NCBI GenBank assembly: GCA_001662655.1
Contig: KV460210.1
Source of the DNA: Pseudogymnoascus verrucosus
Lineage: Eukaryota
Direction: 5' to 3' (one strand)
Length of the DNA: 64,000 bases
Shown: piece by piece, positions 1 to 64,000 of the stretch
How the letters are laid out: each line of letters starts with the position of its first letter
How positions within the stretch are numbered: the first letter of the stretch is position 1
The notes under the pieces: model-generated
Database searches by the model: none
Seen by the model: only the letters and a program-made list of their open reading frames with translations
What the model was told of the DNA's origin: nothing
Translations under genes and position numbers: made by a program

Positions 1-741
1 GTCCACACTACAAACCTCGAGAAGGATATGCAATCTGGCGCTACTTACAAAGCTTGCTTCCAGGGAACTAATCTTCGCCGCACGGAAATAGCTTGCATGG
101 CCTTCCTGTCACAAGTCACGAATGGGGGTGCGCTGGTGTACAGCGCAGTGTACTTTTTTCAACAGGCGGGTATCAAAACAGATGCATCGTTTGCGATCAA
201 TCTCGGCGGAAAAGGTATAGCGTTTGTTGGCACGGTGATATCGTGGTTTTTCATCCCAATATTTGGACGCAGGACGATATATCTAACGGGATTTACTATC
301 CTCGTGTGCGCCTTATGGATAATTGCCATCCTAGCTTGTGTTCCACAATTCGCAGCCATTAAGTTTGTGCAAGCTTCTCTCTGCCTCGTCTGGCTAGGCT
401 CATACTCAATGACTGTCGGGCCCATTGTGTATACGATTGTTGCAGAGATTGGATCCACGCAACTGCGCACCAAAACGGTCGTCTTGGGGCGGACTACGTA
501 CTACATTGGAAACATTATAGGACAGGTCTTGGAACCACATATGATGAACCCAACAGGGTGGAATTGGAAGGGCAAAACCGCTTTCTTCTGGGGAGCTCTG
601 GCCCTGTTAACTAACATCTGGGCATACTTTCGACTCCCTGAGACCAAAGACCGCACTTACGAAGAACTCGATATCATGTTCGACAAAGGGATTAAGGCAA
701 GACACTTTAGTAAATACGAGTTCAGGGATGACGAAGATTAA
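1..741 (+). CDS. MFS sugar porter, maltose/alpha-glucoside permease-like (5' end outside window)
   Basis: Frame open from base 1. Sugar-porter motifs FGRRTIY, AEI..LRTKT and RLPETKDRTYEELD; the NPTGWNWKGKTAFFWG segment is typical of the maltose permease clade. Confidence 0.85.
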   Translation, partial: VHTTNLEKDMQSGATYKACFQGTNLRRTEIACMAFLSQVTNGGALVYSAVYFFQQAGIKTDASFAINLGGKGIAFVGTVISWFFIPIFGRRTIYLTGFTILVCALWIIAILACVPQFAAIKFVQASLCLVWLGSYSMTVGPIVYTIVAEIGSTQLRTKTVVLGRTTYYIGNIIGQVLEPHMMNPTGWNWKGKTAFFWGALALLTNIWAYFRLPETKDRTYEELDIMFDKGIKARHFSKYEFRDDED

Positions 742-989
742 TTTATAAGGCCGGAATAAACCCACGAGCAGCACAAGACTGGATACAGCAGTAATACAAA
801 CAATATATTGCTTGTAGCAAAGGGAATTTGGATTTGTTTCATGGACGTTAAGGGAGATTCATGGAGTTATTTAGCTGGTGAAGAACCTTTATTGCCATAT
901 GATTTCCTTGCGCCCTATTCAAAAGCCCCAAGAGTTAGTAAACATACATATATATTTACAATTGACACCTCTGACAGCCATGCTTTGTT

Positions 990-1858
990 TTATAAGTTTG
1001 AACTTTCTATAATAAAGCTAGGGCAAATCATATTCTCGTTGATGTGATCCGCATTTGGCAAATCATTTTCCTCCGCACGCAGGGCTGCCGCTTCTGTGGT
1101 TGTTTCTATGCCTGCCTCGAGATGACGCTTGACCAGTCTATCCATTGCGGTTTCACGTGAAATAGAAACAAACCAGCTGCATATGGTGTTAGCATGGCCC
1201 AAATCGGTTGGTTGGCTACGGGGTGAGAAGAATGGGGATACGGACGATTCGTCGACTAAATGCTGGATTTGATCCCACGGATGCTCGTTTAAGAGAAGGT
1301 AGTTTCCCTCTAGAATCACGATTCGTTGTGATGAGGGAATGTAGATGTCGTTCTCGATCGGATCTTTGACGGCGTGGTCGAAGCTGGGTGCGTGGAAGGA
1401 TTGAGCGGGGTCGTCCACTTCTGTGACTGGATTCTCTCGCAGGGCCTTCACTAGCTCCACAAAGGCTTCGCCATCAAATGTGAAGGGGGCTCCTCGCCGT
1501 CGGAACGCGCACTCAGGGTCTTGAAACGTTCTAAGGGTGGATTTGGGGTAATGGAACCCATCCTGTGTGTTTTGTACATGGTTAGTGGGTGTCGTGACTG
1601 AAGGAAGGAAACAGTTCTATAAATGACCTGCGACGGAAAATATATGAGAAGAGTTGGACGTACCATGGGAAGAACAGTTATACTGGAATTGGGAGTACAT
1701 TTCGCATTCCATATTTTGGTTAAAGCAGCTGATATCGTCGTCTTCCCAGACCCGGGAGTTCCGGCAAAAGCTACCAGAATTCGTCGATGTGATGAGGCAG
1801 GATTCTTTTCTAGGAGCACTCTTAACCTCTCGCATAATGTGGTAATAGTTTCGTCCAT
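990..1858 (-). CDS. P-loop kinase of the PRK/uridine-kinase/PanK fold, YFH7/YggC/FrcK-like; exons 1858-1664, 1562-1246, 1176-990
   Basis: Walker A GTPGSGKTT; PM|DGFH restored by GT-AG intron 1563-1663; RRGAPFTFD, PSFDHAVKDP, ILEGNYLLL, RLVKRHL..G and END.PNA motifs. Confidence 0.85.
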
Positions 1859-2099
1859 ATTTGTTTTAGCAAGGATAGATGTCGTCGAAAAAAAGGTCGG
1901 TCGCTCTATTATCAGGGGAAGATCAACTAGAATATTGCACCATACTCTGGTACCCCCAACTAATATACAATCTCTTCACGTAGTGGATACAGAAAATGGC
2001 CTCAATAGTTATCGTTTTGATATTGGAGGCAGTTTTATTTGTAGCAACACCAAGAAACTCCACTTGGGTCGCTGTCGCCATTAGCCGCCTATGATTGGT

Positions 2100-2116
2100 C
2101 GGAAAACAGTCTCCCG
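2100..2116. promoter_or_regulatory. Gal4-type UAS CGG-N11-CCG (CGGAAAACAGTCTCCCG)
   Basis: Exact CGG-N11-CCG spacing in the divergent kinase/transporter promoter. Confidence 0.65.
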
Positions 2117-2218
2117 CCACCAACAGCGACGGATGTCGTCGCTAACTAGACTAATCAAGAAACCAGCGACAATCACTTCCGCATACTATATAGCACCTTG
2201 GTTTGTCAATATGATTCC

Positions 2219-2235
2219 CGGACAACAGTCGCCCG
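2219..2235. promoter_or_regulatory. Gal4-type UAS CGG-N11-CCG (CGGACAACAGTCGCCCG)
   Basis: Second exact site; 15 of 17 bases identical to the first. Confidence 0.65.
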
Positions 2236-2475
2236 ATCCACAGAATGTTAAGCCGCAAACGTGACACGAAGGCGTGGTTATGGGGTCTGCATCTCCCCGC
2301 AGTACCCAGCGACGGTTGATGGCGGGGAAAAGGTGGGCACCAAAGTTTTCTCCCAGTGTATAAAGTGTGGAGAAATTCCCTTCAATCTATCGCATCTTGA
2401 TGATCATCACCAATATCTTGCCTGCACTCTGGGTTTACAAACTCTCTCTGGGTATAGACTTTTAATACGCAGAAG

Positions 2476-4396
2476 ATGGAGAATACTGAGCAACTTTCCA
2501 GCCATGAATTGGCAGTCGAGCCTCCGCAGAAGAAGGGGTTCACTCTTCTCTTTGAGAACCCATACCTTTTCGGAGTTGCCTTGGTAGGCCACCGCACCCA
2601 AAAAAGAATTCAAAATTACTTGGCTAACGAGTCGATATGATAGTTCTCGTCACTGGGAGGCTTCCTCTTCGGTTACGACCAAGGTGTTGTCTCCGGTGTT
2701 TTAACTATGGAATCATTCGGGGCAGCATTTCCACGTGTATTCATGGACAGCGGCTTTAAGGGGTGGTTTGTTTCCACCATCCTGCTCAGTAAGTGACTTA
2801 AATTATTATGGCGTCTCATGACCAGCGTCTCCCAATAGTCAGTGCGAAATGCTCATATAAATCTAGCTGCTTGGTTTGGCTCCCTTGCCAATGGTTTGAT
2901 TGCGGACCGTCTCGGAAGAAAACTCGATATCATGGTTGCTGTAGTTATTTTTGTAGCAGGCTCTGCGATCCAGGCAGGCGCCGTCAATGTCCCAATGCTA
3001 TTCGCAGGCCGGGCAATTGCCGGTCTCGCCGTAGGGATGCTAACAATGGTTGTCCCTCTTTACATTTCGGAAGTCTCGCTTCCTAATATCAGAGGTGGCC
3101 TTGTCGTTCTCCAGCAGCTTTCGGTCACCATTGGTATCTTGTTCAGCTTCTGGATCGACTACGGCACTCACTATATCGGAGGCGTCCGCTGCGCTCCAGA
3201 CATTCCATATTCCGGAGGCACTTCGGCCAACCCTACCTTCGATGCTTACAACGATGTCGGTCCCGATGGCTGCACGGGCCAGTCAGATGCATCATGGAGA
3301 ATCCCTCTCAGCCTGCAGATCCTCCCTGCCTTCATCTTAGGTATTGGAATGCTTTTCTACCCCGACTCTCCCCGCTGGCTCTTGATGCAAGACCGCGAGG
3401 AGGAGGGGATAGCCACTCTCGCTCGCCTTCGCCGCAAGCCCGCTGATCACCCATCCGTTATCGCTGAGTCCTTGGAGATCAAAGCAACCATCCTGCTTGA
3501 AAACACCTACATCCGCGAAAACTATGCCGGTCTTTCTGGCCTACGCCTCGATGCCGCACAGTACATATCAATGGTAACGAAATTTGCCCGATTCAAGCGC
3601 CTCGCCATCGGCTGCTGTGTCATGTTCTTCCAGCAGTTCATGGGCTGCAACGCAATGATATACTACTCGCCGACTATGTTCAAATCATTGGGACTCGATG
3701 GCAACACGACTTCTCTCCTCGCCACAGGCGTGTACGGCATCGTCAACTGTCTGTCCACACTCCCCGCCCTCTTCTTCATCGATCGCGTTGGCCGCAGGCC
3801 TCTGCTTATGTGCGGCGCGGCTGGCACATTCATCTCGCTTGTGATCGTTGGTTCGATTGTCGGTGCCTATGGTGAAGGCCTCTCTGAGAATAAGGCTGCC
3901 GGGTGGGTAGGAATCGCGTTCATCTACGTAAGTCAACATCCTGTCCCTTACAAAGTGAGGGAGAGAATCTAACATCACACCACCGTAGATCTACGATATC
4001 AACTTCTCATACTCGTTCGCCCCAATCGGCTGGGTCCTTCCGTCCGAGATCTACCCACTCTCCATTCGCTCCAAGGCAATTTCTATCACCACCTCTTGTA
4101 CCTGGATGTCGAATTTTATTATCGGCCTTGTGACCCCAGACATGCTAACCACCATAACCTGGGGGACGTACATCTTCTTCGCTGCCTTCTGTTTACTCGC
4201 CTTCGCCTTCACCTACTTCTTCATCCCTGAGACACGCGGAAAGACTCTCGAAGATATGGATTTGGTGTTCGGTGACACTGAAGCACACGAGGAGAAGGAG
4301 AGGATCCGGGGGATCGAAGCGCAGCTTCGGGGCGTGCATATTGACGGGACGGAAAATGAGAAGGATGCGGCGATGGCGGAACATAGAGAGGTATAA
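2476..4396 (+). CDS. MFS sugar porter (hexose/polyol/quinate-permease-like); introns about 2584-2643, 2789-2867, 3928-3988
   Basis: GGFLFGYDQG, DRLGRK, PLYISE, PDSPRWL, FFQQFMG.N...YY, DRVGRR, WVLPSEIYP and PETRGKTLEDMD motifs across spliced exons. Confidence 0.9.
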
Positions 4397-4473
4397 CTCA
4401 ACCTTGCCATGATGGATAATATATCGTGATTCCGTGTTTAGATGACTGTCTTTTGAGATCAACGATATGATGA

Positions 4474-6867
4474 TTATGTGTCTCCTGGCGGAAGCGGCAT
4501 TAGGCTCCCCGGTTGCAATCCAAAGCTGCTCCAGTCTAGAAAGTCCATCCCATCCCCGTATTCGCCTACGAACATGGAATGGACATCGTCAAAGAGGCCT
4601 GGGTCTTGCAGCATGGCCTCGGGTTGCTCAGCATCGAAGAGCATTGCGCAGAAGCGGTTGATGACTTCAAGACAACGACCCGCTAGCTGATTGGTAATTG
4701 CGGCGTACGAGAGGAGATCTTTAGTGACGCGAAGGTCGTCGAGCCAGGATGGTGCCGAGGGTGACGTGGATGTAGTGATCAAGAAGATAATTGGAATTAG
4801 TCCAGCCTGGAAGAGGAAGTAGCTATAATGCACAAGTCAATAACTGTCACGTTATATACGGCAGAAGCGAATGAGCAGGTATAACTGACAGCATGTACCA
4901 ACTACCTAGCCTCGACGGAATGTTTGTTGTCATATATTGCGATATGCTCGCGATTGTCTCCCTCGCGCTCTGGAGGCACAATTGCCTACACTGTGCCTCT
5001 TCCGGATCTTCAGCGTCGGAAATATCTTGAGCAGTCCAGCGTCTTGCCGCCCAACGTAAGACGATTGGGCGAAAAAGAATGATGCGTAGATTTGCAGCGC
5101 GCCATGTCAGGCGATATCTAGCTAAGATTAAAGCGTCGTGTTGGTGTACATCAGGGTTATCAAGTTGAAAATAAGGAGGGATTGAAGCCTCCCAGTCGTC
5201 GATAGGCTGCTGGAGACTGAGTAGTTCGTGTGCAACTGGCGGGGGGTTGGATATTAGCCGGTGATAGACTGGGTTTGTAGCTTGGTGGAGCTTAGATTGC
5301 ACGATGAGGCTCGAGTAGACTGTAGGTGAGTCAATCTCATCTGGCAGGGAAGTGGTAGTTGGAGTTAGATGCTAGGTTGTTATGTTAGTCGGGTTTCTTG
5401 CCTTGGTATCAGAAGATATATAGCTTACCTCTTCATGGATATTCAGAACTTGATTGGCATCCATGATACTGATTTCAGGTAAAAGCACCGGGCGTCCGAA
5501 GGTAATCGACGCCCCGGAGTCAAAGATGTAAACCCCCCACCAAACACGTCTTCTCATCTCGCGTTCTAAATCACTTATCTTCCATCCAGGGAACTCTTTA
5601 TGTAGGCCAAGACTCAATGCCATCCTCACAGCAAGGCCTAGATAGTTCCAACCGGTATTAGGTTTGTTGCGTTTTTGGGTATAATTGCTCAACAAGAGAA
5701 GGGCCTGCACAAGCGCTAAGTTGCCGACTTCAAAGACAGAAGTGTCTTGCGAGTGCCTGTTCACTGCATGGTAAAATGTGTCGTCCAGTGTGGAATCTTC
5801 CTCACCAATACTCCAAGCCCCCAGAGCAAGGACTGTATTGAGGAGTATCGGCCAGGTTTCACCTCTAGGCCGCGGGGACTGACCCCCATATTGAGCTCTA
5901 AACGTTTGTTCATGGAGGAAGGGATATGTTGTGTGATAATACCGGAAATAGGCGTCAATGAAGAAATTCTCCGAGTATCCAGGTAGGGGTGCTGTAGGTC
6001 CTGGGAATGTGGCAGTGACAATGGCAGAGTTATTCATCGGCACCTGGTTCAAGGATTCGAGCCCTAAATCACCAACCAACAAGGCACGTAGAGGCATCAC
6101 ACTCGATGTAGAGCCTTTCATAGGTTAGTATATTAACAGGGGACTTTTTTACACGGGTTGAAAACACTCACCGAGATATCCTGTGCCCTCTGGTTTCATC
6201 GATAAGGCCGCCATGCCATCTGAGAGACTGCTGAATGTGGTTTCTTCCACCCAGTCGAAGCCGTCTGGCTTCTGAGGCAAAGATTCCTCGGCCCCTGGGG
6301 ATGCACTGTCTCTTAGACTGGCACGACCTGCGGACATTCCGCCCCCTGGCCTTGACACTGGTGCCGGATTTCGCTGAGGCGGTGCATGGTGGGTTCCATT
6401 CTCCGTTGGGCTTAGGATTTCATCGATATTAGCGTCGGGTAACAATTCTGAGAAGGCTTCTTCAAGTCTTCGTATCCTGTCTTCAGCAGCCGTGAGATTC
6501 CTACATATAAAGTAGTGAGTAATAGCCCACGTCTAAGATATAACAAAAGCAAACAAGTATCTAGCTAAATGGCATGGAGTAATCGAAACGGTCATCTTAC
6601 TGTCGCGTTAAAGGGGTTCGCTCAGCTCTTGGGCTGTATGTGCATTCTTTGCCCTGCTGGGAACAGACAGCGCATGAAGGCCGCTCTTTTGAACACTGCA
6701 TTATGTTACTATCAAACCATACTCATTTGGAGTGAGAGAGATACTTTGAATTTCCTTGCTCTACATTCATCACACTGGAATACCTGCGTCAGCACGAGAC
6801 CTTAGGAACGAGGTAGCCAGGGCGTCATTACCGCCGCAAAATTAGCTAAAGAAGCTTGAGGAGGCAT
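4474..6867 (-). CDS. Gal4/Lac9-like Zn2Cys6 transcription factor with Fungal_trans domain (multi-exon; start codon tentative)
   Basis: Small exons at about 6775-6600 splice to CDECRARKFK|CSKERPSCAVCSQQGKECTYSPRAERTPLTR|QNLTAAEDRIRRLEE. Also FDWVEE..SDGMAAL..GYLG, middle-homology region LAVRMALSLGLHKE..RRRVWW..FGRP and an acidic C-terminus. Confidence 0.88.
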
Positions 6868-8097
6868 TTCCTATGCCTTTTTTCATCGCCCTGTCGATTA
6901 TTATATAATTTCCATTTCAAGTACGAGTAGGATGGTAATCAGTGTATAGTTGAAGCTACAACGAGAATCAGAAAGAAATCCGCAGGCGACTTGCTCACGT
7001 GCCGCCTAAAAGTCTGTACAGGGACCGTGCGTTCTTGCAAGCAACTGCGTACAATGCAATTCCTCCTACTTGATTAAATTTTAAATAGTATATCCCTATG
7101 ATTGAAAATAAGAACATGCATTACTATGTCTACAGTCTATAATGCTAGTAATTTATTTTAACACCATCGTTGGGAGAAATTGTTGAAATTGTCGTCGCTG
7201 ATAATGACTGAAAACATGGTCCTTGTTCTGTACAGACTTTCCCGCGGCACGGGTATCGTGATTAATAAGCTAAAGTGTGGAGTGTGGGGAAAGGCGGCTT
7301 CTGGCACGAACAAAGGGGGACTACCCCTCCTTTTAGACCATCTCCTCTGTAGCTCTACTACAATGTATAATGATAGGTTCAAGCAAGTTGGCGAACTCGA
7401 AATTTTGAAATGTACGGTTAAGCTCCGAAAATTTTCACTGAACTTCGAAGAGTAGGCTGTTAGCTTTCCGACTTTGGCACATGAACCAAAAAAATAATCT
7501 ATGACGTCTCCCACTGTGATAGCTAACCGCATATATTTACTACGGATCTTCGGAGTTTCATCGAAAATGTTCATCTCTCAATGGTAACCCCACTATCACC
7601 ATCGAGACTAATATCTTGTGGGACACTCGCTTTGAACTATCATTCTTATCCAAGGCCATTTCCTACAACACGGAGAAGATCCCAGATCGCCCAGCTTTCC
7701 CAAGATCTTTAGACACTAGCTAGCTACCTAAGTTAATGCGGCTCTCGGATTTAAGAGTGAACGGTAACAGCGGAACTTTAACTGTGGTTCACTAAATCCG
7801 AGACTCTCTCTGTGGCGCGGAGTTAATTGGACTTTAGATTCACGTCTATTACTACCGTTTATTAGTGCCGGTAAAGAATCTTGGTGCATTGCTCACTTCG
7901 ATGCTTTGATTTCATAATATTGACGTAAACCTCGGAGCGCCATGTGGCGCGCTGCCCTTCGAATATAAAAGTAGTGAAGGGCCCCTTTCACTTTAGGAAA
8001 TAAGAAACTTGTTTATTTGAGCATTTGAAGGCATTCAACTCTACGATAGCCCATCTAGTCCATTACACAGCACCCGCCTGATCCAATCCCCAGCAAT

Positions 8098-9258
8098 ATG
8101 TCCGACTTGTGGAAACCCGCCCCGGAGCCGGAGACTGAGCTCGGTCGGTATCGTATCCTGTCTCCCACGGCGGGTATCCGCGTCTCGCCCCTCCAGCTCG
8201 GAGCCATGTCGATCGGCGATTCCTGGTCCAGTTTCATGGGAAGCATGGACAAGAACGCCTCTTTCAAACTGCTTGACGCTTTCGCTGAAGCCGGTGGCAA
8301 CTTCATCGACACGGCTTGCAACTATCAGAATGAGCAATCCGAGGCTTGGATCGGCGAGTGGATGACAGCTAGGAAAAACCGGGACCAGATGGTCATCGCG
8401 ACTAAATACACAACGGATTACAAGTCCCATGCGCTCGGGAAGGGACATGCTCCAAACCACTGCGGGAACCACAAGCGGAGTCTACACATGAGCGTGAGAG
8501 ATTCGTTGAAGAAGTTACAGACGGATTGGATTGATATCTTGTACCTGCACTGGTGGGACCACACCACCTCGATTGAGGAAATCATGGACAGCCTGCACAT
8601 CTTAGTTCAACAAGGCAAGGTGCTATACCTCGGTGTTTCCGACACTCCTGCGTGGATAGTTAGCGCAGCGAACACCTACGCCAAAGCGCATGGGAAGACA
8701 CCGTTTAGCATCTACCAGGGAAGATGGAACGTTTTAATCCGTGACTTTGAGAGAGAAATTATCCCAATGGCGCGACATTTTGGTATGGCTCTCGCACCGT
8801 GGGACGCCATGGGGGGTGGGAAGCTCCAGACAAAGAAGGCACTCGAAGAGCGCAAGAAGGCAGGAGAGGGACTGAGGAGCTTGCTTGGCAGCGGCGAACA
8901 AACCGAGGAGGAGGTGAAGATGAGTGAGGCACTGGCGAAAGTAGCAGCAGAGCACGGGATTGAATCCGTTACAGCCATTGCGCTCGCGTACGTCATGTCC
9001 AAAGCGCCATACGTGTTCCCTTTGGTTGGCGGGAGGAAGGTTGAGCATCTGAAGGATAACATTCAGGCACTCAAGATCCGGTTGACACCGGAACAGATTG
9101 CATACCTTGAAAGTATAAAGCCATTTGAAGTTGGCTTCCCACATAACTTTCTTGGCGAAGACCCGCATGTCACAGGTAAGACTTCAGGGCTTCTTGCAGG
9201 CAATGCCAGTTTGAGTTGGGTTAGGTCGCCTGCGGCTATTGGGGCTGAGGGAAAGTGA
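8098..9258 (+). CDS. Aryl-alcohol dehydrogenase / norsolorinic-acid-reductase-like aldo-keto reductase
   Basis: [43 protein letters not shown] and [14 protein letters not shown] motifs; intronless; TATAAAA near 7964. Confidence 0.92.
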
Positions 9259-9371
9259 TAGCAATGAAACGATCATAGTATTAGTAACCAATCAATCAAC
9301 TGTATCAAGTCTCTTTTACTAAGAAGTATAAATTTGGCTCATTTAAATCATGGAAATTCGGGCCCCTGGTC

Positions 9372-12233
9372 TTAGGCTTGCTTGCTCCAAATCCACTCGC
9401 CATACCTCGCCCTTGTCTTCTCGATGAGTGCTTCAAACTCTAAAATCTCCTGCTCGGACGGCTTAGTCTGATCTCCCTTCAGAGCATGCATCGGTGTATT
9501 GGTACGTTCGCGAAAATAATCCACTGCTGTCTGACCCTGCTCGTCCTTCAAATTCGGGTCGACGCATATTTCTGCCTTCTGTAGCTCTACGATGATCTCA
9601 AGATTGGAGTACATCCCTGCCAGGTGGAGAACGGATTGGCCATGCAAGTCAATCAGGTCGAGGCCTGCGCCATTCAGCCATAGGGCTCTGAACATCCCAG
9701 GCTTATTCGCCCGGATGGTCTTCATGATTGGGGTTCTCCCGTCGTTATTAGGAAAATCCATATCGCCGCCAGCGCTGACGAGTTCGGCATACATCTTCAC
9801 CAGAACGGTGTTTTCTACCACGCTCCGAGCGTAGATTGGGGAGCTGAGAGCTGTGTCTTTATCATCATCCATCGCTTGCGGGTTGGCTCCATTGCTCAGC
9901 AATAGCTTCACCATCTCCACAGACTGCTCGCGAGTAGCTAGGAACAACGGTGTCCAGTTCCACTTATCCTTAGCGTTAACATCTGTCCCAGCTTCTATCA
10001 GTATTTCAGCACACTGCAGCTTTGTGGCGGCGACAGCAATTGACAGGGCAGTCCTGCCTTCGAAGTCTCTCAGGTCTAGGTCGGCTTTCCAAGAGAGAAG
10101 GAGACGAACAGCGCTGATGTCGTTTTTCCAGGCAGCCCAGTGCAACGGAGTGCATCCGCAGTCGTCGATCATGTTAATAGATGAGGGGTCAAGCTCAAGA
10201 GCTGTTGTTAGGCTCATGTTTTGATATCCAAGTACCGCATCGTGCAGAACTGTTGTATGTGAATACTCCTCGCTCTGGTCGATTATTCGATGATAGATGT
10301 GTGCGGCATCTTCGTGGAGATCCTTTTCATCCACTACAAGTCGCCACTTAGCCATAGCATGGGGAGAACTAAGGGTTGTTAGGTACAAATAAATTAGTGG
10401 TGAGACTACACTTACGATCCAGTGTCATCAAGATGTATGGAGTCGTGAGGAAAATCAATAAGAAACCGTGCCGTTGGCCAACATTTGTAATATCTTAACG
10501 CAGCCTGCCAATATTGTTAGCGGACTAATATGGCATACTACAGGAATTTGCACCGTACCAAGAGTAAAGACTCTCCCCTCTGAGAGATATCTGTGGGCAA
10601 TACTTCCTTCTGCGCGAACAAGTACTGCAAGCGCGATATGTTGTTGTTGGTAATGGCTGCCCAGACATCATGAGTCTCTGGTATCACCCTTGGAACCTTG
10701 AGGTGCATTGACGCTCCTTGGCTATCTAAGCTGTTTTTCCAGGAGACGGAGAAAGATACAGCCCTTCGGATGATCCATTGTGGAAAAATATAGTTTAGAC
10801 GAATCGAGCTTTGTGAGTGATTTAAGCAGCTTGGGTGGCTGCAAACGCGAGGAAACCAGATGGGGTAGGAGTTATAGCTAATGAGAAACTGTCCGACGAT
10901 GCTAGAAACAAGTCCTGGGGTTTTCATATTGCCCATTTTGTGGCAGTCGCATCTACAAGTCTTTGGACAGAGTCTATTAAGTGTTGCTTGAACTTGCAGA
11001 AGCGTTGTTTCAGGATTACGTGACAAGTTCGCCATCCTGTCATCGTGCTTAGGTTTTTCCCGCGGCGAGATTTCTTCGTCCTCATTCGAAGAACTGGTAA
11101 CTTGGCCAAGTCCTAGAGACTGTGCTGTCGTCGGGCTTGATACCGCAGCTAATGATAGATGGGGTGGTTTTTGGATGGACAGATGATCAACTGCCTCCTG
11201 TAGTCTAGCTGCGTCGTATTCGTACTCTTTGAGTATCGACTGTATATTCGTGTGAATCTCAGTGTCTCCAAACGTGGTTTGGGACGGCTGGAGTTCTTCA
11301 AGTTGCTCTAGCTTCTGAGACATTATATGCTTTATTGAACTAAGCCGGGAAATGCATTTTTGCGTAATAAGTGAGTAGTCGCCAACATGGCTCGGGACGT
11401 TTGTAGTTGGGTTAATTGCCTCCAAACGGCTTCTGACTCCATGATTAGCTTGCGATGCCTCTTTGAGGACCTGCAAGACTGCTATAGAAGATTCCGTATG
11501 CTGCCTCACGGAAATATTTGTCTGTGATATTGCAGGTCCTTCAGCAACTTGCTGCGAAATTTTATTGATAGCCTCTTGGAAACTCTTTGTGGCTTGGTCG
11601 AGGAGTTTGTTGATCTTATCAAACCCCAGTTCAGAAACCTCTTTAATCTCCAACACGAGCGCTGCTTGCTGCAGACTATCTATAACTTAGCAAAGTATAC
11701 ATCACAATAGCAACCACTTCACCTTTGATCTGGTTGTAGAAGCATCACTGCCTCAGCTAGAGCCGTTCTTATTTGACGCACTTTATCCCGCCGTCGAATT
11801 ATGTCCCGCCGGTGATGGCGCCACTTAAGAGCGGGCATGATCTTGCGGCGTCTTGAGTCTGCACTCAGCATCTGCCGTACTACCGCCTCAATCATCCTAG
11901 CCAGCTCCCCAACTTCACCCTCGAGGCTTTTGACCACTGAATGAACATGGCTCAAGTCGGGAGATGGCAGGGCAGATTTAGAGCTTGCTAGAGATTCCAA
12001 CACTGCCCGAGTCCTCTCCAAGTATCCATGAACGGTTTCGAGCTGGGAAACTGTCAGTAGTGGCCTGGGGAGAGCTACTGTTTGTAAGCAAATACTTCAC
12101 CCACCTCATTATGTAGATCCGATATCTCGTCTGGAGCTGCTATAATGGTAGCGACCTCACGAATCCCGGCAGTGATGGCAGTCACGGCCTGACAAAGGGC
12201 AATTATACTTGCGCATATGGACAACGGATCCAT
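9372..12233 (-). CDS. Ankyrin-repeat protein with fungal HeLo-like N-terminal domain (multi-exon)
   Basis: N-terminus MDPLSICASIIALCQAV...APDEISDLHNE; central C..TCRCDCH segment; C-terminal ankyrin repeats (GCTPLHWAA, GRTALSIA, WTPLFLA, GQSVLHLA); GT-AG introns join the ORF pieces. Confidence 0.75.
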
Positions 12234-12587
12234 TTTACAAGTGGCACGGTGCCACCCGTATCTGGACACCCACGAGGATAAAGTGGCCATCGTAGGATTA
12301 TATGAGGCAGCAGTGTAGGGCGAGCAACCAGGTTAGTTGCCCGAGACAAGGGTCTGGGACCAATAATAATAGCAACACGTGAATTCAGCGTGAAGCCCTG
12401 ATGTTTGCCCAACACATCACAAACTATGGCTGTAGACTTGTTTGCGATGGCACCCTGTGCTAAGCTTCCACTCTAGGGCGGTCGGTGGTCATTATTTCCC
12501 TCGTTAACTGATCGTGTGAAGGGGGGCGGTAGACGCGGTTCGGGACGATGGGCGGGTGGGGTTTTGATCGAACTTCTTGATTGCCCC

Positions 12588-12613
12588 GCTATGCTATGCT
12601 ATGCTATGCTATG
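12588..12613. repeat. (GCTAT)5 microsatellite
   Basis: gctatgctatgctatgctatgctatg read directly. Confidence 0.9.
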
Positions 12614-12759
12614 TGCTGTAAATGCTCCATCCACTACCAAACCAGTGGTCCGTCATGCAAATGCCCGCCCATCCACCAAAAGTAGCCAGCCAGTAAACCC
12701 CAGCACCGAATCATATATATAGCTTATTCAGCAGATCTGATATCCACATCTCAACCTCA

Positions 12760-15700
12760 TCACCTTACCGACTCAACAGTTCCCTCTCTCGACCACACCA
12801 TGTCCTCTGCCTCACTACCACCACTAACAAGATCACCCCACCCCTCACCCCCCGTCCGTTCTACTTCCCCCACTCCAACCCCCTCAAACCACCACTCCCT
12901 CCTCACTCTCCTCTCTCCACCCCACAGCGCCGCCATAGCCGCCCTCGTTGTCCGTGGTCTCTTCCCTCTCCCCCCTTCACTCACCAGATTGCCCGCCTTA
13001 ACTCGTTCCCGCGCCGCCCTCGCATCGCACGCCACAATACCGCGCACATACGGCGCGATATCCGTAGCGAGTAGCGCCATGGGGCGGTCCACGCACGACG
13101 CTTCGAGGTGCGGCGGCGGGAAGAGCGGTTTCTCGGGGATTCCGAGGGGGTCAAACGCTAGGCTGTAGTGAGCGCGTGAGATGCCGCCTGGAGGGGAAGA
13201 GCGAGACTGGGTGATGTGGGTGAGAAGTTGGGGCTCGGTGACTGGGGACAAGCCAGTGCGAATAGGGCGGGGGAGGGAGTTGTTGGCGTAGGAGCGGGCA
13301 AGGGATTTGAGGGTGCCTGATAGGACGAGTGGAAGGGGAGGTGGGGAGAGAGGAGTGGCGGCAAGGAAGGTGGAGCCAATGGGGAGGTCGGCGAGGGTTT
13401 TGGCACTAATTGGAGGGTCGGTGGTGTCGAGGAGGATCTATCGGGCGTTAGTAATGGAATGTACAGGTGGGTAAAGGAGGATGGCTCACGTAGTTTGATG
13501 AGTCTAGTGTGCCAGTAGCACAGAGGTCGGCGGCGCTCATGGCGTCGGTGAAGATGTCATATGATTGAAGGGCCTTGAGACGTTTTTTCTTTGAGAGCTC
13601 GACGGGTTTGCTGGCGTAGGAGCTAAGGTCAAGCGTCGTATGCCAGTCTCCAGCGTCGAGTTCCCATCCATTCCACGTTTGCTTGATGATCTCCTCCTCG
13701 ATATCATTGATGCCGGACGGATCGCACAACGAATCTCGTCCTAACCAGCCCATACCATTCCTATAAGTGTCCTCGCTCACAACCCTGACAGTGTTGCCAT
13801 GAGAATCTTTATCTATGCCAGCCGGCAGACGGGGGTAAAACCAATCAAATCCACCCCTTTGGTCACCTACACCAATCTGGCACCAAAATTCGAGATCTGT
13901 CATTGTAGCTCGAAGATCGAACTTCTGCGCTTTATACAAGGCTGTGACTGCTGGCCGCTTCAGGGCATGGCCTTCGTTTGCAGCCACCAGTAGCATGTAA
14001 TCAACTGCAAGATCAACTGAGGGTGGTGCGAACCGAATTATGGCGTGCAATGGCAAAAGTTGGTTCAAAACAAGAGACTCGTCGTTGCAAGTCATGATAA
14101 TTGGTCGCTTGGACTGTGATATTAAGGTCAGGACTGTCGCCCAGAACTGCTTATCTTCCTCAAAAAGAATATCGACCTCTTCAAGGAGAATCAGCGACTG
14201 CTTCTGTTGCTTTGGCTTTTTTGCTGGAGTTGGATCTGTTGAATGCGAAGCAGTCTCTGAGTCTGGCTTTCCTTTTTTTGCTTTTGGCTCTTTTGCTTTT
14301 CTTGCAGTAGATTTGAAAAAGGTCTTCATTGTCACTTGCCGGCCGCTCTTCAGATCAGCATCAAGAGCATCCGAAGCGCGTTGGAGGTCTTCACAATCGT
14401 CCAATTTCTGCTCTTGCGTTTGCTGCACTAAGTGGTTCCTTGTCATATCTCCAACCTTCTCAAGGATATCTTTGCCGCTTCTTCGACTGCTAGAGTTGAT
14501 CTCAAATACTTCGAAACCAAGTTCCTTCGCCACAGCGTAAACAGCGGCAGTCTTGCCACACCCATTTGGTCCGCTTATCACAACTGCGTTTAAGAGCTTG
14601 TTGGGCTGCTTTGAGTTCATCGACTTCAGATCACCGTGCCGAATAACAGTTTTCTTCGGCCTACCAAGGCCACCTCGTGGAGATTCCTCGTCGGACTCGG
14701 ATACTTCATCCATATCGTTGGCTTCATCGTCGCTAGACACAATGAAATCTTCCAGCTTCTTTGACTTCCGCTTCTTCTTGCCTCCACCGTCTTTTTCCGC
14801 CTTTACAGGTCCAGGCGAGGCTCGAGTATTGCTAGAGTCAGCTACTTTCGTATCAACAGCAATAACAGTCAGAGATTGTAGCCATTCTTTCAGTATGAAA
14901 GCCTCTCTTCCATTTTGCAAAACCTCTGCTGCTGAATGTGGCGCATATTTGTGTATCCATGACTGAGTCTGATATTGTGATTTGTCAAAGGCGCTTAGAG
15001 TTGTGGGTATGCTGCCAAATAGCTTATTTATCACTGGGTGAGGAGAAGAGCCCAGGCTGTCCCTGCTAAGTTCATCCTCACTATAATCGTCTGTGAAGCG
15101 TCCTGATGTCACAGCAGATTTTAACTGCGGCCTGATACGTCGCTGAAGTTTGTACCCCGATTCGAAGTGGCGTTCCGGCACACGAAGGCATCTATCCGGT
15201 GCATTGAAGTGATTGGCGCTAAGGTCCTTCAGCTCTTTTCGCACAGCGTTTATTTCGAGCTTGGCGGCTATAACATTCAGAATATCTTCGTTGGCGGTGG
15301 CCTCACTAGCCGTATATTTAGATTTGTGGTTTTCGGATTTGAGCAACGTCGACGGTTCTCCCATTGGAGTCGGCGAAGGGTCATTCTCTAGACCTCTGAT
15401 ATGGGTCATCCCGCTAGGTGGCCATATCGGTTCGACTGCCCCTGGGAACTTCATGAGACTATTGGAGTTTCCGAACGCGGCGAAAGAACTGGAGTTGGGA
15501 GGTGGGCCGCTGGGAGTGGGAAGTAGTCGGCCTGTGGCTGGCGCTCGAAACAAGGCTGCTTGCTGGGGAGCAGATGCAGCAGGTTCGGCAGAAGTATTGT
15601 TGCTACCGCTCCTATTGGGCTTCATGGCGGTTTTGCCGAGGAAAAACGGGTGTGGGGATTTGGTTGTGTTGGCTTTCACAGGACGAGTTTCGACCTCAAG

Positions 15701-16647
15701 TTTCTGTTTCGGGGGTCCCTGTACTGGTTTGGTAGTGCTCAATATGTGGTCGATCTTGTTCCCTACGCTCAACCGGCTGCCTGTATCCGATCCGTATTTC
15801 AATGTAATAACTAGCGATTTGCGGTTTTTGCGGCCCTTTGAAGGGGCCTGGTCCTTGATGGATCGCTTGGGTGGAGAGCCAATTGTGCCTGTTTTTATGT
15901 TGAAATGAAGTATTTTCTTCGGCTTTTCGTTGCATAAAATAGGATCCATTGGCTTTCCGACCGGCTCCAAAGTGGCTTGCTCTCCTTTCGACATGGTGTT
16001 TATAGTATTGGGCCTAACAGCCTCCAATGTATTCAGGTTGTAATCCGCCCGGCCCTCAAAACCATGGGTCAGAAATGGTGCTCCATGAGCGTTTTCGAAG
16101 CCCAATCCCCTAGGAACGTTGCCATTATTCTCAACCGCCCCTCCCAGCACTCCATAATATGGTGGGAGGATGCCGCCGTTCAAATCTCTTGGGGTCGCTG
16201 AGTTTTCGAGCTTGGGATAATAATTCCGGTCACTATTGTCCTCTGGCGGTGTCGTCTTCCGTCTCTTCCGACGTGATTCGTTTAGATCTGTCTCCATACC
16301 TTCACTATTTTGATGTACGGTGGTTGGTAAAACAGCCCCTTCAGACTGCCTTGGGCGAGGTTCAAGGGGTGTAGGCCACACATTGTCGTGCACATGGTCT
16401 AATGATGCTGACGGTGGAGTATGTGTGCTTGGTTCGGCGGTGCCTGGTCGTGCAGTATGTGGCAGGTCGCTCGGCGGAGTTGAAGCTGGATTTGAAGCTG
16501 CGAACCCGAAACGTTAACACGCCAGTCGACCAAATGCATGGCTCGGAAGTCAGAAGTAAACATACAGTTCGATTTGCCAAAAAAGGGATGAATAGTTTTC
16601 TTCCTTTCATTAGTATCCACCATTGTTCTGGCAGTCACCGCTGCCAT
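12760..16647 (-). CDS. ELG1: ELG1/ATAD5 RFC-like AAA+ ATPase (PCNA unloader); start 16647 or 16623; introns near 16500-16565 and 13439-13490
   Basis: WIHKYAP, Walker A GPNGCGKT, GFEVFEIN..RRSGK, LILLEEVDILF and SKRPIIMTCN; the last exon continues in frame to DIAPYVRGIV...RTTRA. Confidence 0.85.
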
Positions 16648-17077
16648 TTCACGACCTGAGTCCGCCCATTCACTTCCCTCTATACGCGAACTTCGCGTCA
16701 CTCAAAATTAAGATATGGTGATGGATATGACGTAAATGGTGATTTTATGAATATAACGGCAATCAGAAATGACAGGCAATGGGCATGTCTCGGCTGACTT
16801 TGGCAAAGGTGTTTTTCTGAGAGTATTGTCCTTCTATGGCCGACAATGTTCGAAATTCAACCAAAGTGGTTCCTCTTGAAGACCGCGTCTTGTCGCGAGA
16901 TGTCCGAGCTTCACGATCAGCCCCACTAAAATTAAAGTTTGACCTGAAATATTAGGTGTCAATTATCTCGGGTCAAACTTTCTCCAAAAAGTTTTGGGAA
17001 GTTCGTGATAACGAAAGTCACCGCTCTGGAAGACTTCACCTGTATATATATTTGCGCACTTCAAGCGTAGCGCCAAT

Positions 17078-19951
17078 ATGTCGTCCACCTTTACGATTGA
17101 GAAGCCACTTGTAGTGGCCTCACTTCCCCGACCTGTCGACCATTCCACCGGTCGTTATTTTGTTTCTGATGTTCATGGTGGGACACCAGGCTCGAGAAAG
17201 CGTAAGAGAGCAGAGTTAGCTGTGGGAATTAGTGGTGAAGGTGTGAATTTGTACGATGTAAGTAACCTTCAAAGAACCACCGTTATTGACAATCTGCTAA
17301 CTTCAATCAAGATTCAATCGTCAAAACTCGTCACTTCATACGCTCTCCCTCCACAGGCTTTGATCACTTGCGCACCATACTCTCTAAGATTGAAGCAGGG
17401 CAAAGGGCTTGCTGAGAGAAGGACATACGCATCTACAACAGAAAATACTCCTCGAATCACAGTCTTCCGTGAGACGACAACAGCAGAAGGGCAAGCCGAT
17501 TCGTCAAGTGCGATCCACCTTGTCAAAGGTTCAACCAAACCAGTTGTTTTCCTCGGCGTTGCCCCAGAACAAATTGGTTCGTCCAGTGACAACCTACTTC
17601 TCGTAAAGTCCGATGGAGAGATACAATGCTTGGATGGGGATGATCTGAAGTTGAAATGGACATCTCCGTCTGCCGCCGTGAGTAAAAACTCTGCCATGCC
17701 CAACGTTGCGCACAAGATTGAGCTCGTCAACCTCACCGATGCGCATACCGCCAGCAAGGGGCTCCTCAAGGGACAGCCTGAGGCATTTTCAATCTTTTCA
17801 GAAGATGTGGATGCCAATGGGTTTAACCCAACCCTTCTTGTCCTCATTTCGAGCCCAGTCGATGCCACTGGGTCCGACAACCGCACGCTTCATGTTCTGG
17901 CTCTTCCTCGGGCTGGAGACAGTGCGTCTACCACCCAGGTACACTCGGTCCAGACCTTACTCTCTGTGCCAATTCCATGGCTTCACTCGCAGCCGCCGTC
18001 GAATTTCGGCAAATTACAATATGATATCCATGTTTCATCCGGATTTTTGTACGAGCTTGGTACCAGATCACTCACAATCTACGACTTGGTGGATGGTACG
18101 ATCAAGATCAAATCGCAACTTAATATCGACAATGTAGCATCATTCTTACGACTCAGCGGTACATCTGTAATGACAGCCACGAACGAGACCGTCGATATCT
18201 ACAACCCTACATACCATTCTATCCAAGCATCCACCAACCTAGACAGCATCCAGGGAGAGACTGCCTCGCGAAAGCGGAAGTTAGATGACGCCGAGGATTC
18301 AAGTTCGAAACAGTGCGAGCTGGTGGCATATTCCACAAAGCACAACCTTGTGCACGCGATCCTTGGTAGCCAACTGGTAGCATTTTCGATAGAGGCACGA
18401 AAGGATATTCCAAGCCGCCGTCGCGAACTTGGTTTGCTCATAGATTCGGTGGGTTGCGGCAGACGCCAAGCAACAGATGGGAGTTCCGGAAAGCTGCACC
18501 GGGTCCCACTGAGCTCACTTTCATCATATATCCCTGGGTCGAACCCGGCTGTCGACAGTACCATGCAGGAGCAATTCTCAAAGCTCGATCGATGTGTTGC
18601 CGAGCAAGACATTGACGGGTTCGAAGAAATAATGGCACCAGAGCTGAAGATGTACCGTCGGAAGATCGCGCCTTTTGTGAATGGACTAGCGGTCACTAAT
18701 GGCGTCAAGTCCAGTGATGGAACAGCTGTGCCTGAATGGATATGGCCATCCACACGAAGTGGGTATCTTGAGGTCGACCCACGTTGGGTGCAGTACGCAT
18801 TAAGCAGGGTTTTCAGTTGGTCCAGCCAGAACGGCGAGCAGAAGCTTCTTGTCGTATTTTATCCTCACAATGTTGTCAACTGGCTCCTGGAAACCGGCAA
18901 CCTCAACAAAGTCAATATCGAGACTGCGTTGAAGCATGAGGCTCGCAGTACTGAGTCCTATGTTGTCCCTGCAGGGCAACTAGTATCATCTCTCGTCGAT
19001 ATCGATCCTGAGATGAAAGTCCTCCTCTCTCTCATTTCAAACAACTACCTCGATGCGCCCGAGCTTGTGCACGCCATTCGCGTACTCATGCAGAGCCTCG
19101 AGATTCTTGACGATGGTACCAAGGCGGACAAGCCACTGCTTCTCACAGAAAACGAAACCCCTGCCAATAATGGCGATATGGAGACTGAAAACGAAATAGA
19201 AGAAGCAGATGCAGCCTTGCGCCTGGCGGAATATCAACTTGGAGACGGAGCCAGCATTCGGGGCCAAGCGTTGAGTTTGGCATTGGCTAAGTTACATTCT
19301 TGCCCCTCGGCAGCAGTCGTGCATGCTCTACAGTCAAACTTGACATCGAGCGAAATTGTGTCTCTCATCTACTTGCTGCGCTTTGAGCTTGCGCGCGGGG
19401 CGTGGACCTCGAAGTACCTGGACGTTGTGGATAGCATTGACGAGGACACCGGCTCACAAGACAGCACCATTGTCCTCATTTCCAGTCTAGTAAATAGCTG
19501 CATTGATGCCATCGGCTCGGGCGGTTGGCTTTCTGGGGACGCAATATTGGCCGGAGGGGATCGTTTCCAGTCAGAGGAATTAATCTCCAGCTTAAAGCTC
19601 GAGGTCAGTGCGGCGTTGGAAGGCATTGAGGAAGCGACCTACCTCAAGGGCCTCACCTCGGAAATGGTTCGCTACGGCGAAGCTGTGCAAAAAGCCCTAC
19701 CCGCAAGTGCAAAGAAGCAGAAGGTGGACAGTTCTCAGAAGGGGGGCAACGTGCGAAAGAACCAACCAATTACCGTTGCCCAGGTTGGGAAGGACGCGAC
19801 CATACTTCCCTTCGGATTGAAGGCGGACCAACTGATCTCGCTGATTAAGATTGGGGCAGGTGGGGAACTACAGCGCCGAACTGCGCGGGATATTGGAAGG
19901 CTGAAGAGCAAGAAGGTTGGAAAGTACTCGCAGGAGAGGATTGTGATCTAG
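17078..19951 (+). CDS. UTP8: Utp8-like nucleolar protein (t-UTP); likely in-frame intron at about 17258-17311
   Basis: N-terminal ELAVGISGEGVNLYD..LVTSYALPPQ and C-terminal KVGKYSQERIVI resemble fungal Utp8; GTAAGT...CTAAC...AG intron signals. Confidence 0.65.
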   Translation: MSSTFTIEKPLVVASLPRPVDHSTGRYFVSDVHGGTPGSRKRKRAELAVGISGEGVNLYDVSNLQRTTVIDNLLTSIKIQSSKLVTSYALPPQALITCAPYSLRLKQGKGLAERRTYASTTENTPRITVFRETTTAEGQADSSSAIHLVKGSTKPVVFLGVAPEQIGSSSDNLLLVKSDGEIQCLDGDDLKLKWTSPSAAVSKNSAMPNVAHKIELVNLTDAHTASKGLLKGQPEAFSIFSEDVDANGFNPTLLVLISSPVDATGSDNRTLHVLALPRAGDSASTTQVHSVQTLLSVPIPWLHSQPPSNFGKLQYDIHVSSGFLYELGTRSLTIYDLVDGTIKIKSQLNIDNVASFLRLSGTSVMTATNETVDIYNPTYHSIQASTNLDSIQGETASRKRKLDDAEDSSSKQCELVAYSTKHNLVHAILGSQLVAFSIEARKDIPSRRRELGLLIDSVGCGRRQATDGSSGKLHRVPLSSLSSYIPGSNPAVDSTMQEQFSKLDRCVAEQDIDGFEEIMAPELKMYRRKIAPFVNGLAVTNGVKSSDGTAVPEWIWPSTRSGYLEVDPRWVQYALSRVFSWSSQNGEQKLLVVFYPHNVVNWLLETGNLNKVNIETALKHEARSTESYVVPAGQLVSSLVDIDPEMKVLLSLISNNYLDAPELVHAIRVLMQSLEILDDGTKADKPLLLTENETPANNGDMETENEIEEADAALRLAEYQLGDGASIRGQALSLALAKLHSCPSAAVVHALQSNLTSSEIVSLIYLLRFELARGAWTSKYLDVVDSIDEDTGSQDSTIVLISSLVNSCIDAIGSGGWLSGDAILAGGDRFQSEELISSLKLEVSAALEGIEEATYLKGLTSEMVRYGEAVQKALPASAKKQKVDSSQKGGNVRKNQPITVAQVGKDATILPFGLKADQLISLIKIGAGGELQRRTARDIGRLKSKKVGKYSQERIVI

Positions 19952-20941
19952 AACCCCCGGTTCAGGTACTTTGTGCTCAGTGATGTCGGGCATTGTTGGT
20001 TTCAGGCTTACGGACGGGTGCAGCCGCCGTCGGTCCATGCACATGCATGTATATTGCGAAGAGGGGCGTATAGGCGCCAGCGATCCAGTAGTAAATGAGA
20101 AATTGTTGGTGATAATGCGATGAGGAAGGCTTGTTTCACGGGCGACGGGGGCGGAGCTGAGGCTGGCGCACATATTGGGGGGAGCTTGTTGGTTGTGTCC
20201 CGATTCAGTTCGATTCAAATGGTGGAAGTACTCAGCCACAGCCTGATCAGACGAACCAGGGAGGGTGTTTGTGCCACACGATACATACCAGTGCGGGCGA
20301 GGCAACAGCTTGGGCAACCGAGTATGAGCCATCATCTCTCTCATTCAATCATTCAATACATTATAAATTATTCCATGCACATTGTTGATGCACATTGTTG
20401 GGCATTAGAGAGACTATTTGTTATTTGTTGTGAATATGAAACCATGAGGTATGCATACCTTATCACCAACATCGAGTCAGTCAGTTAGTGTACATAATTA
20501 CAGTACAGGGCATTTTATACAGCCTTGTTTTTGAATCACCTTCTAGCTCGCCCGGCTTGGATCATCCGTAGCCCGTGGGGGGTTCCAACTGTCCAATCCT
20601 GTATCTCCGTGCTTTCCCAGTGTTCCCCACATCCCTTCCACAAAGAACCCAAAAGACAGGACCCCGCGGCTTCGACGTCACAATCCCGTCCAGCGCGCGT
20701 GCAAATGTCCCTTATCCCTCTGTAGCCGCTCAAACAACGTGGACTTTATATGGGAAGTGGATGCATCCTTTACTCAACTTGTGTACTTGTACTTCGCTTC
20801 TCCATATCACGAATACTACGAATACTACGAATCCTTCAATAATCTATTCATCTACATATCATCATTACTTTATTGCATTATAGCGACTCTCTTCACATGA
20901 ATACAACCACTTAATATCGGCTTCTGGAATCCTTTGATGTG

Positions 20942-23246
20942 ATGACTTTCGGTTCTAATCCGGCGGATATAATTATTGTACTGGAGTTCACCCGCCGGCT
21001 GTACCGACAGTGCAAGAACGCCGACGATGCCTACTTCGAGATCGGCCGCGAGATTCGCGCACTCCATACGGTGCTGCGACATCTCAAGTACGAAGTGCAG
21101 GCGCCGGAGTCGATACTCAACCGCGACCGGGCGCTTTATGCGCGAGACCTCGCGCCGCTGATCTCCGACTGTCGCTTTACGCTGGAGGACCTGGAGGAAC
21201 TTCTGCGGAAGTATGGCGACATTAAAAACAATGATAGGGGTGGGAGCACGACTGGACGGCTGTGGAATCAGTTCAAGTTTGGCAGTATAGAGATGGACCA
21301 GCTGGGCACTGTGAGGGTGAAGCTTATAAATCACAAAACGAATATCACGGCGCTGCTCGACACGATACAACTTCACGAATCGAGTAGGGTAGCGATGACA
21401 CTGGATAATCATGGGGGACAACTGGATATCATTTTGGATAAAGTGGACAATATTGCGTCGCGGATGGGTCAGCGGGCGGCCTCGTTAATGACTACATATG
21501 AGGATGACGATAAAGAAGTGTGGAAAAGCTTTCGGCGAGAACTGGTCGCGGAGGGGTTCTCTAGCGACGTTTTAACTCGACATAAAGTGAGTACAAATGT
21601 TCTCACTTTGATTTATGATTCGTGAGCTGACATTTATCTAGGATGTATTACGAGCCTATATTCGGCAAATCGATCAGAACGGACTGCTCGAAGATATCCC
21701 AGTCGCTGCGAAGGCGAGACAGCCAGTGCTATCAGTAAATACCCAGGAATGGCTCGAACAAGTTCAATCACCCGCATCTGCTTCCGGCCCACCTTCGTTC
21801 AACACTACCAGTTCTGATTCCTCGATAAAGGAGCTTAGAGTCGGGGAGGATAACAGCAAATTCCTACAGACAATGAAGAATGAGCGACCAAAGCCAGAAT
21901 CTATAACGACGGGTTGGAAGGAAGGTATAGGCGATACAAAGGCTCCACCAGTCCAACCTCTACCACCCCAGGTTCCAATACTTTATGCCCCGCCAGTCCA
22001 ACCTCCGCCAGTTCCAGCTCTTCAACGTTCAGGCTCTTCAAACAGTAGAAACGGTTACGGCTATGCCGTCGCCGCAAGTCCTCCAACATCCGTGCAGCTC
22101 AGGTCACCAATACCAGAACCAGAGATCTGCACCACAGAGTCCATCCTCGCCGACGACTCCGCGAACGAAAGCAGAATTCGAATGCTCGAAGCACCGCGAG
22201 CAGACGGGAGACCTCGACGACAATCAGACCAGAACGACAGAGACCAGGGCAACTCCCCACAAGGCTCCCCCGCCAGCTCCAAAAGCGCATCATCCTTCAC
22301 CGATGCAAACGCCATGGCTTACCGGCCTCGTCCCCAACAGCTACCTGTCCCAGTTCCAGAAGGGTCACTATATAGTGCCTCACCGCGTGGCTCGGGTGCC
22401 TTGCCCATACCGGTGAGAGCCGCATCCCACCATCCCACAGACCGGTACGGACACAGCCCGCGAAACATCACCACATCCGTACCCGCCGGCCTGGCACCAG
22501 ACTCGCAGGGCCGCGAGATCCCTCGGGACGCAAAGTGGACCAAGATTCGCCGCCGTCTAGTCAGCACTGAAATCCTCGAAGAGGACCGACTCAGATATGA
22601 AGCGTATGTACCCCATCTCGACCCCACCCACTCCTATATACAAGAACATAACTAACCCCACCTCAGTCGTCCCGAGTACGTCGCAATCCTCGGCGTCTTC
22701 TCCCGCTCCCAAATTCAAGACCTCGCCATCCGCACTGCCGCCCTCCGCGAATCCCGCCGTCTCCGCTCCCAAAGCACACGCGCTCCCCGCCCCGCCGACC
22801 CCATCCCCGCTCCCGCACCACCCAAGAAATCGGTCCACTTCCCCGATGAAGATACCAGGATCTCGGATACGAGCGATGAGTCGTCGTCGACTAGGAGCTC
22901 GGCTGATAGACGGTATAGTCGTGATCGGGCTAGAAGGAGGGAGGAGGATGGAGATAGGGATAGGGATAGGCCCCAGTTTGCGCCGAGGAAGCAGGGGCAG
23001 TATAGGATGCCGCAGTCGTGGATGGAGAGTTCGAGTGGAGCTGTGAGTTCGGAGGGGCGAGAGAGGAAGGGAAGGGAGAGGGAGGGGAGGGAGATTGGGG
23101 GCGCGGTGAAGGGGGGTGCGGCGAAGGGGAGTAGAGGGTCGCAGAATAAACGGTGGTCGGAACGGTTTACGGCTGCGAGTATTGGGGGTGCGGCGGGGAG
23201 TTTGCTGAGTGTGTTGAGTGAGGCAGCACAGGATATATCGCTGTGA
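20942..23246 (+). CDS. Uncharacterised protein with HeLo-like N-terminal domain, Pro-rich middle and a conserved 'AKWTKI.RRLV' fungal domain; introns about 21587-21641 and 22606-22666
   Basis: Spliced frame is continuous from MTFGSNPADII..LYRQCKNA through DDKEVWKSFRRELVAEGFSS and DAKWTKIRRRLVSTEIL..RPEYVAILG to the stop at 23246. Confidence 0.7.
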
Positions 23247-23548
23247 GGTGAGACTGATGGCGCATTTATGGGTTTGAGGGAAGGGGTTTGTATGTTTATT
23301 GGGATGTGTTATGATTATGGCAATGAGTATATGACTGGGATGACTTTATGGGATGATTGTTTAGGGTACGGGAGTTTTGGATTTTATGCGGGGATATTAT
23401 TATACCACCTGGGCAACAAATAGCAAATAGAAACTCATTTTGGGGTCGTTAAATGATTCATTCTCGAGAGCAGAAGCTATACGCCAGTGCCTCGTCCATT
23501 TCCTTGGTCGCATAATAATTTACAGTACAGTTCTTTCAACGCCCTTCA

Positions 23549-24035
23549 TCACACCTTAAACTCATCCCACCATCTCGCCTTATCCATCAACATCCCCTTC
23601 TCATCAAACTCCACCCCCTCCCCCTTCAACAACTCAATCTTCTTCTCCTGATTAATCCCACTGGGCGCTTTATTCCAATCCCCCATAAACCCGCCCACAA
23701 ACCCCGTTGAAGCAATACACCTATGGCACGGCTACAGATACTATCAGCTCTCATCCTCTGACTTGGGCAGAAACTTGGAGCATAGGCATAGTCGGTTGAC
23801 AAATGGATGGGAAAGGAGAGACTTACGACTTCGGGCGCAAAGGGGTTATTCCTCAATGCTCCCCCGATGGCGCGTGGACTCGAGTTCAGGGCGTCGGAGA
23901 GGGATTTGTAGGATGTGATGCGGCCGGAGGGGATTTGGACGAGGAGGGCGTAGACGCGCTGTGATGTTAGCTCCCCGTCTTCTCAAAATTAGAGGTGATA
24001 GATACCTCTTGATACGGCGTAACTTTCGCTGCCAT
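23549..24035 (-). CDS. O6-methylguanine-DNA methyltransferase (AGT/MGMT), short form with only the DNA-binding/catalytic subdomain; 3 exons, largely missed by the ORF track
   Basis: Splices to MAAKVTPYQE|RVYALLVQIPSGRITSYKSLSDALNSSPRAIGGALRNNPFAPEV|PCHRCIASTGFVGGFMGDW...KIELLKGEGVEFD...FKV*; intact PCHR active site. Confidence 0.88.
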
Positions 24036-24782
24036 CTTGCCTGTGGTTGCCTGGAGGCGCGGTATGGAACTGAGATAGTCTTTTGGTGGTGATCAAAGTG
24101 AGAATATTGTCAGTTCTCTGATGTCGATAACGCGTTCGGTTACGAACAGTAGTAGTGGACGACCTTTATTACCACCTTAGAGCAGGTAAAAGCAGATTCT
24201 CTTATGTCCACTTCTGTGGACGCGATAAGTTTATTTATATGAGCAACGTCCACAGTTGAGGCTCATGGGAACTTGGTTGCCCCACCACGCTAGAGTCCGG
24301 TTGCTCCCAATGTAACCAATCAGCGCGCCAGGCGGCACGGGAACGCTAGAGGTCTCTTTAAACACCTTGAGAGTCTGGAGCCGCTGCTTGACTCTTATTT
24401 CTGGCGGGGGTGGGGGGTATATGATATCATACTATTGAAGCTTTATAGGTAATCTTACAAATCTTATGTTGTTGGGGGGGGGATTAGACAGGATCAGATA
24501 TTCGCCACTTTCAACACTGCTTGACTCATACGGGGGATCGTTCTCGACTCCAACATCAAGGGGTCTCGCGTTTGGTTTGCTATAGAGCTCAGCTCTACTA
24601 CTCTAGGAATAAACTGCTGTTGCACCACCGACATTTGCCATGCCCATATCACATCTTGAGCCACCAGTGGCAGTTTCTAACTGAAACTGCTCAACTGCCA
24701 AAATAACCGTGCCCATATTAGACCTCCCTTATAAGAGCCTTCCCCTTTTGCGTCCGACATTCCAGATGCCGTGAAAAAAAAA

Positions 24783-25775
24783 TCAATGCAAATCAAAAGG
24801 AATGTCTAAAATTTTCCCCGTAGGATTAACCAGAGCGTTCATAATATTCTCGAAGATGGCCTCCTGGGAGTTCTGATGGCCCTTGGGGCCCACAGATGAC
24901 CTTGAGGGAGACCATGACGATAGTGCCAAGTGGGCGTCCGGAAACCGCGTAGATAAAATGTTCAAAAGAGCGTCGCTCGAATCCTCAATATCCATTAAAC
25001 ACATCCCATTAGGGCTCGTGGCTATCAGGACGAAGCTCGATTTCCAGGGCTGGATGGTGTAGAAGATCTCCTTTGGCCTTGGCTTTGGCACTGCCACTCG
25101 GCTGGGCAATCCCGAGGCCACGGAGTAGAGGTCATCGATCAGATCGGTTTCATTCATACCCACAGCTCTGGATTGAGGCCTAATAGGCGACATGTGGCTG
25201 GATACCGAGCCCTTGGCAGCTGGGCCTTCTGGGACTGATGGGAGCTGATGTAGCACGGGCGTCGCAGGGCCTTCACTGGCGGTTTTACTCGCCAGATACC
25301 CAAGGGATGGTGTTTCTGAAGCAATCGACCGTGGCGACTTCAATTCAGCGTTTCCATCCTTCGCCAAGCCCTCGGCGTAAACCCGTGGTGTGACACCTGT
25401 AATCTTCTTGAAGACCCGATGGAAGTGGCTCTTCGTCAACCCGGCTTCTTCAGCCAGGTTTGCAAGCGACGGGATGGAGCCCTTCTCAGCCTGGATCTTC
25501 TCGATTGTGTGCCGCGCTCTGGCCACGAGGGTAGCTTGTGGGTCGTGCTTGTCAAGATCCGGTTTGCACCGCTTGCAGGCCCGAAACCCGGCCTCTTGTG
25601 CAGCAGAGGCGTCGTCTTGGAAGACCACGTTTGCTCGGCGCGCGAGTCGAGCACCACATGTCGGGCGACAATATATTCCCGTCGTCCTAACGCAATACAC
25701 GAAGCTGCCGTCGGCCAGGGGATCATGTGCTTCCAGAGCAGCCCAACGAGAGGACTCGGTCAGATAAGAGGCCAT
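24783..25775 (-). CDS. ada: Ada-like methylphosphotriester alkyltransferase/regulator (Ada Zn domain, AraC HTH, residual N-subdomain of the AGT fold); intronless
   Basis: RW.....DP.ADG.FVYCVRTTGIYCRPTC...NV.F.....A..AGFRACKRC (four Zn cysteines); HTH LANLAEEAGLTKSHFHRVFKKITGVTP. Confidence 0.9.
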   Translation of the reverse strand: MASYLTESSRWAALEAHDPLADGSFVYCVRTTGIYCRPTCGARLARRANVVFQDDASAAQEAGFRACKRCKPDLDKHDPQATLVARARHTIEKIQAEKGSIPSLANLAEEAGLTKSHFHRVFKKITGVTPRVYAEGLAKDGNAELKSPRSIASETPSLGYLASKTASEGPATPVLHQLPSVPEGPAAKGSVSSHMSPIRPQSRAVGMNETDLIDDLYSVASGLPSRVAVPKPRPKEIFYTIQPWKSSFVLIATSPNGMCLMDIEDSSDALLNILSTRFPDAHLALSSWSPSRSSVGPKGHQNSQEAIFENIMNALVNPTGKILDIPFDLH

Positions 25776-26297
25776 CGCAACGATTGAAGTCCAATCAGTC
25801 TTTTTCCTGCGCGTCTAGGGCGGTAATACAAGAAAATATAATTAATGTTCAGCTCATGGCCTGCGGGGTAAGCAGTGGACGGACGCTGCAAGATGACACT
25901 TTTTGCGCAGGATCCGTGACAGGTCAAATGTCACTGGGATAGCTCAACAGGTGTCCTCAGTTCGCAGAGTTTATGCAGGTTCCTTCAAACAGTTCATACA
26001 CCGAATATCAGGGCCCACATGCGATGAACAGTCAGAGAAACAGATCGAATGTTTCATCCCGACTTCGCTGTGGAAGAGCGAAAGAAGAAATATGTATGAG
26101 TGATGAAGAGTTTGATTGTGCTTGAGCATATGCAGCATGAAGCAGCATGGAACCAGAGAGATTATGTTGAACCAAGATGAACCAACAGTAGTAGTGCGTA
26201 TGGTGTGGTATATTAGAGATGAGTCACGTGCTACAGGGGCCAATGATACTCGGGATCCTACCGTGGTACTAGAGGTAGTATAGCGTAGTATACGCGT

Positions 26298-26448
26298 ATT
26301 ATAGCGAATTATAGCAAATTATAGCAAATTATAGCGAATTATACCGTACTATAAGATACCAATCGCGTGGCTGTATTGTGGCATTTCTGTCATTTCTGGT
26401 ATTTCTGGTATTTCTGGTATTCCTGGTATTCCTGGTATTCCTGGTATT
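26298..26448. repeat. Adjacent tandem arrays: 10-bp ATTATAGCRA x4 (26298-26343) and 9-bp ATTYCTGGT x about 7 (26383-26448)
   Basis: Read directly from the sequence. Confidence 0.9.
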
Positions 26449-27335
26449 ATTGCGGCGCCACTTGGTGTAATTAACTCGTGCACCTCGTGTAACTGGATAG
26501 CTCCGATCCATGTGCGCCCCTCTAATCTACTATAATCCTTACTTACTCGACTAATTCCGATACTACAATACTACAATAGAACTACTAATAGTTATCGCTC
26601 ACCGCTAACAGTACCGGAGCTAGACCGACCGGCAGAATATCCACCACCTTGGGGAACCTCTAGTCATAGATTGTCCAATCGATGGCCCATTCTCCCATTC
26701 AATTGCATATAGAACAGAGATAAATAATTCATACTGTAACCTTTATTACTAAATAAGGGAATTCACCTTCACATATAGAGCACCTGTATCATTTCTGCCC
26801 ATCCACTTTGCCCCACAAGTATTGGGCTGGGAATGTCCACTGAGGCGCAAAGCTGGTCAAACTCAAAAAGATTTCAATCTGAGCCGTCCAAGCAGAAATC
26901 CGCTAGCGAACAACCACTCGTCCCTCAAATACCAGAGGTATTCCTCACGCATTCTCTCTTTATTCCTACAACTCTCCAGCAAACAATAGATCTCGAGATA
27001 TTGGCGACCCTCTCGACTCGTAAGCCCTTATCTGGGGAGTCCACTCTTTGCCAAGTTCATAGCGGTCCCGCTAAGAGCCAAGATCCTCGGTTTTCTGCGC
27101 TCAACATTGGCGCCACTGGACCTGAATGCACCCTTTACAAATACGACGCTCGCTGAGGAGGAATCTGTAGCTTAGGTCTATACAAGCATACCTAAGCTTC
27201 AGGATACTGTTCGAAACGCGCGCGACAAGAAGTTCTCCAAAGGACTTGGCGAGCCCATAAGCAAGGTGCCACTCCGCGGCACAAGCCGACAAATTCGAGA
27301 CATCGAAGCTTTCGGAGCCGCGACCTTGACTCAGT

Positions 27336-30300
27336 ATGGCGTGGGAGCATCTGTCGATCAACAAGCCTCATTTGGTGTATCTCATCTTAGGCGGCTTCAC
27401 CTCTCTGTTTATGTTATGTTCGTCCTTTATCAAGGAAAGACTATACATCGGCGAGGCGACTGTCGCCACCATCTGCGGCATCATCTTTGGCCCGCATGCC
27501 GCCAACCTCATTGACCCCAGCACATGGGGAAATGTCGATCAAATAACCCTCGAATTCTCACGAATCGTCCTCGTGGTCCAATGTTTCGCCGTCGGCGTCG
27601 AATTGCCGAAATATTACATGGAGAAGCATTGGAGGTCCGTCACCTTCCTCCTCATACCTGTTATGACCTTTGGATGGCTCGTTACGAGTCTGTTCATTTG
27701 GTGGATGGTTCCTACGCTGAACTGGCTCGAGAGTTTGGTTGTGGCCTCCTGTGTCACTGCCACGGATCCCGTCCTGGCCTCTTCGGTCGTTGGTAAGGGA
27801 AAGTTTGCCAAGCGCGTACCTAAGCATTTGCGTGATCTTCTGTCCGCTGAATCGGGATGTAACGATGGCATGGCCTTCCCTTTCGTCTACCTGGGTCTTT
27901 ATATCATCCATTACAAGTCCCAGCCCTCACAAGTGGCGTTCCATTGGATTGTCGTCTCAATCCTGTACGAATGTGTGTTCGGTGCCATATATGGCTTTGT
28001 CATCGGATACATTGGCAGACGAGGCATCCGATGGGCCGAGAAGAACGATTTGGTTGATAGAGAGTCATTCCTTGTGTTTTATTTTGTCCTGGCACTCTTC
28101 TGTGCTGGATCGGGTAGTCTGTTAGGTGTGGACGACTTGCTTGTTGGCTTCGCCGCTGGTGTAGGCTTCTCCAACGATGGATGGTTTACACAGAAGACAG
28201 AAGAGTCCCATGTTTCCAACGTCATTGATTTGCTTATCAATTTGGCGTATTTTGTCTATTTCGGCACCATCATCCCTTGGGATCAGTTCAACTCACCTGA
28301 GCTGGGAACTTCCGCGTGGAAGCTGGTTATTATTGCGTTATTTGTCGTTTTCTTCCGGCGCATACCGATCATGTTAGCTCTCAAACCATTTATACCCGAC
28401 ATAAAAAGTTGGCGAGAAGCACTGTTTGCGGGTCACTTTGGCCCTATTGGAGTTGGAGCTATTTTCATTGCCATCCTCGCGCGAGCAGATTTGGAGACGG
28501 GTTCCACGACGCCTTTAGCAGTGCTCCCAGCAGAGGGCACGCCGCATTATCATCTCATCGCGTTGATATGGCCGATTGTAACGTTTCTCGTTATCACCTC
28601 TATTATCATCCACGGATCCTCGATTGCTGTTTTCACGCTCGGAAAACACATCAATACGTTAACACTGACGATGTCATACACGACTGCCAATGAAGAAGGA
28701 CCCTCTTGGATGAACAGACTGCCCCGAATTTCATCACAGTCCAAGTCAATGTCCAAAATGTCGGATACTGACGCCGACGACATCAAGATGGAGGATCTCC
28801 CACCAGGAGCGCTTCCACCTGTTGGCGTTCCAGGAGCTTTCCTTAGAAGGCAAAAGGAAGAAGATACGGGCAAACCAAATGCTCGCAGTTCATCTATCAT
28901 ACCTAGGCGAAGGAAGAAGTCCAAATGGGACGGATATGGACCAGGAGGACCTGTCAGCCAGTCGGCTATCGCGCCGCAGCCTCGCAACCAAAGCCAAAAC
29001 ACATCTGCAACCTTGACGCCAGAGTCTACAAGCCATGAAGGCGAAGGAGAGGGCGAGGAGGAGAGGGGCGAAAGAGTAATTGGAAAGGTTCAGCACGATG
29101 AGGAAATGGAAGAGATTATGCACCATGGCGAGGAAGAAGAACGCCCAGAACACCACAAGTCCAACGCCGAACGTCATCCCCACACATATGAAGCTTATCA
29201 AGAGGGCGATCACGTTATCATCGAAAATGAAGATGGCGATGTCCTCTCGGTCGAACAATCTCCTCCCGAGGAGGGTAAGGAAGAGAAGCTTGGCGAAGTC
29301 GGGGCGAAAGCAAAGGAAGCTATGGAGCACCCCGAGACTGGCTACAAGCAGTTCAGGAAGAAAATCGGCGAGTGGAGGCACCGTGATGAGGGCGAGGAGC
29401 AGAAGCCCAAGCAGAAATCCAAACGTGGCCCAGCACTGGCTTACCAGTTCGGTAACACTGTAAGTTTATGACGCATATTCGATATAAATATTGTCACTAA
29501 CTCTCGCAGATTATTGTCGAAGATGAAGACGGCGAAGTCGTTAAGAAGTATGATCTTCCATCTCACAGGGACACTAAGAAGGCCGAAGCAGGCGCCGCCA
29601 AACCAAAAACCCCACGTAAGGACAAGGCAGGAGAAGAGGCAGGCGCACAAGAGGGCGAGAGCTCCGAGGCCCAACAGACTGGTCAAAGCAAGCTGATCCA
29701 AGGTCTCAACAAGTGGAGTGGCTTCAACGCAATCAAGGAAACCCAAATCTTCGACTCCTTCAAGGAGAACAAGGATGACTACAAGGACGACGAACACATC
29801 CGCTTCACCATCGGCAGCGCCGGCCGCCGCCTCACCAAGGAAGACTTCCTCAACGAGATCCGCTCCCTAGACCCTAAGGGCCGCGCAGCCGTACTCGAGA
29901 GGTCCGACGCACCCCCCGCCATGAAAGATCTCGCGCGCAGAGACGCAGACGCCAGCATCCCCGGCTCAAACCGCCTCTTCAGCGCAAAGAACGTGCAATC
30001 CGGCGCCTCCGCAGCCGCTGCAAAGGTCGTCGGTGCCGCGATGGCAGGTGCCCACGCGCCGAAACCCGAAGAGCTGGACGGAGCAGCCAGTAGCAGCAGC
30101 AGCCGTAGCAGCGAGGACGCCGAGGAGCACCGCGCGGTGGCTAGGAAGCACAGAGCGCTGTTCGCGCACGCGCAGGACTCGGAGGACCGCGGGGCTGGCT
30201 CGCCGGGTCGCACTGGTGTCATCGCGTCGACTGGGTCGCCTTCGGGTGAAGTCCCCGAGTCGGCTGCGGAGCGAAGGCGCCGCGAGCAAGCACTCAAGGG

Positions 30301-30595
30301 GGTCGATGATGATGATGTTCCCGCCACGAAGCGCGTAGCTACCCCTGCTGATAGGCGCAGAGAGTCTGCTACTACGGCGAGGAGAAACTTGGTCTCTGGA
30401 GCGACGAGAGATGATTCCGAGACGCCTGCTGAGTGGAGACGTCGTATCGCAGCGCTAGGACACAGCGAGGAGCAAGAAGGCGATGAGGATGAGGCGTCCC
30501 CGACTGTGCCGACGCTACAGAGCCAGTCGTCGACTGTGAGCGGGAAGAGTCGCGGGATCCGGTTTGCAGAGGACCCGGTGCGAGGACGCAAGTGA
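27336..30595 (+). CDS. NHA1: Plasma-membrane Na+(K+)/H+ antiporter Nha1/Sod2; intron 29460-29509
   Basis: FIKERLYIGEA, TATDPVLASSVVGKG, LSAESGCNDG, GVDDLL and EALFAGHFGPIGVGA; exon 2 (IIVEDEDGEVVKKY...) is in frame to 30595. Confidence 0.95.
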
Positions 30596-31477
30596 GTGAG
30601 TGGGTGGAGACGACGTACACAATACCAACAATAGATTTGAAATTTTCGCGGAAGCGTCGTTTTCTAATTACGATTTTCTTGGGGATCTAAGGAATTCGAG
30701 CGGTTTGCTTTGTTTTTTGGGGCTGGGGAGGCTTTTGTTTTTGGGAAATTTTGGGAGAGCCCCAGAATGGATGCTGGTTTGTTAATAGACTTGTGGTTTT
30801 TCAAACGGATTCTCATGGTTCTTATGGGATGGTACTGCGGATGCAGAGGTAATGGTTGTATGGGAACGTGCGGGTTATGACTATATGGGAGCGGCTCTTT
30901 GGTCGGGGGGGTTTTCGGGATTCTTGGGACTGGTTTGGGGGGAACTACCTCTGACAGTTTTGGCAAGATGGGCGAGAAAGGATCTCGATGGGCTGAGAGA
31001 GGGCCTAATAGTTAATGTCTTTCTACTGAATCATAAGGAAACAGATACCAATTTCAAAGGATTACCTCGAATCTTCAATGCCCCCTAGCTTGTTCGTGAC
31101 CGCGCACATCTCACAATCACAATATAGTAGTAGATACCCATCAGTCGTTGTAAAGAGATCTATTAATGGTATCATGAGTCCTTAGTCGAAAAAGCTATGC
31201 CAAAGGCACTACAAATACATTGTCCCTCCCCCCCCCCTCAAGTTCTACAGCCGCAAACGCCGAGTCTCGGATGCTTGTATCAGCACCCTCGTTTCCCTCC
31301 CGCAGCCTGCTTGTTCCGACACCTGCGCCATGCTAATGAGCCTGTTTCCTTCTCTCGCAACACACAATCATCAGCATCATGAAATCTGCCGCCCCACTAC
31401 ATCCTCCTTCTCGGGTTTTTCCCCATGGGTTCATTCATACATGAGCATCAACCCCTTGCATCATACTCCAAGGCGAA

Positions 31478-33190
31478 TCAAGGACTCGCCCACCCTCCTG
31501 CAACATCGACCCACTCAGCCATGCAACTTCCCTCCTTCCCTTCCACATCAACAATATCCGTATCGCAGCGGCATCGGCACCCGACGCCATTCTCCTTCGG
31601 GTCATCCCAGCTGTCCCAGTACTCGTCTTCCTCGCGCCTCTTGCGCGGGTTGGTAGTCGTCATCTCGGGCCACGGGTCGCGCTTCAGCTGTCGCGCTGGC
31701 GCATTGGCAGGGCAATGCTGGATGGTTGTGTGGCGGTATCCGAAGTCGCGGAAATAGTGGACTTGGCTCGGGGAAAGGAGGGCGCCAGCGGCCAGGGAGT
31801 GGATAGGTGCGTCACCCCACTGTATCTTGTTAGCAAATACTCTGTTACAAAATCAGGGAAAGGGGAAACGTACCCTCTCCATCCAGAAACCGCCACTGCG
31901 GTCCATCATCTGAAAGAAGTCCTCGTACTCCTTGCTCCTGAACCAGCTGAGGCTTGCAATCTCGAAATTCGACCAGAAATGGCACATGTTGTATTTCTCG
32001 CCTTCCATGGCTTCTGGGTCGACATCAGGTAGTGATGAGCCCTTGCGGAGAATCGGCTCTGGGATAGGAGGCTTGTAGCCTGGCGTGTCTTCTGGGCGTT
32101 TCTTCTTCGGTCCCTCTGGGTCAGGCTCGACGAACATCTCCCAGAGCCCCTTGGACTTGATGTTGTTGGTTCTCATATACGCAGATGCATATCGGAAGAT
32201 ATTGGGGACTGTCTCCTTCAATTCCTTCACGGCGATGGTAAACCCGTATGTCTTGTTATTTTCGATCATCTTTTGGAACGGATCACTGCAGTCGTTAGTT
32301 TGGCCCAGCAACTATGGTATAGAACGCTTACTAAGTGATATCACAGAAGTACTTGATCTCTGGCTCGAGGCGCCAGTACCACTCGTACTTTTGCAACAAT
32401 TCATGCTTGTAGAAGAATCTATTTTCATTAGCGACGTTCCATTTCAAAGGGTCCTGTTGTCCGGACATACCCAGAGTAGAATCTGCACATGGAATGGTAG
32501 CTCTCCATGCCACCATACATAATTGCGGCGTCGCCTTGCTTTGCAATTCCCTCCTTCGCAACCCGTGGATCGATCCAATCTGGAAAGCCCCACATGCTCG
32601 GGTCGATTTTCCCAAACTCCACCGACGAACTGGTATAGTTTTGGACCGTCTCCTTGAAAGTCGAGTTGAAGTCGCCGTCATTGAGAAAGACGTATGGGTA
32701 ATGATACCATCTGTTGAAATGGCGCTCAATAGACTTGATCGATTGGATAACCCCCTCCAACTCCTTATTTCTTGCCAAAACAACAAACGCGGCATTAGCC
32801 CTTGGCTTCGTGGTATCCGGAACGTCGCATCCTGTCACAAACACCTTGTCGTACTTCTCGCTAATTTTCCTGTAAATCCATTAGTTACGATCCTGAGCCA
32901 TCCGTTCACGAGCCATACCTTATAGCTGGAGGACTCCCCCCCGGCGTTAATAACCCCCTTCCCGGTGACGACGGGTGCCGCACAAACAAAACCAAGATGC
33001 AAACAACGACCATAAAGGGAAACAAAAGCACGACGCCGAGAGGTACGGAAACGGCCGAATTGCCTTTTAACCGCAGGGGGCGTCTGAAAAATGCCCATCT
33101 AGAGGTCTTGTTTTTGCTCCCTGCCTCCTTCATCGTGGGCAAATCTGTCACCGTTGGCAACCGCTTCATAGCGCGCCGCACAACCTCCAT
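31478..33190 (-). CDS. GT15 alpha-1,2-mannosyltransferase (KRE2/KTR family, KTR5/7-like); multi-exon
   Basis: Type II TM anchor; NAAFVVLARN, YPYVFLND, ESYHSMCRFYSG, YEWYWRLEP, CHFWSNFEIA and ER|WGDAPIHS. Confidence 0.92.
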
Positions 33191-33567
33191 AGCTGCGAAG
33201 GTATTTCGATATCGTGGTTACTGTATTATTCGCATGTGGACTTCCGCACCAGCTGTATTATAATCGTCGCAATCATGAATAAAATCGCACGCGCAATTGA
33301 GGGTAACTGTAGAGTAGCAAGATCCAACTTGGGCCCTGTAGAGTTAACAAGGTCCAAATTGGGCCAAGGACCCAGAGACGGGAAGGAGACACCACAATTA
33401 GTTGCACACCGCCCTGTACATCAACAATTCTGCCGTAATTTAGCCCCTCGAAACACCAAATAAATGTAATCACGTGCACTACTTTTTACCAACAGCACGG
33501 TTTCTATATTCAGCCTCGACGACCCCGCCTTGGCACTATCACAGCCAATTAACAATCCTCTGTCGAC

Positions 33568-34044
33568 ATGTCCCCCAAAATCACCTCCAAAAGTCTCTCA
33601 TACGATTCGGCTCTCCCCCCCTTCCTCCAACGCCTCCGTGCCGAGAACACTGGAGGCTCCACAGCCGCGCCACGCGCCAGACGCGCCCCGAATCCTGACG
33701 CCGACGAGGAGGATGAGCCGGTCTATGTGGATGAAGAGGGGGCAGCTCTCGACGATGATGAGCTACACAGTTTAGGTGTGACGAAGAAGGGCGGAAAGAA
33801 AGGCGAGCAAGCTGCAGAGGAGGCCAAGCCAGAGGCAGTGGAGCCAGAAAGGAAAGAGGAGAAGATTGCGGCAATTGGGGCAGCGAGGAAACGAAAGGTT
33901 GGGAAAGTTGTGGGAGCCTCGGAGGAGGAAGAAGGGAAGGGCAGTGATAAAGCGGCAGTCACCCCCGGGAAAGATAAACAGGCGCCGCCACAGAAGAAAA
34001 AGAAGGTCAAGAAGGTGAAGCTGAGCTTTGGGGATGATGAGTGA
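33568..34044 (+). CDS. Small Lys/Glu-rich conserved protein (DUF4604-like)
   Basis: LSYD..LPPFLQRLR at the N-terminus, DEEDEPVYVD, and a KVKLSFGDDE end. Confidence 0.7.
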   Translation: MSPKITSKSLSYDSALPPFLQRLRAENTGGSTAAPRARRAPNPDADEEDEPVYVDEEGAALDDDELHSLGVTKKGGKKGEQAAEEAKPEAVEPERKEEKIAAIGAARKRKVGKVVGASEEEEGKGSDKAAVTPGKDKQAPPQKKKKVKKVKLSFGDDE

Positions 34045-34872
34045 GGATCAGATGGGCTGTGCTTGGAGTTCATTTGAAGGCAGGGGGGTGATGCATTGGG
34101 TGGTCGGAATACTGTGCATTGGCTATAGGGAACAGGGATTGTTACGGGTGGCGTTCGGGAGTGCCTAGAGATACCCATTGATTATATAAAACGCGTTTAT
34201 TTCACGCCATGGAAGCTGTCAACACCTAGATATAGCGCCCATACTATGCGGTCCCTTTAATAAGAATTGACCATGTTGCATCAGAGGCACAGCAACTGTG
34301 GCCCTTGGCAGTTAGGTAAGATACTAGACGGGTTTCCCACGCCCCATGGCGCTCAACAGTAAGGTTTTGCATTGAAGATGTGTGTTATGCGAAGCTATAT
34401 CCCACCAATTCCTAACCCCTTCCAAATACGCCCCTGAAGACCAGGCCCCAGCCACCGAATCTAGCCTCAATCGACGGCATCAAAACGAAGCAAAACACGA
34501 AAGGCCGCCCCGCCGCCTACCTCGCCCAGGCATAAAAAATGCTCATATAACTTTGGCGAGTGATTCTTGTGGACGGAAGGAGGAGGATCCAAGTCGAATC
34601 GAGCTCATTTCAAAATGAAAGAAGAACAAAGAAAATCGTATAATCGCATTGCTGTTTGCTGGTCCACCACCGGGATTTCCATATTTCCTGCCAACGCCGT
34701 GTGATAATCTGGATGGATAATGTAGGAAAATTGAGACTGCTGGGTAAGTATTGTGCAGGATGTGCTGTTGGTGTGTTAAAAGTGTGATTGGGAATCTTGC
34801 TGAATTAGATGTATATGTCCGAGTTGCTGCAGCTCTCCATTGAAATCATCAGATACCAGCACGGTGGGTCGC

Positions 34873-35893
34873 TCATGCCTTCGATTGCACGAAATCCCAG
34901 AGCATTCGCACGAGAGCGTCCGGGAGCGTGTAAAGGTCGACGTGGAATTCGCCTTCTACAGTATCATCAGTGACTGGAGACTTGGGGCGCCAGAGGCGTG
35001 GAGGGGGTTTGGGAAAGCAACGGAGCCTGACCCAGGGGGTCTTGGGAGGGACAGTATTCTCGGGTCCGGGGGTTTGGGGCTTGACAAAAAGTATGGGCCG
35101 AGGTGGCGACTTACGGTCAACGTCGTTTTTCGTGTATGTCTCGTCGGACTTGTTGTCGTGGATCATCTGTACCACTTGGAGTAGATCATCCTCCTGCAAC
35201 TTCACAAGCCCGTCGGCAAGCCTGTCCATGTCCACCTGTCCTGTCTTCTTCTTCTTTCTCGCGTCGGCGTCGCCACCCTTCTTGCGCGCGCCGTTCGCGT
35301 CGTCTGGCACGGGTCCCGACTTGCGCAGCACGTCGAGGAGGTTGGGGTTTGGGTTCTTGAAGTTGATCACATGCTTGGCCTCGTATCGGGGCTGCGCAAA
35401 GTTGAGATCGTGCGCAATTGTGTGCTTTCCGCCCTTCTCAACTGCGTGGAGGTCGATAGTCAAATCAAACTCTCCCCAGCCCTCATTCTGGCAGCGGAAC
35501 GGTGGCTTTTCGAATGCTGTAGGATATAGATTAGCTCCCATCTTTGACAATTCCATGTAGGGGTCATACTTTGAGTTGGATTCGCGAAAGACGCATGTAA
35601 ATTGTAGGTTGCCTTTGAGAAGATGTTCGCCTCGATCTGGTTGCCGGCCTCATCCAAAAGGAAGATCTCAATGCTCCATAGCTTCATTGGAAAGCCCTCA
35701 ACTTCTGGGGCACGGCCACTGTGTCGCAGACAGTCAGTAAATCTGCCTTCCGCCGGATATGAGCACGAATGCGCGTTCACTCACGGAATTGTTGACTGCT
35801 CAGTCACCACCTTCACCGTACGTTTGACCTATATGAATCAGCGATTGTAGGTGATAAATGCAGAACCTGTTCACAAGAACTTACTTCAACCAT
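34873..35893 (-). CDS. TAF14: TAF14 YEATS/ET-domain transcription factor subunit; multi-exon
   Basis: MVE|VKRTVKVVTEQ, EGFPMKLWSIEI, YNLHASFANP, PPFRCQNEGWGEF, LA..L.KL.EDDLLQVVQM and GEFHVDLYTLPD. Confidence 0.92.
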
Positions 35894-36829
35894 TATAGCG
35901 ATTTGTTTGTGTTAATGCGACCAGATAGATGGCAGTTCGTGCGAGGCAAATATACGCTGGTGAATGTTGAATGAGCTGTTGCGATTTTGGAGCTCACGCC
36001 GGAATGGGTAGTGATATCGGTGGACGCGGGGAGCTCAATGGCGGTAACCTTAATTAACCGAGTTTGTGTTTCGTGTGACCGCGTTTGTCACGTGTTGAAC
36101 TCGTTATGACTTCACCTAACAGAGCAAAGAAATCAAGGTGCCACAAATGAATTTGACAACAAATTTCACTTTGAAGAGTGATATTGTAACTCTGGTATGT
36201 GTGGAAACCCTTTGACGGTGATCTGGGTTTCACGCGACCCGTAAGCGATATATATCCAGTGAGATGGTAAAGCTAAATTCACATATGGATATTAAATACT
36301 CACATTAAATATTCCTAGAAATTCCTATTGATTCCACCCAAAGCCTATCAATAAAAAGACATCACGCAACATTTTCTTTTACTACGCTACAGAAATGCTA
36401 GCAACTACATGTTAGTATCACGGAACAGTTTTGTTCGTCGGATGTTCGTAAAATCCCGAGAATTATATTGCTGTGCCAAATGACTGGAGGAGAATAAAGC
36501 ATCGTAATCTAACTTAAGTATCTAAACCATTGGATAATAATCTATGGCTGATTAACCTTCATGCATTGCGCTTCCAATATCCTCCCAGCTGACATATCAG
36601 TTGGACCGCTTCGACCGCTTCAAAGTCCAGGCCAATCTGAGTGCCACCATAATGTATGGACACGTACTACGGGTAACTGCTTGCATCTGAGGTATATGCA
36701 AGCCGGGGGAGGGGTGATGACGGGGAATATAGAGTTCATGCCAAGAGTTTCATGAGGTTCGTAATTGCAATGTGAAAGTTCTTTGTTGAGATTCGAATTG
36801 ACTCCACAGCTTAGGAAAGCAGGCTAAGT

Positions 36830-37896
36830 TCAAGCAGAAGCCTCGGTGGAAGCCTCAGCAGCAGCGGCAGGCTTGTTGAACAGGGCCTCGTTCTCTTGCT
36901 GGGCCTTGATGAAAGCCTCCTTGAAAAGGTTGGCGTCTGCGAGATATTTGTTAGCCCCTGATTCGATTCAACACGTTGTGGTTTGGGATATTTCTTACTC
37001 TCGGAGTTGGCGAAACGGATGGCAAAAGTAACGGCCTCGGCCTCTCCCTCGCTGACATCAGCAGCGGCGTTCCACACCCAGCTCCTGTCGCTGCCAACGT
37101 TTGGCGAGAGCTTCATCTCAGGGACAACTAGCGGTGAATCAGTACTTTATTCAAATCGGCGGGTTATCGTCTCCACATACCGTAGTGGTTGGCGCAAACC
37201 TTGAGGGTCTTATCTCTGCGCATAACCAGACGTGTCTTGCTGTTCTCCCTGTGCTTGAGGAGCCTCACATCACCGGTACCACGCTCCTTCCACTCGTTGG
37301 AGTCGCGGATGAACTTGAAGAGCTTCGCGCGCATCTTGAAAGTCTGCTCCTCAACCTCCTCGCCAGTCTTGACGTCGACTTTGTCGGTGAGATGGATGAC
37401 GGGCTCGAAGTGGACATCCTCAGACTCTGGTGCCTCGTCCTGTTGAAATCCGGTAAGCTCGTGCCACTGGTGCGGGGTAGGTGAGTTCTTCTTACCTCTG
37501 GGTTCTCCCCGGCGGCGGCGGCCTTCTGTGCCTTGGCTGAGCCAGAGTTATCGCCACGGTCCTCATCCTCGACCTTCTCCTTCTTGGCTCCTCCGCCGAA
37601 CATGGAGAAGACGCTGTCCTGCATGTTGGTGGCGGCGGCGGTCACGGTCGAAGCGGCGGTGGCGGCAGCATCGGTGGCGCTCTCTACTACGGACTAATAA
37701 AATCAGCGTGCGCCCAAAGTGAATCGATGAGGTTGGAAAGGGTTTCGGAGTTACTTACAGTAGGTGCCACTGTAGGGGTCTCGACCTTTGCCTCCTCGGT
37801 GGTGGTCGCCTCAGTGGTTGGCTCGACGGTCTTCTTCTCCTCAGAGGAGACAACAGCCTCTGGGGCAATGTCGACCTTTTCTTCAGCAGTAGACAT
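36830..37896 (-). CDS. YRB1: Ran-binding protein 1 (RanBP1/Yrb1); multi-exon
   Basis: [74 protein letters not shown] and [11 protein letters not shown]. Confidence 0.95.
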
Positions 37897-38418
37897 GATG
37901 AAAGTTGTATGTAATAGCTATTTCAGATAGTTGTTTTTGTGTTGGGGTAGAGCTGTTGGTCGCAAACAAAGGTTATACCAACTGGATGGTGGGGTTGACG
38001 GTGTTTGTCAACACTGAATTTCTTAGATAACTCGCTTGTGCGCCGCTAGTCATTTCGCGGGCAAAATTGTGTCTGAGAGGCTACCCCTGATTATGGAGTG
38101 ATGGCACCCTTGAACAACTCATGAACCCAACGTCAAATGTCGGCCTGCCACATGTCGTGGACGTGTCAGAAGCAAGTTAAATAATAATATACCCTGGACA
38201 ATAGAACTTATTACATTAATCACTCAAAGATTCTTCAGATATTGCTTATGATAAGTTGTTATTCCGTGAAAGCGTGACTGGTACATTCTGCCTGGTCTCA
38301 CTACCCCTCAATTTCCGAGCCAGAATGCAAGGCAGACGTGCACGTATTGCAAGGAAAACAACTAAGGGACTGATATTCGCTGGAAATAAACTGGATGCTT
38401 AAAAGCAACTGAGTATTA

Positions 38419-39676
38419 CTACCACATCAGTTTTCGCAGTTTGTCCATTTCATCATCACCACCAAATATCGTCTCAATCCCACTTCGAGCGAGCTCATAG
38501 ACCTCCTTGGGCTCCAAGCCAAAGTGCTCAGCAGTCAGGGCATATTCATTCGACAAAGCACTGCCAACAACCCCAACATCATCGGTCTGTATACCAGGTC
38601 AGCTTTTGGTCATAATAAATCCCACTGATTCTCTTACGCAAAGTGTTATTGGGCACCCCGTGCCTTTCCAATACATGAAATGGTGATCCGCGAAGCTCCC
38701 CGATATCATTCCAAACTTGACATTACAGCTCAAGCATAGCTCCAGGCCCAGTTTCCGCTCAATGATAACCTCCTTGATATCATCCGGGACGTGAATAACA
38801 TGCCCGATGCGATCTGGTCCGAAGGAAAGCAAAGTACGGAGCTCGTGCTCAGTGGAAGATTGGGGAGCTTCTGCGAAGTGGATAGTGGTTTTGAGGCCAT
38901 TTTCTTTGGCCCTTGCGAAGGCAGACCGGAATATCTCGACATTGCCCTTTGCGGGATCACCGCAGAGATCAACGCCAACGACTCCTTGGTCTCTGTACCG
39001 GAGAGCTAGGTCAACGACCTCAGATGCTTCTTCTTCGGAGTTCCGGCGGTCGATGGATAGTATTAGTTTGGTAACCATCGTTGGCGATTCAAAGCTTGAG
39101 ATGGTCGAAAGCACGAGTTGCACATAAGCTTCCTTGGTAATTCCCGCTTGCTTGATGAGACGTGGCGTTGTTCGCAGCTCAAGGTAGACCACGCCATCGT
39201 CCTGGAAGTCTTGAAGGACAGATTTGGTAGAATATGATATGCTTTCCGCATCGTTGCATAGCTCGTAGATATACTTCGAGAACAGAGGGAAGAAGCTGCT
39301 CAAGCAATGAGCGAAATTAAACACGGCAGGGGAATCACATTTATGAGAATAGTAATAATAATAAATACTCAAAACTTACGTTACCAAGTCGAAGGCTTTG
39401 CTCGGATCCAGCACCTGAAGAGGGTCAGAGATACCCGCGGCTCCGTCTGCATCACGTTGCTTTTTGGATAGCCATATTTCGTGAAGGCAAGTCGGGCTGA
39501 TACTGCCACTTAAATGGGCGTGTAGCTGAGCCGGTTGTTAGTTATGGTTACCAAAGCTTTGCTGGTTGGACACAGCTGTGATAATATCTCAGGGTGCGGG
39601 AGGCTGAGCTCTAATATATGGGCCATACTTCAATCTTTGGCATGGACTTGGCGTCCAAGCCATGTAAAGGATCCAT
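38419..39676 (-). CDS. Adenosine deaminase-like protein (ADAL/MAPDA family); multi-exon
   Basis: MPKIE|LHAHLSGSIS, DGVVYLELRTTP, VVGVDLCGDP, TIHFAE, DRIGH, ELCLSCN and C|TDDVGV. Confidence 0.88.
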
Positions 39677-41888
39677 GTCTAGAGAGTACAACAGCCTCAC
39701 TGGCCACTACCGACTATGTATAGACTGGGTAAAGGCGATGTGATAAGGGGCAATGCCTCGGCTGGCTCTGGGTGGCAAAAGTGTTGGATGGGAGAGAATC
39801 GCATAAACCGCTACATACCCATGCGCTGGATAATACGAATTCGGCAACCAGCGACGGGAGACTGAGATGTACTAGGGTCATGCAAGTGACTGCAGTATCC
39901 TATAACTGTTCTGGAATAACAACCCCCTGAGGAACAAAAAAGCACTAATAAGGCCAGATTATGTGGATTTGATCAGTCAGTTCGTCTCTTCTTGTGGGGA
40001 TGGTTGGTTTAGTAGCTGCAGTTAATTGTGGGGTAGGGAACGATGCATCGAGTCTCCTGCTACCATTTCGACGTGGTAGGATGAGAGGACAGGATCGGTC
40101 TGAGACAGAAAGGCACCGTACAAATCGTGCATTTGGATTCTGCACTGTTGCCGCGCGACTATTTAATGTTTTTTCCCCCCATACTCTCAGCACAGGACAG
40201 TACATTGCCGATCTGGACGAGGTGAGACCCCAGGGTTAAGTGCGGAGGATACAGTTTGCTGAGATGTGGATCAAATGTCTCCCATCAGCAGTTAGTAGTG
40301 GGGCACACATATGCGGCACGGAAGAATATTGAATTTGTAGCAAAAAAGGTGAAAGACAAGGTGTGTTACTGCAACGAGAGTGCTGTGCGTCTGCATCAGC
40401 ATCTCTTCCTTCCGGGCCGATGCGAGAATCGTCCCCATTGAATGCAACAGCTCTAAATTCTCCGTGCCCCTGGCTCAGTTTCGCTGTTAACCGATATGGT
40501 GCATGCATGCGTACATACATACATAACAATACCGGTTTTGTATGCAAGGTAGCTTACCAATGGGATTGCCTTGGAGAGGCATCCATCGCAGCTTTCTCCC
40601 TTCTGGGACATATGGACGTTATTCGCGTTTTCGTTGTATCTGTCCGCGATGGCCATCGTCGATGAGAGGGAGGAGCCCCATGCGGTTCTGTACACCCAGG
40701 ACCTGGGCTGAGCCGTTCGTGCGTATTCACGTGCACACACTCAATGGATGCTCAGCTCCAGCTCAACGCCACTGAAGAAACTTGGCCGCGATCGAGAATC
40801 AGCCTATGGCCCATGTCTTCTATTATAGTACCGCAGTACTATATTACTGGAATTAGTCGCAGTAGTTGTAGTACTCTAGTTGTCAAAAACAACAGTACAA
40901 GACACGATAGTTGACTCCTTTTGACCCCTTTGGGACTGCGCTGTTCCTAACTCCGTTTGGTCTCTGGAGACATCTGCCTGTATGTAACTGTCCGTGCCCC
41001 TTGGTGAGATTGCGCCAAGACGTGTACTGTGCGTGCAGGCTACAGGCTACAGGGCCCCTCGCTCCCGTTGACATCTGATTTGCAGCTCTTGGGTGCGCGT
41101 GTCTGGTAGTTGGTTACTGGACCACTGTGGGAAAAAGCTTTGATAAGAAGGAGCTGGGTGGTGGTGGTGGTGCCTTCCTACCTAGGGGTTTAAAATGGGG
41201 GTTTATGGCCTCGTCAGCCCCCACTACACCACGACTATAGCGCTCTCGTACCCAGAGAGCCTAGAGTACGAGTACGCATAAGTTATCGTTAGTCAATATT
41301 TGTCCCATCGGTCGCTCGGTGGTGCCCTCAAAAATGGCTCATAAGGGGTAAAAGATCACCAAGCGGCACTTTTGTCCCACCTCTGCTTTCTGTCGCTGGC
41401 TGCCGCCGTCAATCAAGCGGCAGACTGCACTAACAAATTGTCCCGTTGTTGCCGCTATGAAGGTAATCAGCATTATTTCAGCATTCCGCAAAACGGTTCG
41501 GCGCAGGGCAGTGTGCAAGGCAGCGCAAGACAATGCAGGATCAGTTTCTGTACTGTTACCTCCGCTTTTTTTTGTATTCCCTCGAATTGATCCGGTGGAT
41601 GACCCTATGAGCTGGGACATGTTCGCGCCCTTACGTGACCCTCTCATGACATGTTGGACCAAAGCGCATCATAGAACACTAGAGTACTCTGTAGCTCAGA
41701 TGTAGCTCAGAAAATAGTGCCATACCAACAAAAACCAATTTTGTGCATATAGCGTATGTAGCGTATGCACTGTATGTACTTCTATACCCTACTGAGCATA
41801 GTTACCGTCCTATAGCACACAGGGAAAGGGAAAAAAGGCGAGAAAGGCCCGTCTCCGAGGCTGGAGTAGCTGGATGGAGAAACATTGG

Positions 41889-41935
41889 GGCATCCCTAGA
41901 GGCATCCTAGAGGCATCCTAGAGCATCCTGGAGCA
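41889..41935. repeat. About four copies of a 10-12 bp GGCATCCTAGA unit upstream of G-beta
   Basis: ggcatccctaga ggcatcctaga ggcatcctaga gcatcctgga. Confidence 0.8.
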
Positions 41936-42575
41936 ACCGCAGATGCCGTAGTGCGGAGTTGTGGTGGACTGTGTGGTGGACTGTGTGGATTTCTCTGCAA
42001 CTTGTATGGTCGATTGGTGGTATTTAGTGGTATTTCGTAGTATTCTCTGGTATTAGTGGTGAACTGTCGCTTTTAATCCAACTTGGGTCTTGGTCAGCCC
42101 CCCCCCCCGTCCGTTCACCTCCCTCCGCCGTCCACTCTCCTCTCCACTTTTAGCGTGATTTCGCTTCACAACGGCGGCGCTCCGCTTTGCCAATCCGAGC
42201 CCCGTCAAAACCCCAAAGTCACTCATCTACCACTATTACCACTACTGACACTACTGACACTACTACCCTCACCTACCACACTGCTGCCACTGGGCCCTCA
42301 TTCTCTACTCTGATCCTACCTCCCTTCCACCCCCAACTACCTCAACGACCTCAACGACCTGTTCAATTGACCACAACCCATCGTCCTCCTCGTCGATCTC
42401 CAATCGAGTGTATAAGTCCTCTATATCGGCAATAGGGTGAATTGTTCTCAAACCTCCTCATTCGCTTCCGGCGCGTCCCATTCTGCGCACCAAACACGAA
42501 GCTCATTATTCTTCCCACCCCCCAACTTCCGAACCCGAACAGAGCTCCTGATCCACCAACAACAACCCCAACACC

Positions 42576-43877
42576 ATGTCGAACGAGGTCTCCCCAGAGG
42601 CGATGCAATCGCGCATCCAGCAGGCTCGTCGCGAGGCAGAGACATTGAAGGATAGAATAAAGCGAAAGAAGGATGAGTTAGCAGACACTACCCGTGAGTT
42701 GTCCACACCCCCATGAGACTGCTTAGCCAAGCTAGAATCGCGATTCGAATTGCTGCTAACGCCGATACTGCAGTCCGAGCAGTGGCTCAACAACAGCAGG
42801 AGCCGATTCCGAGGAACCACATGATGAAGGCTAAGAAGACGCTGAAGGGCCATCTTGCCAAGATCTACGCGATGCACTGGTCAACTGATAGGAGGCATCT
42901 CGTATCTGCTTCTCAAGACGGGAAGCTCATCATCTGGGACGCATACAGCACAAACAAAGTCCATGCCATTCCACTCCGATCGTCGTGGGTCATGACCTGC
43001 GCATACGCGCCGAGCGGAAACTTTGTCGCTTGCGGTGGATTGGACAACATCTGCTCAATCTACAACCTTAACTCCAATAGAGAGGGACCTACTCGGGTTG
43101 CGAGGGAATTATCGGGCCACTCCGGATACCTCTCCTGCTGTCGCTTCATCAACGACCGCAGTATCCTCACTTCATCCGGCGACATGACTTGCATGAAATG
43201 GGATGTCGAGACCGGAACAAAGGTCACGGAATTCGCGGATCACTTAGGAGATGTCATGAGCATCAGCATCAACCCCACCAACCAGAATACCTTCATTTCC
43301 GGCGCATGCGATGCTTTTGCCAAGCTTTGGGATATCCGAGCAGGAAAGGCCGTACAAACATTTGCAGGCCACGAATCCGACATCAACGCAATCCAGTTCT
43401 TCCCAGACGGCCATTCTTTCGTTACTGGGTCCGACGATGCTACCTGCCGTTTATTCGATATTCGCGCGGACAGAGAGCTCAACCAATACGGGGTAAGTTG
43501 AGCCGCTCATAACTGCGATTGACTTTTGCTAACATTTATTTAGTCTGATGCTATTCTTTGCGGAATTACTTCCGTGGCGACATCTGTATCCGGAAGGTTG
43601 CTATTTGCTGGTTACGACGATTTCGAGTGCAAGGTGGGTAATTCAGCGCGTGCTAGTTGGACGGGTGCTAATATAAATTTCAGGTCTGGGATGTTACTCG
43701 CGGGGAGAAGGTTGGCGCATTGGTTGGCCACGGCAACCGTGTCAGCTGTCTGGGTGTTAGCAACGATGGCATGAGCTTGTGCACAGGTTCATGGGACTCT
43801 CTGGTAAGAATCATGAGCCTCATTATCATTGAGCACGTACTGACCAATTCCAACAGCTCAAAGTCTGGGCAATCTAA
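42576..43877 (+). CDS. sfaD: Heterotrimeric G-protein beta subunit (SfaD/GNB-1 type); introns about 42694-42772, 43493-43543, 43634-43683, 43804-43856
   Basis: [54 protein letters not shown] and [13 protein letters not shown]. Confidence 0.97.
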
Positions 43878-45862
43878 TGGATACCACAAATTCAACATCG
43901 AGATTCATCTGTCTCCCTAAATTTACGGCGAGAGCCATGTCATGAATTTCCGACAACGATATCAATCAAACTTCCCTTGAAACAGTCACCTCTACGAACA
44001 CCACCATTTCCATCACCTTCTCGCGGCGTACTCGAGCAATGATATCCGGATAGCTCTCCCATTTTAGCGAAGGAGAGCTTTAAAAGACGCAGCAAGCCAC
44101 CAAGATCTGGCTGAGACGGTCTGCAGTTTACGCATTTTTTATTCTTGCATCATAATTCCCTTTATTTTGTTCAGCTTTTTTTTGTTTGTATGGGTGGCTA
44201 AGTCGAGCTGCGCTCTCTGCCCTCCATTTTGCTGGGTTTGCAAAGATAATTCGCCAGTCTACCGACCGCCATGGAGTCGCCTCTACTACGATCTTCGATT
44301 TTGTCTAGTCTATTATGGAGGAGGGGGGAGGAGGGGGGAGGAGACGCAGGCAGGAATGCAGTGGATGGCACCCCCTTGAGGGTCGAAGCTTGGTGCCTTT
44401 ACGGGGCGTCAGGTGTTTCTCGGTCACAACGTTATTTGGCTTTTGAAGCTCCAGCCATTTTTTCCTATGCCGTTGGATGTGGTGCGAAACTGCTTGTAAA
44501 AAAATACTTCAGAGCGCACGATTTCTTGTGAGAGGCTTTCCTTTGCTTTAGTGGGAGATCTGGGGTGGAGGAGTGTTCTAGTATTAGAGAAAATGGGAAC
44601 CACGATAACTCTATAAGTGTCACGCATGATTTTGAAGGAAAGCTTCGTATTCTTATTATCTTACGACCCATTTAGTAGTGAATCTTTGACCCCATATTCC
44701 ACAATATAGAAGTTCCCCTTGTTGTGATTAATGCTGACGTACCTATTGCCGTTGTGGGTAATTGCAGGAGTAGGATCGGCGTAACAGATGGCTAGAAACA
44801 GCATCACATGAAAAACTACACTATGATCCACCGCGACACTTCCAATCTTGACAGCTCTAGAACGCGAATGTCTCAAAAAGAACAATCGGACGTTTCCCGA
44901 CGAACCGGAAGAGAATATGCGCGGAATTAGTGTTTTTAAACGGATAACTGTCACCGTACTTGACATCCCTCGGCATTTTGCCTTCGAAGTCGTTGCCGAG
45001 AGGCTGGAGATGGCTACCCACATACTACAGTTCCCAGGGTCAGTTTTAAGTAAGAGAACTGTCATCACAGTTGTCTATGACAGTTTTTTTGTCTGAAGTG
45101 ACAGAGCGACAGGTCGTATAATATTGCCATCTTCGGGGACAGCCGTCAGAACATGTTCAACCCAGTGCCTTGTCTCATCTGTCGTCAGCACCTCCTGAAA
45201 CCGACGAGATCCTTTCAAACATAAGAAGCTTTATTCCATCCCATATTCTAGACAGGGCGCCGTGGCGTTTTGTATTTGTGTTTCTATTCCCCCCCCTGTG
45301 CTCCGCAACCTTGTAATCCTCTACCCCTCCATATCCCCTTACCTCGAGAATTTATAATTTTCGGGCCGCAGCCAAAAGACCACAAAAACAAATACGTAGC
45401 CCACAAGAACCCACGATCCTAGCAGTATCAGCCTGAGACCTGACGAATGTAGCACGAGGGCGCTCCGCGAAGGAGAGACACGACGTGACTCGGGCTTCCT
45501 TCCCTCCTACCGGACATTTACCCACTACCATACAGGGACCCTGCAATTGGCGATCTTGGACGGTGCGGGACACCGCCCGCCACAGCGGTTTCACAAAAGT
45601 CGGCAACCAACAAGTCACCTCACCTTCCCCAAACGCTATAAGGCACAATCCCCGCCAAACACGAAAGAGTGGAAAATAAAACAATTCCCATATCTGTGAT
45701 CCAACAGACCAGCTCTCCTCACACACACAAACGCCATTCCCTCGACCGCAGCGCAACATCGTCCGACTGCTGCACACACCCCGCGCCCGCCCGCTCCGCT
45801 ACTCCAACAACGCCGCGCGCACTAGCACGTCTCGGCTCACCGCAGCAGCACCGCCGCCCAAG

Positions 45863-46770
45863 ATGGCAGCACAGACCCCCGCACAAGAGGAGTTCCAGGC
45901 GATACTCGACAAAGCCTCGCGAGGTGGCGCGCCGACCGACCGCCACCCCGAGGACGCGAATGGTGGCGCCGACGAGATCGACGAGGCGGACGAGGAGGCG
46001 CGGTACCGCGCGCGCCAGATGGAGGAGGCGATGCGGGCGCCGAGTGGGGGAGGGGGAGGGGGGAGACTGAATCTGCCGCCGCCTAGCTTTGATAGTGGGA
46101 GGACGACGGGGGTGAAGGGGGTTATTGCTGATGCGAGGAGTTTTGAGCAGGCGAGGAGGGAGGGGTCGAGGAAGGTGGGGGGGAAGGAGGGGAGGGTTAA
46201 TGGAGGGGGGGAGGAGGAGGCGATGGACGCGTTGGATGCGCTGGAGGAGGATGAGGAGTTTTTGGAGAAGTGGAGGGAGGAGAGGAGGAGGGAGTTGGAG
46301 AGGGAGGGGAGTGATATTAGGAATAGGAGGACGAGTCCTAGTGTGAGGCGGTTTGGACGGTTTGATGAGGTTGATGCGCTGGGGTACTTGGATGCGATTG
46401 AGAAGGTGGGAAGGGAGACGGTGGTGGTGGTTTTTGTATATGATATCGAGGTATGTGTCCCCTTTCTCCTGACGCGGTTCCTCTCGTGTTTTTGCAAGCA
46501 TATACTGACCCCCTTTTGCAGTGCGGAGTCTCGCAGGTTATCGAAGAAGCTCTTACCCCGCTCGTCGCGACACATCCCGAAATCCACTTCGTCAAGGTGC
46601 ACTACGACGACATAGAGTTTGATAATGCAGGCGTGCCGGCCATCCTGGCGTATAAACAACAGGGAGAGCTGTTTGCGAATCTCACATACATCATCGACCA
46701 GATACCCGAGGATACGAACTTTGATACCCAAGCTTTGAAGAATGTGCTGAGGAAGCACAAGGTCTTATAA
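45863..46770 (+). CDS. phnA: Phosducin-like protein (PhnA/BDM-1 type); intron 46451-46521
   Basis: TTGVKGVIADA motif, DEEFLEKWREER, thioredoxin-like C-domain VVVVFVYD...IHFVKV...GVPAILAYK..GELFANL. Confidence 0.9.
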
Positions 46771-47045
46771 TCGCATTTTTCTTTTTGGCTGGGCTCTGTA
46801 GGGTACAGACTACGAGGCTATTGCTGCTATATTTGAAGCCTTGGAAGGCATTGTATTATACCTAAGGCGTTTTTGAAACTTTGGGAGATAGAGGATGGGA
46901 GGATAGTAAAGGGGCCGGGAAAGGGGCATAGTTAGACACAACACAATAAACAACATACAGCGCCTATATTCATGCTTTTTACTATTGTTCGATGGAATAG
47001 TAATATTATCCTGTGCCCGCACAGGAAGCACAACCTTGATGACTA

Positions 47046-48083
47046 TCAAGCCAGCCCAAAAGTGCATCTCAGACCTGAATGATCGCTCCAAGGTAGTATC
47101 CTCCCACCTCCCTGTCCCACGTCCCGCCCGCCTGGCTCCACAACAGTTCCCGAATCCATAACCTCAATATCCCGCACCACAAGCCCAAGCAGCGCAACCT
47201 TATCCATCCTATTTGGTGGGTACGATGCTTTTCCATCTATGCCCCACGTAAATCCATCCTCCCCCTTTCTCAGCTCGTGCCACGCATCGACAAGTCCATT
47301 CTCCTCGACTAGCGTTTTATCCTCTGGCAACACCGGGTTGAAGTCCCCAGCGATGATCCCGCGCTCTGCACTGCGGAGACTAGATGCCATAGTGGCGAGT
47401 TGATGCGGGCGACAAGAAGGTACTATCGCCAGGGAGTCGAGATGCACGTTAACCAGTCGAACGCACTTCTCATCCCCCTCTTCTCCAGAAGCTGATCCCG
47501 GATCTGGCAGGAAAATATCGCAACACAACGCATCTCTTCCAAACTTACTCTGGAATTTAACTCTCCACACAGGCCCCATCCTCGCTCTCCCCGAGAACCG
47601 CGCTTTGGAAAGAAGCGTCATCGTTGCGAATATCTGCCCGCCCCAGTTTTTCGAGTCCGGCTCGCTTGAAAACCATGATTCGCGGATCCTCTCGTCGCCT
47701 AAGAGTAATTCGAGCGAGGGCCGTGAGACTTCTTGTAGGAAGATGATGTCAGGTGATGGGGTGAGGTTGCTGAGGTGAGAGAGGATGGCTGAAGTGCGGG
47801 GTTGGGGCAGGGCTTCGCCGGCGTCTATATTCCATGTCGCGAGGACAAGGTTTGTGTCATGGTCAGTAGCCTGGGGAGTGGATGATGCGTGATAAGAGGA
47901 TGTTGCATCTATACAGCTCCATCTTTGGGTGGATGGGTTGAATTCATGCCAGTTTTGATACTTGGGCGTGAGATCAGGTTCTTTGCTGAAGTGTGAGATA
48001 TTCGGGGACTGCAACGAGGTAGCGCTACGAGAATCACTATTTTTATAGCGGCCAAGAAGGCGTGAGATTGTGTTGCTAGCCAT
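47046..48083 (-). CDS. Endonuclease/exonuclease/phosphatase (TDP2-like); start uncertain
   Basis: TWNID, IIFLQEV, NVHLDS, IIAGDFN, FTWG, RMDK and SDH catalytic motifs. Confidence 0.85.
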   Translation of the reverse strand: MASNTISRLLGRYKNSDSRSATSLQSPNISHFSKEPDLTPKYQNWHEFNPSTQRWSCIDATSSYHASSTPQATDHDTNLVLATWNIDAGEALPQPRTSAILSHLSNLTPSPDIIFLQEVSRPSLELLLGDERIRESWFSSEPDSKNWGGQIFATMTLLSKARFSGRARMGPVWRVKFQSKFGRDALCCDIFLPDPGSASGEEGDEKCVRLVNVHLDSLAIVPSCRPHQLATMASSLRSAERGIIAGDFNPVLPEDKTLVEENGLVDAWHELRKGEDGFTWGIDGKASYPPNRMDKVALLGLVVRDIEVMDSGTVVEPGGRDVGQGGGRILPWSDHSGLRCTFGLA

Positions 48084-49084
48084 GGGAGTAGTGCTGGTCT
48101 GATTGAAATTAGCCTTGAGCTCCATATTGTGACATAAACGGGAGAACCTTTGTGATAGCGAAGCGCGTGAATTTTCGACAAGCGTCAAATTCTGCTGCTT
48201 TCAGTGCAGGTGTTATGCGAGATGCCATATAATATAATATGACGAACGCAATAATTCTTTGTGAATATTAGTTGAAGTATGGAAGATAAAGAGAACATAT
48301 GGTGGCATTGCTAGCGAGGTTAGTTATCACTTTTGACGTGGACAGACCGTCAGTCCGTCTGTCATAGTACGGGTACTAAAATAGTCACCCAGAAACTTAA
48401 GAACAGGCTGATGGAAACCCACGTCGCCGCTCTAAATGTTCACCACAACAATAAATGAAAATAAAATGAACTTTAGAACAATAATTATGATATCAAAGTC
48501 TTTCAGCAAGCTAGCTATAGTTATAGTTGCAGTTGTAGTTCAGGTGCACGGACCTTGGGCACCACTAATCGTACCCGTCTATGTCAACTGACAGCGACTT
48601 CACCCTTGGCGTTATCGTTATCGCCACACGGCTGATTACCCCACCTTAACCAGCCAGGCATCCCTCCTTCACCAAGATATCCTCGTCCGCGTCACCAATA
48701 AACCACGAAACATACAACGTGTTATATTCATTTCAGGTGTTTGTCTCATACGGTTTGATATATGAAGAGAGCAGGAACTACTTATTTGACGAAATTTGGG
48801 CAACTTCAAAGGAGCTATAACTCGGCCGAAACACTATTCGCTGGTAGGTCAGCCTGTCAAAGTCGACATCGTTGGCTAGTTTCAACCCACTTTCTGCTGC
48901 GCTGGACCGGACCTGATAGTTTTAAACCGACCCAAACAACCTCAGCTCATAAAATCTTGTAGTCAGGCCATCCGTGTAGGTCCTTCCTTCACTTGCATGT
49001 TGACAGAAAAACCTCCCGGTCGTCGCTTCTCACTACTCGTTTCTCGATATTACTCAGGCGTCATCAGACACCACGGCTAACGTC

Positions 49085-51841
49085 ATGCCACTACCCAGTG
49101 CCCATCCAGGTTCGAATCACACAACAAACACTTTACACAGGCCCATATACTCACAACTTGGTTATCCAGTTCCCGACGGTGCGGTTCCTGAAGGAGTCGA
49201 TGAAAGAGTAGCCAACTGGCTTGAGGACCATCCCGACTCGGCCGAAGACATGGCTACCAATACCCCGCCACGAGAGGCAGACGCAGGCAGTCTCACAGAT
49301 TCTACATACGAGTTTGTCGACGACGATACCGAGAGCAGAGATGGGAACGCAACTGAATCTGTAGCCTCAGCTGACTACTGCCGCCCAGATGATGTTACGA
49401 GCCTTGCCGACACAGAGAACAGCTTCGACGACACCGAATCCGAGAAGAGCCATGCCACAGGTGATACACCCGGTCTTGATAGCAATAACGAGGAAGCAGA
49501 AGCGCAAGAGATCGGCCAGAGTGCAGAGAGCTTTCTCCAGACTACCACAGGAACTTCAGACCAGCCGATCATATTTGAGGAGCCACAAGCCCACCGTGGT
49601 CCGATAATCGCCAGCCTTCCTATCAAAGATCTCTCCGAGGATGAGATTAAAGCGATAACTCCATACTTGAAACTCCGTGGTAACCGGGTGCCAGATCGGA
49701 TATCAGCTAGCCTCAGCCAGACTATGATGAGCACGCGAATATTGACAACTGTTGTGCCCTTGAGAATCTTGTATGTAGGCAGCCGTGGCGCGATGCATGA
49801 TATTATTCGCAAGATTGGAAGTGCTGTTGCCGCCTACATGGACAGCGACCCGTCATCAAGCAGCTCCTCGGCGACATTTTATAACGTCATACCAGTGAGT
49901 GACTTTGGATCGCACCATGCACCAGAGATCGAGTTGATGCCTTCCTCTGGCTGGAACTTCCAGGTTGAGGAATGCTTGAAAGCAGTTAACTTCCCTGCTG
50001 AAAGTACACAAGGAAAGGAAGGTATTCTGGAGTTGACGCTTGATAAAAACACATACCGCTCTGTGCCTCAAAACGGGGAATTCCATGTTCAGCCAAAATG
50101 GGAGCTACCTCACCTCTCGATCTTCTACTGCTCGGAAAATGATACGGAAGAAATGCGTCAGACACGGATGGCAGCTAGCGAATTTACCAGCAGGCACAAC
50201 ATTGCACAGATTTTCATCACTCACAAACCAATGCTTGAGAAGCCACTCGAGTGGGAAATCCCACTTGGGCACCACCCCATTCACTTGTCACTGGAAGCCA
50301 TGTTCTCATCAAGCATGCCAAGAGGAACTGTCCATCTCAGAATGCCAATTGATTTGGCATCTTTCATGAGCATTGATGCTCGTCAGATGAACAAGAACTT
50401 GGCTTATATCACATTCCGGGCTATGACGGAGCAAGGAGAGACGTCTGAAGCCGCTGGCTCCTCTGGATCCAAAGTTGTCCGCCAGATCCCTAAGACTACT
50501 CCCGCGGTCAAAGGACTTACCAACGTAAAGGCCACTAACTCACGAAATGTCTCCCGATTCCTGACGGGGCTTGGATGGAGAGACTTGGTACCACTCGGCT
50601 TACTGATTACCGGGATTCTGGCATCCATTTTTGCAAACTTCTACAGCTTCAAACCGATGCCTGCAAATCTGGTGTCGATCAATGGAAATCTGACTTCCAC
50701 ACATCCGTCGCCAGTTACCGTCATTACCTCCACAACCACCACGGAATCGGCAGTAATTAGCGGTAGCGCATCATATACTGCTCGAGTTCAGACAAAGACC
50801 ATTATCAAAACGATTGATGTGGAGGAGGTTCGCTCCAGCTCAACAAGCATATCCCTTGTCCAATCTAAGGACGTTAGTGCCGTCGCCGAACCCTACGATG
50901 GCCATACGATGGTATGCACTGCTGAACGTCTCGATGATCAGGAAGTCCTCATACGCATCCCATCTGCCACGAAGCTGAGTTGGCTTGCAAAAGAGGCCAT
51001 GCTTGTCAACGTCACACGCAACAACGAAACCGTCGACATAGAGCGCGTATACAGCTCACACTACGGAATTATCCTCCATTTTGCCCGCCACGAGGCCCAC
51101 GGAAATCTCCAGATCTCAGTCATCACAACCAAGCACCCCAAGATTAACAGGATCCTCCACGTTGATCTTGGGTCATCGTGGACCCGTGGCTTCCACGAGA
51201 CCCTAGACAAGCTTTGCCAGCGCGTCTATGACGACGTTCTCCCTAAAGACTTCAACCTTGATGAGACGCTCACACGTATCGATGAGTGGCGCAACCAAGC
51301 CGTCCTCCACGCTCAGTTCCTTGCTCACATTGGCCGCCAACAGGCCGAGGTGCAAGGAGCGAGAGCTGCGGAGGCGGGGCGCGAACTAGCAACGCAAGCT
51401 ATAACCACTGGGGTAGAGCTTGCAGATCGTGTGCGTGAGCCGCTTGGAGCTGCGCTGCTGAAGGCACAGGTGGATAGCAGAGCACAGTGGCTGCGCTTGA
51501 CAGGACGAGTTGACGAGGCCAAGGAGTACCAGCGAAAGGCCAGCGAGGCAGGGGTTACTACTGGAAAGTGCTCTCAGAATACCTGTGGGTGGTTGGGACG
51601 GAAGGTGACGAAGGAAGCAGTGAAGGAGAAGGAGAAGCCGAAAGACAAGGCTAAGCCATTGAGGGATTCGCTAAAGGAGCAGAAGGAACAGAAGGAGACG
51701 GAGGCACGAAAGGTTGTGTTCAAGGCGCGTATCGCGGAGAAGAAGAAGGAGACTAAAGCTCGGAGGGACGTGTTGAAGGAGCGCAAGGCAAGCCGGAAGA
51801 CTTGTAGTAAGAAGCGGAAGGCATGCAGGTCGAAGCGTTAG
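49085..51841 (+). CDS. Uncharacterised single-pass membrane protein (918 aa; alternative start near 49250)
   Basis: Long uninterrupted ORF: acidic N-terminus, globular middle, hydrophobic LVPLGLLITGILASIFANFYSF, S/T-rich segment, Lys/Arg-rich tail. Confidence 0.75.
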   Translation: MPLPSAHPGSNHTTNTLHRPIYSQLGYPVPDGAVPEGVDERVANWLEDHPDSAEDMATNTPPREADAGSLTDSTYEFVDDDTESRDGNATESVASADYCRPDDVTSLADTENSFDDTESEKSHATGDTPGLDSNNEEAEAQEIGQSAESFLQTTTGTSDQPIIFEEPQAHRGPIIASLPIKDLSEDEIKAITPYLKLRGNRVPDRISASLSQTMMSTRILTTVVPLRILYVGSRGAMHDIIRKIGSAVAAYMDSDPSSSSSSATFYNVIPVSDFGSHHAPEIELMPSSGWNFQVEECLKAVNFPAESTQGKEGILELTLDKNTYRSVPQNGEFHVQPKWELPHLSIFYCSENDTEEMRQTRMAASEFTSRHNIAQIFITHKPMLEKPLEWEIPLGHHPIHLSLEAMFSSSMPRGTVHLRMPIDLASFMSIDARQMNKNLAYITFRAMTEQGETSEAAGSSGSKVVRQIPKTTPAVKGLTNVKATNSRNVSRFLTGLGWRDLVPLGLLITGILASIFANFYSFKPMPANLVSINGNLTSTHPSPVTVITSTTTTESAVISGSASYTARVQTKTIIKTIDVEEVRSSSTSISLVQSKDVSAVAEPYDGHTMVCTAERLDDQEVLIRIPSATKLSWLAKEAMLVNVTRNNETVDIERVYSSHYGIILHFARHEAHGNLQISVITTKHPKINRILHVDLGSSWTRGFHETLDKLCQRVYDDVLPKDFNLDETLTRIDEWRNQAVLHAQFLAHIGRQQAEVQGARAAEAGRELATQAITTGVELADRVREPLGAALLKAQVDSRAQWLRLTGRVDEAKEYQRKASEAGVTTGKCSQNTCGWLGRKVTKEAVKEKEKPKDKAKPLRDSLKEQKEQKETEARKVVFKARIAEKKKETKARRDVLKERKASRKTCSKKRKACRSKR

Positions 51842-52285
51842 AGGACGGATGGAAGCGACTAGTGTCGCTGATGTTGCTGGAGATTCGTGAGCTTTGATTT
51901 TTATTTTTTTGCCAGATTAAGGGGGGATGAGAGTCTCTGCTTCTTACTCGAGAGATGGCGTAGGTAGGACGTACGTACTCAGTCAGGTACTTTGTTATAG
52001 TTACGTGCAGTGCTAGGAATTAACAAGATAAATATTGCGAATATAATTCTAATATAATATTTTCTGAGAAATGAAAAAGGACGCCTCCTTATCATGGTAA
52101 ATCAGTAGAGTATGGGCTTCAGCACCCCCATGCTCCCGCACCTGCCCCACGTGGATATTGTTCTGCCCCGACCTACCGCCCAACCCGCACCTTCCCCAAC
52201 GAACTCTTGGCACTATTTCCAACAACTTCTCAGCTATCTCACCCTCCTCCTTCCCTCCTCCGTTCCACACACGACCAAATCCAAA

Positions 52286-53047
52286 ATGTCTGACGCCGCC
52301 ACATCCTCCTCCGCAGCCGCGGCGCGCCCGGCCTCCAACTCCCTGAAGGCGAACTACCTCCTCGGCTACAATGCCGTGTCCATGTTCTCATGGCTCTCGC
52401 TTCTATGGCATGCCGGGCTGAGCCTCAAGGTCGAGGGCCTCGAGTATGTGCACCCGCAGGTCGACACCTTCTGGAAGGTTACGCAGTCGCTCGCCGTGCT
52501 TGAGATTGTGCACTCTGCTTTCGGTAGGTCTCTCTTGTCTTGTCTTGTCTTGTGTGTTTGGGCGTGATCTCGCGTGCGGTGATGTGGATTTGTTGAGCTG
52601 ACAAGCTGGATAGGCATTGTCCGCTCGCCCTTCATGACGACACTGATTCAAGTTGCGTCGCGCTTCCTGATCGTCTGGGGAACCGTCACTCCGTTCCCGG
52701 AGGTCGCGAAGAGCTGGGTGTTCATCAGCCTGCTAATTGCGCATGGTGTCACGGAGGTGATTCGCTACGGATACTTTGCCATGGCGCTCAGCGGGGAGAC
52801 GATTGAGTTCCTGGGGTGGCTGAGATATAATACGTTTATTGTGCTGTACCCGCTCGGCATTGCGAGTGAGTGCTGGCTCATGTACCTTGCGATCCCGTAC
52901 GCGAACGAGGTGTCGGAGCTGTGGGGATACTTCTACTACGCGATGCTGGCGATTTACATCCCGGGCACGTACGTGCTGTATTCGTACATGATGAAGCAAA
53001 GGCGGAAGGCTATGAGGGGCAAGGCGGTGGAGAAGAAGAACCAGTGA
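52286..53047 (+). CDS. PHS1: Very-long-chain 3-hydroxyacyl-CoA dehydratase (PTPLA); intron about 52524-52613
   Basis: YLLGYN, QSLAVLEIVHSAFG|IVRSP..TTLIQVASR, TEVIRYGY, WLRYNTFIVLYPLG.ASE and YMMKQRRK. Confidence 0.93.
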
Positions 53048-53539
53048 GGTTGAGGGCGAGGAAGGCTGAGACGAAGGGGTAAAAATGATGTGGGATATTT
53101 AAGTATGAATAGATGATGGCTTACTGTATATTATAATGGAAATGAAAGGCGCGAGTAGCGCTGCGTTTGCTCGAAGATTCGTATATTGTAACATGGCTGC
53201 ATAGATCACTTCAACGCCGTCATGAAAACGGTTGACGGAAGCATGATATTCGTGTCGTGCAACTAGTGTGTGGACACGTGCCGGGCAAGGGAATGAACGC
53301 CTGTTAAGGAAGGAGCAATGGATGCGCCTTCCCATGTTATTATTTTGAGGGATGGGTCGTTTTTTCCCTCTTTTTCAGTTTTTGGGCGGCATCGTTCCTT
53401 CCCGCCCTTTCGGGTTTGGGACAGCATCGTTCCTTCCATCCCTTCAGTACTGGTATGGTTCTGAGTTCTTAGCTCTTGCCATCCCAAAAACAAGACAGTC
53501 TGTCATAGTTCTCGGAAACCAGCAAAATAGAATCATGTA

Positions 53540-54486
53540 TCATAACGTCTTCATTAAATCTCTAACCGCCTTTGCGGCAAACTTCTTCCTCTCGGCTTCT
53601 GGCATACCAGCACCTAGATCTACTCCGTGTTAGCCTGCACCTACGTATCTGGACGACCGCGGATAAAAACTTACCTCGCATAGCCTGCATCTTCAACATT
53701 AACGCCTCCAACCCCTCAACACTCTCCTCTTCCTCCTCGACATCCTTCCCAAAAATCGGCCTCCTCATCCCCTCCACGTCCTCCTCTCCAATCTCAAACC
53801 CGCCCTCCAAGTCCCCTTCAAACCCCAACCCCAACTCCTTCTCCAATCCCTCTACCCCCCCATCCCCGCCACTCCACTCATTGGCCTCCAATGCCTCTCT
53901 AACCCTGTCCACACCCACCACCTCACCGGACTCATCCTTTCCCGTCGCAGCCCCATCAACGACCTCCCAGCCCTCTGCCCAACCCTTGTCATCTTCCCCA
54001 GCGGTGGCATCAAGGAGAACACCGAGACGAACAACCTCCCCCGCGTCTCCTTCAGAAACACTGGCCACTCTATCTACTTCCTTCAATACCCTCTCCAACT
54101 CATTCCATCCTGCCCTTCCTTTCCCACGGTTAAGGAGAACCACGTACCCTCCAACCGCGGCAAGGACCTCTGCCGCCTCTTTCTTGCAAAACATGTCCGC
54201 CCACACATTGATCCCATCAGGATTGATGATGTCAATCCATATCTGGACGTCTGCTACGTAATATGTGGTCTTTAGACTGAGCGGGTGGGATGAACCTGCG
54301 AGGGTCCCCACTTCTGCACTGGGGGGCGGTGGCGCGGTGCCTGTTAGATCTGTGGGGTGTTAGTTCGGTATTTCTGAAGGAATGGAAGGGAAGACCTTTG
54401 AGGAATGTGCTGGCGGTTGCGTCAGAGGGGGCGATGAGGAGGATGCGCCGGGGGTCTTTGACCTGTGGCGCTGTTGACGGGGTCAT
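53540..54486 (-). CDS. IRC6: Alpha/gamma-adaptin-binding protein p34 / Irc6; introns 54350-54395 and near 53622-53674
   Basis: PRRILLI, LKTTYYVADVQIWID, EAAEVLAAVGG, GVDRVREALEANEW and LMLKMQAMR|DLGAGMPEAERKKFAAKAV. Confidence 0.8.
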
Positions 54487-54780
54487 TTTGATATTGAGTT
54501 CCGAGCTTGTTTTTTTCAGTGGCGAGGGCGTATCTTTTACTCTCCTCTCTCGATTCGTTCTTTTCCTGCTTTATTCAATAAAATCTCCGTTTGCCCTTTT
54601 TAATGCGCCGCGTAATCTATAACAGTTTACAGCGTCCTCAGTGACATTGGATATAAATCGAAGGCCAACACGTGAACTCCCATACGCCAAGCCCCACCAA
54701 CCACTACCCCACCATTACCAAAAAATCGCTCACACAATGCCGTAAAATCCAACCTACGTCTTCGTTGCCAACAATAACCG

Positions 54781-54852
54781 GCTTCTGTGGTCCAATGGTT
54801 AGGATTCCACCCTTCCAAGGTGGAGGTTCGTGTTCGATTCACGGCAGTTGCA
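54781..54852 (+). tRNA. tRNA-Gly(TCC), copy 1
   Basis: D arm GTCC-AATGGTTA-GGAT, anticodon arm CCACC-CTTCCAA-GGTGG, T arm TCGTG-TTCGATT-CACGG; oligo-T terminator at about 54862-54869. Confidence 0.9.
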
Positions 54853-55000
54853 AACATCTGATTTTTTTTGGCGTTTCTCTTGCCTCGTGGAGGGGTGAAA
54901 TGTTCCCCTCTGTATTTTCTTTTGAATTTTTTATGTACTTTTTACGATGGGGTCCTTCATTCTTGCTGCGGTTCTACGTCGTTCCTGCCACCAATAACCA

Positions 55001-55072
55001 GCTTCTGTGGTCCAATGGTTAGGATTCCACCCTTCCAAGGTGGAGGTTCGTGTTCGATTCACGGCAGTTGCA
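55001..55072 (+). tRNA. tRNA-Gly(TCC), copy 2 (identical to copy 1)
   Basis: Same 72 nt exactly 220 bp downstream; T-run at about 55085-55090. Confidence 0.9.
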
Positions 55073-56026
55073 AAACATTCATTATTTTTTGGCATTTCTT
55101 TTCCTTCGCTCGATTCACTTTTTGGGTGTTAGGTGGGTGAAAGGCTTTCCTTTTTATTTTATTCGCTTTATTTGCTTTTTATGATAGGGTCTTTCATTCT
55201 TGCCAACTTCTGCTTCGGTACAGTGTAAATGCATCATTCCTACCACCACGCTGATTTTCACGCCCAGAGAACGGGGAAGTAGCGACCCGCAAAATAACAA
55301 CGAACGAACGACTTCTTGTCAGGAATCGAATGACTAGCTCTCAGAGAGGCCTGCGAAGGAGTCCATTACGAGGACGACATCCTTATTGTGTGAAACAAGC
55401 TCGGCGGCTCCATCCGCGAAGCCATGGTCTAGTGGCGTGGCATCAGAGGGCGGAGGGGTAGGGGGAAGGCTGATAGCGGGGTAGGCGTGGTTGACGAGCG
55501 AGTCAACAACGTCTTCGAAGATGTCGAGCTGGGATGTGCCAGACGCCAGGGGCCAGAACGTATGTGATAGGTGTTTCATACCGCACCATTACTATCGTTT
55601 TCATGCAGCAAAAATTGGGAGGCAGCAAACTATGCAGAGAAACACATACAACACGACGTCTGTCTCGCTCTGGAGCCTGCTATAGGCAGAGGTGCCAAGT
55701 CACCGTGCTGAAGCGCTTACAACCTTGTAATATTCTCAGGCCAACGACTCCCTAGAGGCAACATCCTCAATTGCGTTGTGATCCCAAACGACTCAATGGA
55801 GTTGCTAGCCCTTTTTTGTGGATGAACAGCAACCAAAGCTGATACGACGTCCAGTAAAGTTGCGGTGTTTGAGTGCATATATGAACTGCATATTAAGCGC
55901 CCACGACACATTACTCCCTTGGCGTTTGCAATAGGCTTCAAATATACTGTTAAATTGGGCCCTAATAGCCATACCTTGGATATCAACAGAAAAGCTCTGC
56001 AATACAACTATGCTTTCTATGTCAGC

Positions 56027-58891
56027 ATGTCTACAGCCATTGTTCCAAGCGGTGGCAGCGACAACTCAAATGTCTTCACTCAACAAGGCACAGTCGATTG
56101 GACATTATTATCAGGGTCAACCGTGAACTTCACTATTGAAATCCTTGCGCGGTTGTCGAAGGCTGGCGTTGAACCGATTACAGCTGCGATGGGCCAGGCA
56201 ATTTTTGCTGGGTTCAATCTTGACCCAGATGGACAAATAAGATTCTCTAGTACTATATCACGCTTGAAAGCATTTTCGTCGTATGGAAATGTTATGTGGT
56301 TTGGATTTGGAGTGAAGCACATTATCCGCACATTGTCCGAGACGGAGCAAGGCGCAACATGTGCTGCCATCTGTGCTTGTCTATCGGTCTCATACGACAA
56401 GTTCTTTTGCAGCAAAGTTCTAAAGGCTCTTGCCGACCAACAAAAAGCCCCGAACACTTTAGTGCCATCTCTTTCTCAATGGGCGGCTCTCGCCAACATA
56501 TGTGCTGGGGCGGTATCAGGCTCACGATTCCCTCAGTTAGTAGAAGTATATTCACGCATAATGCAGTCATATGATGGCGATAGCAGAAATGCATTACAAG
56601 AGACAACATCTCCTGACAAACTTGCAAGAGCTATTTTAGAGCTTGGAAAGGTTTCCTCTGGAACTGTTCAAAGTGTCACATTTATTGGCGGTGTAGATTG
56701 CGGCTGGCTTGCGGCTCTTGCACAATGGCTTCTATCTCTTAAGGTGGATATTGTGGCCGCGGATGGCTCAGTCTTATACTCTAGTAGGACATCGGTTGAC
56801 CCGTCCTATTATCCCCAGGTCTCAATTGTGCAGGGATTGGGCCATAATGGCCGGGGCAGTTCAACACTCTTTAAGAGATCTGTTTTCGTTATGCCAGGGA
56901 AACTGTTTTTTGGTGCCAAATGGGATTTAGTCGACCGCCAACGACATTTTTTCTCGGCGGGGAGATCGGAATGGCGAACCATTTTGCATGATACATTTGG
57001 TGCGGATTTTGATACACTTCTACATCCGGAGATAATACAGGATTTTGCGGAGCTTCTCTGTTGCGGATTTTCTGTTTCTGATTCAGATAACGGCCAGCGC
57101 CATGTCGATCCCTGGAGAGGCCTTTCTACGACCAGTACAGAGAGTCGACTCCTGCAACTTTCTTTTGCCGCACAACGCTTGCCTGAGCTTATACCCGTAT
57201 GTCAGATTGCAAAACAGAAAGTCTATTTTCAAGAGAGAAGTTATGGCGAACATAATACCTTTCCAAGAGTACTTGCGCGCCACTGCTCGTGCGACCAATG
57301 CAAGTTTCATCGAGAACATCTGGCTGGAAAGAGTGGTCATTTCCCTCTAATCTCGAAAAAAATCTGTTTAGAAAAAGTCGCCTTAGCTATTTTTGAGTAT
57401 ATTTGGACCCTTTCTTGGCTGGATATAGATGAGAATGTTTACCCATCTGTTCGTGGCTTGCTTCTGACGTATAGAGGCCAGAAAACAGACCGATATGACG
57501 ACAGTTTCCGAACAGATACCATAAAAGACAAGCTTTTCCAAAAACCGTTGATGTCTAAAGCCATAGAATTATTTACTGGCCTCCCCGAAACTGACCATCA
57601 ATGGGCCTGGGGGTTGTCGGCCGGATGCAAAGCTGGTGTTTGCGCCTATCTTCCGTCGCTAAAAAACCCAACAACTTCGCCGCCGGAACAGCTTCGCGTC
57701 ATTGTAGTTGCAGGCCACATTGAGTGGAATAGTAAAACATTTTCAATGGTCAAAGACGGACGGAGTGAAATGGTCGAGGTATCATTGGGAGACCTCGCCT
57801 CAACTTTCGTCCAGACTTATGGCCTCAATGTGGACCTTAAGCTACGTGTGCAAGAGACCTTTACGTCGGATGTTTTAGAGGCAGATCTCTGGGTTTCAAG
57901 CAAACCAATAGAGCCGTTGCAGCGCATTTCATACCACGATGGCCATATAGTCGACCCCCCGCCTGCGTCTAGCTCACCTACCCGCATACAAACTTTTGGC
58001 GCTGCGAAAATAAGAGCAGCCATTATATCTAGCAGATTTACATCTAGCTGCCACTCCGAGTCAGTAGAGACGAATGCTCTCTCTATTGATGGACCGATCT
58101 GCTGGTCCGGCCCTTGTTCTGATGCCGCCAAATATCTGTGGGTTGATGGCTACAATAACAAAAGTTATAGCCCTACAAATGAAGAGTGGGCGCTGATATC
58201 TCAAAGCGAATGTTGCCAAGAGATAGTCCGGGGACCATATCAGCTGCTATATTCAGTCATCTGCAGAATGAAGGGAAAGGCCAAAATCCGCTTAGGCTCT
58301 GCTACTTGTTTGATGTGCTTATTGGGAACACATCGGAATCTACGAGGTGTAGAGCATATCAGGATTGTTATTGGTCGTGGCAATCACGGCCACAGCAGGT
58401 GGTCCTATTCTCATATTCGCAATCTAGAGCGTGTTACTGTACATTCATTCCTGGGTAGTAGACCTTCATCGCAGGTCCTTCTCACTTCCGCAAAATTTCC
58501 CTCTGGGATGCCAACTAAACAGCCGCCCTTAGGGCCAGACAGTGCAGTTTCTGGGATTAATCAAGAATCGAATTCTGGTGTCGTCCCAGGTCGGCCAATG
58601 CTTCTCGCTACGCCGCAAACTGCACAATCGCCCTCTGAGCCAGAGAATACAATCTCCAGTAACAATCAACAATCGGATTCCAGTGTCGCCCCAAGCCCGG
58701 CGACACTCCCTCCTACGTCACGACCTGCACAGCCGCCCTCAGAGTTAGGCCATACAACTCCCGGCATTGATCAAAAAGAATCGGATTCTAGTGTCATCCC
58801 AAGCCAGGAAATAAAGGGCGGAATACCTCACCGAGGACGGGACTTTAAGAGTCCCAATCCAAGAGAAATCCAAAGGGCTAGGAGTCTGTAA
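56027..58891 (+). CDS. Uncharacterised intronless fungal protein (about 954 aa) with degenerate C-terminal repeats
   Basis: Long ORF; first plausible ATG at 56027 (MSTAIVPSGG...TVDWTLL...WFGFGVKHIIRTL). Confidence 0.7.
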   Translation: MSTAIVPSGGSDNSNVFTQQGTVDWTLLSGSTVNFTIEILARLSKAGVEPITAAMGQAIFAGFNLDPDGQIRFSSTISRLKAFSSYGNVMWFGFGVKHIIRTLSETEQGATCAAICACLSVSYDKFFCSKVLKALADQQKAPNTLVPSLSQWAALANICAGAVSGSRFPQLVEVYSRIMQSYDGDSRNALQETTSPDKLARAILELGKVSSGTVQSVTFIGGVDCGWLAALAQWLLSLKVDIVAADGSVLYSSRTSVDPSYYPQVSIVQGLGHNGRGSSTLFKRSVFVMPGKLFFGAKWDLVDRQRHFFSAGRSEWRTILHDTFGADFDTLLHPEIIQDFAELLCCGFSVSDSDNGQRHVDPWRGLSTTSTESRLLQLSFAAQRLPELIPVCQIAKQKVYFQERSYGEHNTFPRVLARHCSCDQCKFHREHLAGKSGHFPLISKKICLEKVALAIFEYIWTLSWLDIDENVYPSVRGLLLTYRGQKTDRYDDSFRTDTIKDKLFQKPLMSKAIELFTGLPETDHQWAWGLSAGCKAGVCAYLPSLKNPTTSPPEQLRVIVVAGHIEWNSKTFSMVKDGRSEMVEVSLGDLASTFVQTYGLNVDLKLRVQETFTSDVLEADLWVSSKPIEPLQRISYHDGHIVDPPPASSSPTRIQTFGAAKIRAAIISSRFTSSCHSESVETNALSIDGPICWSGPCSDAAKYLWVDGYNNKSYSPTNEEWALISQSECCQEIVRGPYQLLYSVICRMKGKAKIRLGSATCLMCLLGTHRNLRGVEHIRIVIGRGNHGHSRWSYSHIRNLERVTVHSFLGSRPSSQVLLTSAKFPSGMPTKQPPLGPDSAVSGINQESNSGVVPGRPMLLATPQTAQSPSEPENTISSNNQQSDSSVAPSPATLPPTSRPAQPPSELGHTTPGIDQKESDSSVIPSQEIKGGIPHRGRDFKSPNPREIQRARSL

Positions 58892-60653
58892 TCAAATTCC
58901 CGAAGGGCGTGGCTGGGGGTTTAGGGGCGCGAGAGGGACTATATATCCCGAGACGGAACGGCTCTAGGAGCAATGCGGTTGGAGATCGACCAGGACAATA
59001 ACTGGAAGGGGCGAGAGTAGAGTACTATGACTAGGGATATATATTTTCTTTATAGCTATGAGCATTACTTGAGCGGTCTCGAGGGCGGAGTTAAGGGATT
59101 TCTGCGAATTTAAGAATTTGATAATTACAATTTAAACTTTTATAATGGGATTTTAACATTTAAAGGCCTATAATATGATGAGCACAGTCTGGAGATCGAG
59201 CCTGCACGCTCTATCAACTCTTGCTATACAAACTCACATTAGACAACGGCTCTATAAACCATTCATTCTACTTACTTCCTAGAGTTACTAGAACCTATAA
59301 TCCCGCTCGAAATTTTAACCGCACACACACCGTCGCCGCAGGGATTATCACGATTTAACAGATTTTATAGGCCGCTATGAATCTAAACAGACCTGCAAAA
59401 ACACCCATATTCATATAATACCTACAATAACTTACCACCATCATACCCTCACCTCACCCCAAAAACACAACCCCCTTACCCCTCCCTCCCCGCCCCTTTA
59501 CAAACCCCGCACCACCAACCCCCCTCACCACACACCTCCCACCACCACCCACGCACAAAACCCCCAAACCCCTCCCCAAACCAACTTTTCCAACAACAAC
59601 CAAACTTCCCTCTAAAAAAAATCAAATATATATAAATAGCAACCCCTATCCCATAATTTTCCCACCTTCTCAAACATTCTAGCACACCCGCTCCCACCCA
59701 CGGTTCCGAGCAATCGCATTCCACCGCCCGCCTTGGTCCCGACCGCACTGATACTTGGCTGTTGTGTCCCAGCATCACGTAATCCCCCCCCACAAGCGAC
59801 TCCATCGGTACCTGGCGCTAAACCTGTTCCTGTCGCGGGTCCACATAGGACTGTGATGCGCTGCGGGACCTCGCTGGCTGTATCACCGGTGCTGCACTGC
59901 AGGTTGGAAAGGGCCCTGTGTGAGGGACGGAGGGTTTGTGGGATCTACGAGACAGGAGGGAGGATACGATTGTTTTTGGAACGGCAAAAGGGGCTTCAAC
60001 TTACGTGTGTACTGTGTAGTTACGGTTACGAGTAGACTCCTCGTATCATCCATCTACCCTTCGTATCCCCATCCCCATCCCCCAAGTCCTCTGTCCCCCC
60101 ATGCATAATCCTCCTCCCCATCGGCGCACACACACACACATTTTCGGAGCACGATACGCCGGAGCGGAGGGAACGCATGCGGCCGGGTGGGTGCAATTGT
60201 TTCTCCGTCTCGGCCCTGGGTGAGGCGTGCGTGCGGGCGGCTAGTATCGCGAGTTTGCTTGTTGTGTGTGTGTGTGCCGTGTGGGATGGTGGGGTGGGAC
60301 ACGGGAGGGGAGGTTGTGCGATTGTGGCGAAGGCGGGAGGGAGGGTGATTGACGCGACGGGATGGAATGGGATGGAGGTGCAGGTAGGGAGGTGGGTGGG
60401 TGTGTTTGTTTAAAGGGGTTCGGGGGTTTGGATTTTGATGGGTGATGGATGATGGGATAGGAGGTGGGTGGTGGGATACGATGGAGTACTCGATACGATG
60501 CCAGCACTGTCGAGGTGAAGATGCAGGTACAGTACAAACGTGCTTTGTAAGGCTGTCTGTCACCGCCACCGTGCCGGGTTGGTCGGCTGTTTGATGTTTA
60601 CCCATCCATCCCCGTTCTCGAGCATCGTGTCGCGACGCCATTATGCACGCAAC

Positions 60654-60685
60654 TAAGTAAGTAAAGTAAAGTAAAGTAAAGTAAG
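60654..60685. repeat. (GTAAA)n microsatellite
   Basis: taagtaagtaaagtaaagtaaagtaaagtaag. Confidence 0.85.
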
Positions 60686-61113
60686 CCCCCCCCTTAACCT
60701 AGCATACGAGGGGGGTGTAAGTCCGCAACCATGTCAGAGAGCAGCCTTGTCAGATTGTTGTCAGATGCGTGGCTTGTTTTAGTCTTGGCGCGATGGAAGG
60801 AAGGAGTGGTATGGTATCGGTATGGACGCGATTTCCCTGGTCCTGTTTACGCCCACCCATCCTCCCTCACTCCCTCCCTCCACCGCCTCTCCCTCCTCCC
60901 CCCCCAGCGCATCGTCGCATGGTGGAACTGGGAATATGCGACTGGCAGCTAGCACCCAGACCAGACCCCCCCAATCGATCGACTAAACTAACTGGCTCGC
61001 CAGACAGGGAACAGACGACTGAGACCACACCACACCCCACCCCCTGTCACAGAAAAAGGTGCGACGATGGGGGGGGGTTGCGTCTGGCCTGTGACGCTCG
61101 CGTGTGGACCAAT

Positions 61114-61114
<1 letters not shown>

Positions 61115-61148
<34 letters not shown>

Positions 61149-61154
61149 GGGGGG
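61115..61154 (+). repeat. Poly-G tract (33 G, T, 6 G)
   Basis: Counted from the sequence. Confidence 0.9.
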
Positions 61155-63341
61155 AGGTAGGTGTTGGAATGGTTTTGGGAGACCCTTCTTTTTTTTGGCG
61201 CGCAGTGGTGATGGGGGGTTTTGAGGGTTGGATGGATGGACCCTAGGGGTTGGGTGAGGGTTTTTGGTTTTACGGTCGGTGAGAAGGGGGGATGTTTAAA
61301 GGGTGTGGTGTTTAAAGGGTTGGCGTTGAAGGGTGTCAAAGGGTGTCGGGGGATGTGAACACGGCGGCGGTGATGGGGCGGGTGGGTGAGGCCGGAGGGG
61401 GTGAAACGGTCTCAGTGGTTGGCCGTCGGTGAGGGAGTGAGGGAGTGAGTGAGTGTGTTGGGGATGGGGATGATGAGTGGGATTGAGTAGTTTGTATGGG
61501 ATGTGTGTTTGGGATACGTGTAGTTTTGTATGTGTTGGTAGGTTAGAGGGTTGGGGTTAGACAGTTAGAGGGTTCGATGTTAGAGAGTTGGACGGTTAGA
61601 GGGTTAGAGAGGGCAACTACATCCTCACCACTCGTCTCCTTTTCTTGGCTGTATTGTGAGATTCACTGGGTGTATGTGTTTGTATGCGTGTGTGCTTGTA
61701 TGTGTGTATTCTTGTTACTCCTCGGCGTGATGGATGTTGTGTGCTGTGTTTCCGTGCTTCGTACAACACCCCGTACTCGTACTGTACGTGTCTGTCTATA
61801 CTGTACGTGTCTCTCAGTACTGGACCTGTCTCTCAACGAGTATCATCCATAGGAGTACTCTATATACTTAGTTACTCTATCTATATACACCCACATACTC
61901 TATACTTACTCTATCTATACACACACCCACATACTCTATACACTTACTATATTTACATACACTGCATTTATGGTACAGTGCATATACACACTACATACAC
62001 ACTGCATACACTCTGCATACACACCTACAGTACCTGCATTGGCCTGTTTCTGCCACTCCTCGCTATAATTCCCATACTCGTCTCTATTGGCCCGTGCTGC
62101 GTCTCAAGTCGCCCGTTCGGTCCATTCTGCCCTTTCTTCCTTCTTCCTTCGTCCTTCCGCCCACATCCGCCGCCCACACAGACCCAGTATACCCAGCCAG
62201 CTAGACGCACACTACGGCGCTACTCTAGACTCTACACCCACTCTACACACCCACTCTACACACACCCTCTACACACACCCAGGCCAAGAGTTTGAACACG
62301 CCCACCTAACACCCTACGCCCACCCACGCCCATGCCTGCACCCACACCCACACCACCTAAACCACGCCTAGCCATACTCACCACCACCACCACAATCCAC
62401 ACCCACTCCCACCACCCACACACTTCTCTCCTTCCCCCCATCCCCCCGTCCGTCCCCCATCCCTCACACCCCCATCCTCAACCCTCACACCCCCCCTCCC
62501 CTCCCCTCCCCTTCCCCCTTCTACCGCCCTTCCCTTTCCCCTTCCATCCAGCTGCTACCTAACCTAAACCCACCACCCACCGCCCACTGCCCACTGCCCA
62601 CCACCCACCACCCACCACCCACCAACACCAACCTAACTACATCCACCCACTAAATCTACCCACACTCCACCAAACTTACTACCACCACCCACCAAAACCT
62701 ACACGCCCACCTACCCACCTACCCTACTACCCTACCTACACTCCTCCTCCTACTCCTACTCCTCCTCCTTGACTCTCCCTCCTCCCATCATCGTCGTCTT
62801 CACGTCGTCGCTGCTGCTGAACGAAAAATCTTCTTTTCCTCCTCGTTCTTCTATTTTCTTTTCATCGTTCAGCCATTACGGATACCTGTCACTCCTTTCA
62901 GGTCCGATACTTTCATTCGGCTCAACAACCAGCTATTCCAATCTCGACTTTACAACTTCGAGACCACACTCATTTTCTGACCAACGACAAACGACAACAA
63001 CACACACAATCACACACCGGATCTTCATCCAACGCTAGTCCAACAACAACACGACAACCCCGCGCCTCGAGCACGATCCTACTTTCTATTTCCTGCCAGT
63101 TACAGCGAACCATTATATACCGAGTCGACACGCTCCTCTCATTCTCGACGTTCCTTACACACGATCCCGCCCGACCGGATCTCTCGATCGACACACACCG
63201 CCGCTCTCCGAACTTCGGCAAGTGCTCGACCACGACAACCACCACAACACGAACCCGCGAGTAAACCCGTGACCCTTTGTTTACCTGGCAGGCTGCATCC
63301 ACGACCCGGTCACCACCCGCTTCCCGGCGAGCTCAGACACC

Positions 63342-64000
63342 ATGTCGGAACATGGGGACAACGAGCCGAAAAAGATGGCCACGCCGTCCCCGTCTCCCTC
63401 CGCCTCCGCCTCAAACAGCAACTCTGCCTCGCGACGCCCGCCGCGGAAGAGCACTTTAACGCAGCAGCAGAAGAACCAGAAGAGACAGCGCGCGACACAG
63501 GACCAGCTGGCCACACTCGAGCAGGAGTTCCTCAAGAACCCGACGCCGACTGCGTCGGTGAGGGAACGGATCGCGGATGAAATCAACATGACGGAGCGCT
63601 CGGTGCAGATTTGGTTCCAGAACAGGTATGCTGAGAGCTAGACTCTTGACGCGACCGGTGTACTAATGAAGACGTGTAGACGTGCCAAGATCAAGTTGCT
63701 GGCCAAGAAGGGCATCGAGGGCGGTGAGGATATTGATAACATTCCGGAAGGCATGCGTCAGTACCTTGGCCTACAAACCATGGAGTCTGGCAGGCCTATG
63801 GGCGCAAACTTCATGGGGCGCGACGGACTTGTGTCTTATCGCGCAGGAGGCATGATGGGTGCTGACCAAGGCCCTCAGGGCAAAGTTCGTAAGTAAAACC
63901 CCTTCAATGTACGCGGTCCCCTTGCTAAGACCCTGAAGTCATCCACCATTTCCACTGTAGGTCCCTGCAAATTGGAACCTGGAAACGAATTGGCCAAACT
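63342..64000 (+). CDS. Homeobox transcription factor (Phx1/Pah1-like), truncated by window end; introns about 63626-63679 and near 63888-63938
   Basis: [53 protein letters not shown]. Confidence 0.92.

Follow-up and report, generated by a model that had tools for sequence, protein, structure and literature searches.

The window analysed here, a 64-kb stretch of DNA, comes from a species of Pseudogymnoascus, a soil mould, in keeping with the filamentous fungal host proposed in a first-pass annotation made from the sequence. Three genes near its left-hand end, for a P-loop kinase, a sugar porter and a Zn2Cys6 transcription factor, together with the divergent promoter between the first two, make up the locus described below:

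990-1858, minus strand: P-loop kinase gene of the YFH7 / phosphoribulokinase-uridine kinase family, with a Walker A motif; 231 aa
1664-1858, 1246-1562 and 990-1176, minus strand: coding exons of the kinase gene, from RNA and alignment
1859-2475, no strand: divergent promoter of the sugar porter and kinase genes, 617 bp from start codon to start codon
2100-2116, plus strand: Gal4-type site 1, CGGAAAACAGTCTCCCG, with the kinase ATG at 242 bp and the porter ATG at 360 bp
2219-2235, plus strand: Gal4-type site 2, CGGACAACAGTCGCCCG, 241 bp upstream of the porter ATG
2359-2365, plus strand: TATAAAG, a TATA-like element read from the sequence that may serve the porter gene, 63 bp ahead of the RNA contig start
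2476-4396, plus strand: sugar porter gene (MFS, Sugar_tr); 573 aa
2476-2583, 2644-2788, 2867-3927 and 3989-4396, plus strand: exons of the porter gene, with introns 1 and 2 confirmed by RNA contig joints
4474-6867, minus strand: Zn2Cys6 transcription factor gene, predicted Gal4/Lac9/Cra1 orthologue; 668 aa
6832-6867, 6745-6774, 6601-6695, 6172-6500, 5429-6114, 4890-5371 and 4474-4822, minus strand: modelled exons of the factor gene

The distance between the kinase and porter ATGs agrees with the roughly 620 bp first given for the divergent promoter. RNA run X12, from a relative, contains spliced transcripts of both flanking genes; in it the porter mRNA contig starts at 2428 and a further contig confirms the kinase intron 1177-1245 via a loose end at 1246; the other kinase intron (1563-1663) is backed by alignment A1. 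The acceptor of factor exon 2 was set by comparison with orthologues.

The porter matches Pfam Sugar_tr in exon 3 (E 5.2e-79) and exon 4 (E 1.3e-26) and is 99% identical to protein P0241, which itself matches Sugar_tr with E 8.8e-121 and scores 391 bits on TIGR00879 (cut-off 238); these profiles assign it to the sugar porter family of the MFS (TC 2.A.1.1). Its A. niger orthologue (P0394; 74% identity) has been described as a putative pentose transporter (PMC5968117). If P0394 is An11g09600, as its place in the gene order indicates, it shows low expression on each of glucose, fructose, sucrose and maltose and high expression on galacturonate, xylan and xylose; so broad a pattern looks more like de-repression than like induction by a single sugar.

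The kinase carries a GSGKT loop (Walker A) in exon 1, and its structural relatives include PDB 2ga8, a yeast 39.9 kDa protein that we take to be Yfh7 (E 1.3e-20), and 3c8u, a bacterial kinase deposited under the name 'Fructokinase' (E 1.9e-7). A 99% identical Pseudogymnoascus sp. protein (P0001) reaches 25.9 bits with Pfam PRK (cut-off 22), and we place the kinase by these matches in the YFH7 / PRK-uridine-kinase P-loop family. The "orphan kinase" of the first-pass annotation has thereby gained a family, and the label can apply to its substrate only. Among uridine, pantothenate, ribulose-5-P, nicotinamide riboside and fructose as candidate substrates, the profiles single out none: the substrate-defining NCBIfam equivalog models all stayed far under their cut-offs (udk 35 vs 220, panK 37 vs 235, PRK09270 group 155 vs 227), as did NF006743 stay under its own (E 1.6e-45). 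Database names for kinase homologues conflict with each other. Yfh7 (PDB 2ga8/2gaa) and 3c8u, of the NCBIfam PRK09270 group, share the P-loop kinase fold family with the window kinase, although the yeast chain is longer (359 vs 231 aa); to our knowledge no substrate has been established for any of the three. Bacterial relatives of the kinase have sugar or polyol genes as neighbours: at metagenome loci L011 and L012 they follow mannitol-dehydrogenase and PfkB kinase genes, and at L013 and L016 sugar ABC transporter genes. At a further locus, L001, a related factor and kinase are flanked by genes for two short-chain dehydrogenases, a zinc alcohol dehydrogenase and a sugar porter, a set suggestive of a polyol pathway. 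The bacterial and L001 contexts point to polyols or ketoses, and "unidentified sugar or polyol", the first-pass wording for what the regulon would serve, is a fair description.

The third gene encodes a protein with the Pfam profiles Zn_clus and Fungal_trans. Zn_clus scores 22.3 bits on exon 3 (cut-off 21) and 34.5 bits on Pseudogymnoascus protein P0123 (86% identical), and the spliced factor has six cysteines in the arrangement C-X2-C-X6-C-X6-C-X2-C-X6-C. Compared with 177,635 PDB sequences, the 31 residues of exon 3 significantly matched Gal4 (1d66, E 2.5e-7; also 3coq, 7uik and 1aw6) and Lac9 (1cld, E 1.6e-5) only, aligning without gaps, linker included, to Gal4 residues 21-51 and Lac9 residues 22-52; up to E 10 that set yielded no further zinc-cluster structure. 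The Gal4-like linker noticed in the first pass is borne out by the exon 3 peptide YSPRAERTPLTR, which aligns gap-free with Gal4 residues 40-51, YSPKTKRSPLTR. Between cluster and coil it reads Y-S-P-x3-R-[ST]-P-L-T-R, at Gal4 length, and both this length and the R-[ST]-PLTR motif are shared by orthologues ranging from A. niger to Lipomyces. Gal4_dimer (Pfam PF03902; cut-off 22) gives 18.9 bits on exon 4 alone, 20.0 bits on P0123 and 18.9-20.9 bits across the factor's clade, and it exceeds the cut-off in the factor of metagenome locus L003 (31.3 bits) and in Sugiyamaella GAL4 (38.3 bits). The factor is 44% identical to S. lignohabitans GAL4 (XP_018737608.1) over residues 12-616 of 668, and P0123 is 41% identical to the same protein nearly end to end (E 9e-179). 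By these structure matches and orthologue alignments the regulator is a true Gal4/Lac9-type protein rather than any zinc-cluster protein, and we identify it on sequence grounds as the Pezizomycotina orthologue of yeast Gal4/Lac9, named Cra1 in Komagataella. Overexpression of S. lignohabitans GAL4 raised glucose uptake 1.3-fold, according to PMC6249229.

Within the divergent promoter the two CGG-N11-CCG 17-mers lie exactly where the first reading put them and are identical to each other at 15/17 positions. Each is preceded by ATGATT, at 2091-2096 for site 1 (3-base gap) and 2211-2216 for site 2 (2-base gap); the common flank extends to TATGATT. No ATGATT is seen next to the sites of the other loci compared, and the flank looks as if it had been copied along with the site in a local duplication. 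Plain CGG-N11-CCG shows no excess in the window by shuffle test (11 found vs 14.15 +/- 3.41 expected; 81/100 shuffles reach 11). Only sites 1 and 2 among these 11 contain CGGA[AC]NAC[AT], and their inner bases, CGGA-N2-ACAGTC, are those of the standard synthetic yeast Gal4 17-mer CGGAGGACAGTCCTCCG, employed as 3xUAS; the two sites are of Gal4 type. According to PMC2749448, CGG(N11)CCG is bound by C. albicans Gal4 too, by ChIP.

Conservation of the sites in orthologous promoters had been proposed as a check, and the motif does recur. An alignment search with the kinase yielded 23 metagenome loci, in four of which (L001, L003, L009, L018) a Gal4-family factor adjoins the kinase; in all four the motif lies upstream of kinase and porter homologues, in varying gene orders. 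L003 has two full sites within a porter-kinase divergent promoter, L009 one upstream of the kinase and one upstream of the porter (where there are two more near-sites), and L018 one upstream of the kinase, while in L001 a near-site, CGGACCACAGTCGCCCT, lies about 170 bp upstream of the kinase and is 15/17 identical to window site 2. With promoter limits that were fixed after the tblastn hits were seen, the five promoters including that of the window hold 7 full sites in 2,345 bp vs 0.48 expected (0/20,000 dinucleotide shuffles reach 7); with the window excluded there are 5 in 1,728 bp vs 0.39 expected (0/20,000 reach 5, maximum 4). The L009 and L018 kinase promoters are homologous to each other, so their sites count as one event, not two. 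In ten aligned sites CGGA, the AC of positions 7-8 and the C of position 15 never vary, and the final CCG is missing in 3/10. That the two window sites are chance or duplicated sequence without function, as the unremarkable plain count and the shared TATGATT flank might suggest, is very improbable given recurrence at four further loci that differ in gene order, a count that none of the shuffles matched, and inner positions that do not vary.

The factor has also stayed linked to its putative targets despite rearrangements in several filamentous ascomycete classes. Consecutive tags or accessions place factor and porter next to each other in A. fumigatus, A. niger, A. vadensis, A. tubingensis, A. 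fumigatiaffinis, P. soppii, Emergomyces africanus and Rasamsonia emersonii. In Leotiomycetes and Sordariomycetes, factor and kinase lie on equally long contigs, which we read as shared (Xylogone, Scytalidium, Bisporella, Phlyctema, Diplogelasinospora, Emericellopsis and Xylariaceae sp.); the Scytalidium kinase and factor tags are g6188 and g6190. A. niger An11g09590 (52% identical to the factor) and its neighbour porter form the orthologous pair there, with consecutive accessions. The Aspergillus cluster differs from that of the window in having no kinase: the order in section Nigri is factor, porter, OTU thioesterase (GFN17333, GFN17334, GFN17335), so the kinase lies outside the cluster in some fungi.

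The factor probably controls the porter and kinase genes directly. It would bind both 17-bp CGG-N11-CCG sites as a coiled-coil homodimer and, as we infer for the sign of regulation, drive the porter and the YFH7-family kinase together from the 617-bp promoter in response to a putative inducer; the two products would then form an uptake-plus-phosphorylation unit for some sugar or polyol, the presumed kinase substrate. Points that weigh against direct control are the unremarkable count of the plain pattern, the single origin of the L009 and L018 kinase-promoter sites, the aligned sites that lack CCG, the Aspergillus clusters without a kinase and the broad expression pattern of the A. niger porter. 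The sites might instead be real and read by another zinc-cluster protein with 11-bp spacing, adjacency of the factor being mere synteny. Fungal genomes encode many zinc-cluster factors, and a second Gal4-related subfamily exists at loci that bear the same motif: in the L001 and L009 factors the linker is shorter by one residue and the cluster sequence differs, the L018 factor is equally distant from every Gal4-family query (tblastn), and all three look like members of a sister subfamily and are less likely strict orthologues. Such a reader is nevertheless improbable, since linkage of the factor to porter or kinase outlasts rearrangement in several classes, the sites agree with the Gal4 17-mer at their inner bases, and the DNA-binding domain resembles only Gal4 and Lac9 among solved structures.

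Direct control by the factor would resemble the yeast GAL system in several respects. The factor shares with S. cerevisiae Gal4 and K. lactis Lac9 the Zn2Cys6 cluster and the 13 residues running from the last Cys through PLTR, and would also share their coiled-coil region; yeast UASG is likewise CGG-N11-CCG with similar inner bases. At GAL1-GAL10, several sites lie in one promoter common to two divergent genes, one of them a kinase, as is the case here. The putative targets differ, however, being a sugar porter and a P-loop kinase rather than a GHMP galactokinase, and the factor gene adjoins them, whereas yeast GAL4 is not encoded beside its targets. The earlier statement that no Leloir genes are visible holds for the frames searched: galactokinase, transferase and epimerase domains were found neither in the cluster nor in 44 long open frames scanned out of the 81 that lie past position 6900, and the window showed no gene resembling Gal80 or Gal3.

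The first-pass annotation had proposed a self-contained, pathway-specific regulon, with a factor that serves the porter and kinase only, for one sugar or polyol and not for central carbon metabolism. Physical linkage to the targets in many species would fit this, as would the finding that just two full-motif sites exist in the 64 kb and that both fall in the porter/kinase promoter, the related factor and kinase amid a polyol-like gene set in L001, and the polyol and sugar genes near bacterial kinase relatives. We nevertheless consider it rather unlikely. The K. phaffii (Cra1), C. albicans and S. lignohabitans (GAL4) orthologues, of which the S. lignohabitans protein is homologous to the factor over the full length, act at many promoters on sugar uptake and glycolysis, not galactose (PMC2749448, PMC6249229), a role that a sugar porter as target would suit. 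The middle region of the factor is moreover 60-75% identical across classes, which is unusually conserved for a pathway-specific regulator. Sites of these generalist orthologues are described at glycolytic and PDH genes, in analyses that covered Saccharomycotina only, and the excerpts do not mention a linked porter-kinase pair (PMC6249229, PMC2749448). The window differs in holding no glycolytic gene, in a comparison limited to 64 kb, and we think it likelier that the factor has further genomic targets, such as the glycolytic genes as in yeasts, than that it has none.

Gal4-type sites recur in distant fungi, and this suggests that the porter and kinase genes form an old, so far undescribed Gal4 target set. 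Speculatively, and with less confidence than anything proposed above for direct control, the porter and YFH7-family kinase might be the ancestral linked target set of Gal4, older than the glycolytic wiring found in Candida and Komagataella as well as the galactose wiring that Saccharomyces has, with the kinase as either the first step of a new sugar or polyol phosphorylation route or a Gal1/Gal3-like ligand sensor for the factor. If this unlikely reading were true, it would provide a first function for a kinase family with a solved crystal structure and no assigned substrate.

The kinase and the porter are divergently transcribed from a 617-bp promoter (1859-2475) that holds two Gal4-type sites, and the factor gene adjoins the porter on the opposite strand.

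Features of the kinase-porter-factor locus
990-1858, minus strand: P-loop kinase gene (exons 1664-1858, 1246-1562 and 990-1176; 231 aa)
2100-2116: site 1, Gal4-type 17-mer CGGAAAACAGTCTCCCG, read from the sequence
2219-2235: site 2, Gal4-type 17-mer CGGACAACAGTCGCCCG, read from the sequence
2359-2365: TATAAAG, ahead of the porter RNA start
2476-4396, plus strand: sugar porter gene (exons 2476-2583, 2644-2788, 2867-3927 and 3989-4396; 573 aa)
4474-6867, minus strand: Zn2Cys6 factor gene (seven exons; 668 aa)

Porter introns 1 and 2 are exactly spliced out in RNA contigs from sequencing run X12 of a relative, and the first base of the porter RNA contig is 2428. Another X12 RNA contig runs from 1246 into sequence matching kinase exon 3, a joint that confirms the 69-base kinase intron. 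The acceptor of factor exon 2 was shifted by 9 bases, to 6774, because orthologues of the factor read ...FACDECR.... Identity to the proteins of other Pseudogymnoascus species is 99% for the kinase, 99% for the porter and 86% for the factor.

The factor belongs to the Gal4 family. It carries Zn_clus and Fungal_trans domains, with a Gal4_dimer match slightly under threshold, and the Gal4-like linker seen in the first-pass annotation was borne out: exon 3 (31 residues) aligns to Gal4 and Lac9 gap-free through the linker, and these two alone gave it significant E-values in the whole PDB. Its middle region shares 60-75% identity with proteins of Leotiomycetes, Eurotiomycetes and Sordariomycetes and 52-59% with proteins of early-branching yeasts, and many of these homologues are named GAL4 or LAC9-like at source. 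Over nearly its whole length the factor is 52% identical to An11g09590 of A. niger. Its identity with the GAL4 of S. lignohabitans (XP_018737608.1), whose overexpression is reported by Ata et al. to raise glucose uptake 1.3-fold (PMC6249229), is 44% over residues 12-616 of 668. The factor very likely acts like Gal4 at DNA.

As the first reading had it, the promoter contains two CGG-N11-CCG 17-mers that mismatch at 2 of 17 positions, each preceded by ATGATT, with a gap of 3 bases at site 1 and 2 bases at site 2. The likeness extends outside the 17-mers (TATGATT before and CCAC within 4 bases after; window 2085-2245), and these common flanks suggest a duplication in which one site gave rise to the other. 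The bare CGG-N11-CCG pattern is not enriched in the window (it occurs 11 times, where shuffles predict 14.15 +/- 3.41, and 81 of 100 window shuffles reach 11), so the case rests on conservation and on the bases that both sites share besides CGG and CCG. Their distances to the kinase and porter start codons are 241-360 bp. Over 1200-3000, a contig from X15, a run of a relative, differs from the window by 89 substitutions and 11 gap positions, and the sites and the stretch between them are free of all six indels listed for it; runs X16 and X18 covered only 1604-1971. A further CGG-N11-CCG at 4495-4511 was rejected as a site, being inside the factor coding sequence and without the inner motif CGGA(A/C)NAC(A/T). 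Autoregulation of the factor was also rejected: the stretch 6868-8058, which separates its start codon from the next gene, has neither a CGG-N11-CCG nor a half-motif. That next gene, an aldo-keto reductase (8059-9255, plus strand; E 3.8e-81), begins at a distance of 1.2 kb from the factor start codon, likewise with no Gal4-type site in between.

An alignment of 20 kinase relatives was used to scan metagenome contigs and returned 23 loci, in four of which a Gal4-family factor adjoins the kinase.

Metagenome loci with a Gal4-family factor beside the kinase
L001 (5123-14652): kinase, short-chain dehydrogenase, zinc alcohol dehydrogenase, short-chain dehydrogenase, sugar porter, Gal4-related factor; CGGACCACAGTCGCCCT about 170 bp before the kinase, equal to window site 2 at 15 of 17 positions but with a CCT end
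L003: porter (left-pointing), kinase (right-pointing), factor (left-pointing); two CGG-N11-CCG sites in the porter-kinase promoter
L009: factor, kinase, porter, on one strand throughout; one CGG-N11-CCG upstream of the kinase and one upstream of the porter, with two further near-sites upstream of the porter
L018: factor, then kinase; one CGG-N11-CCG upstream of the kinase

Conservation in homologous promoters, the check named in the first-pass annotation, was thus found, the sites recurring at L003, L009 and L018 with a near-site at L001. The five promoters (2,345 bp in all), whose limits were drawn after the gene matches had been seen, contain 7 full sites where 0.48 would be expected, a number matched by none of 20,000 dinucleotide shuffles; in this count the kinase promoters of L009 and L018 are homologous and therefore represent one event. 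With the window promoter left out, 5 sites remain in 1,728 bp (0.39 expected), and none of 20,000 shuffles reaches 5 (maximum 4). Site density outside the five promoters is 23 per 115 kb. Ten aligned sites share an invariant CGGA, AC (positions 7-8) and C (position 15), and their consensus, once oriented, is CGGAC-N-AC-W-GT, which is similar to CGGAGGACAGTCCTCCG, the synthetic Gal4 site employed as 3xUAS. ATGATT was discarded as a second conserved element, since it is absent beside the sites of all four metagenome loci.

The L003 factor is nearest to Sordariomycete Gal4-like proteins. In the factors at L009:7267 (plus strand) and L001:14589 (minus strand) the linker that joins the last Cys to TPLTR is one residue shorter, and the L018 factor is at equal distance to every Gal4-family query; by these sequence comparisons, the factors of L001, L009 and L018 seem to form a sister subfamily. 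Despite the shorter linker, the L001 and L009 loci bear sites with the same 11-base spacing.

The genes also travel together among sequenced fungi. In eight species the tags or accessions of factor and porter are consecutive, namely in A. fumigatus (EAL92894/5), A. niger (EHA19999/20000), A. vadensis, A. tubingensis, A. fumigatiaffinis, Penicillium soppii, Emergomyces africanus and Rasamsonia emersonii. Kinase and factor lie on contigs of equal length in seven Leotiomycete/Sordariomycete assemblies; their tags in Scytalidium are g6188 and g6190, and in Cadophora sp. M221 the kinase is IFR05_001204 and the porter IFR05_001205. In Aspergillus section Nigri the porter is followed by an OTU thioesterase in place of the kinase, so the three genes do not occur together everywhere.

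We propose that the factor would bind sites 1 and 2 as a dimer and, once bound, would activate the kinase and the porter from their common promoter; such direct control of the pair is, in our judgement, likely. The first interpretation of the locus as a Gal4 regulon with an orphan kinase stands for the Gal4-type factor and the conserved sites but not for the kinase, whose family can be identified. In the PDB the kinase matches yeast 2ga8 (E 1.3e-20), which we take to be Yfh7, and the bacterial chain 3c8u, deposited as 'Fructokinase' (E 1.9e-7), and its near-identical Pseudogymnoascus relative P0001 scores 25.9 bits with Pfam PRK, above the cut-off of 22. It falls far under the cut-off of every substrate-specific NCBIfam model, and the source names of its relatives conflict (nicotinamide riboside, pantothenate, uridine or ribulose-phosphate kinase). 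Profile searches place the porter among standard sugar porters, and it is unusually conserved (70-75% identity with Aspergillus and Penicillium proteins). A second sugar porter (Sugar_tr, E 2.6e-34) is represented by its C-terminal 246 aa at 1-741 on the plus strand; it is convergent with the kinase and runs past the left window end, where further cluster genes may lie.

In two bacterial-looking loci (L011:1-3218 and L012:3-2704) the kinase relative is downstream of mannitol-dehydrogenase-family and PfkB sugar kinase genes, and in L013 and L016 it is downstream of sugar-binding protein or ABC transporter genes. The L001 gene cluster looks like a polyol pathway. These bacterial neighbourhoods and the L001 dehydrogenases point to polyols or ketoses as the compounds that the kinase-porter pair may handle. 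At four eukaryote-like loci (L005, L006, L008 and L010) the gene beside the kinase relative encodes amino-acid-kinase and GNAT acetyltransferase domains and sugar genes are absent from the surroundings, a context unlike the fungal one. The A. niger porter beside An11g09590, equated with An11g09600 by gene order, has been called a putative pentose transporter (PMC5968117); its reported expression is weak (34-128) on glucose, fructose, sucrose and maltose, high on galacturonate (~1,240), beech xylan (965-1,317) and xylose (694-736), and kept in xlnR or araR deletion strains (PMC5968117 supplement). Such a profile resembles relief of glucose repression more closely than a response to a single inducing sugar.

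Among eukaryotic activators Gal4 is the textbook case, and it is a standard example of regulatory rewiring, controlling galactose use in Saccharomyces and glycolysis in Candida and Komagataella. CGG(N11)CCG is reported to be read by ScGal4 and CaGal4 alike, with glycolytic and PDH genes as CaGal4 targets (PMC2749448), and K. phaffii Cra1 and the Sugiyamaella protein to act on glycolysis and glucose uptake, the authors preferring the view that Gal4 moved from generalist to specialist (PMC6249229); the scope of both studies, as far as their accessible text goes, is Saccharomycotina only. Our literature search, from which subscription journals were mostly absent, found no account of the role of the Gal4 orthologue in filamentous ascomycetes or of its targets in filamentous fungi, and no mention of An11g09590. 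The first-pass annotation saw no Leloir genes, and in agreement no Leloir domain was detected in the remainder of the window, where 44 of 81 long frames were scanned, so that the factor, unlike yeast Gal4, is not in a GAL regulon at this locus. Elsewhere in this fungal sequence, an open frame at 24786-25814 (minus strand) combines a bacterial-type Ada zinc-binding domain (E 5.1e-31) with an AraC-type helix-turn-helix.

The kind of system is already known; what appears to be new is the target set and the linkage between it and the factor. A conserved Gal4-type site before two genes that travel with the factor makes these genes concrete candidates for direct targets, and through them the ancestral role of Gal4 becomes testable. 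These results also link the orphan P-loop kinase family of Yfh7 with the uptake of sugars or polyols, in bacteria as well as in fungi, which narrows the substrate panel for enzymology.

Follow-up and report, generated by a model that had tools for sequence, protein, structure and literature searches.

In Bacillus subtilis, the MPT/regulator and the O6-alkylguanine-DNA alkyltransferase (AGT) are two polypeptides from adjacent genes, AdaA and AdaB, and the division leaves the AGT whole, with both of its domains. E. coli Ada, represented in our comparisons by the model NF011964 and the structures 1adn, 1u8b, 1zgw, 1wpk, and 1sfe, carries a Zn(Cys4) domain, two AraC HTH units, an AGT N-subdomain, and the catalytic C-domain in one polypeptide. 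A fungal Ada-type adaptive response has been known since 2012 from Aspergillus fumigatus (O'Hanlon et al. 2012, PMC3439912), where MPT (AFUA_5G06350) and AGT (AFUA_2G02090), unlinked and, to judge from their locus names, on different chromosomes, are both required for adaptation. According to a section heading of that paper, Afmpt is essential for Afagt induction; the MPT is assigned a bacterial origin with an inferred Firmicutes donor, and the discussion compares the fungal MPT/AGT with Bacillus AdaA/AdaB. The alignments given there are partial, and the accessible sections name no AGT N-subdomain in the MPT. AfAGT reportedly complements yeast mgt1; should this enzyme prove to be single-domain, a mini-AGT would already be known to act by itself. 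A further relative, the fungal protein SaraC of Stereum hirsutum, combines Ada_Zn_binding, AdaA, and HTH_AraC domains, and such Ada_Zn/HTH_AraC proteins fall into basidiomycete, ascomycete, and bacterial clades (PMC9769804). SaraC differs from the protein described below in being a 54.9-kDa basidiomycete global regulator of secondary metabolism, for which the available part of that report names neither an AGT N-subdomain nor a linked AGT.

We analyzed a 64,000-nucleotide stretch of contig KV460210.1 from the cold-loving fungus Pseudogymnoascus verrucosus (the window) and report the domain content, boundaries, separate spliced transcripts, and differing ancestry of two tandem genes within it. 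As in Bacillus, the MPT/regulator and the AGT are encoded by adjacent genes, but here the break cuts into the AGT fold itself, so the AGT gene lacks an N-subdomain, which stays with the regulator. Like A. fumigatus, the locus has a fungal Ada-like MPT and a separate AGT, although in that species the genes are on different chromosomes and not in tandem (PMC3439912, as far as its available text goes). Relative to E. coli Ada, gene 1 preserves the order Zn(Cys4) domain, first HTH, AGT N-subdomain, and the two genes together span the Ada domain series minus the second AraC HTH. The locus differs in that gene 1 lacks both the second AraC HTH and a catalytic C-domain of its own, and in that the neighboring catalytic domain, gene 2, is probably not of Ada descent. 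The features of the locus are:

24783–25775, minus strand: gene 1, an Ada-like MPT sensor/regulator; intron-free ORF of 330 aa plus stop
25557–25751, minus strand: Zn(Cys4) methylphosphotriester-repair domain, residues 9–73 (PF02805, E 4.8e-31, Pfam)
25353–25541, minus strand: helical DNA-binding domain with the first AraC HTH, residues 79–141 (PF00165 and predicted helices)
25089–25355, minus strand: disordered low-complexity linker, residues 141–229 (pLDDT <50 at 141–218 and 220–229)
24786–25085, minus strand: orphan AGT N-terminal (ribonuclease-like) subdomain, residues 231–330, ending LDIPFDLH (BLASTP, profile, model, Foldseek)
24036–24782, no strand assigned: spacer of 747 bp, comprising the gene 1 3′ untranslated stretch and the gene 2 5′ stretch
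23549–24035, minus strand: gene 2, a single-domain AGT of 114 aa (PF01035, spliced RNA contigs)
24035–24006, 23958–23827, and 23731–23549 (with stop), minus strand: gene 2 exons, ATG at 24035
24005–23959 (47 nt) and 23826–23732 (95 nt), minus strand: gene 2 introns, with GT..AG ends
23720–23731, minus strand: active-site PCHR, with the acceptor Cys56 codon at 23728–23726

The gene 1 protein is identical in sequence to database protein P0242. An Ada zinc domain and an AraC HTH had been read from the letters of the upstream gene, and Pfam places them at residues 9–73 and 103–131, the latter as HTH_AraC (PF00165, E 7.7e-07). All 21 aligned sequences share the zinc-domain residues Cys36, Cys40, Cys67, and Cys70, and the domain matches the N-Ada structures 1wpk, 1zgw, and 1u8b both by profile search (E 2e-48 to 2e-47) and by Foldseek (E 2.5e-12). 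Helices in the AlphaFold model span residues 79–98, 104–111, 115–126, and 130–141. The second AraC HTH of bacterial Ada was not detected in gene 1 by Pfam (HTH_18, 20.7 bits against a cut-off of 33.6); alignment and model put the low-complexity disordered linker at its position. This linker is the least conserved part of the protein, at 0.86 inside the genus and 0.34–0.47 to farther relatives. Compared with bifunctional Ada (NF011964/PRK15435), gene 1 thus has the Zn(Cys4) methylphosphotriester-accepting domain, the first unit alone of the two-unit AraC DNA-binding region, and, by BLASTP, profile, and Foldseek, the AGT N-terminal (PF02870-like) subdomain, and stops at the boundary without the catalytic PF01035 domain and its PCHR. 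Its score against the NCBIfam Ada model NF011964 is 144.2 bits, with a cut-off of 345.

The original prediction had also proposed that the C-terminal ~95 residues of gene 1 are an AGT N-terminal subdomain, and three methods bear this out. By BLASTP, the tail alone (96 aa) matches residues 210–275 of P0042 at E 1e-10; P0042 is our 360-aa bacterial Ada reference, with PF02870 at 203–275 and PF01035 at 279–358. A profile built from fungal sequences only matches positions 12–73 of E. coli Ada-C (1sfe) at E 9.3e-4, and Foldseek aligns the AlphaFold model of the tail with 1sfe over 97 columns (rmsd 3.8 Å, E 3.1e-3). The tail is modeled at pLDDT 82–96, except for a loop at about 294–300 where values fall below 50. 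The Pfam PF02870 model itself gives no match to the tail, even at E 10. In alignment A1, all 15 fungal-type sequences end at, or just past, the same PF02870/PF01035 boundary. Inside the genus, tail conservation is 0.90, above that of the linker, and the final 30 residues, at 0.93 the best conserved part of the tail, nearly match the HTH; identity of the tail is 0.32 among fungi vs 0.57 among bacteria.

Gene 2 encodes a product identical to database protein P0121. The PCHR reported for the downstream gene is indeed present (23731–23720), within a protein that matches PF01035 at 74.7 bits (cut-off 27) and TIGR00589 (ogt superfamily) at 62.9 bits (cut-off 46.4). By sequence, gene 2 is an O6-alkylguanine-DNA alkyltransferase, combining PF01035 with the PCHR Cys, Arg-finger, and Asn-hinge motifs, and its SPRA.GGA..NP...PCHR region lines up with solved AGTs. 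All 30 mini-AGTs compared share P55, C56, H57, and R58, and also Y27, R39, and E92, with N48 nearly invariant; by analogy with human AGT, we take Y27, R39, N48, and E92 to fill the Tyr, Arg-finger, Asn-hinge, and Glu roles. The N-terminal ribonuclease-like subdomain of a canonical two-domain AGT is absent from gene 2, whose protein begins 5 residues ahead of the PF01035 domain. An N-terminal extension is ruled out by an in-frame stop that lies 20 codons 5′ of the ATG, in sequence that RNA contigs cover. The AGT C-terminal fold also occurs alone in ATLs (E. coli ATL, S. pombe Atl1) and in C-domain-only AGT fusions, but ATLs, as described in the accessible part of PMC10779285, lack the acceptor cysteine. 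Gene 2 does not share that replacement and keeps the Cys in PCHR, as do 30 of 30 family members.

At the junction, the two proteins are collinear with Ada. Gene 1 residues 2–330 align with P0042 residues 12–276 (BLASTP, E 2e-55), LDIPFDLH standing opposite LDLPLDIR, and P0121 residue 6 aligns with P0042 residue 278 (E 1e-11), leaving a single Ada residue (277) between the halves. Because gene 1 ends and gene 2 starts at the same domain boundary, the pair mimics a split Ada. The original prediction described this geometry accurately: it placed two same-strand genes about 750 bp apart (both are on the minus strand, with a 747-bp spacer, and gene 1 reads as quoted), the first ending at the PLDIR equivalent and the second starting just after it (276 vs 278 on P0042), with a break inside the transferase rather than at the AdaA/AdaB boundary, which we locate at the PF02870/PF01035 boundary.

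Two deposited models, P0249 (450 aa) and P0248 (485 aa), join the frames, as though splicing or read-through fused them into one gene for a full-length fungal Ada. The RNA contigs, which inform on splicing and coverage rather than on transcript starts, ends, or levels, argue otherwise. Three of the four runs contain spliced contigs, and those of these three runs (three studies) cover gene 1 and gene 2 separately. Over gene 1, contigs from three runs cover 24525/24594–25994 without a joint and retain the stop codon; over gene 2, contigs of X3, X7, and X9 skip both introns exactly (X9, the 47-nt intron only). Within the spacer, contigs extend to 24525–24594 from the gene 1 side and to 24117–24271 from the gene 2 side, and none of the RNA contigs bridges 24272–24524 or has a joint linking gene 1 to gene 2. 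The fused models also lack the conserved end VNPTGKILDIPFDLH and contain 21 residues drawn from the 5′ leader of gene 2. An in-frame stop, moreover, lies 20 codons ahead of the gene 2 ATG. Folded with an unpaired alignment, P0249 reaches a mean pLDDT of 57.8, with 35–49 in the tail vs 82–96 in the true gene 1 protein, a confidence too low for this fold to bear on docking. A single fused gene is therefore extremely improbable; gene 1 and gene 2 are two separate transcription units, and both deposited fusing models look wrong. Most orthologues are still annotated as hypothetical.

Our main reading, to which we assign a probability of roughly three in four, is that the tandem genes differ in ancestry, gene 1 deriving from a horizontally acquired full-length bacterial ada and gene 2 being a resident fungal AGT. 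Gene 1 aligns end to end with full-length Adas, and a quick-method Zn-HTH tree separates 79 fungal rows from 41 bacterial rows on a branch of ~0.25 (SH-aLRT 87, a moderate support). Since many fungal Ada-like proteins keep the AGT N-terminal half, the transferred gene is, judged by domain content, a full-length ada and not adaA-type. The best bacterial matches among those listed are mostly from Pseudomonadota and other Gram-negative phyla. For gene 2, the 120 relatives listed of 301 matches are all PF01035-only fungal proteins, mostly of 110–125 aa, though some gene models run longer. Of the top 150 cluster representatives, 69 have at least 190 aa; all 69 carry PF01035 and lack PF02805, AraC HTH, and PF02870. 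The N-terminal extensions of the longer relatives are unconserved low-complexity sequence. Named members come from Batrachochytrium, Sporobolomyces, Phenoliferia, Trichoderma, Fusarium, Orbilia, and Knufia, and the family spans a chytrid, basidiomycetes, and every sampled ascomycete class. This pan-fungal single-domain AGT is apparently vertically inherited.

The obvious competitor is a true fission, in which a single bacterial ada entered by transfer, broke at the PF02870/PF01035 boundary, and lives on in its two halves as gene 1 and gene 2. It would explain the exactly collinear junction with one Ada residue between the halves, the shared strand and order at a distance of 747 bp, and the conservation of this arrangement across the genus. 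The gene 2 family, however, also occurs in the chytrid, basidiomycetes, and ascomycete classes where no Ada-like partner was seen. PF01035 trees, which hold fungal AGTs and Ada-type C-domains only (no Ogt, AdaB, archaeal, or animal AGTs), set the fungal rows apart from the Ada-C rows with SH-aLRT 100 on a branch of 1.55 (106 rows), and a careful tree of 52 rows gives this split 100/100. Although PF01035 is the slowest-evolving domain in both groups (identity 0.75 within fungi, 0.72 within bacteria), it is only 0.34 identical between them, whereas the Zn domain is 0.58 identical between fungi and bacteria and 0.59 within bacteria. Archaeal 1mgt (6e-14), S. solfataricus (3e-13), M. tuberculosis (3e-10), and human (8e-9) AGTs are the best structure matches of gene 2 and surpass E. 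coli Ada-C, which ranks 22nd of 29 among solved structures (5e-7); the Ada model is likewise the weakest of its 5 NCBIfam matches.

The bacterial loci surveyed here supply no precedent for a cut of this kind. A metagenome scan listed 160 loci, mostly bacterial Adas, with L009, L010, and L015 as the only fungal-like ones. PCHR shares one ORF with the zinc domain in 129 of these, a contig end interrupts 23, and 2 carry frameshifts. The other 6 encode an MPT but no AGT C-domain in the ORF of the zinc domain: five of them (L004, L009, L015, L029, and L056) are short and tail-less, and L010 is a long form of fungal type that has the N-subdomain tail. None of the 160 listed has an Ada split as in gene 1/gene 2. 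A tail-less MPT is also linked to an AGT, but divergently. We found no common descent of the two halves and consider fission very unlikely. Trees of fungal AGTs and Ada-C alone leave the origin of the gene 2 family unplaced, and the family could conceivably, though improbably, go back to an ancient fission and a later phase of rapid change. Of the two options in the original prediction, the precise fission of a horizontally acquired ada is not supported and fails the test that the prediction itself had set: the AGT groups with the pan-fungal family across a 100/100 branch from the Ada C-domains, and outside the genus adjacency is absent or differently arranged. The other option, a truncated Ada clustered with a minimal AGT, is supported, and adjacency holds across Pseudogymnoascus. 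Different ancestries do require a coincidence, namely two exactly complementary truncations in one lineage, together with adjacency that reproduces the strand and order of Ada.

The pair occurs with adjacent locus tags or accessions in 9 Pseudogymnoascus strains and as fused gene models in 2 more; the bat white-nose pathogen of the genus has it as VC83_05674 and VC83_05675. On L015, a Leotiomycete-like contig, a tail-less 254-aa MPT lies head to head with a mini-AGT of 73% identity, 336 bp apart. MPT and AGT genes became neighbors at least twice, in different orientations. Linkage outside Pseudogymnoascus was seen at very few loci. P0056 (long type) and P0192 (mini-AGT) each sit on a 104,965-bp contig, which suggests the same contig; we did not count this as linkage. 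None of the flanking long ORFs encodes AlkA, AlkB, or another adaptive-response protein, so the locus comprises the gene 1 and gene 2 pair only.

Might the genes be uncoupled neighbors, with the tail a decaying vestige and adjacency a chance product of rearrangement in the genus? The listed Zasmidium cellare copies lie on different scaffolds (478 kb and 1.32 Mb), the A. fumigatus genes are unlinked (PMC3439912, from the locus names it gives), and no AGT is found within 1.8 kb downstream of the L010 MPT. Tail-less MPT forms occur (L015, L009), the tail is only 0.32 identical among fungi vs 0.57 among bacteria, and the mini-AGT evidently works partner-free in fungi where no partner is known. Set against this are linkage seen twice in differing orientations, a tail conserved above the linker with its last 30 residues near the HTH, a confident model of the tail fold, control of AGT induction by the A. 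fumigatus MPT (PMC3439912, in the portion available), and an exact 13-mer common to both upstream regions and absent elsewhere in the 64 kb. On balance, we think uncoupling unlikely. The two copies of the 13-mer are:

24145–24157, plus strand: 13-mer AACAGTAGTAGTG, a candidate shared cis-element (a lead only), 110–122 nt 5′ of the gene 2 ATG
26184–26196, plus strand: second exact copy of AACAGTAGTAGTG, 409–421 nt 5′ of the gene 1 ATG, in the same gene-relative orientation

These upstream copies are the only matches in the window, even allowing up to 2 mismatches. Known E. coli Ada boxes follow the patterns AAT-N6-GCAA and AAAGCGCA. The first occurs 11 times in the window vs 9.2 expected, with none between 18447 and 27602, and the second, at up to 1 mismatch, is absent from both upstream regions and from the L015 spacer. 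We discarded 8-mers shared by the upstream regions and the L015 spacer (e.g., TGACTCAT) as too short for meaning.

With two ancestries, gene 1 in fungi would have lost the second AraC HTH and the whole catalytic PF01035 domain and retained the Zn(Cys4) methylphosphotriester-accepting domain, the first HTH, and the orphan AGT N-terminal subdomain, while gene 2 would be the resident AGT, from a family with PF01035 alone throughout fungi. By analogy with E. coli N-Ada and the A. fumigatus MPT/AGT, we infer that Cys36 of gene 1 would accept a methyl group from a DNA methylphosphotriester. The methylated protein would then become a transcriptional activator, raising expression of the neighboring AGT and possibly of itself, and Cys56 of gene 2 would act as the suicide acceptor of O6-alkyl groups on guanine. 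Clustering, in tandem here and head to head in L015, would serve co-regulation.

The tail is kept above linker level, and its part in the two-ancestry explanation is putative only. More tentatively still, the orphan tail might dock in trans on the single-domain AGT, rebuilding a two-domain alkyltransferase tethered to the methylphosphotriester sensor; we regard this as possible but doubtful. The idea draws on the human MGMT precedent, in which N and C domains expressed separately form a complex (PMC10814553, from the part available), on the conserved and confidently folded tail, and on the repeated linkage of the two genes. Such docking may make the pair a chimeric two-gene Ada, part bacterial remnant and part fungal enzyme.

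Three observations appear to be undescribed in the literature available to us: that many fungal Ada-like proteins keep the alkyltransferase N-terminal half, that fungal AGTs from a chytrid to ascomycetes are without exactly that half, and that the two genes became neighbors at least twice in differing orientations. In practical terms, both deposited fused models look wrong, and the same pair is present in the bat white-nose pathogen. Taken together, the three observations offer a natural test of the role of the AGT N-terminal domain, which is poorly understood, and of the ability of a bacterial remnant to act in trans for a resident enzyme.

The original prediction had described two same-strand genes with the break inside the transferase domain, an observation confirmed by the ORFs, Pfam, and alignment to Ada. 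Gene 1 encodes an Ada-like methylphosphotriester (MPT) sensor, and gene 2 encodes a single-domain O6-alkylguanine-DNA alkyltransferase (mini-AGT) identical, letter by letter, to the database protein P0121.

25775..24783, minus strand: gene 1, uninterrupted ORF, 330 aa
Gene 1 residues 9-73: Ada_Zn_binding (Pfam, E 4.8e-31)
Gene 1 residues 103-131: single AraC HTH (Pfam)
24035-24006, 23958-23827 and 23731-23549, minus strand: exons of gene 2, start at 24035, 114 aa
Spacer between gene 1 and gene 2: 747 bp

Together the genes are collinear with P0042, a full-length bacterial Ada of 360 aa in which the AGT N-subdomain (PF02870) occupies 203-275 and the catalytic domain (PF01035) 279-358. Residues 2-330 of gene 1 align to P0042 12-276 (E 2e-55), and the gene ends, as proposed, at the 'PLDIR' equivalent, where LDIPFDLH faces LDLPLDIR. 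Gene 2 was likewise correctly placed just past the boundary, with its residue 6 pairing with P0042 residue 278. The last 100 residues of gene 1 (the tail) have no Pfam match. By itself, the tail aligns to Ada with E 1e-10, and its suspected identity as the AGT N-subdomain was borne out by a profile of 15 fungal sequences that matches E. coli Ada-C (1sfe, 12-73; E 9.3e-4). AlphaFold models the tail as strand-strand-strand-helix-strand-helix with pLDDT of 82-96, falling below 50 only in a loop at ~294-300, and Foldseek matches this model to 1sfe over 97 columns (rmsd 3.8 Å, E 3.1e-3). In the same gene 1 model, residues 141-229 are predicted to be disordered, and the N-terminal part matches N-Ada/DNA structures (Foldseek, E 2.5e-12). 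When 15 fungal-type and 6 bacterial proteins were aligned, the zinc ligands C36, C40, C67, and C70 were invariant; they correspond to E. coli Ada Cys38/42/69/72, listed in the supplementary figure S1 legend of PMC3439912. All 15 fungal-type proteins carry a low-complexity linker at the position of the second bacterial AraC HTH and terminate at or shortly past the N/C domain boundary. In some Pseudogymnoascus strains the gene 1 type is present twice (e.g., V501_00988 and V501_05947; O988_07465 and O988_04191; among P0004, P0007, P0250, and P0254), and the O988_07465 copy has an altered and extended end after ...PTGKIV.

Such collinearity had been read as either fission of one transferred ada or clustering of a truncated Ada with a minimal AGT, and the relatives of gene 2 bear on the choice. 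Gene 2 matches PF01035 only (74.7 bits; cut-off 27), opens exon 3 with PCHR, and keeps Y27, R39, N48, C56, H57, R58, and E92, which are invariant or nearly so across 30 sequences. Among 301 matches to P0121, every one of the 120 listed is a PF01035-only fungal protein (54-96% identity). Most measure 110-125 aa, and some gene models are longer; Pezizomycetes, Dothideomycetes, Leotiomycetes, Lecanoromycetes, Eurotiomycetes, and other groups are represented. The best 150 cluster representatives in an exhaustive HMMER search belong to the same family; PF01035 was present in 69/69 of their members of at least 190 aa, while the Ada zinc domain, AraC HTH, and PF02870 were found in 0/69. N-terminal extensions of the longer proteins are unconserved low-complexity sequence. 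Members include Orbilia, Knufia, Phlyctema, Cryomyces, Trichoderma, and Fusarium, the basidiomycetes Sporobolomyces and Phenoliferia, and the chytrid Batrachochytrium. From chytrid to ascomycetes, fungal AGTs (P0272-P0420) appear to consist of PF01035 alone, either bare or with unconserved low-complexity sequence ahead of it. These AGTs also have a common C-terminal stretch, GGF.G.W...K..LL..EGV.F, that bacterial Ada-C lacks.

In a 106-row PF01035 tree, 54/54 fungal rows stood apart from 50/52 bacterial (Ada-type) rows on a branch of 1.55 changes/site (SH-aLRT 100); the remaining two are chance PCHR rows with branches of ~10 that fall outside. A careful tree of 52 rows gave the fungal/Ada-C split 100/100 support. 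For PF01035, identity is 0.34 between fungi and bacteria versus 0.72 within bacteria and 0.75 within fungi; the corresponding values for the zinc domain are 0.58, 0.59, and 0.62. PF01035 therefore evolves slowly yet lies far from Ada; barring a large burst of change, it cannot have diverged from Ada when the zinc domain did. The closest solved structures to P0121 are archaeal AGTs (1mgt, 6e-14; S. solfataricus, 3e-13), followed by M. tuberculosis OGT (3e-10) and human MGMT (8e-9), with E. coli Ada-C 22nd of 29 (5e-7); the Ada model is also the lowest of five NCBIfam matches. On this evidence, gene 2 is not the part that gene 1 lost from its ancestral ada, and fission was rejected. The clustering alternative held up: at this locus a truncated Ada sits beside the resident fungal mini-AGT.

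Gene 1 has a different ancestry. A Zn-HTH tree of 120 rows, built with a quick method, separates 79 fungal-type from 41 bacterial rows (SH-aLRT 87), compatible with one acquisition of the gene 1 type by fungi. The tail is an N-subdomain of the Ada type and stands where Ada has it, which makes the gene that was acquired a full-length ada. No donor group stands out among the best 80 bacterial loci, which are mostly Pseudomonadota but include Acidobacteriota, Gemmatimonadota, Cyanobacteriota, and others. No split Ada was found among 160 bacterial loci: PCHR lies in the same ORF in 129, a contig end cuts 23, two are frameshifted, and six are MPT forms whose ORF lacks the AGT C-domain (the fungal-type long L010 and five tail-less short forms). 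The frameshifted genes in assembled contigs (L149:2866-4197, shifted exactly at the N/C junction, and L040:3-1257) are probably assembly errors or pseudogenes rather than split genes.

The two genes are transcribed separately. Four runs were compared with 23400-26000, and three of them, from three studies, gave spliced contigs. Both gene 2 introns are skipped exactly, with GT..AG on the coding strand (one run shows the 47-nt intron only), so the contigs derive from spliced RNA, of relatives ~90% identical. Contigs cover gene 2 from 23452/23498 to 24117-24271 and gene 1, unspliced and with its stop codon kept, from 24525-24594 to past 25994; they do not measure transcript ends or levels. None bridges 24272-24524 in the three runs, and an in-frame stop lies 20 codons 5' of the gene 2 ATG within the covered leader. 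Gene 1 and gene 2 are two transcripts, not one. The Pseudogymnoascus fusion models P0249 (450 aa) and P0248 (485 aa), which leave out the final 15 codons of gene 1 and with them the conserved end VNPTGKILDIPFDLH, received no support from RNA contigs of relatives; the P0249 model folds poorly.

The expected adjacency in relatives held within the genus; outside it, the genes were either apart or arranged in another way. Nine Pseudogymnoascus strains have adjacent locus tags or accessions (e.g., VC83_05674/05675, V495_01824/01823, O988_04191/04192), two more have fused gene models, and two others carry both genes on one contig with non-consecutive accessions. In Zasmidium cellare, the listed copies occupy separate scaffolds (478 kb and 1.32 Mb), the A. 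fumigatus genes are unlinked (AFUA_5G06350 and AFUA_2G02090, as given in PMC3439912), and no AGT lies within 1.8 kb downstream of the MPT gene in L010, a Friedmanniomyces-like contig. On a 1.15-Mb metagenome contig (L015:9226-10762), a 254-aa MPT lies head to head with a mini-AGT across a 336-bp spacer. This mini-AGT is 73% identical to gene 2, resembles Helotiales AGTs, and shares the position of the first intron but not the second; no tail was found in 20 kb around the MPT. Linkage in two arrangements, one of them tail-less, is better explained by selection for co-regulation than as the scar of a fission. Long ORFs in the flanks (13448-22655 and 27330-35649) encode AAA/Rad17-like ATPase, Utp8, PigL_N-like, and YEATS-domain proteins and, in two pieces, an Nha1-type Na+/H+ antiporter; AlkA, AlkB, or another alkylation-repair gene was not among them.

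Within the genus, the tail is conserved at 0.90 (0.93 in its final 30 residues) versus 0.86 for the linker, and against more distant relatives at 0.56-0.63 versus 0.34-0.47. It changes faster in fungi than in bacteria and is lost in some lineages. According to two reviews, the AGT N-domain is not strictly needed for transfer (PMC10779285), and human MGMT can be expressed as separate N and C domains, which form a complex (PMC10814553). By this analogy, the tail may plausibly dock on the mini-AGT.

By analogy with E. coli N-Ada and A. fumigatus, methylation of C36 would allow the gene 1 product to activate gene 2, whose AGT would then repair O6-alkylguanine. For A. fumigatus, PMC3439912 reports that adaptation requires both genes and that Afagt induction requires Afmpt. 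No Ada-box pattern of the E. coli type occurs at the locus. An exact 13-mer, AACAGTAGTAGTG, lies upstream of each gene (24145-24157 and 26184-26196) in the same orientation relative to the gene and has only these two matches in 64 kb, even with two mismatches; we estimate the chance of an exact common 13-mer between 600-nt and 747-nt stretches at ~0.01. Found post hoc, it is a lead only, a candidate common regulatory site. Two short tandem-repeat arrays also occur 500-670 nt 5' of gene 1, at 26279-26343 (period 10, 6.4 copies) and 26379-26448 (period 9/18/27, up to 7.8 copies).

The accessible parts of PMC3439912, a 2023 review, and the SaraC paper (PMC9769804) mention neither an AGT N-subdomain in fungal Ada-like proteins nor single-domain fungal AGTs or MPT-AGT linkage. 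A fungal Ada-type system has been known since 2012 from A. fumigatus, and the P. verrucosus locus is a variant of that system.
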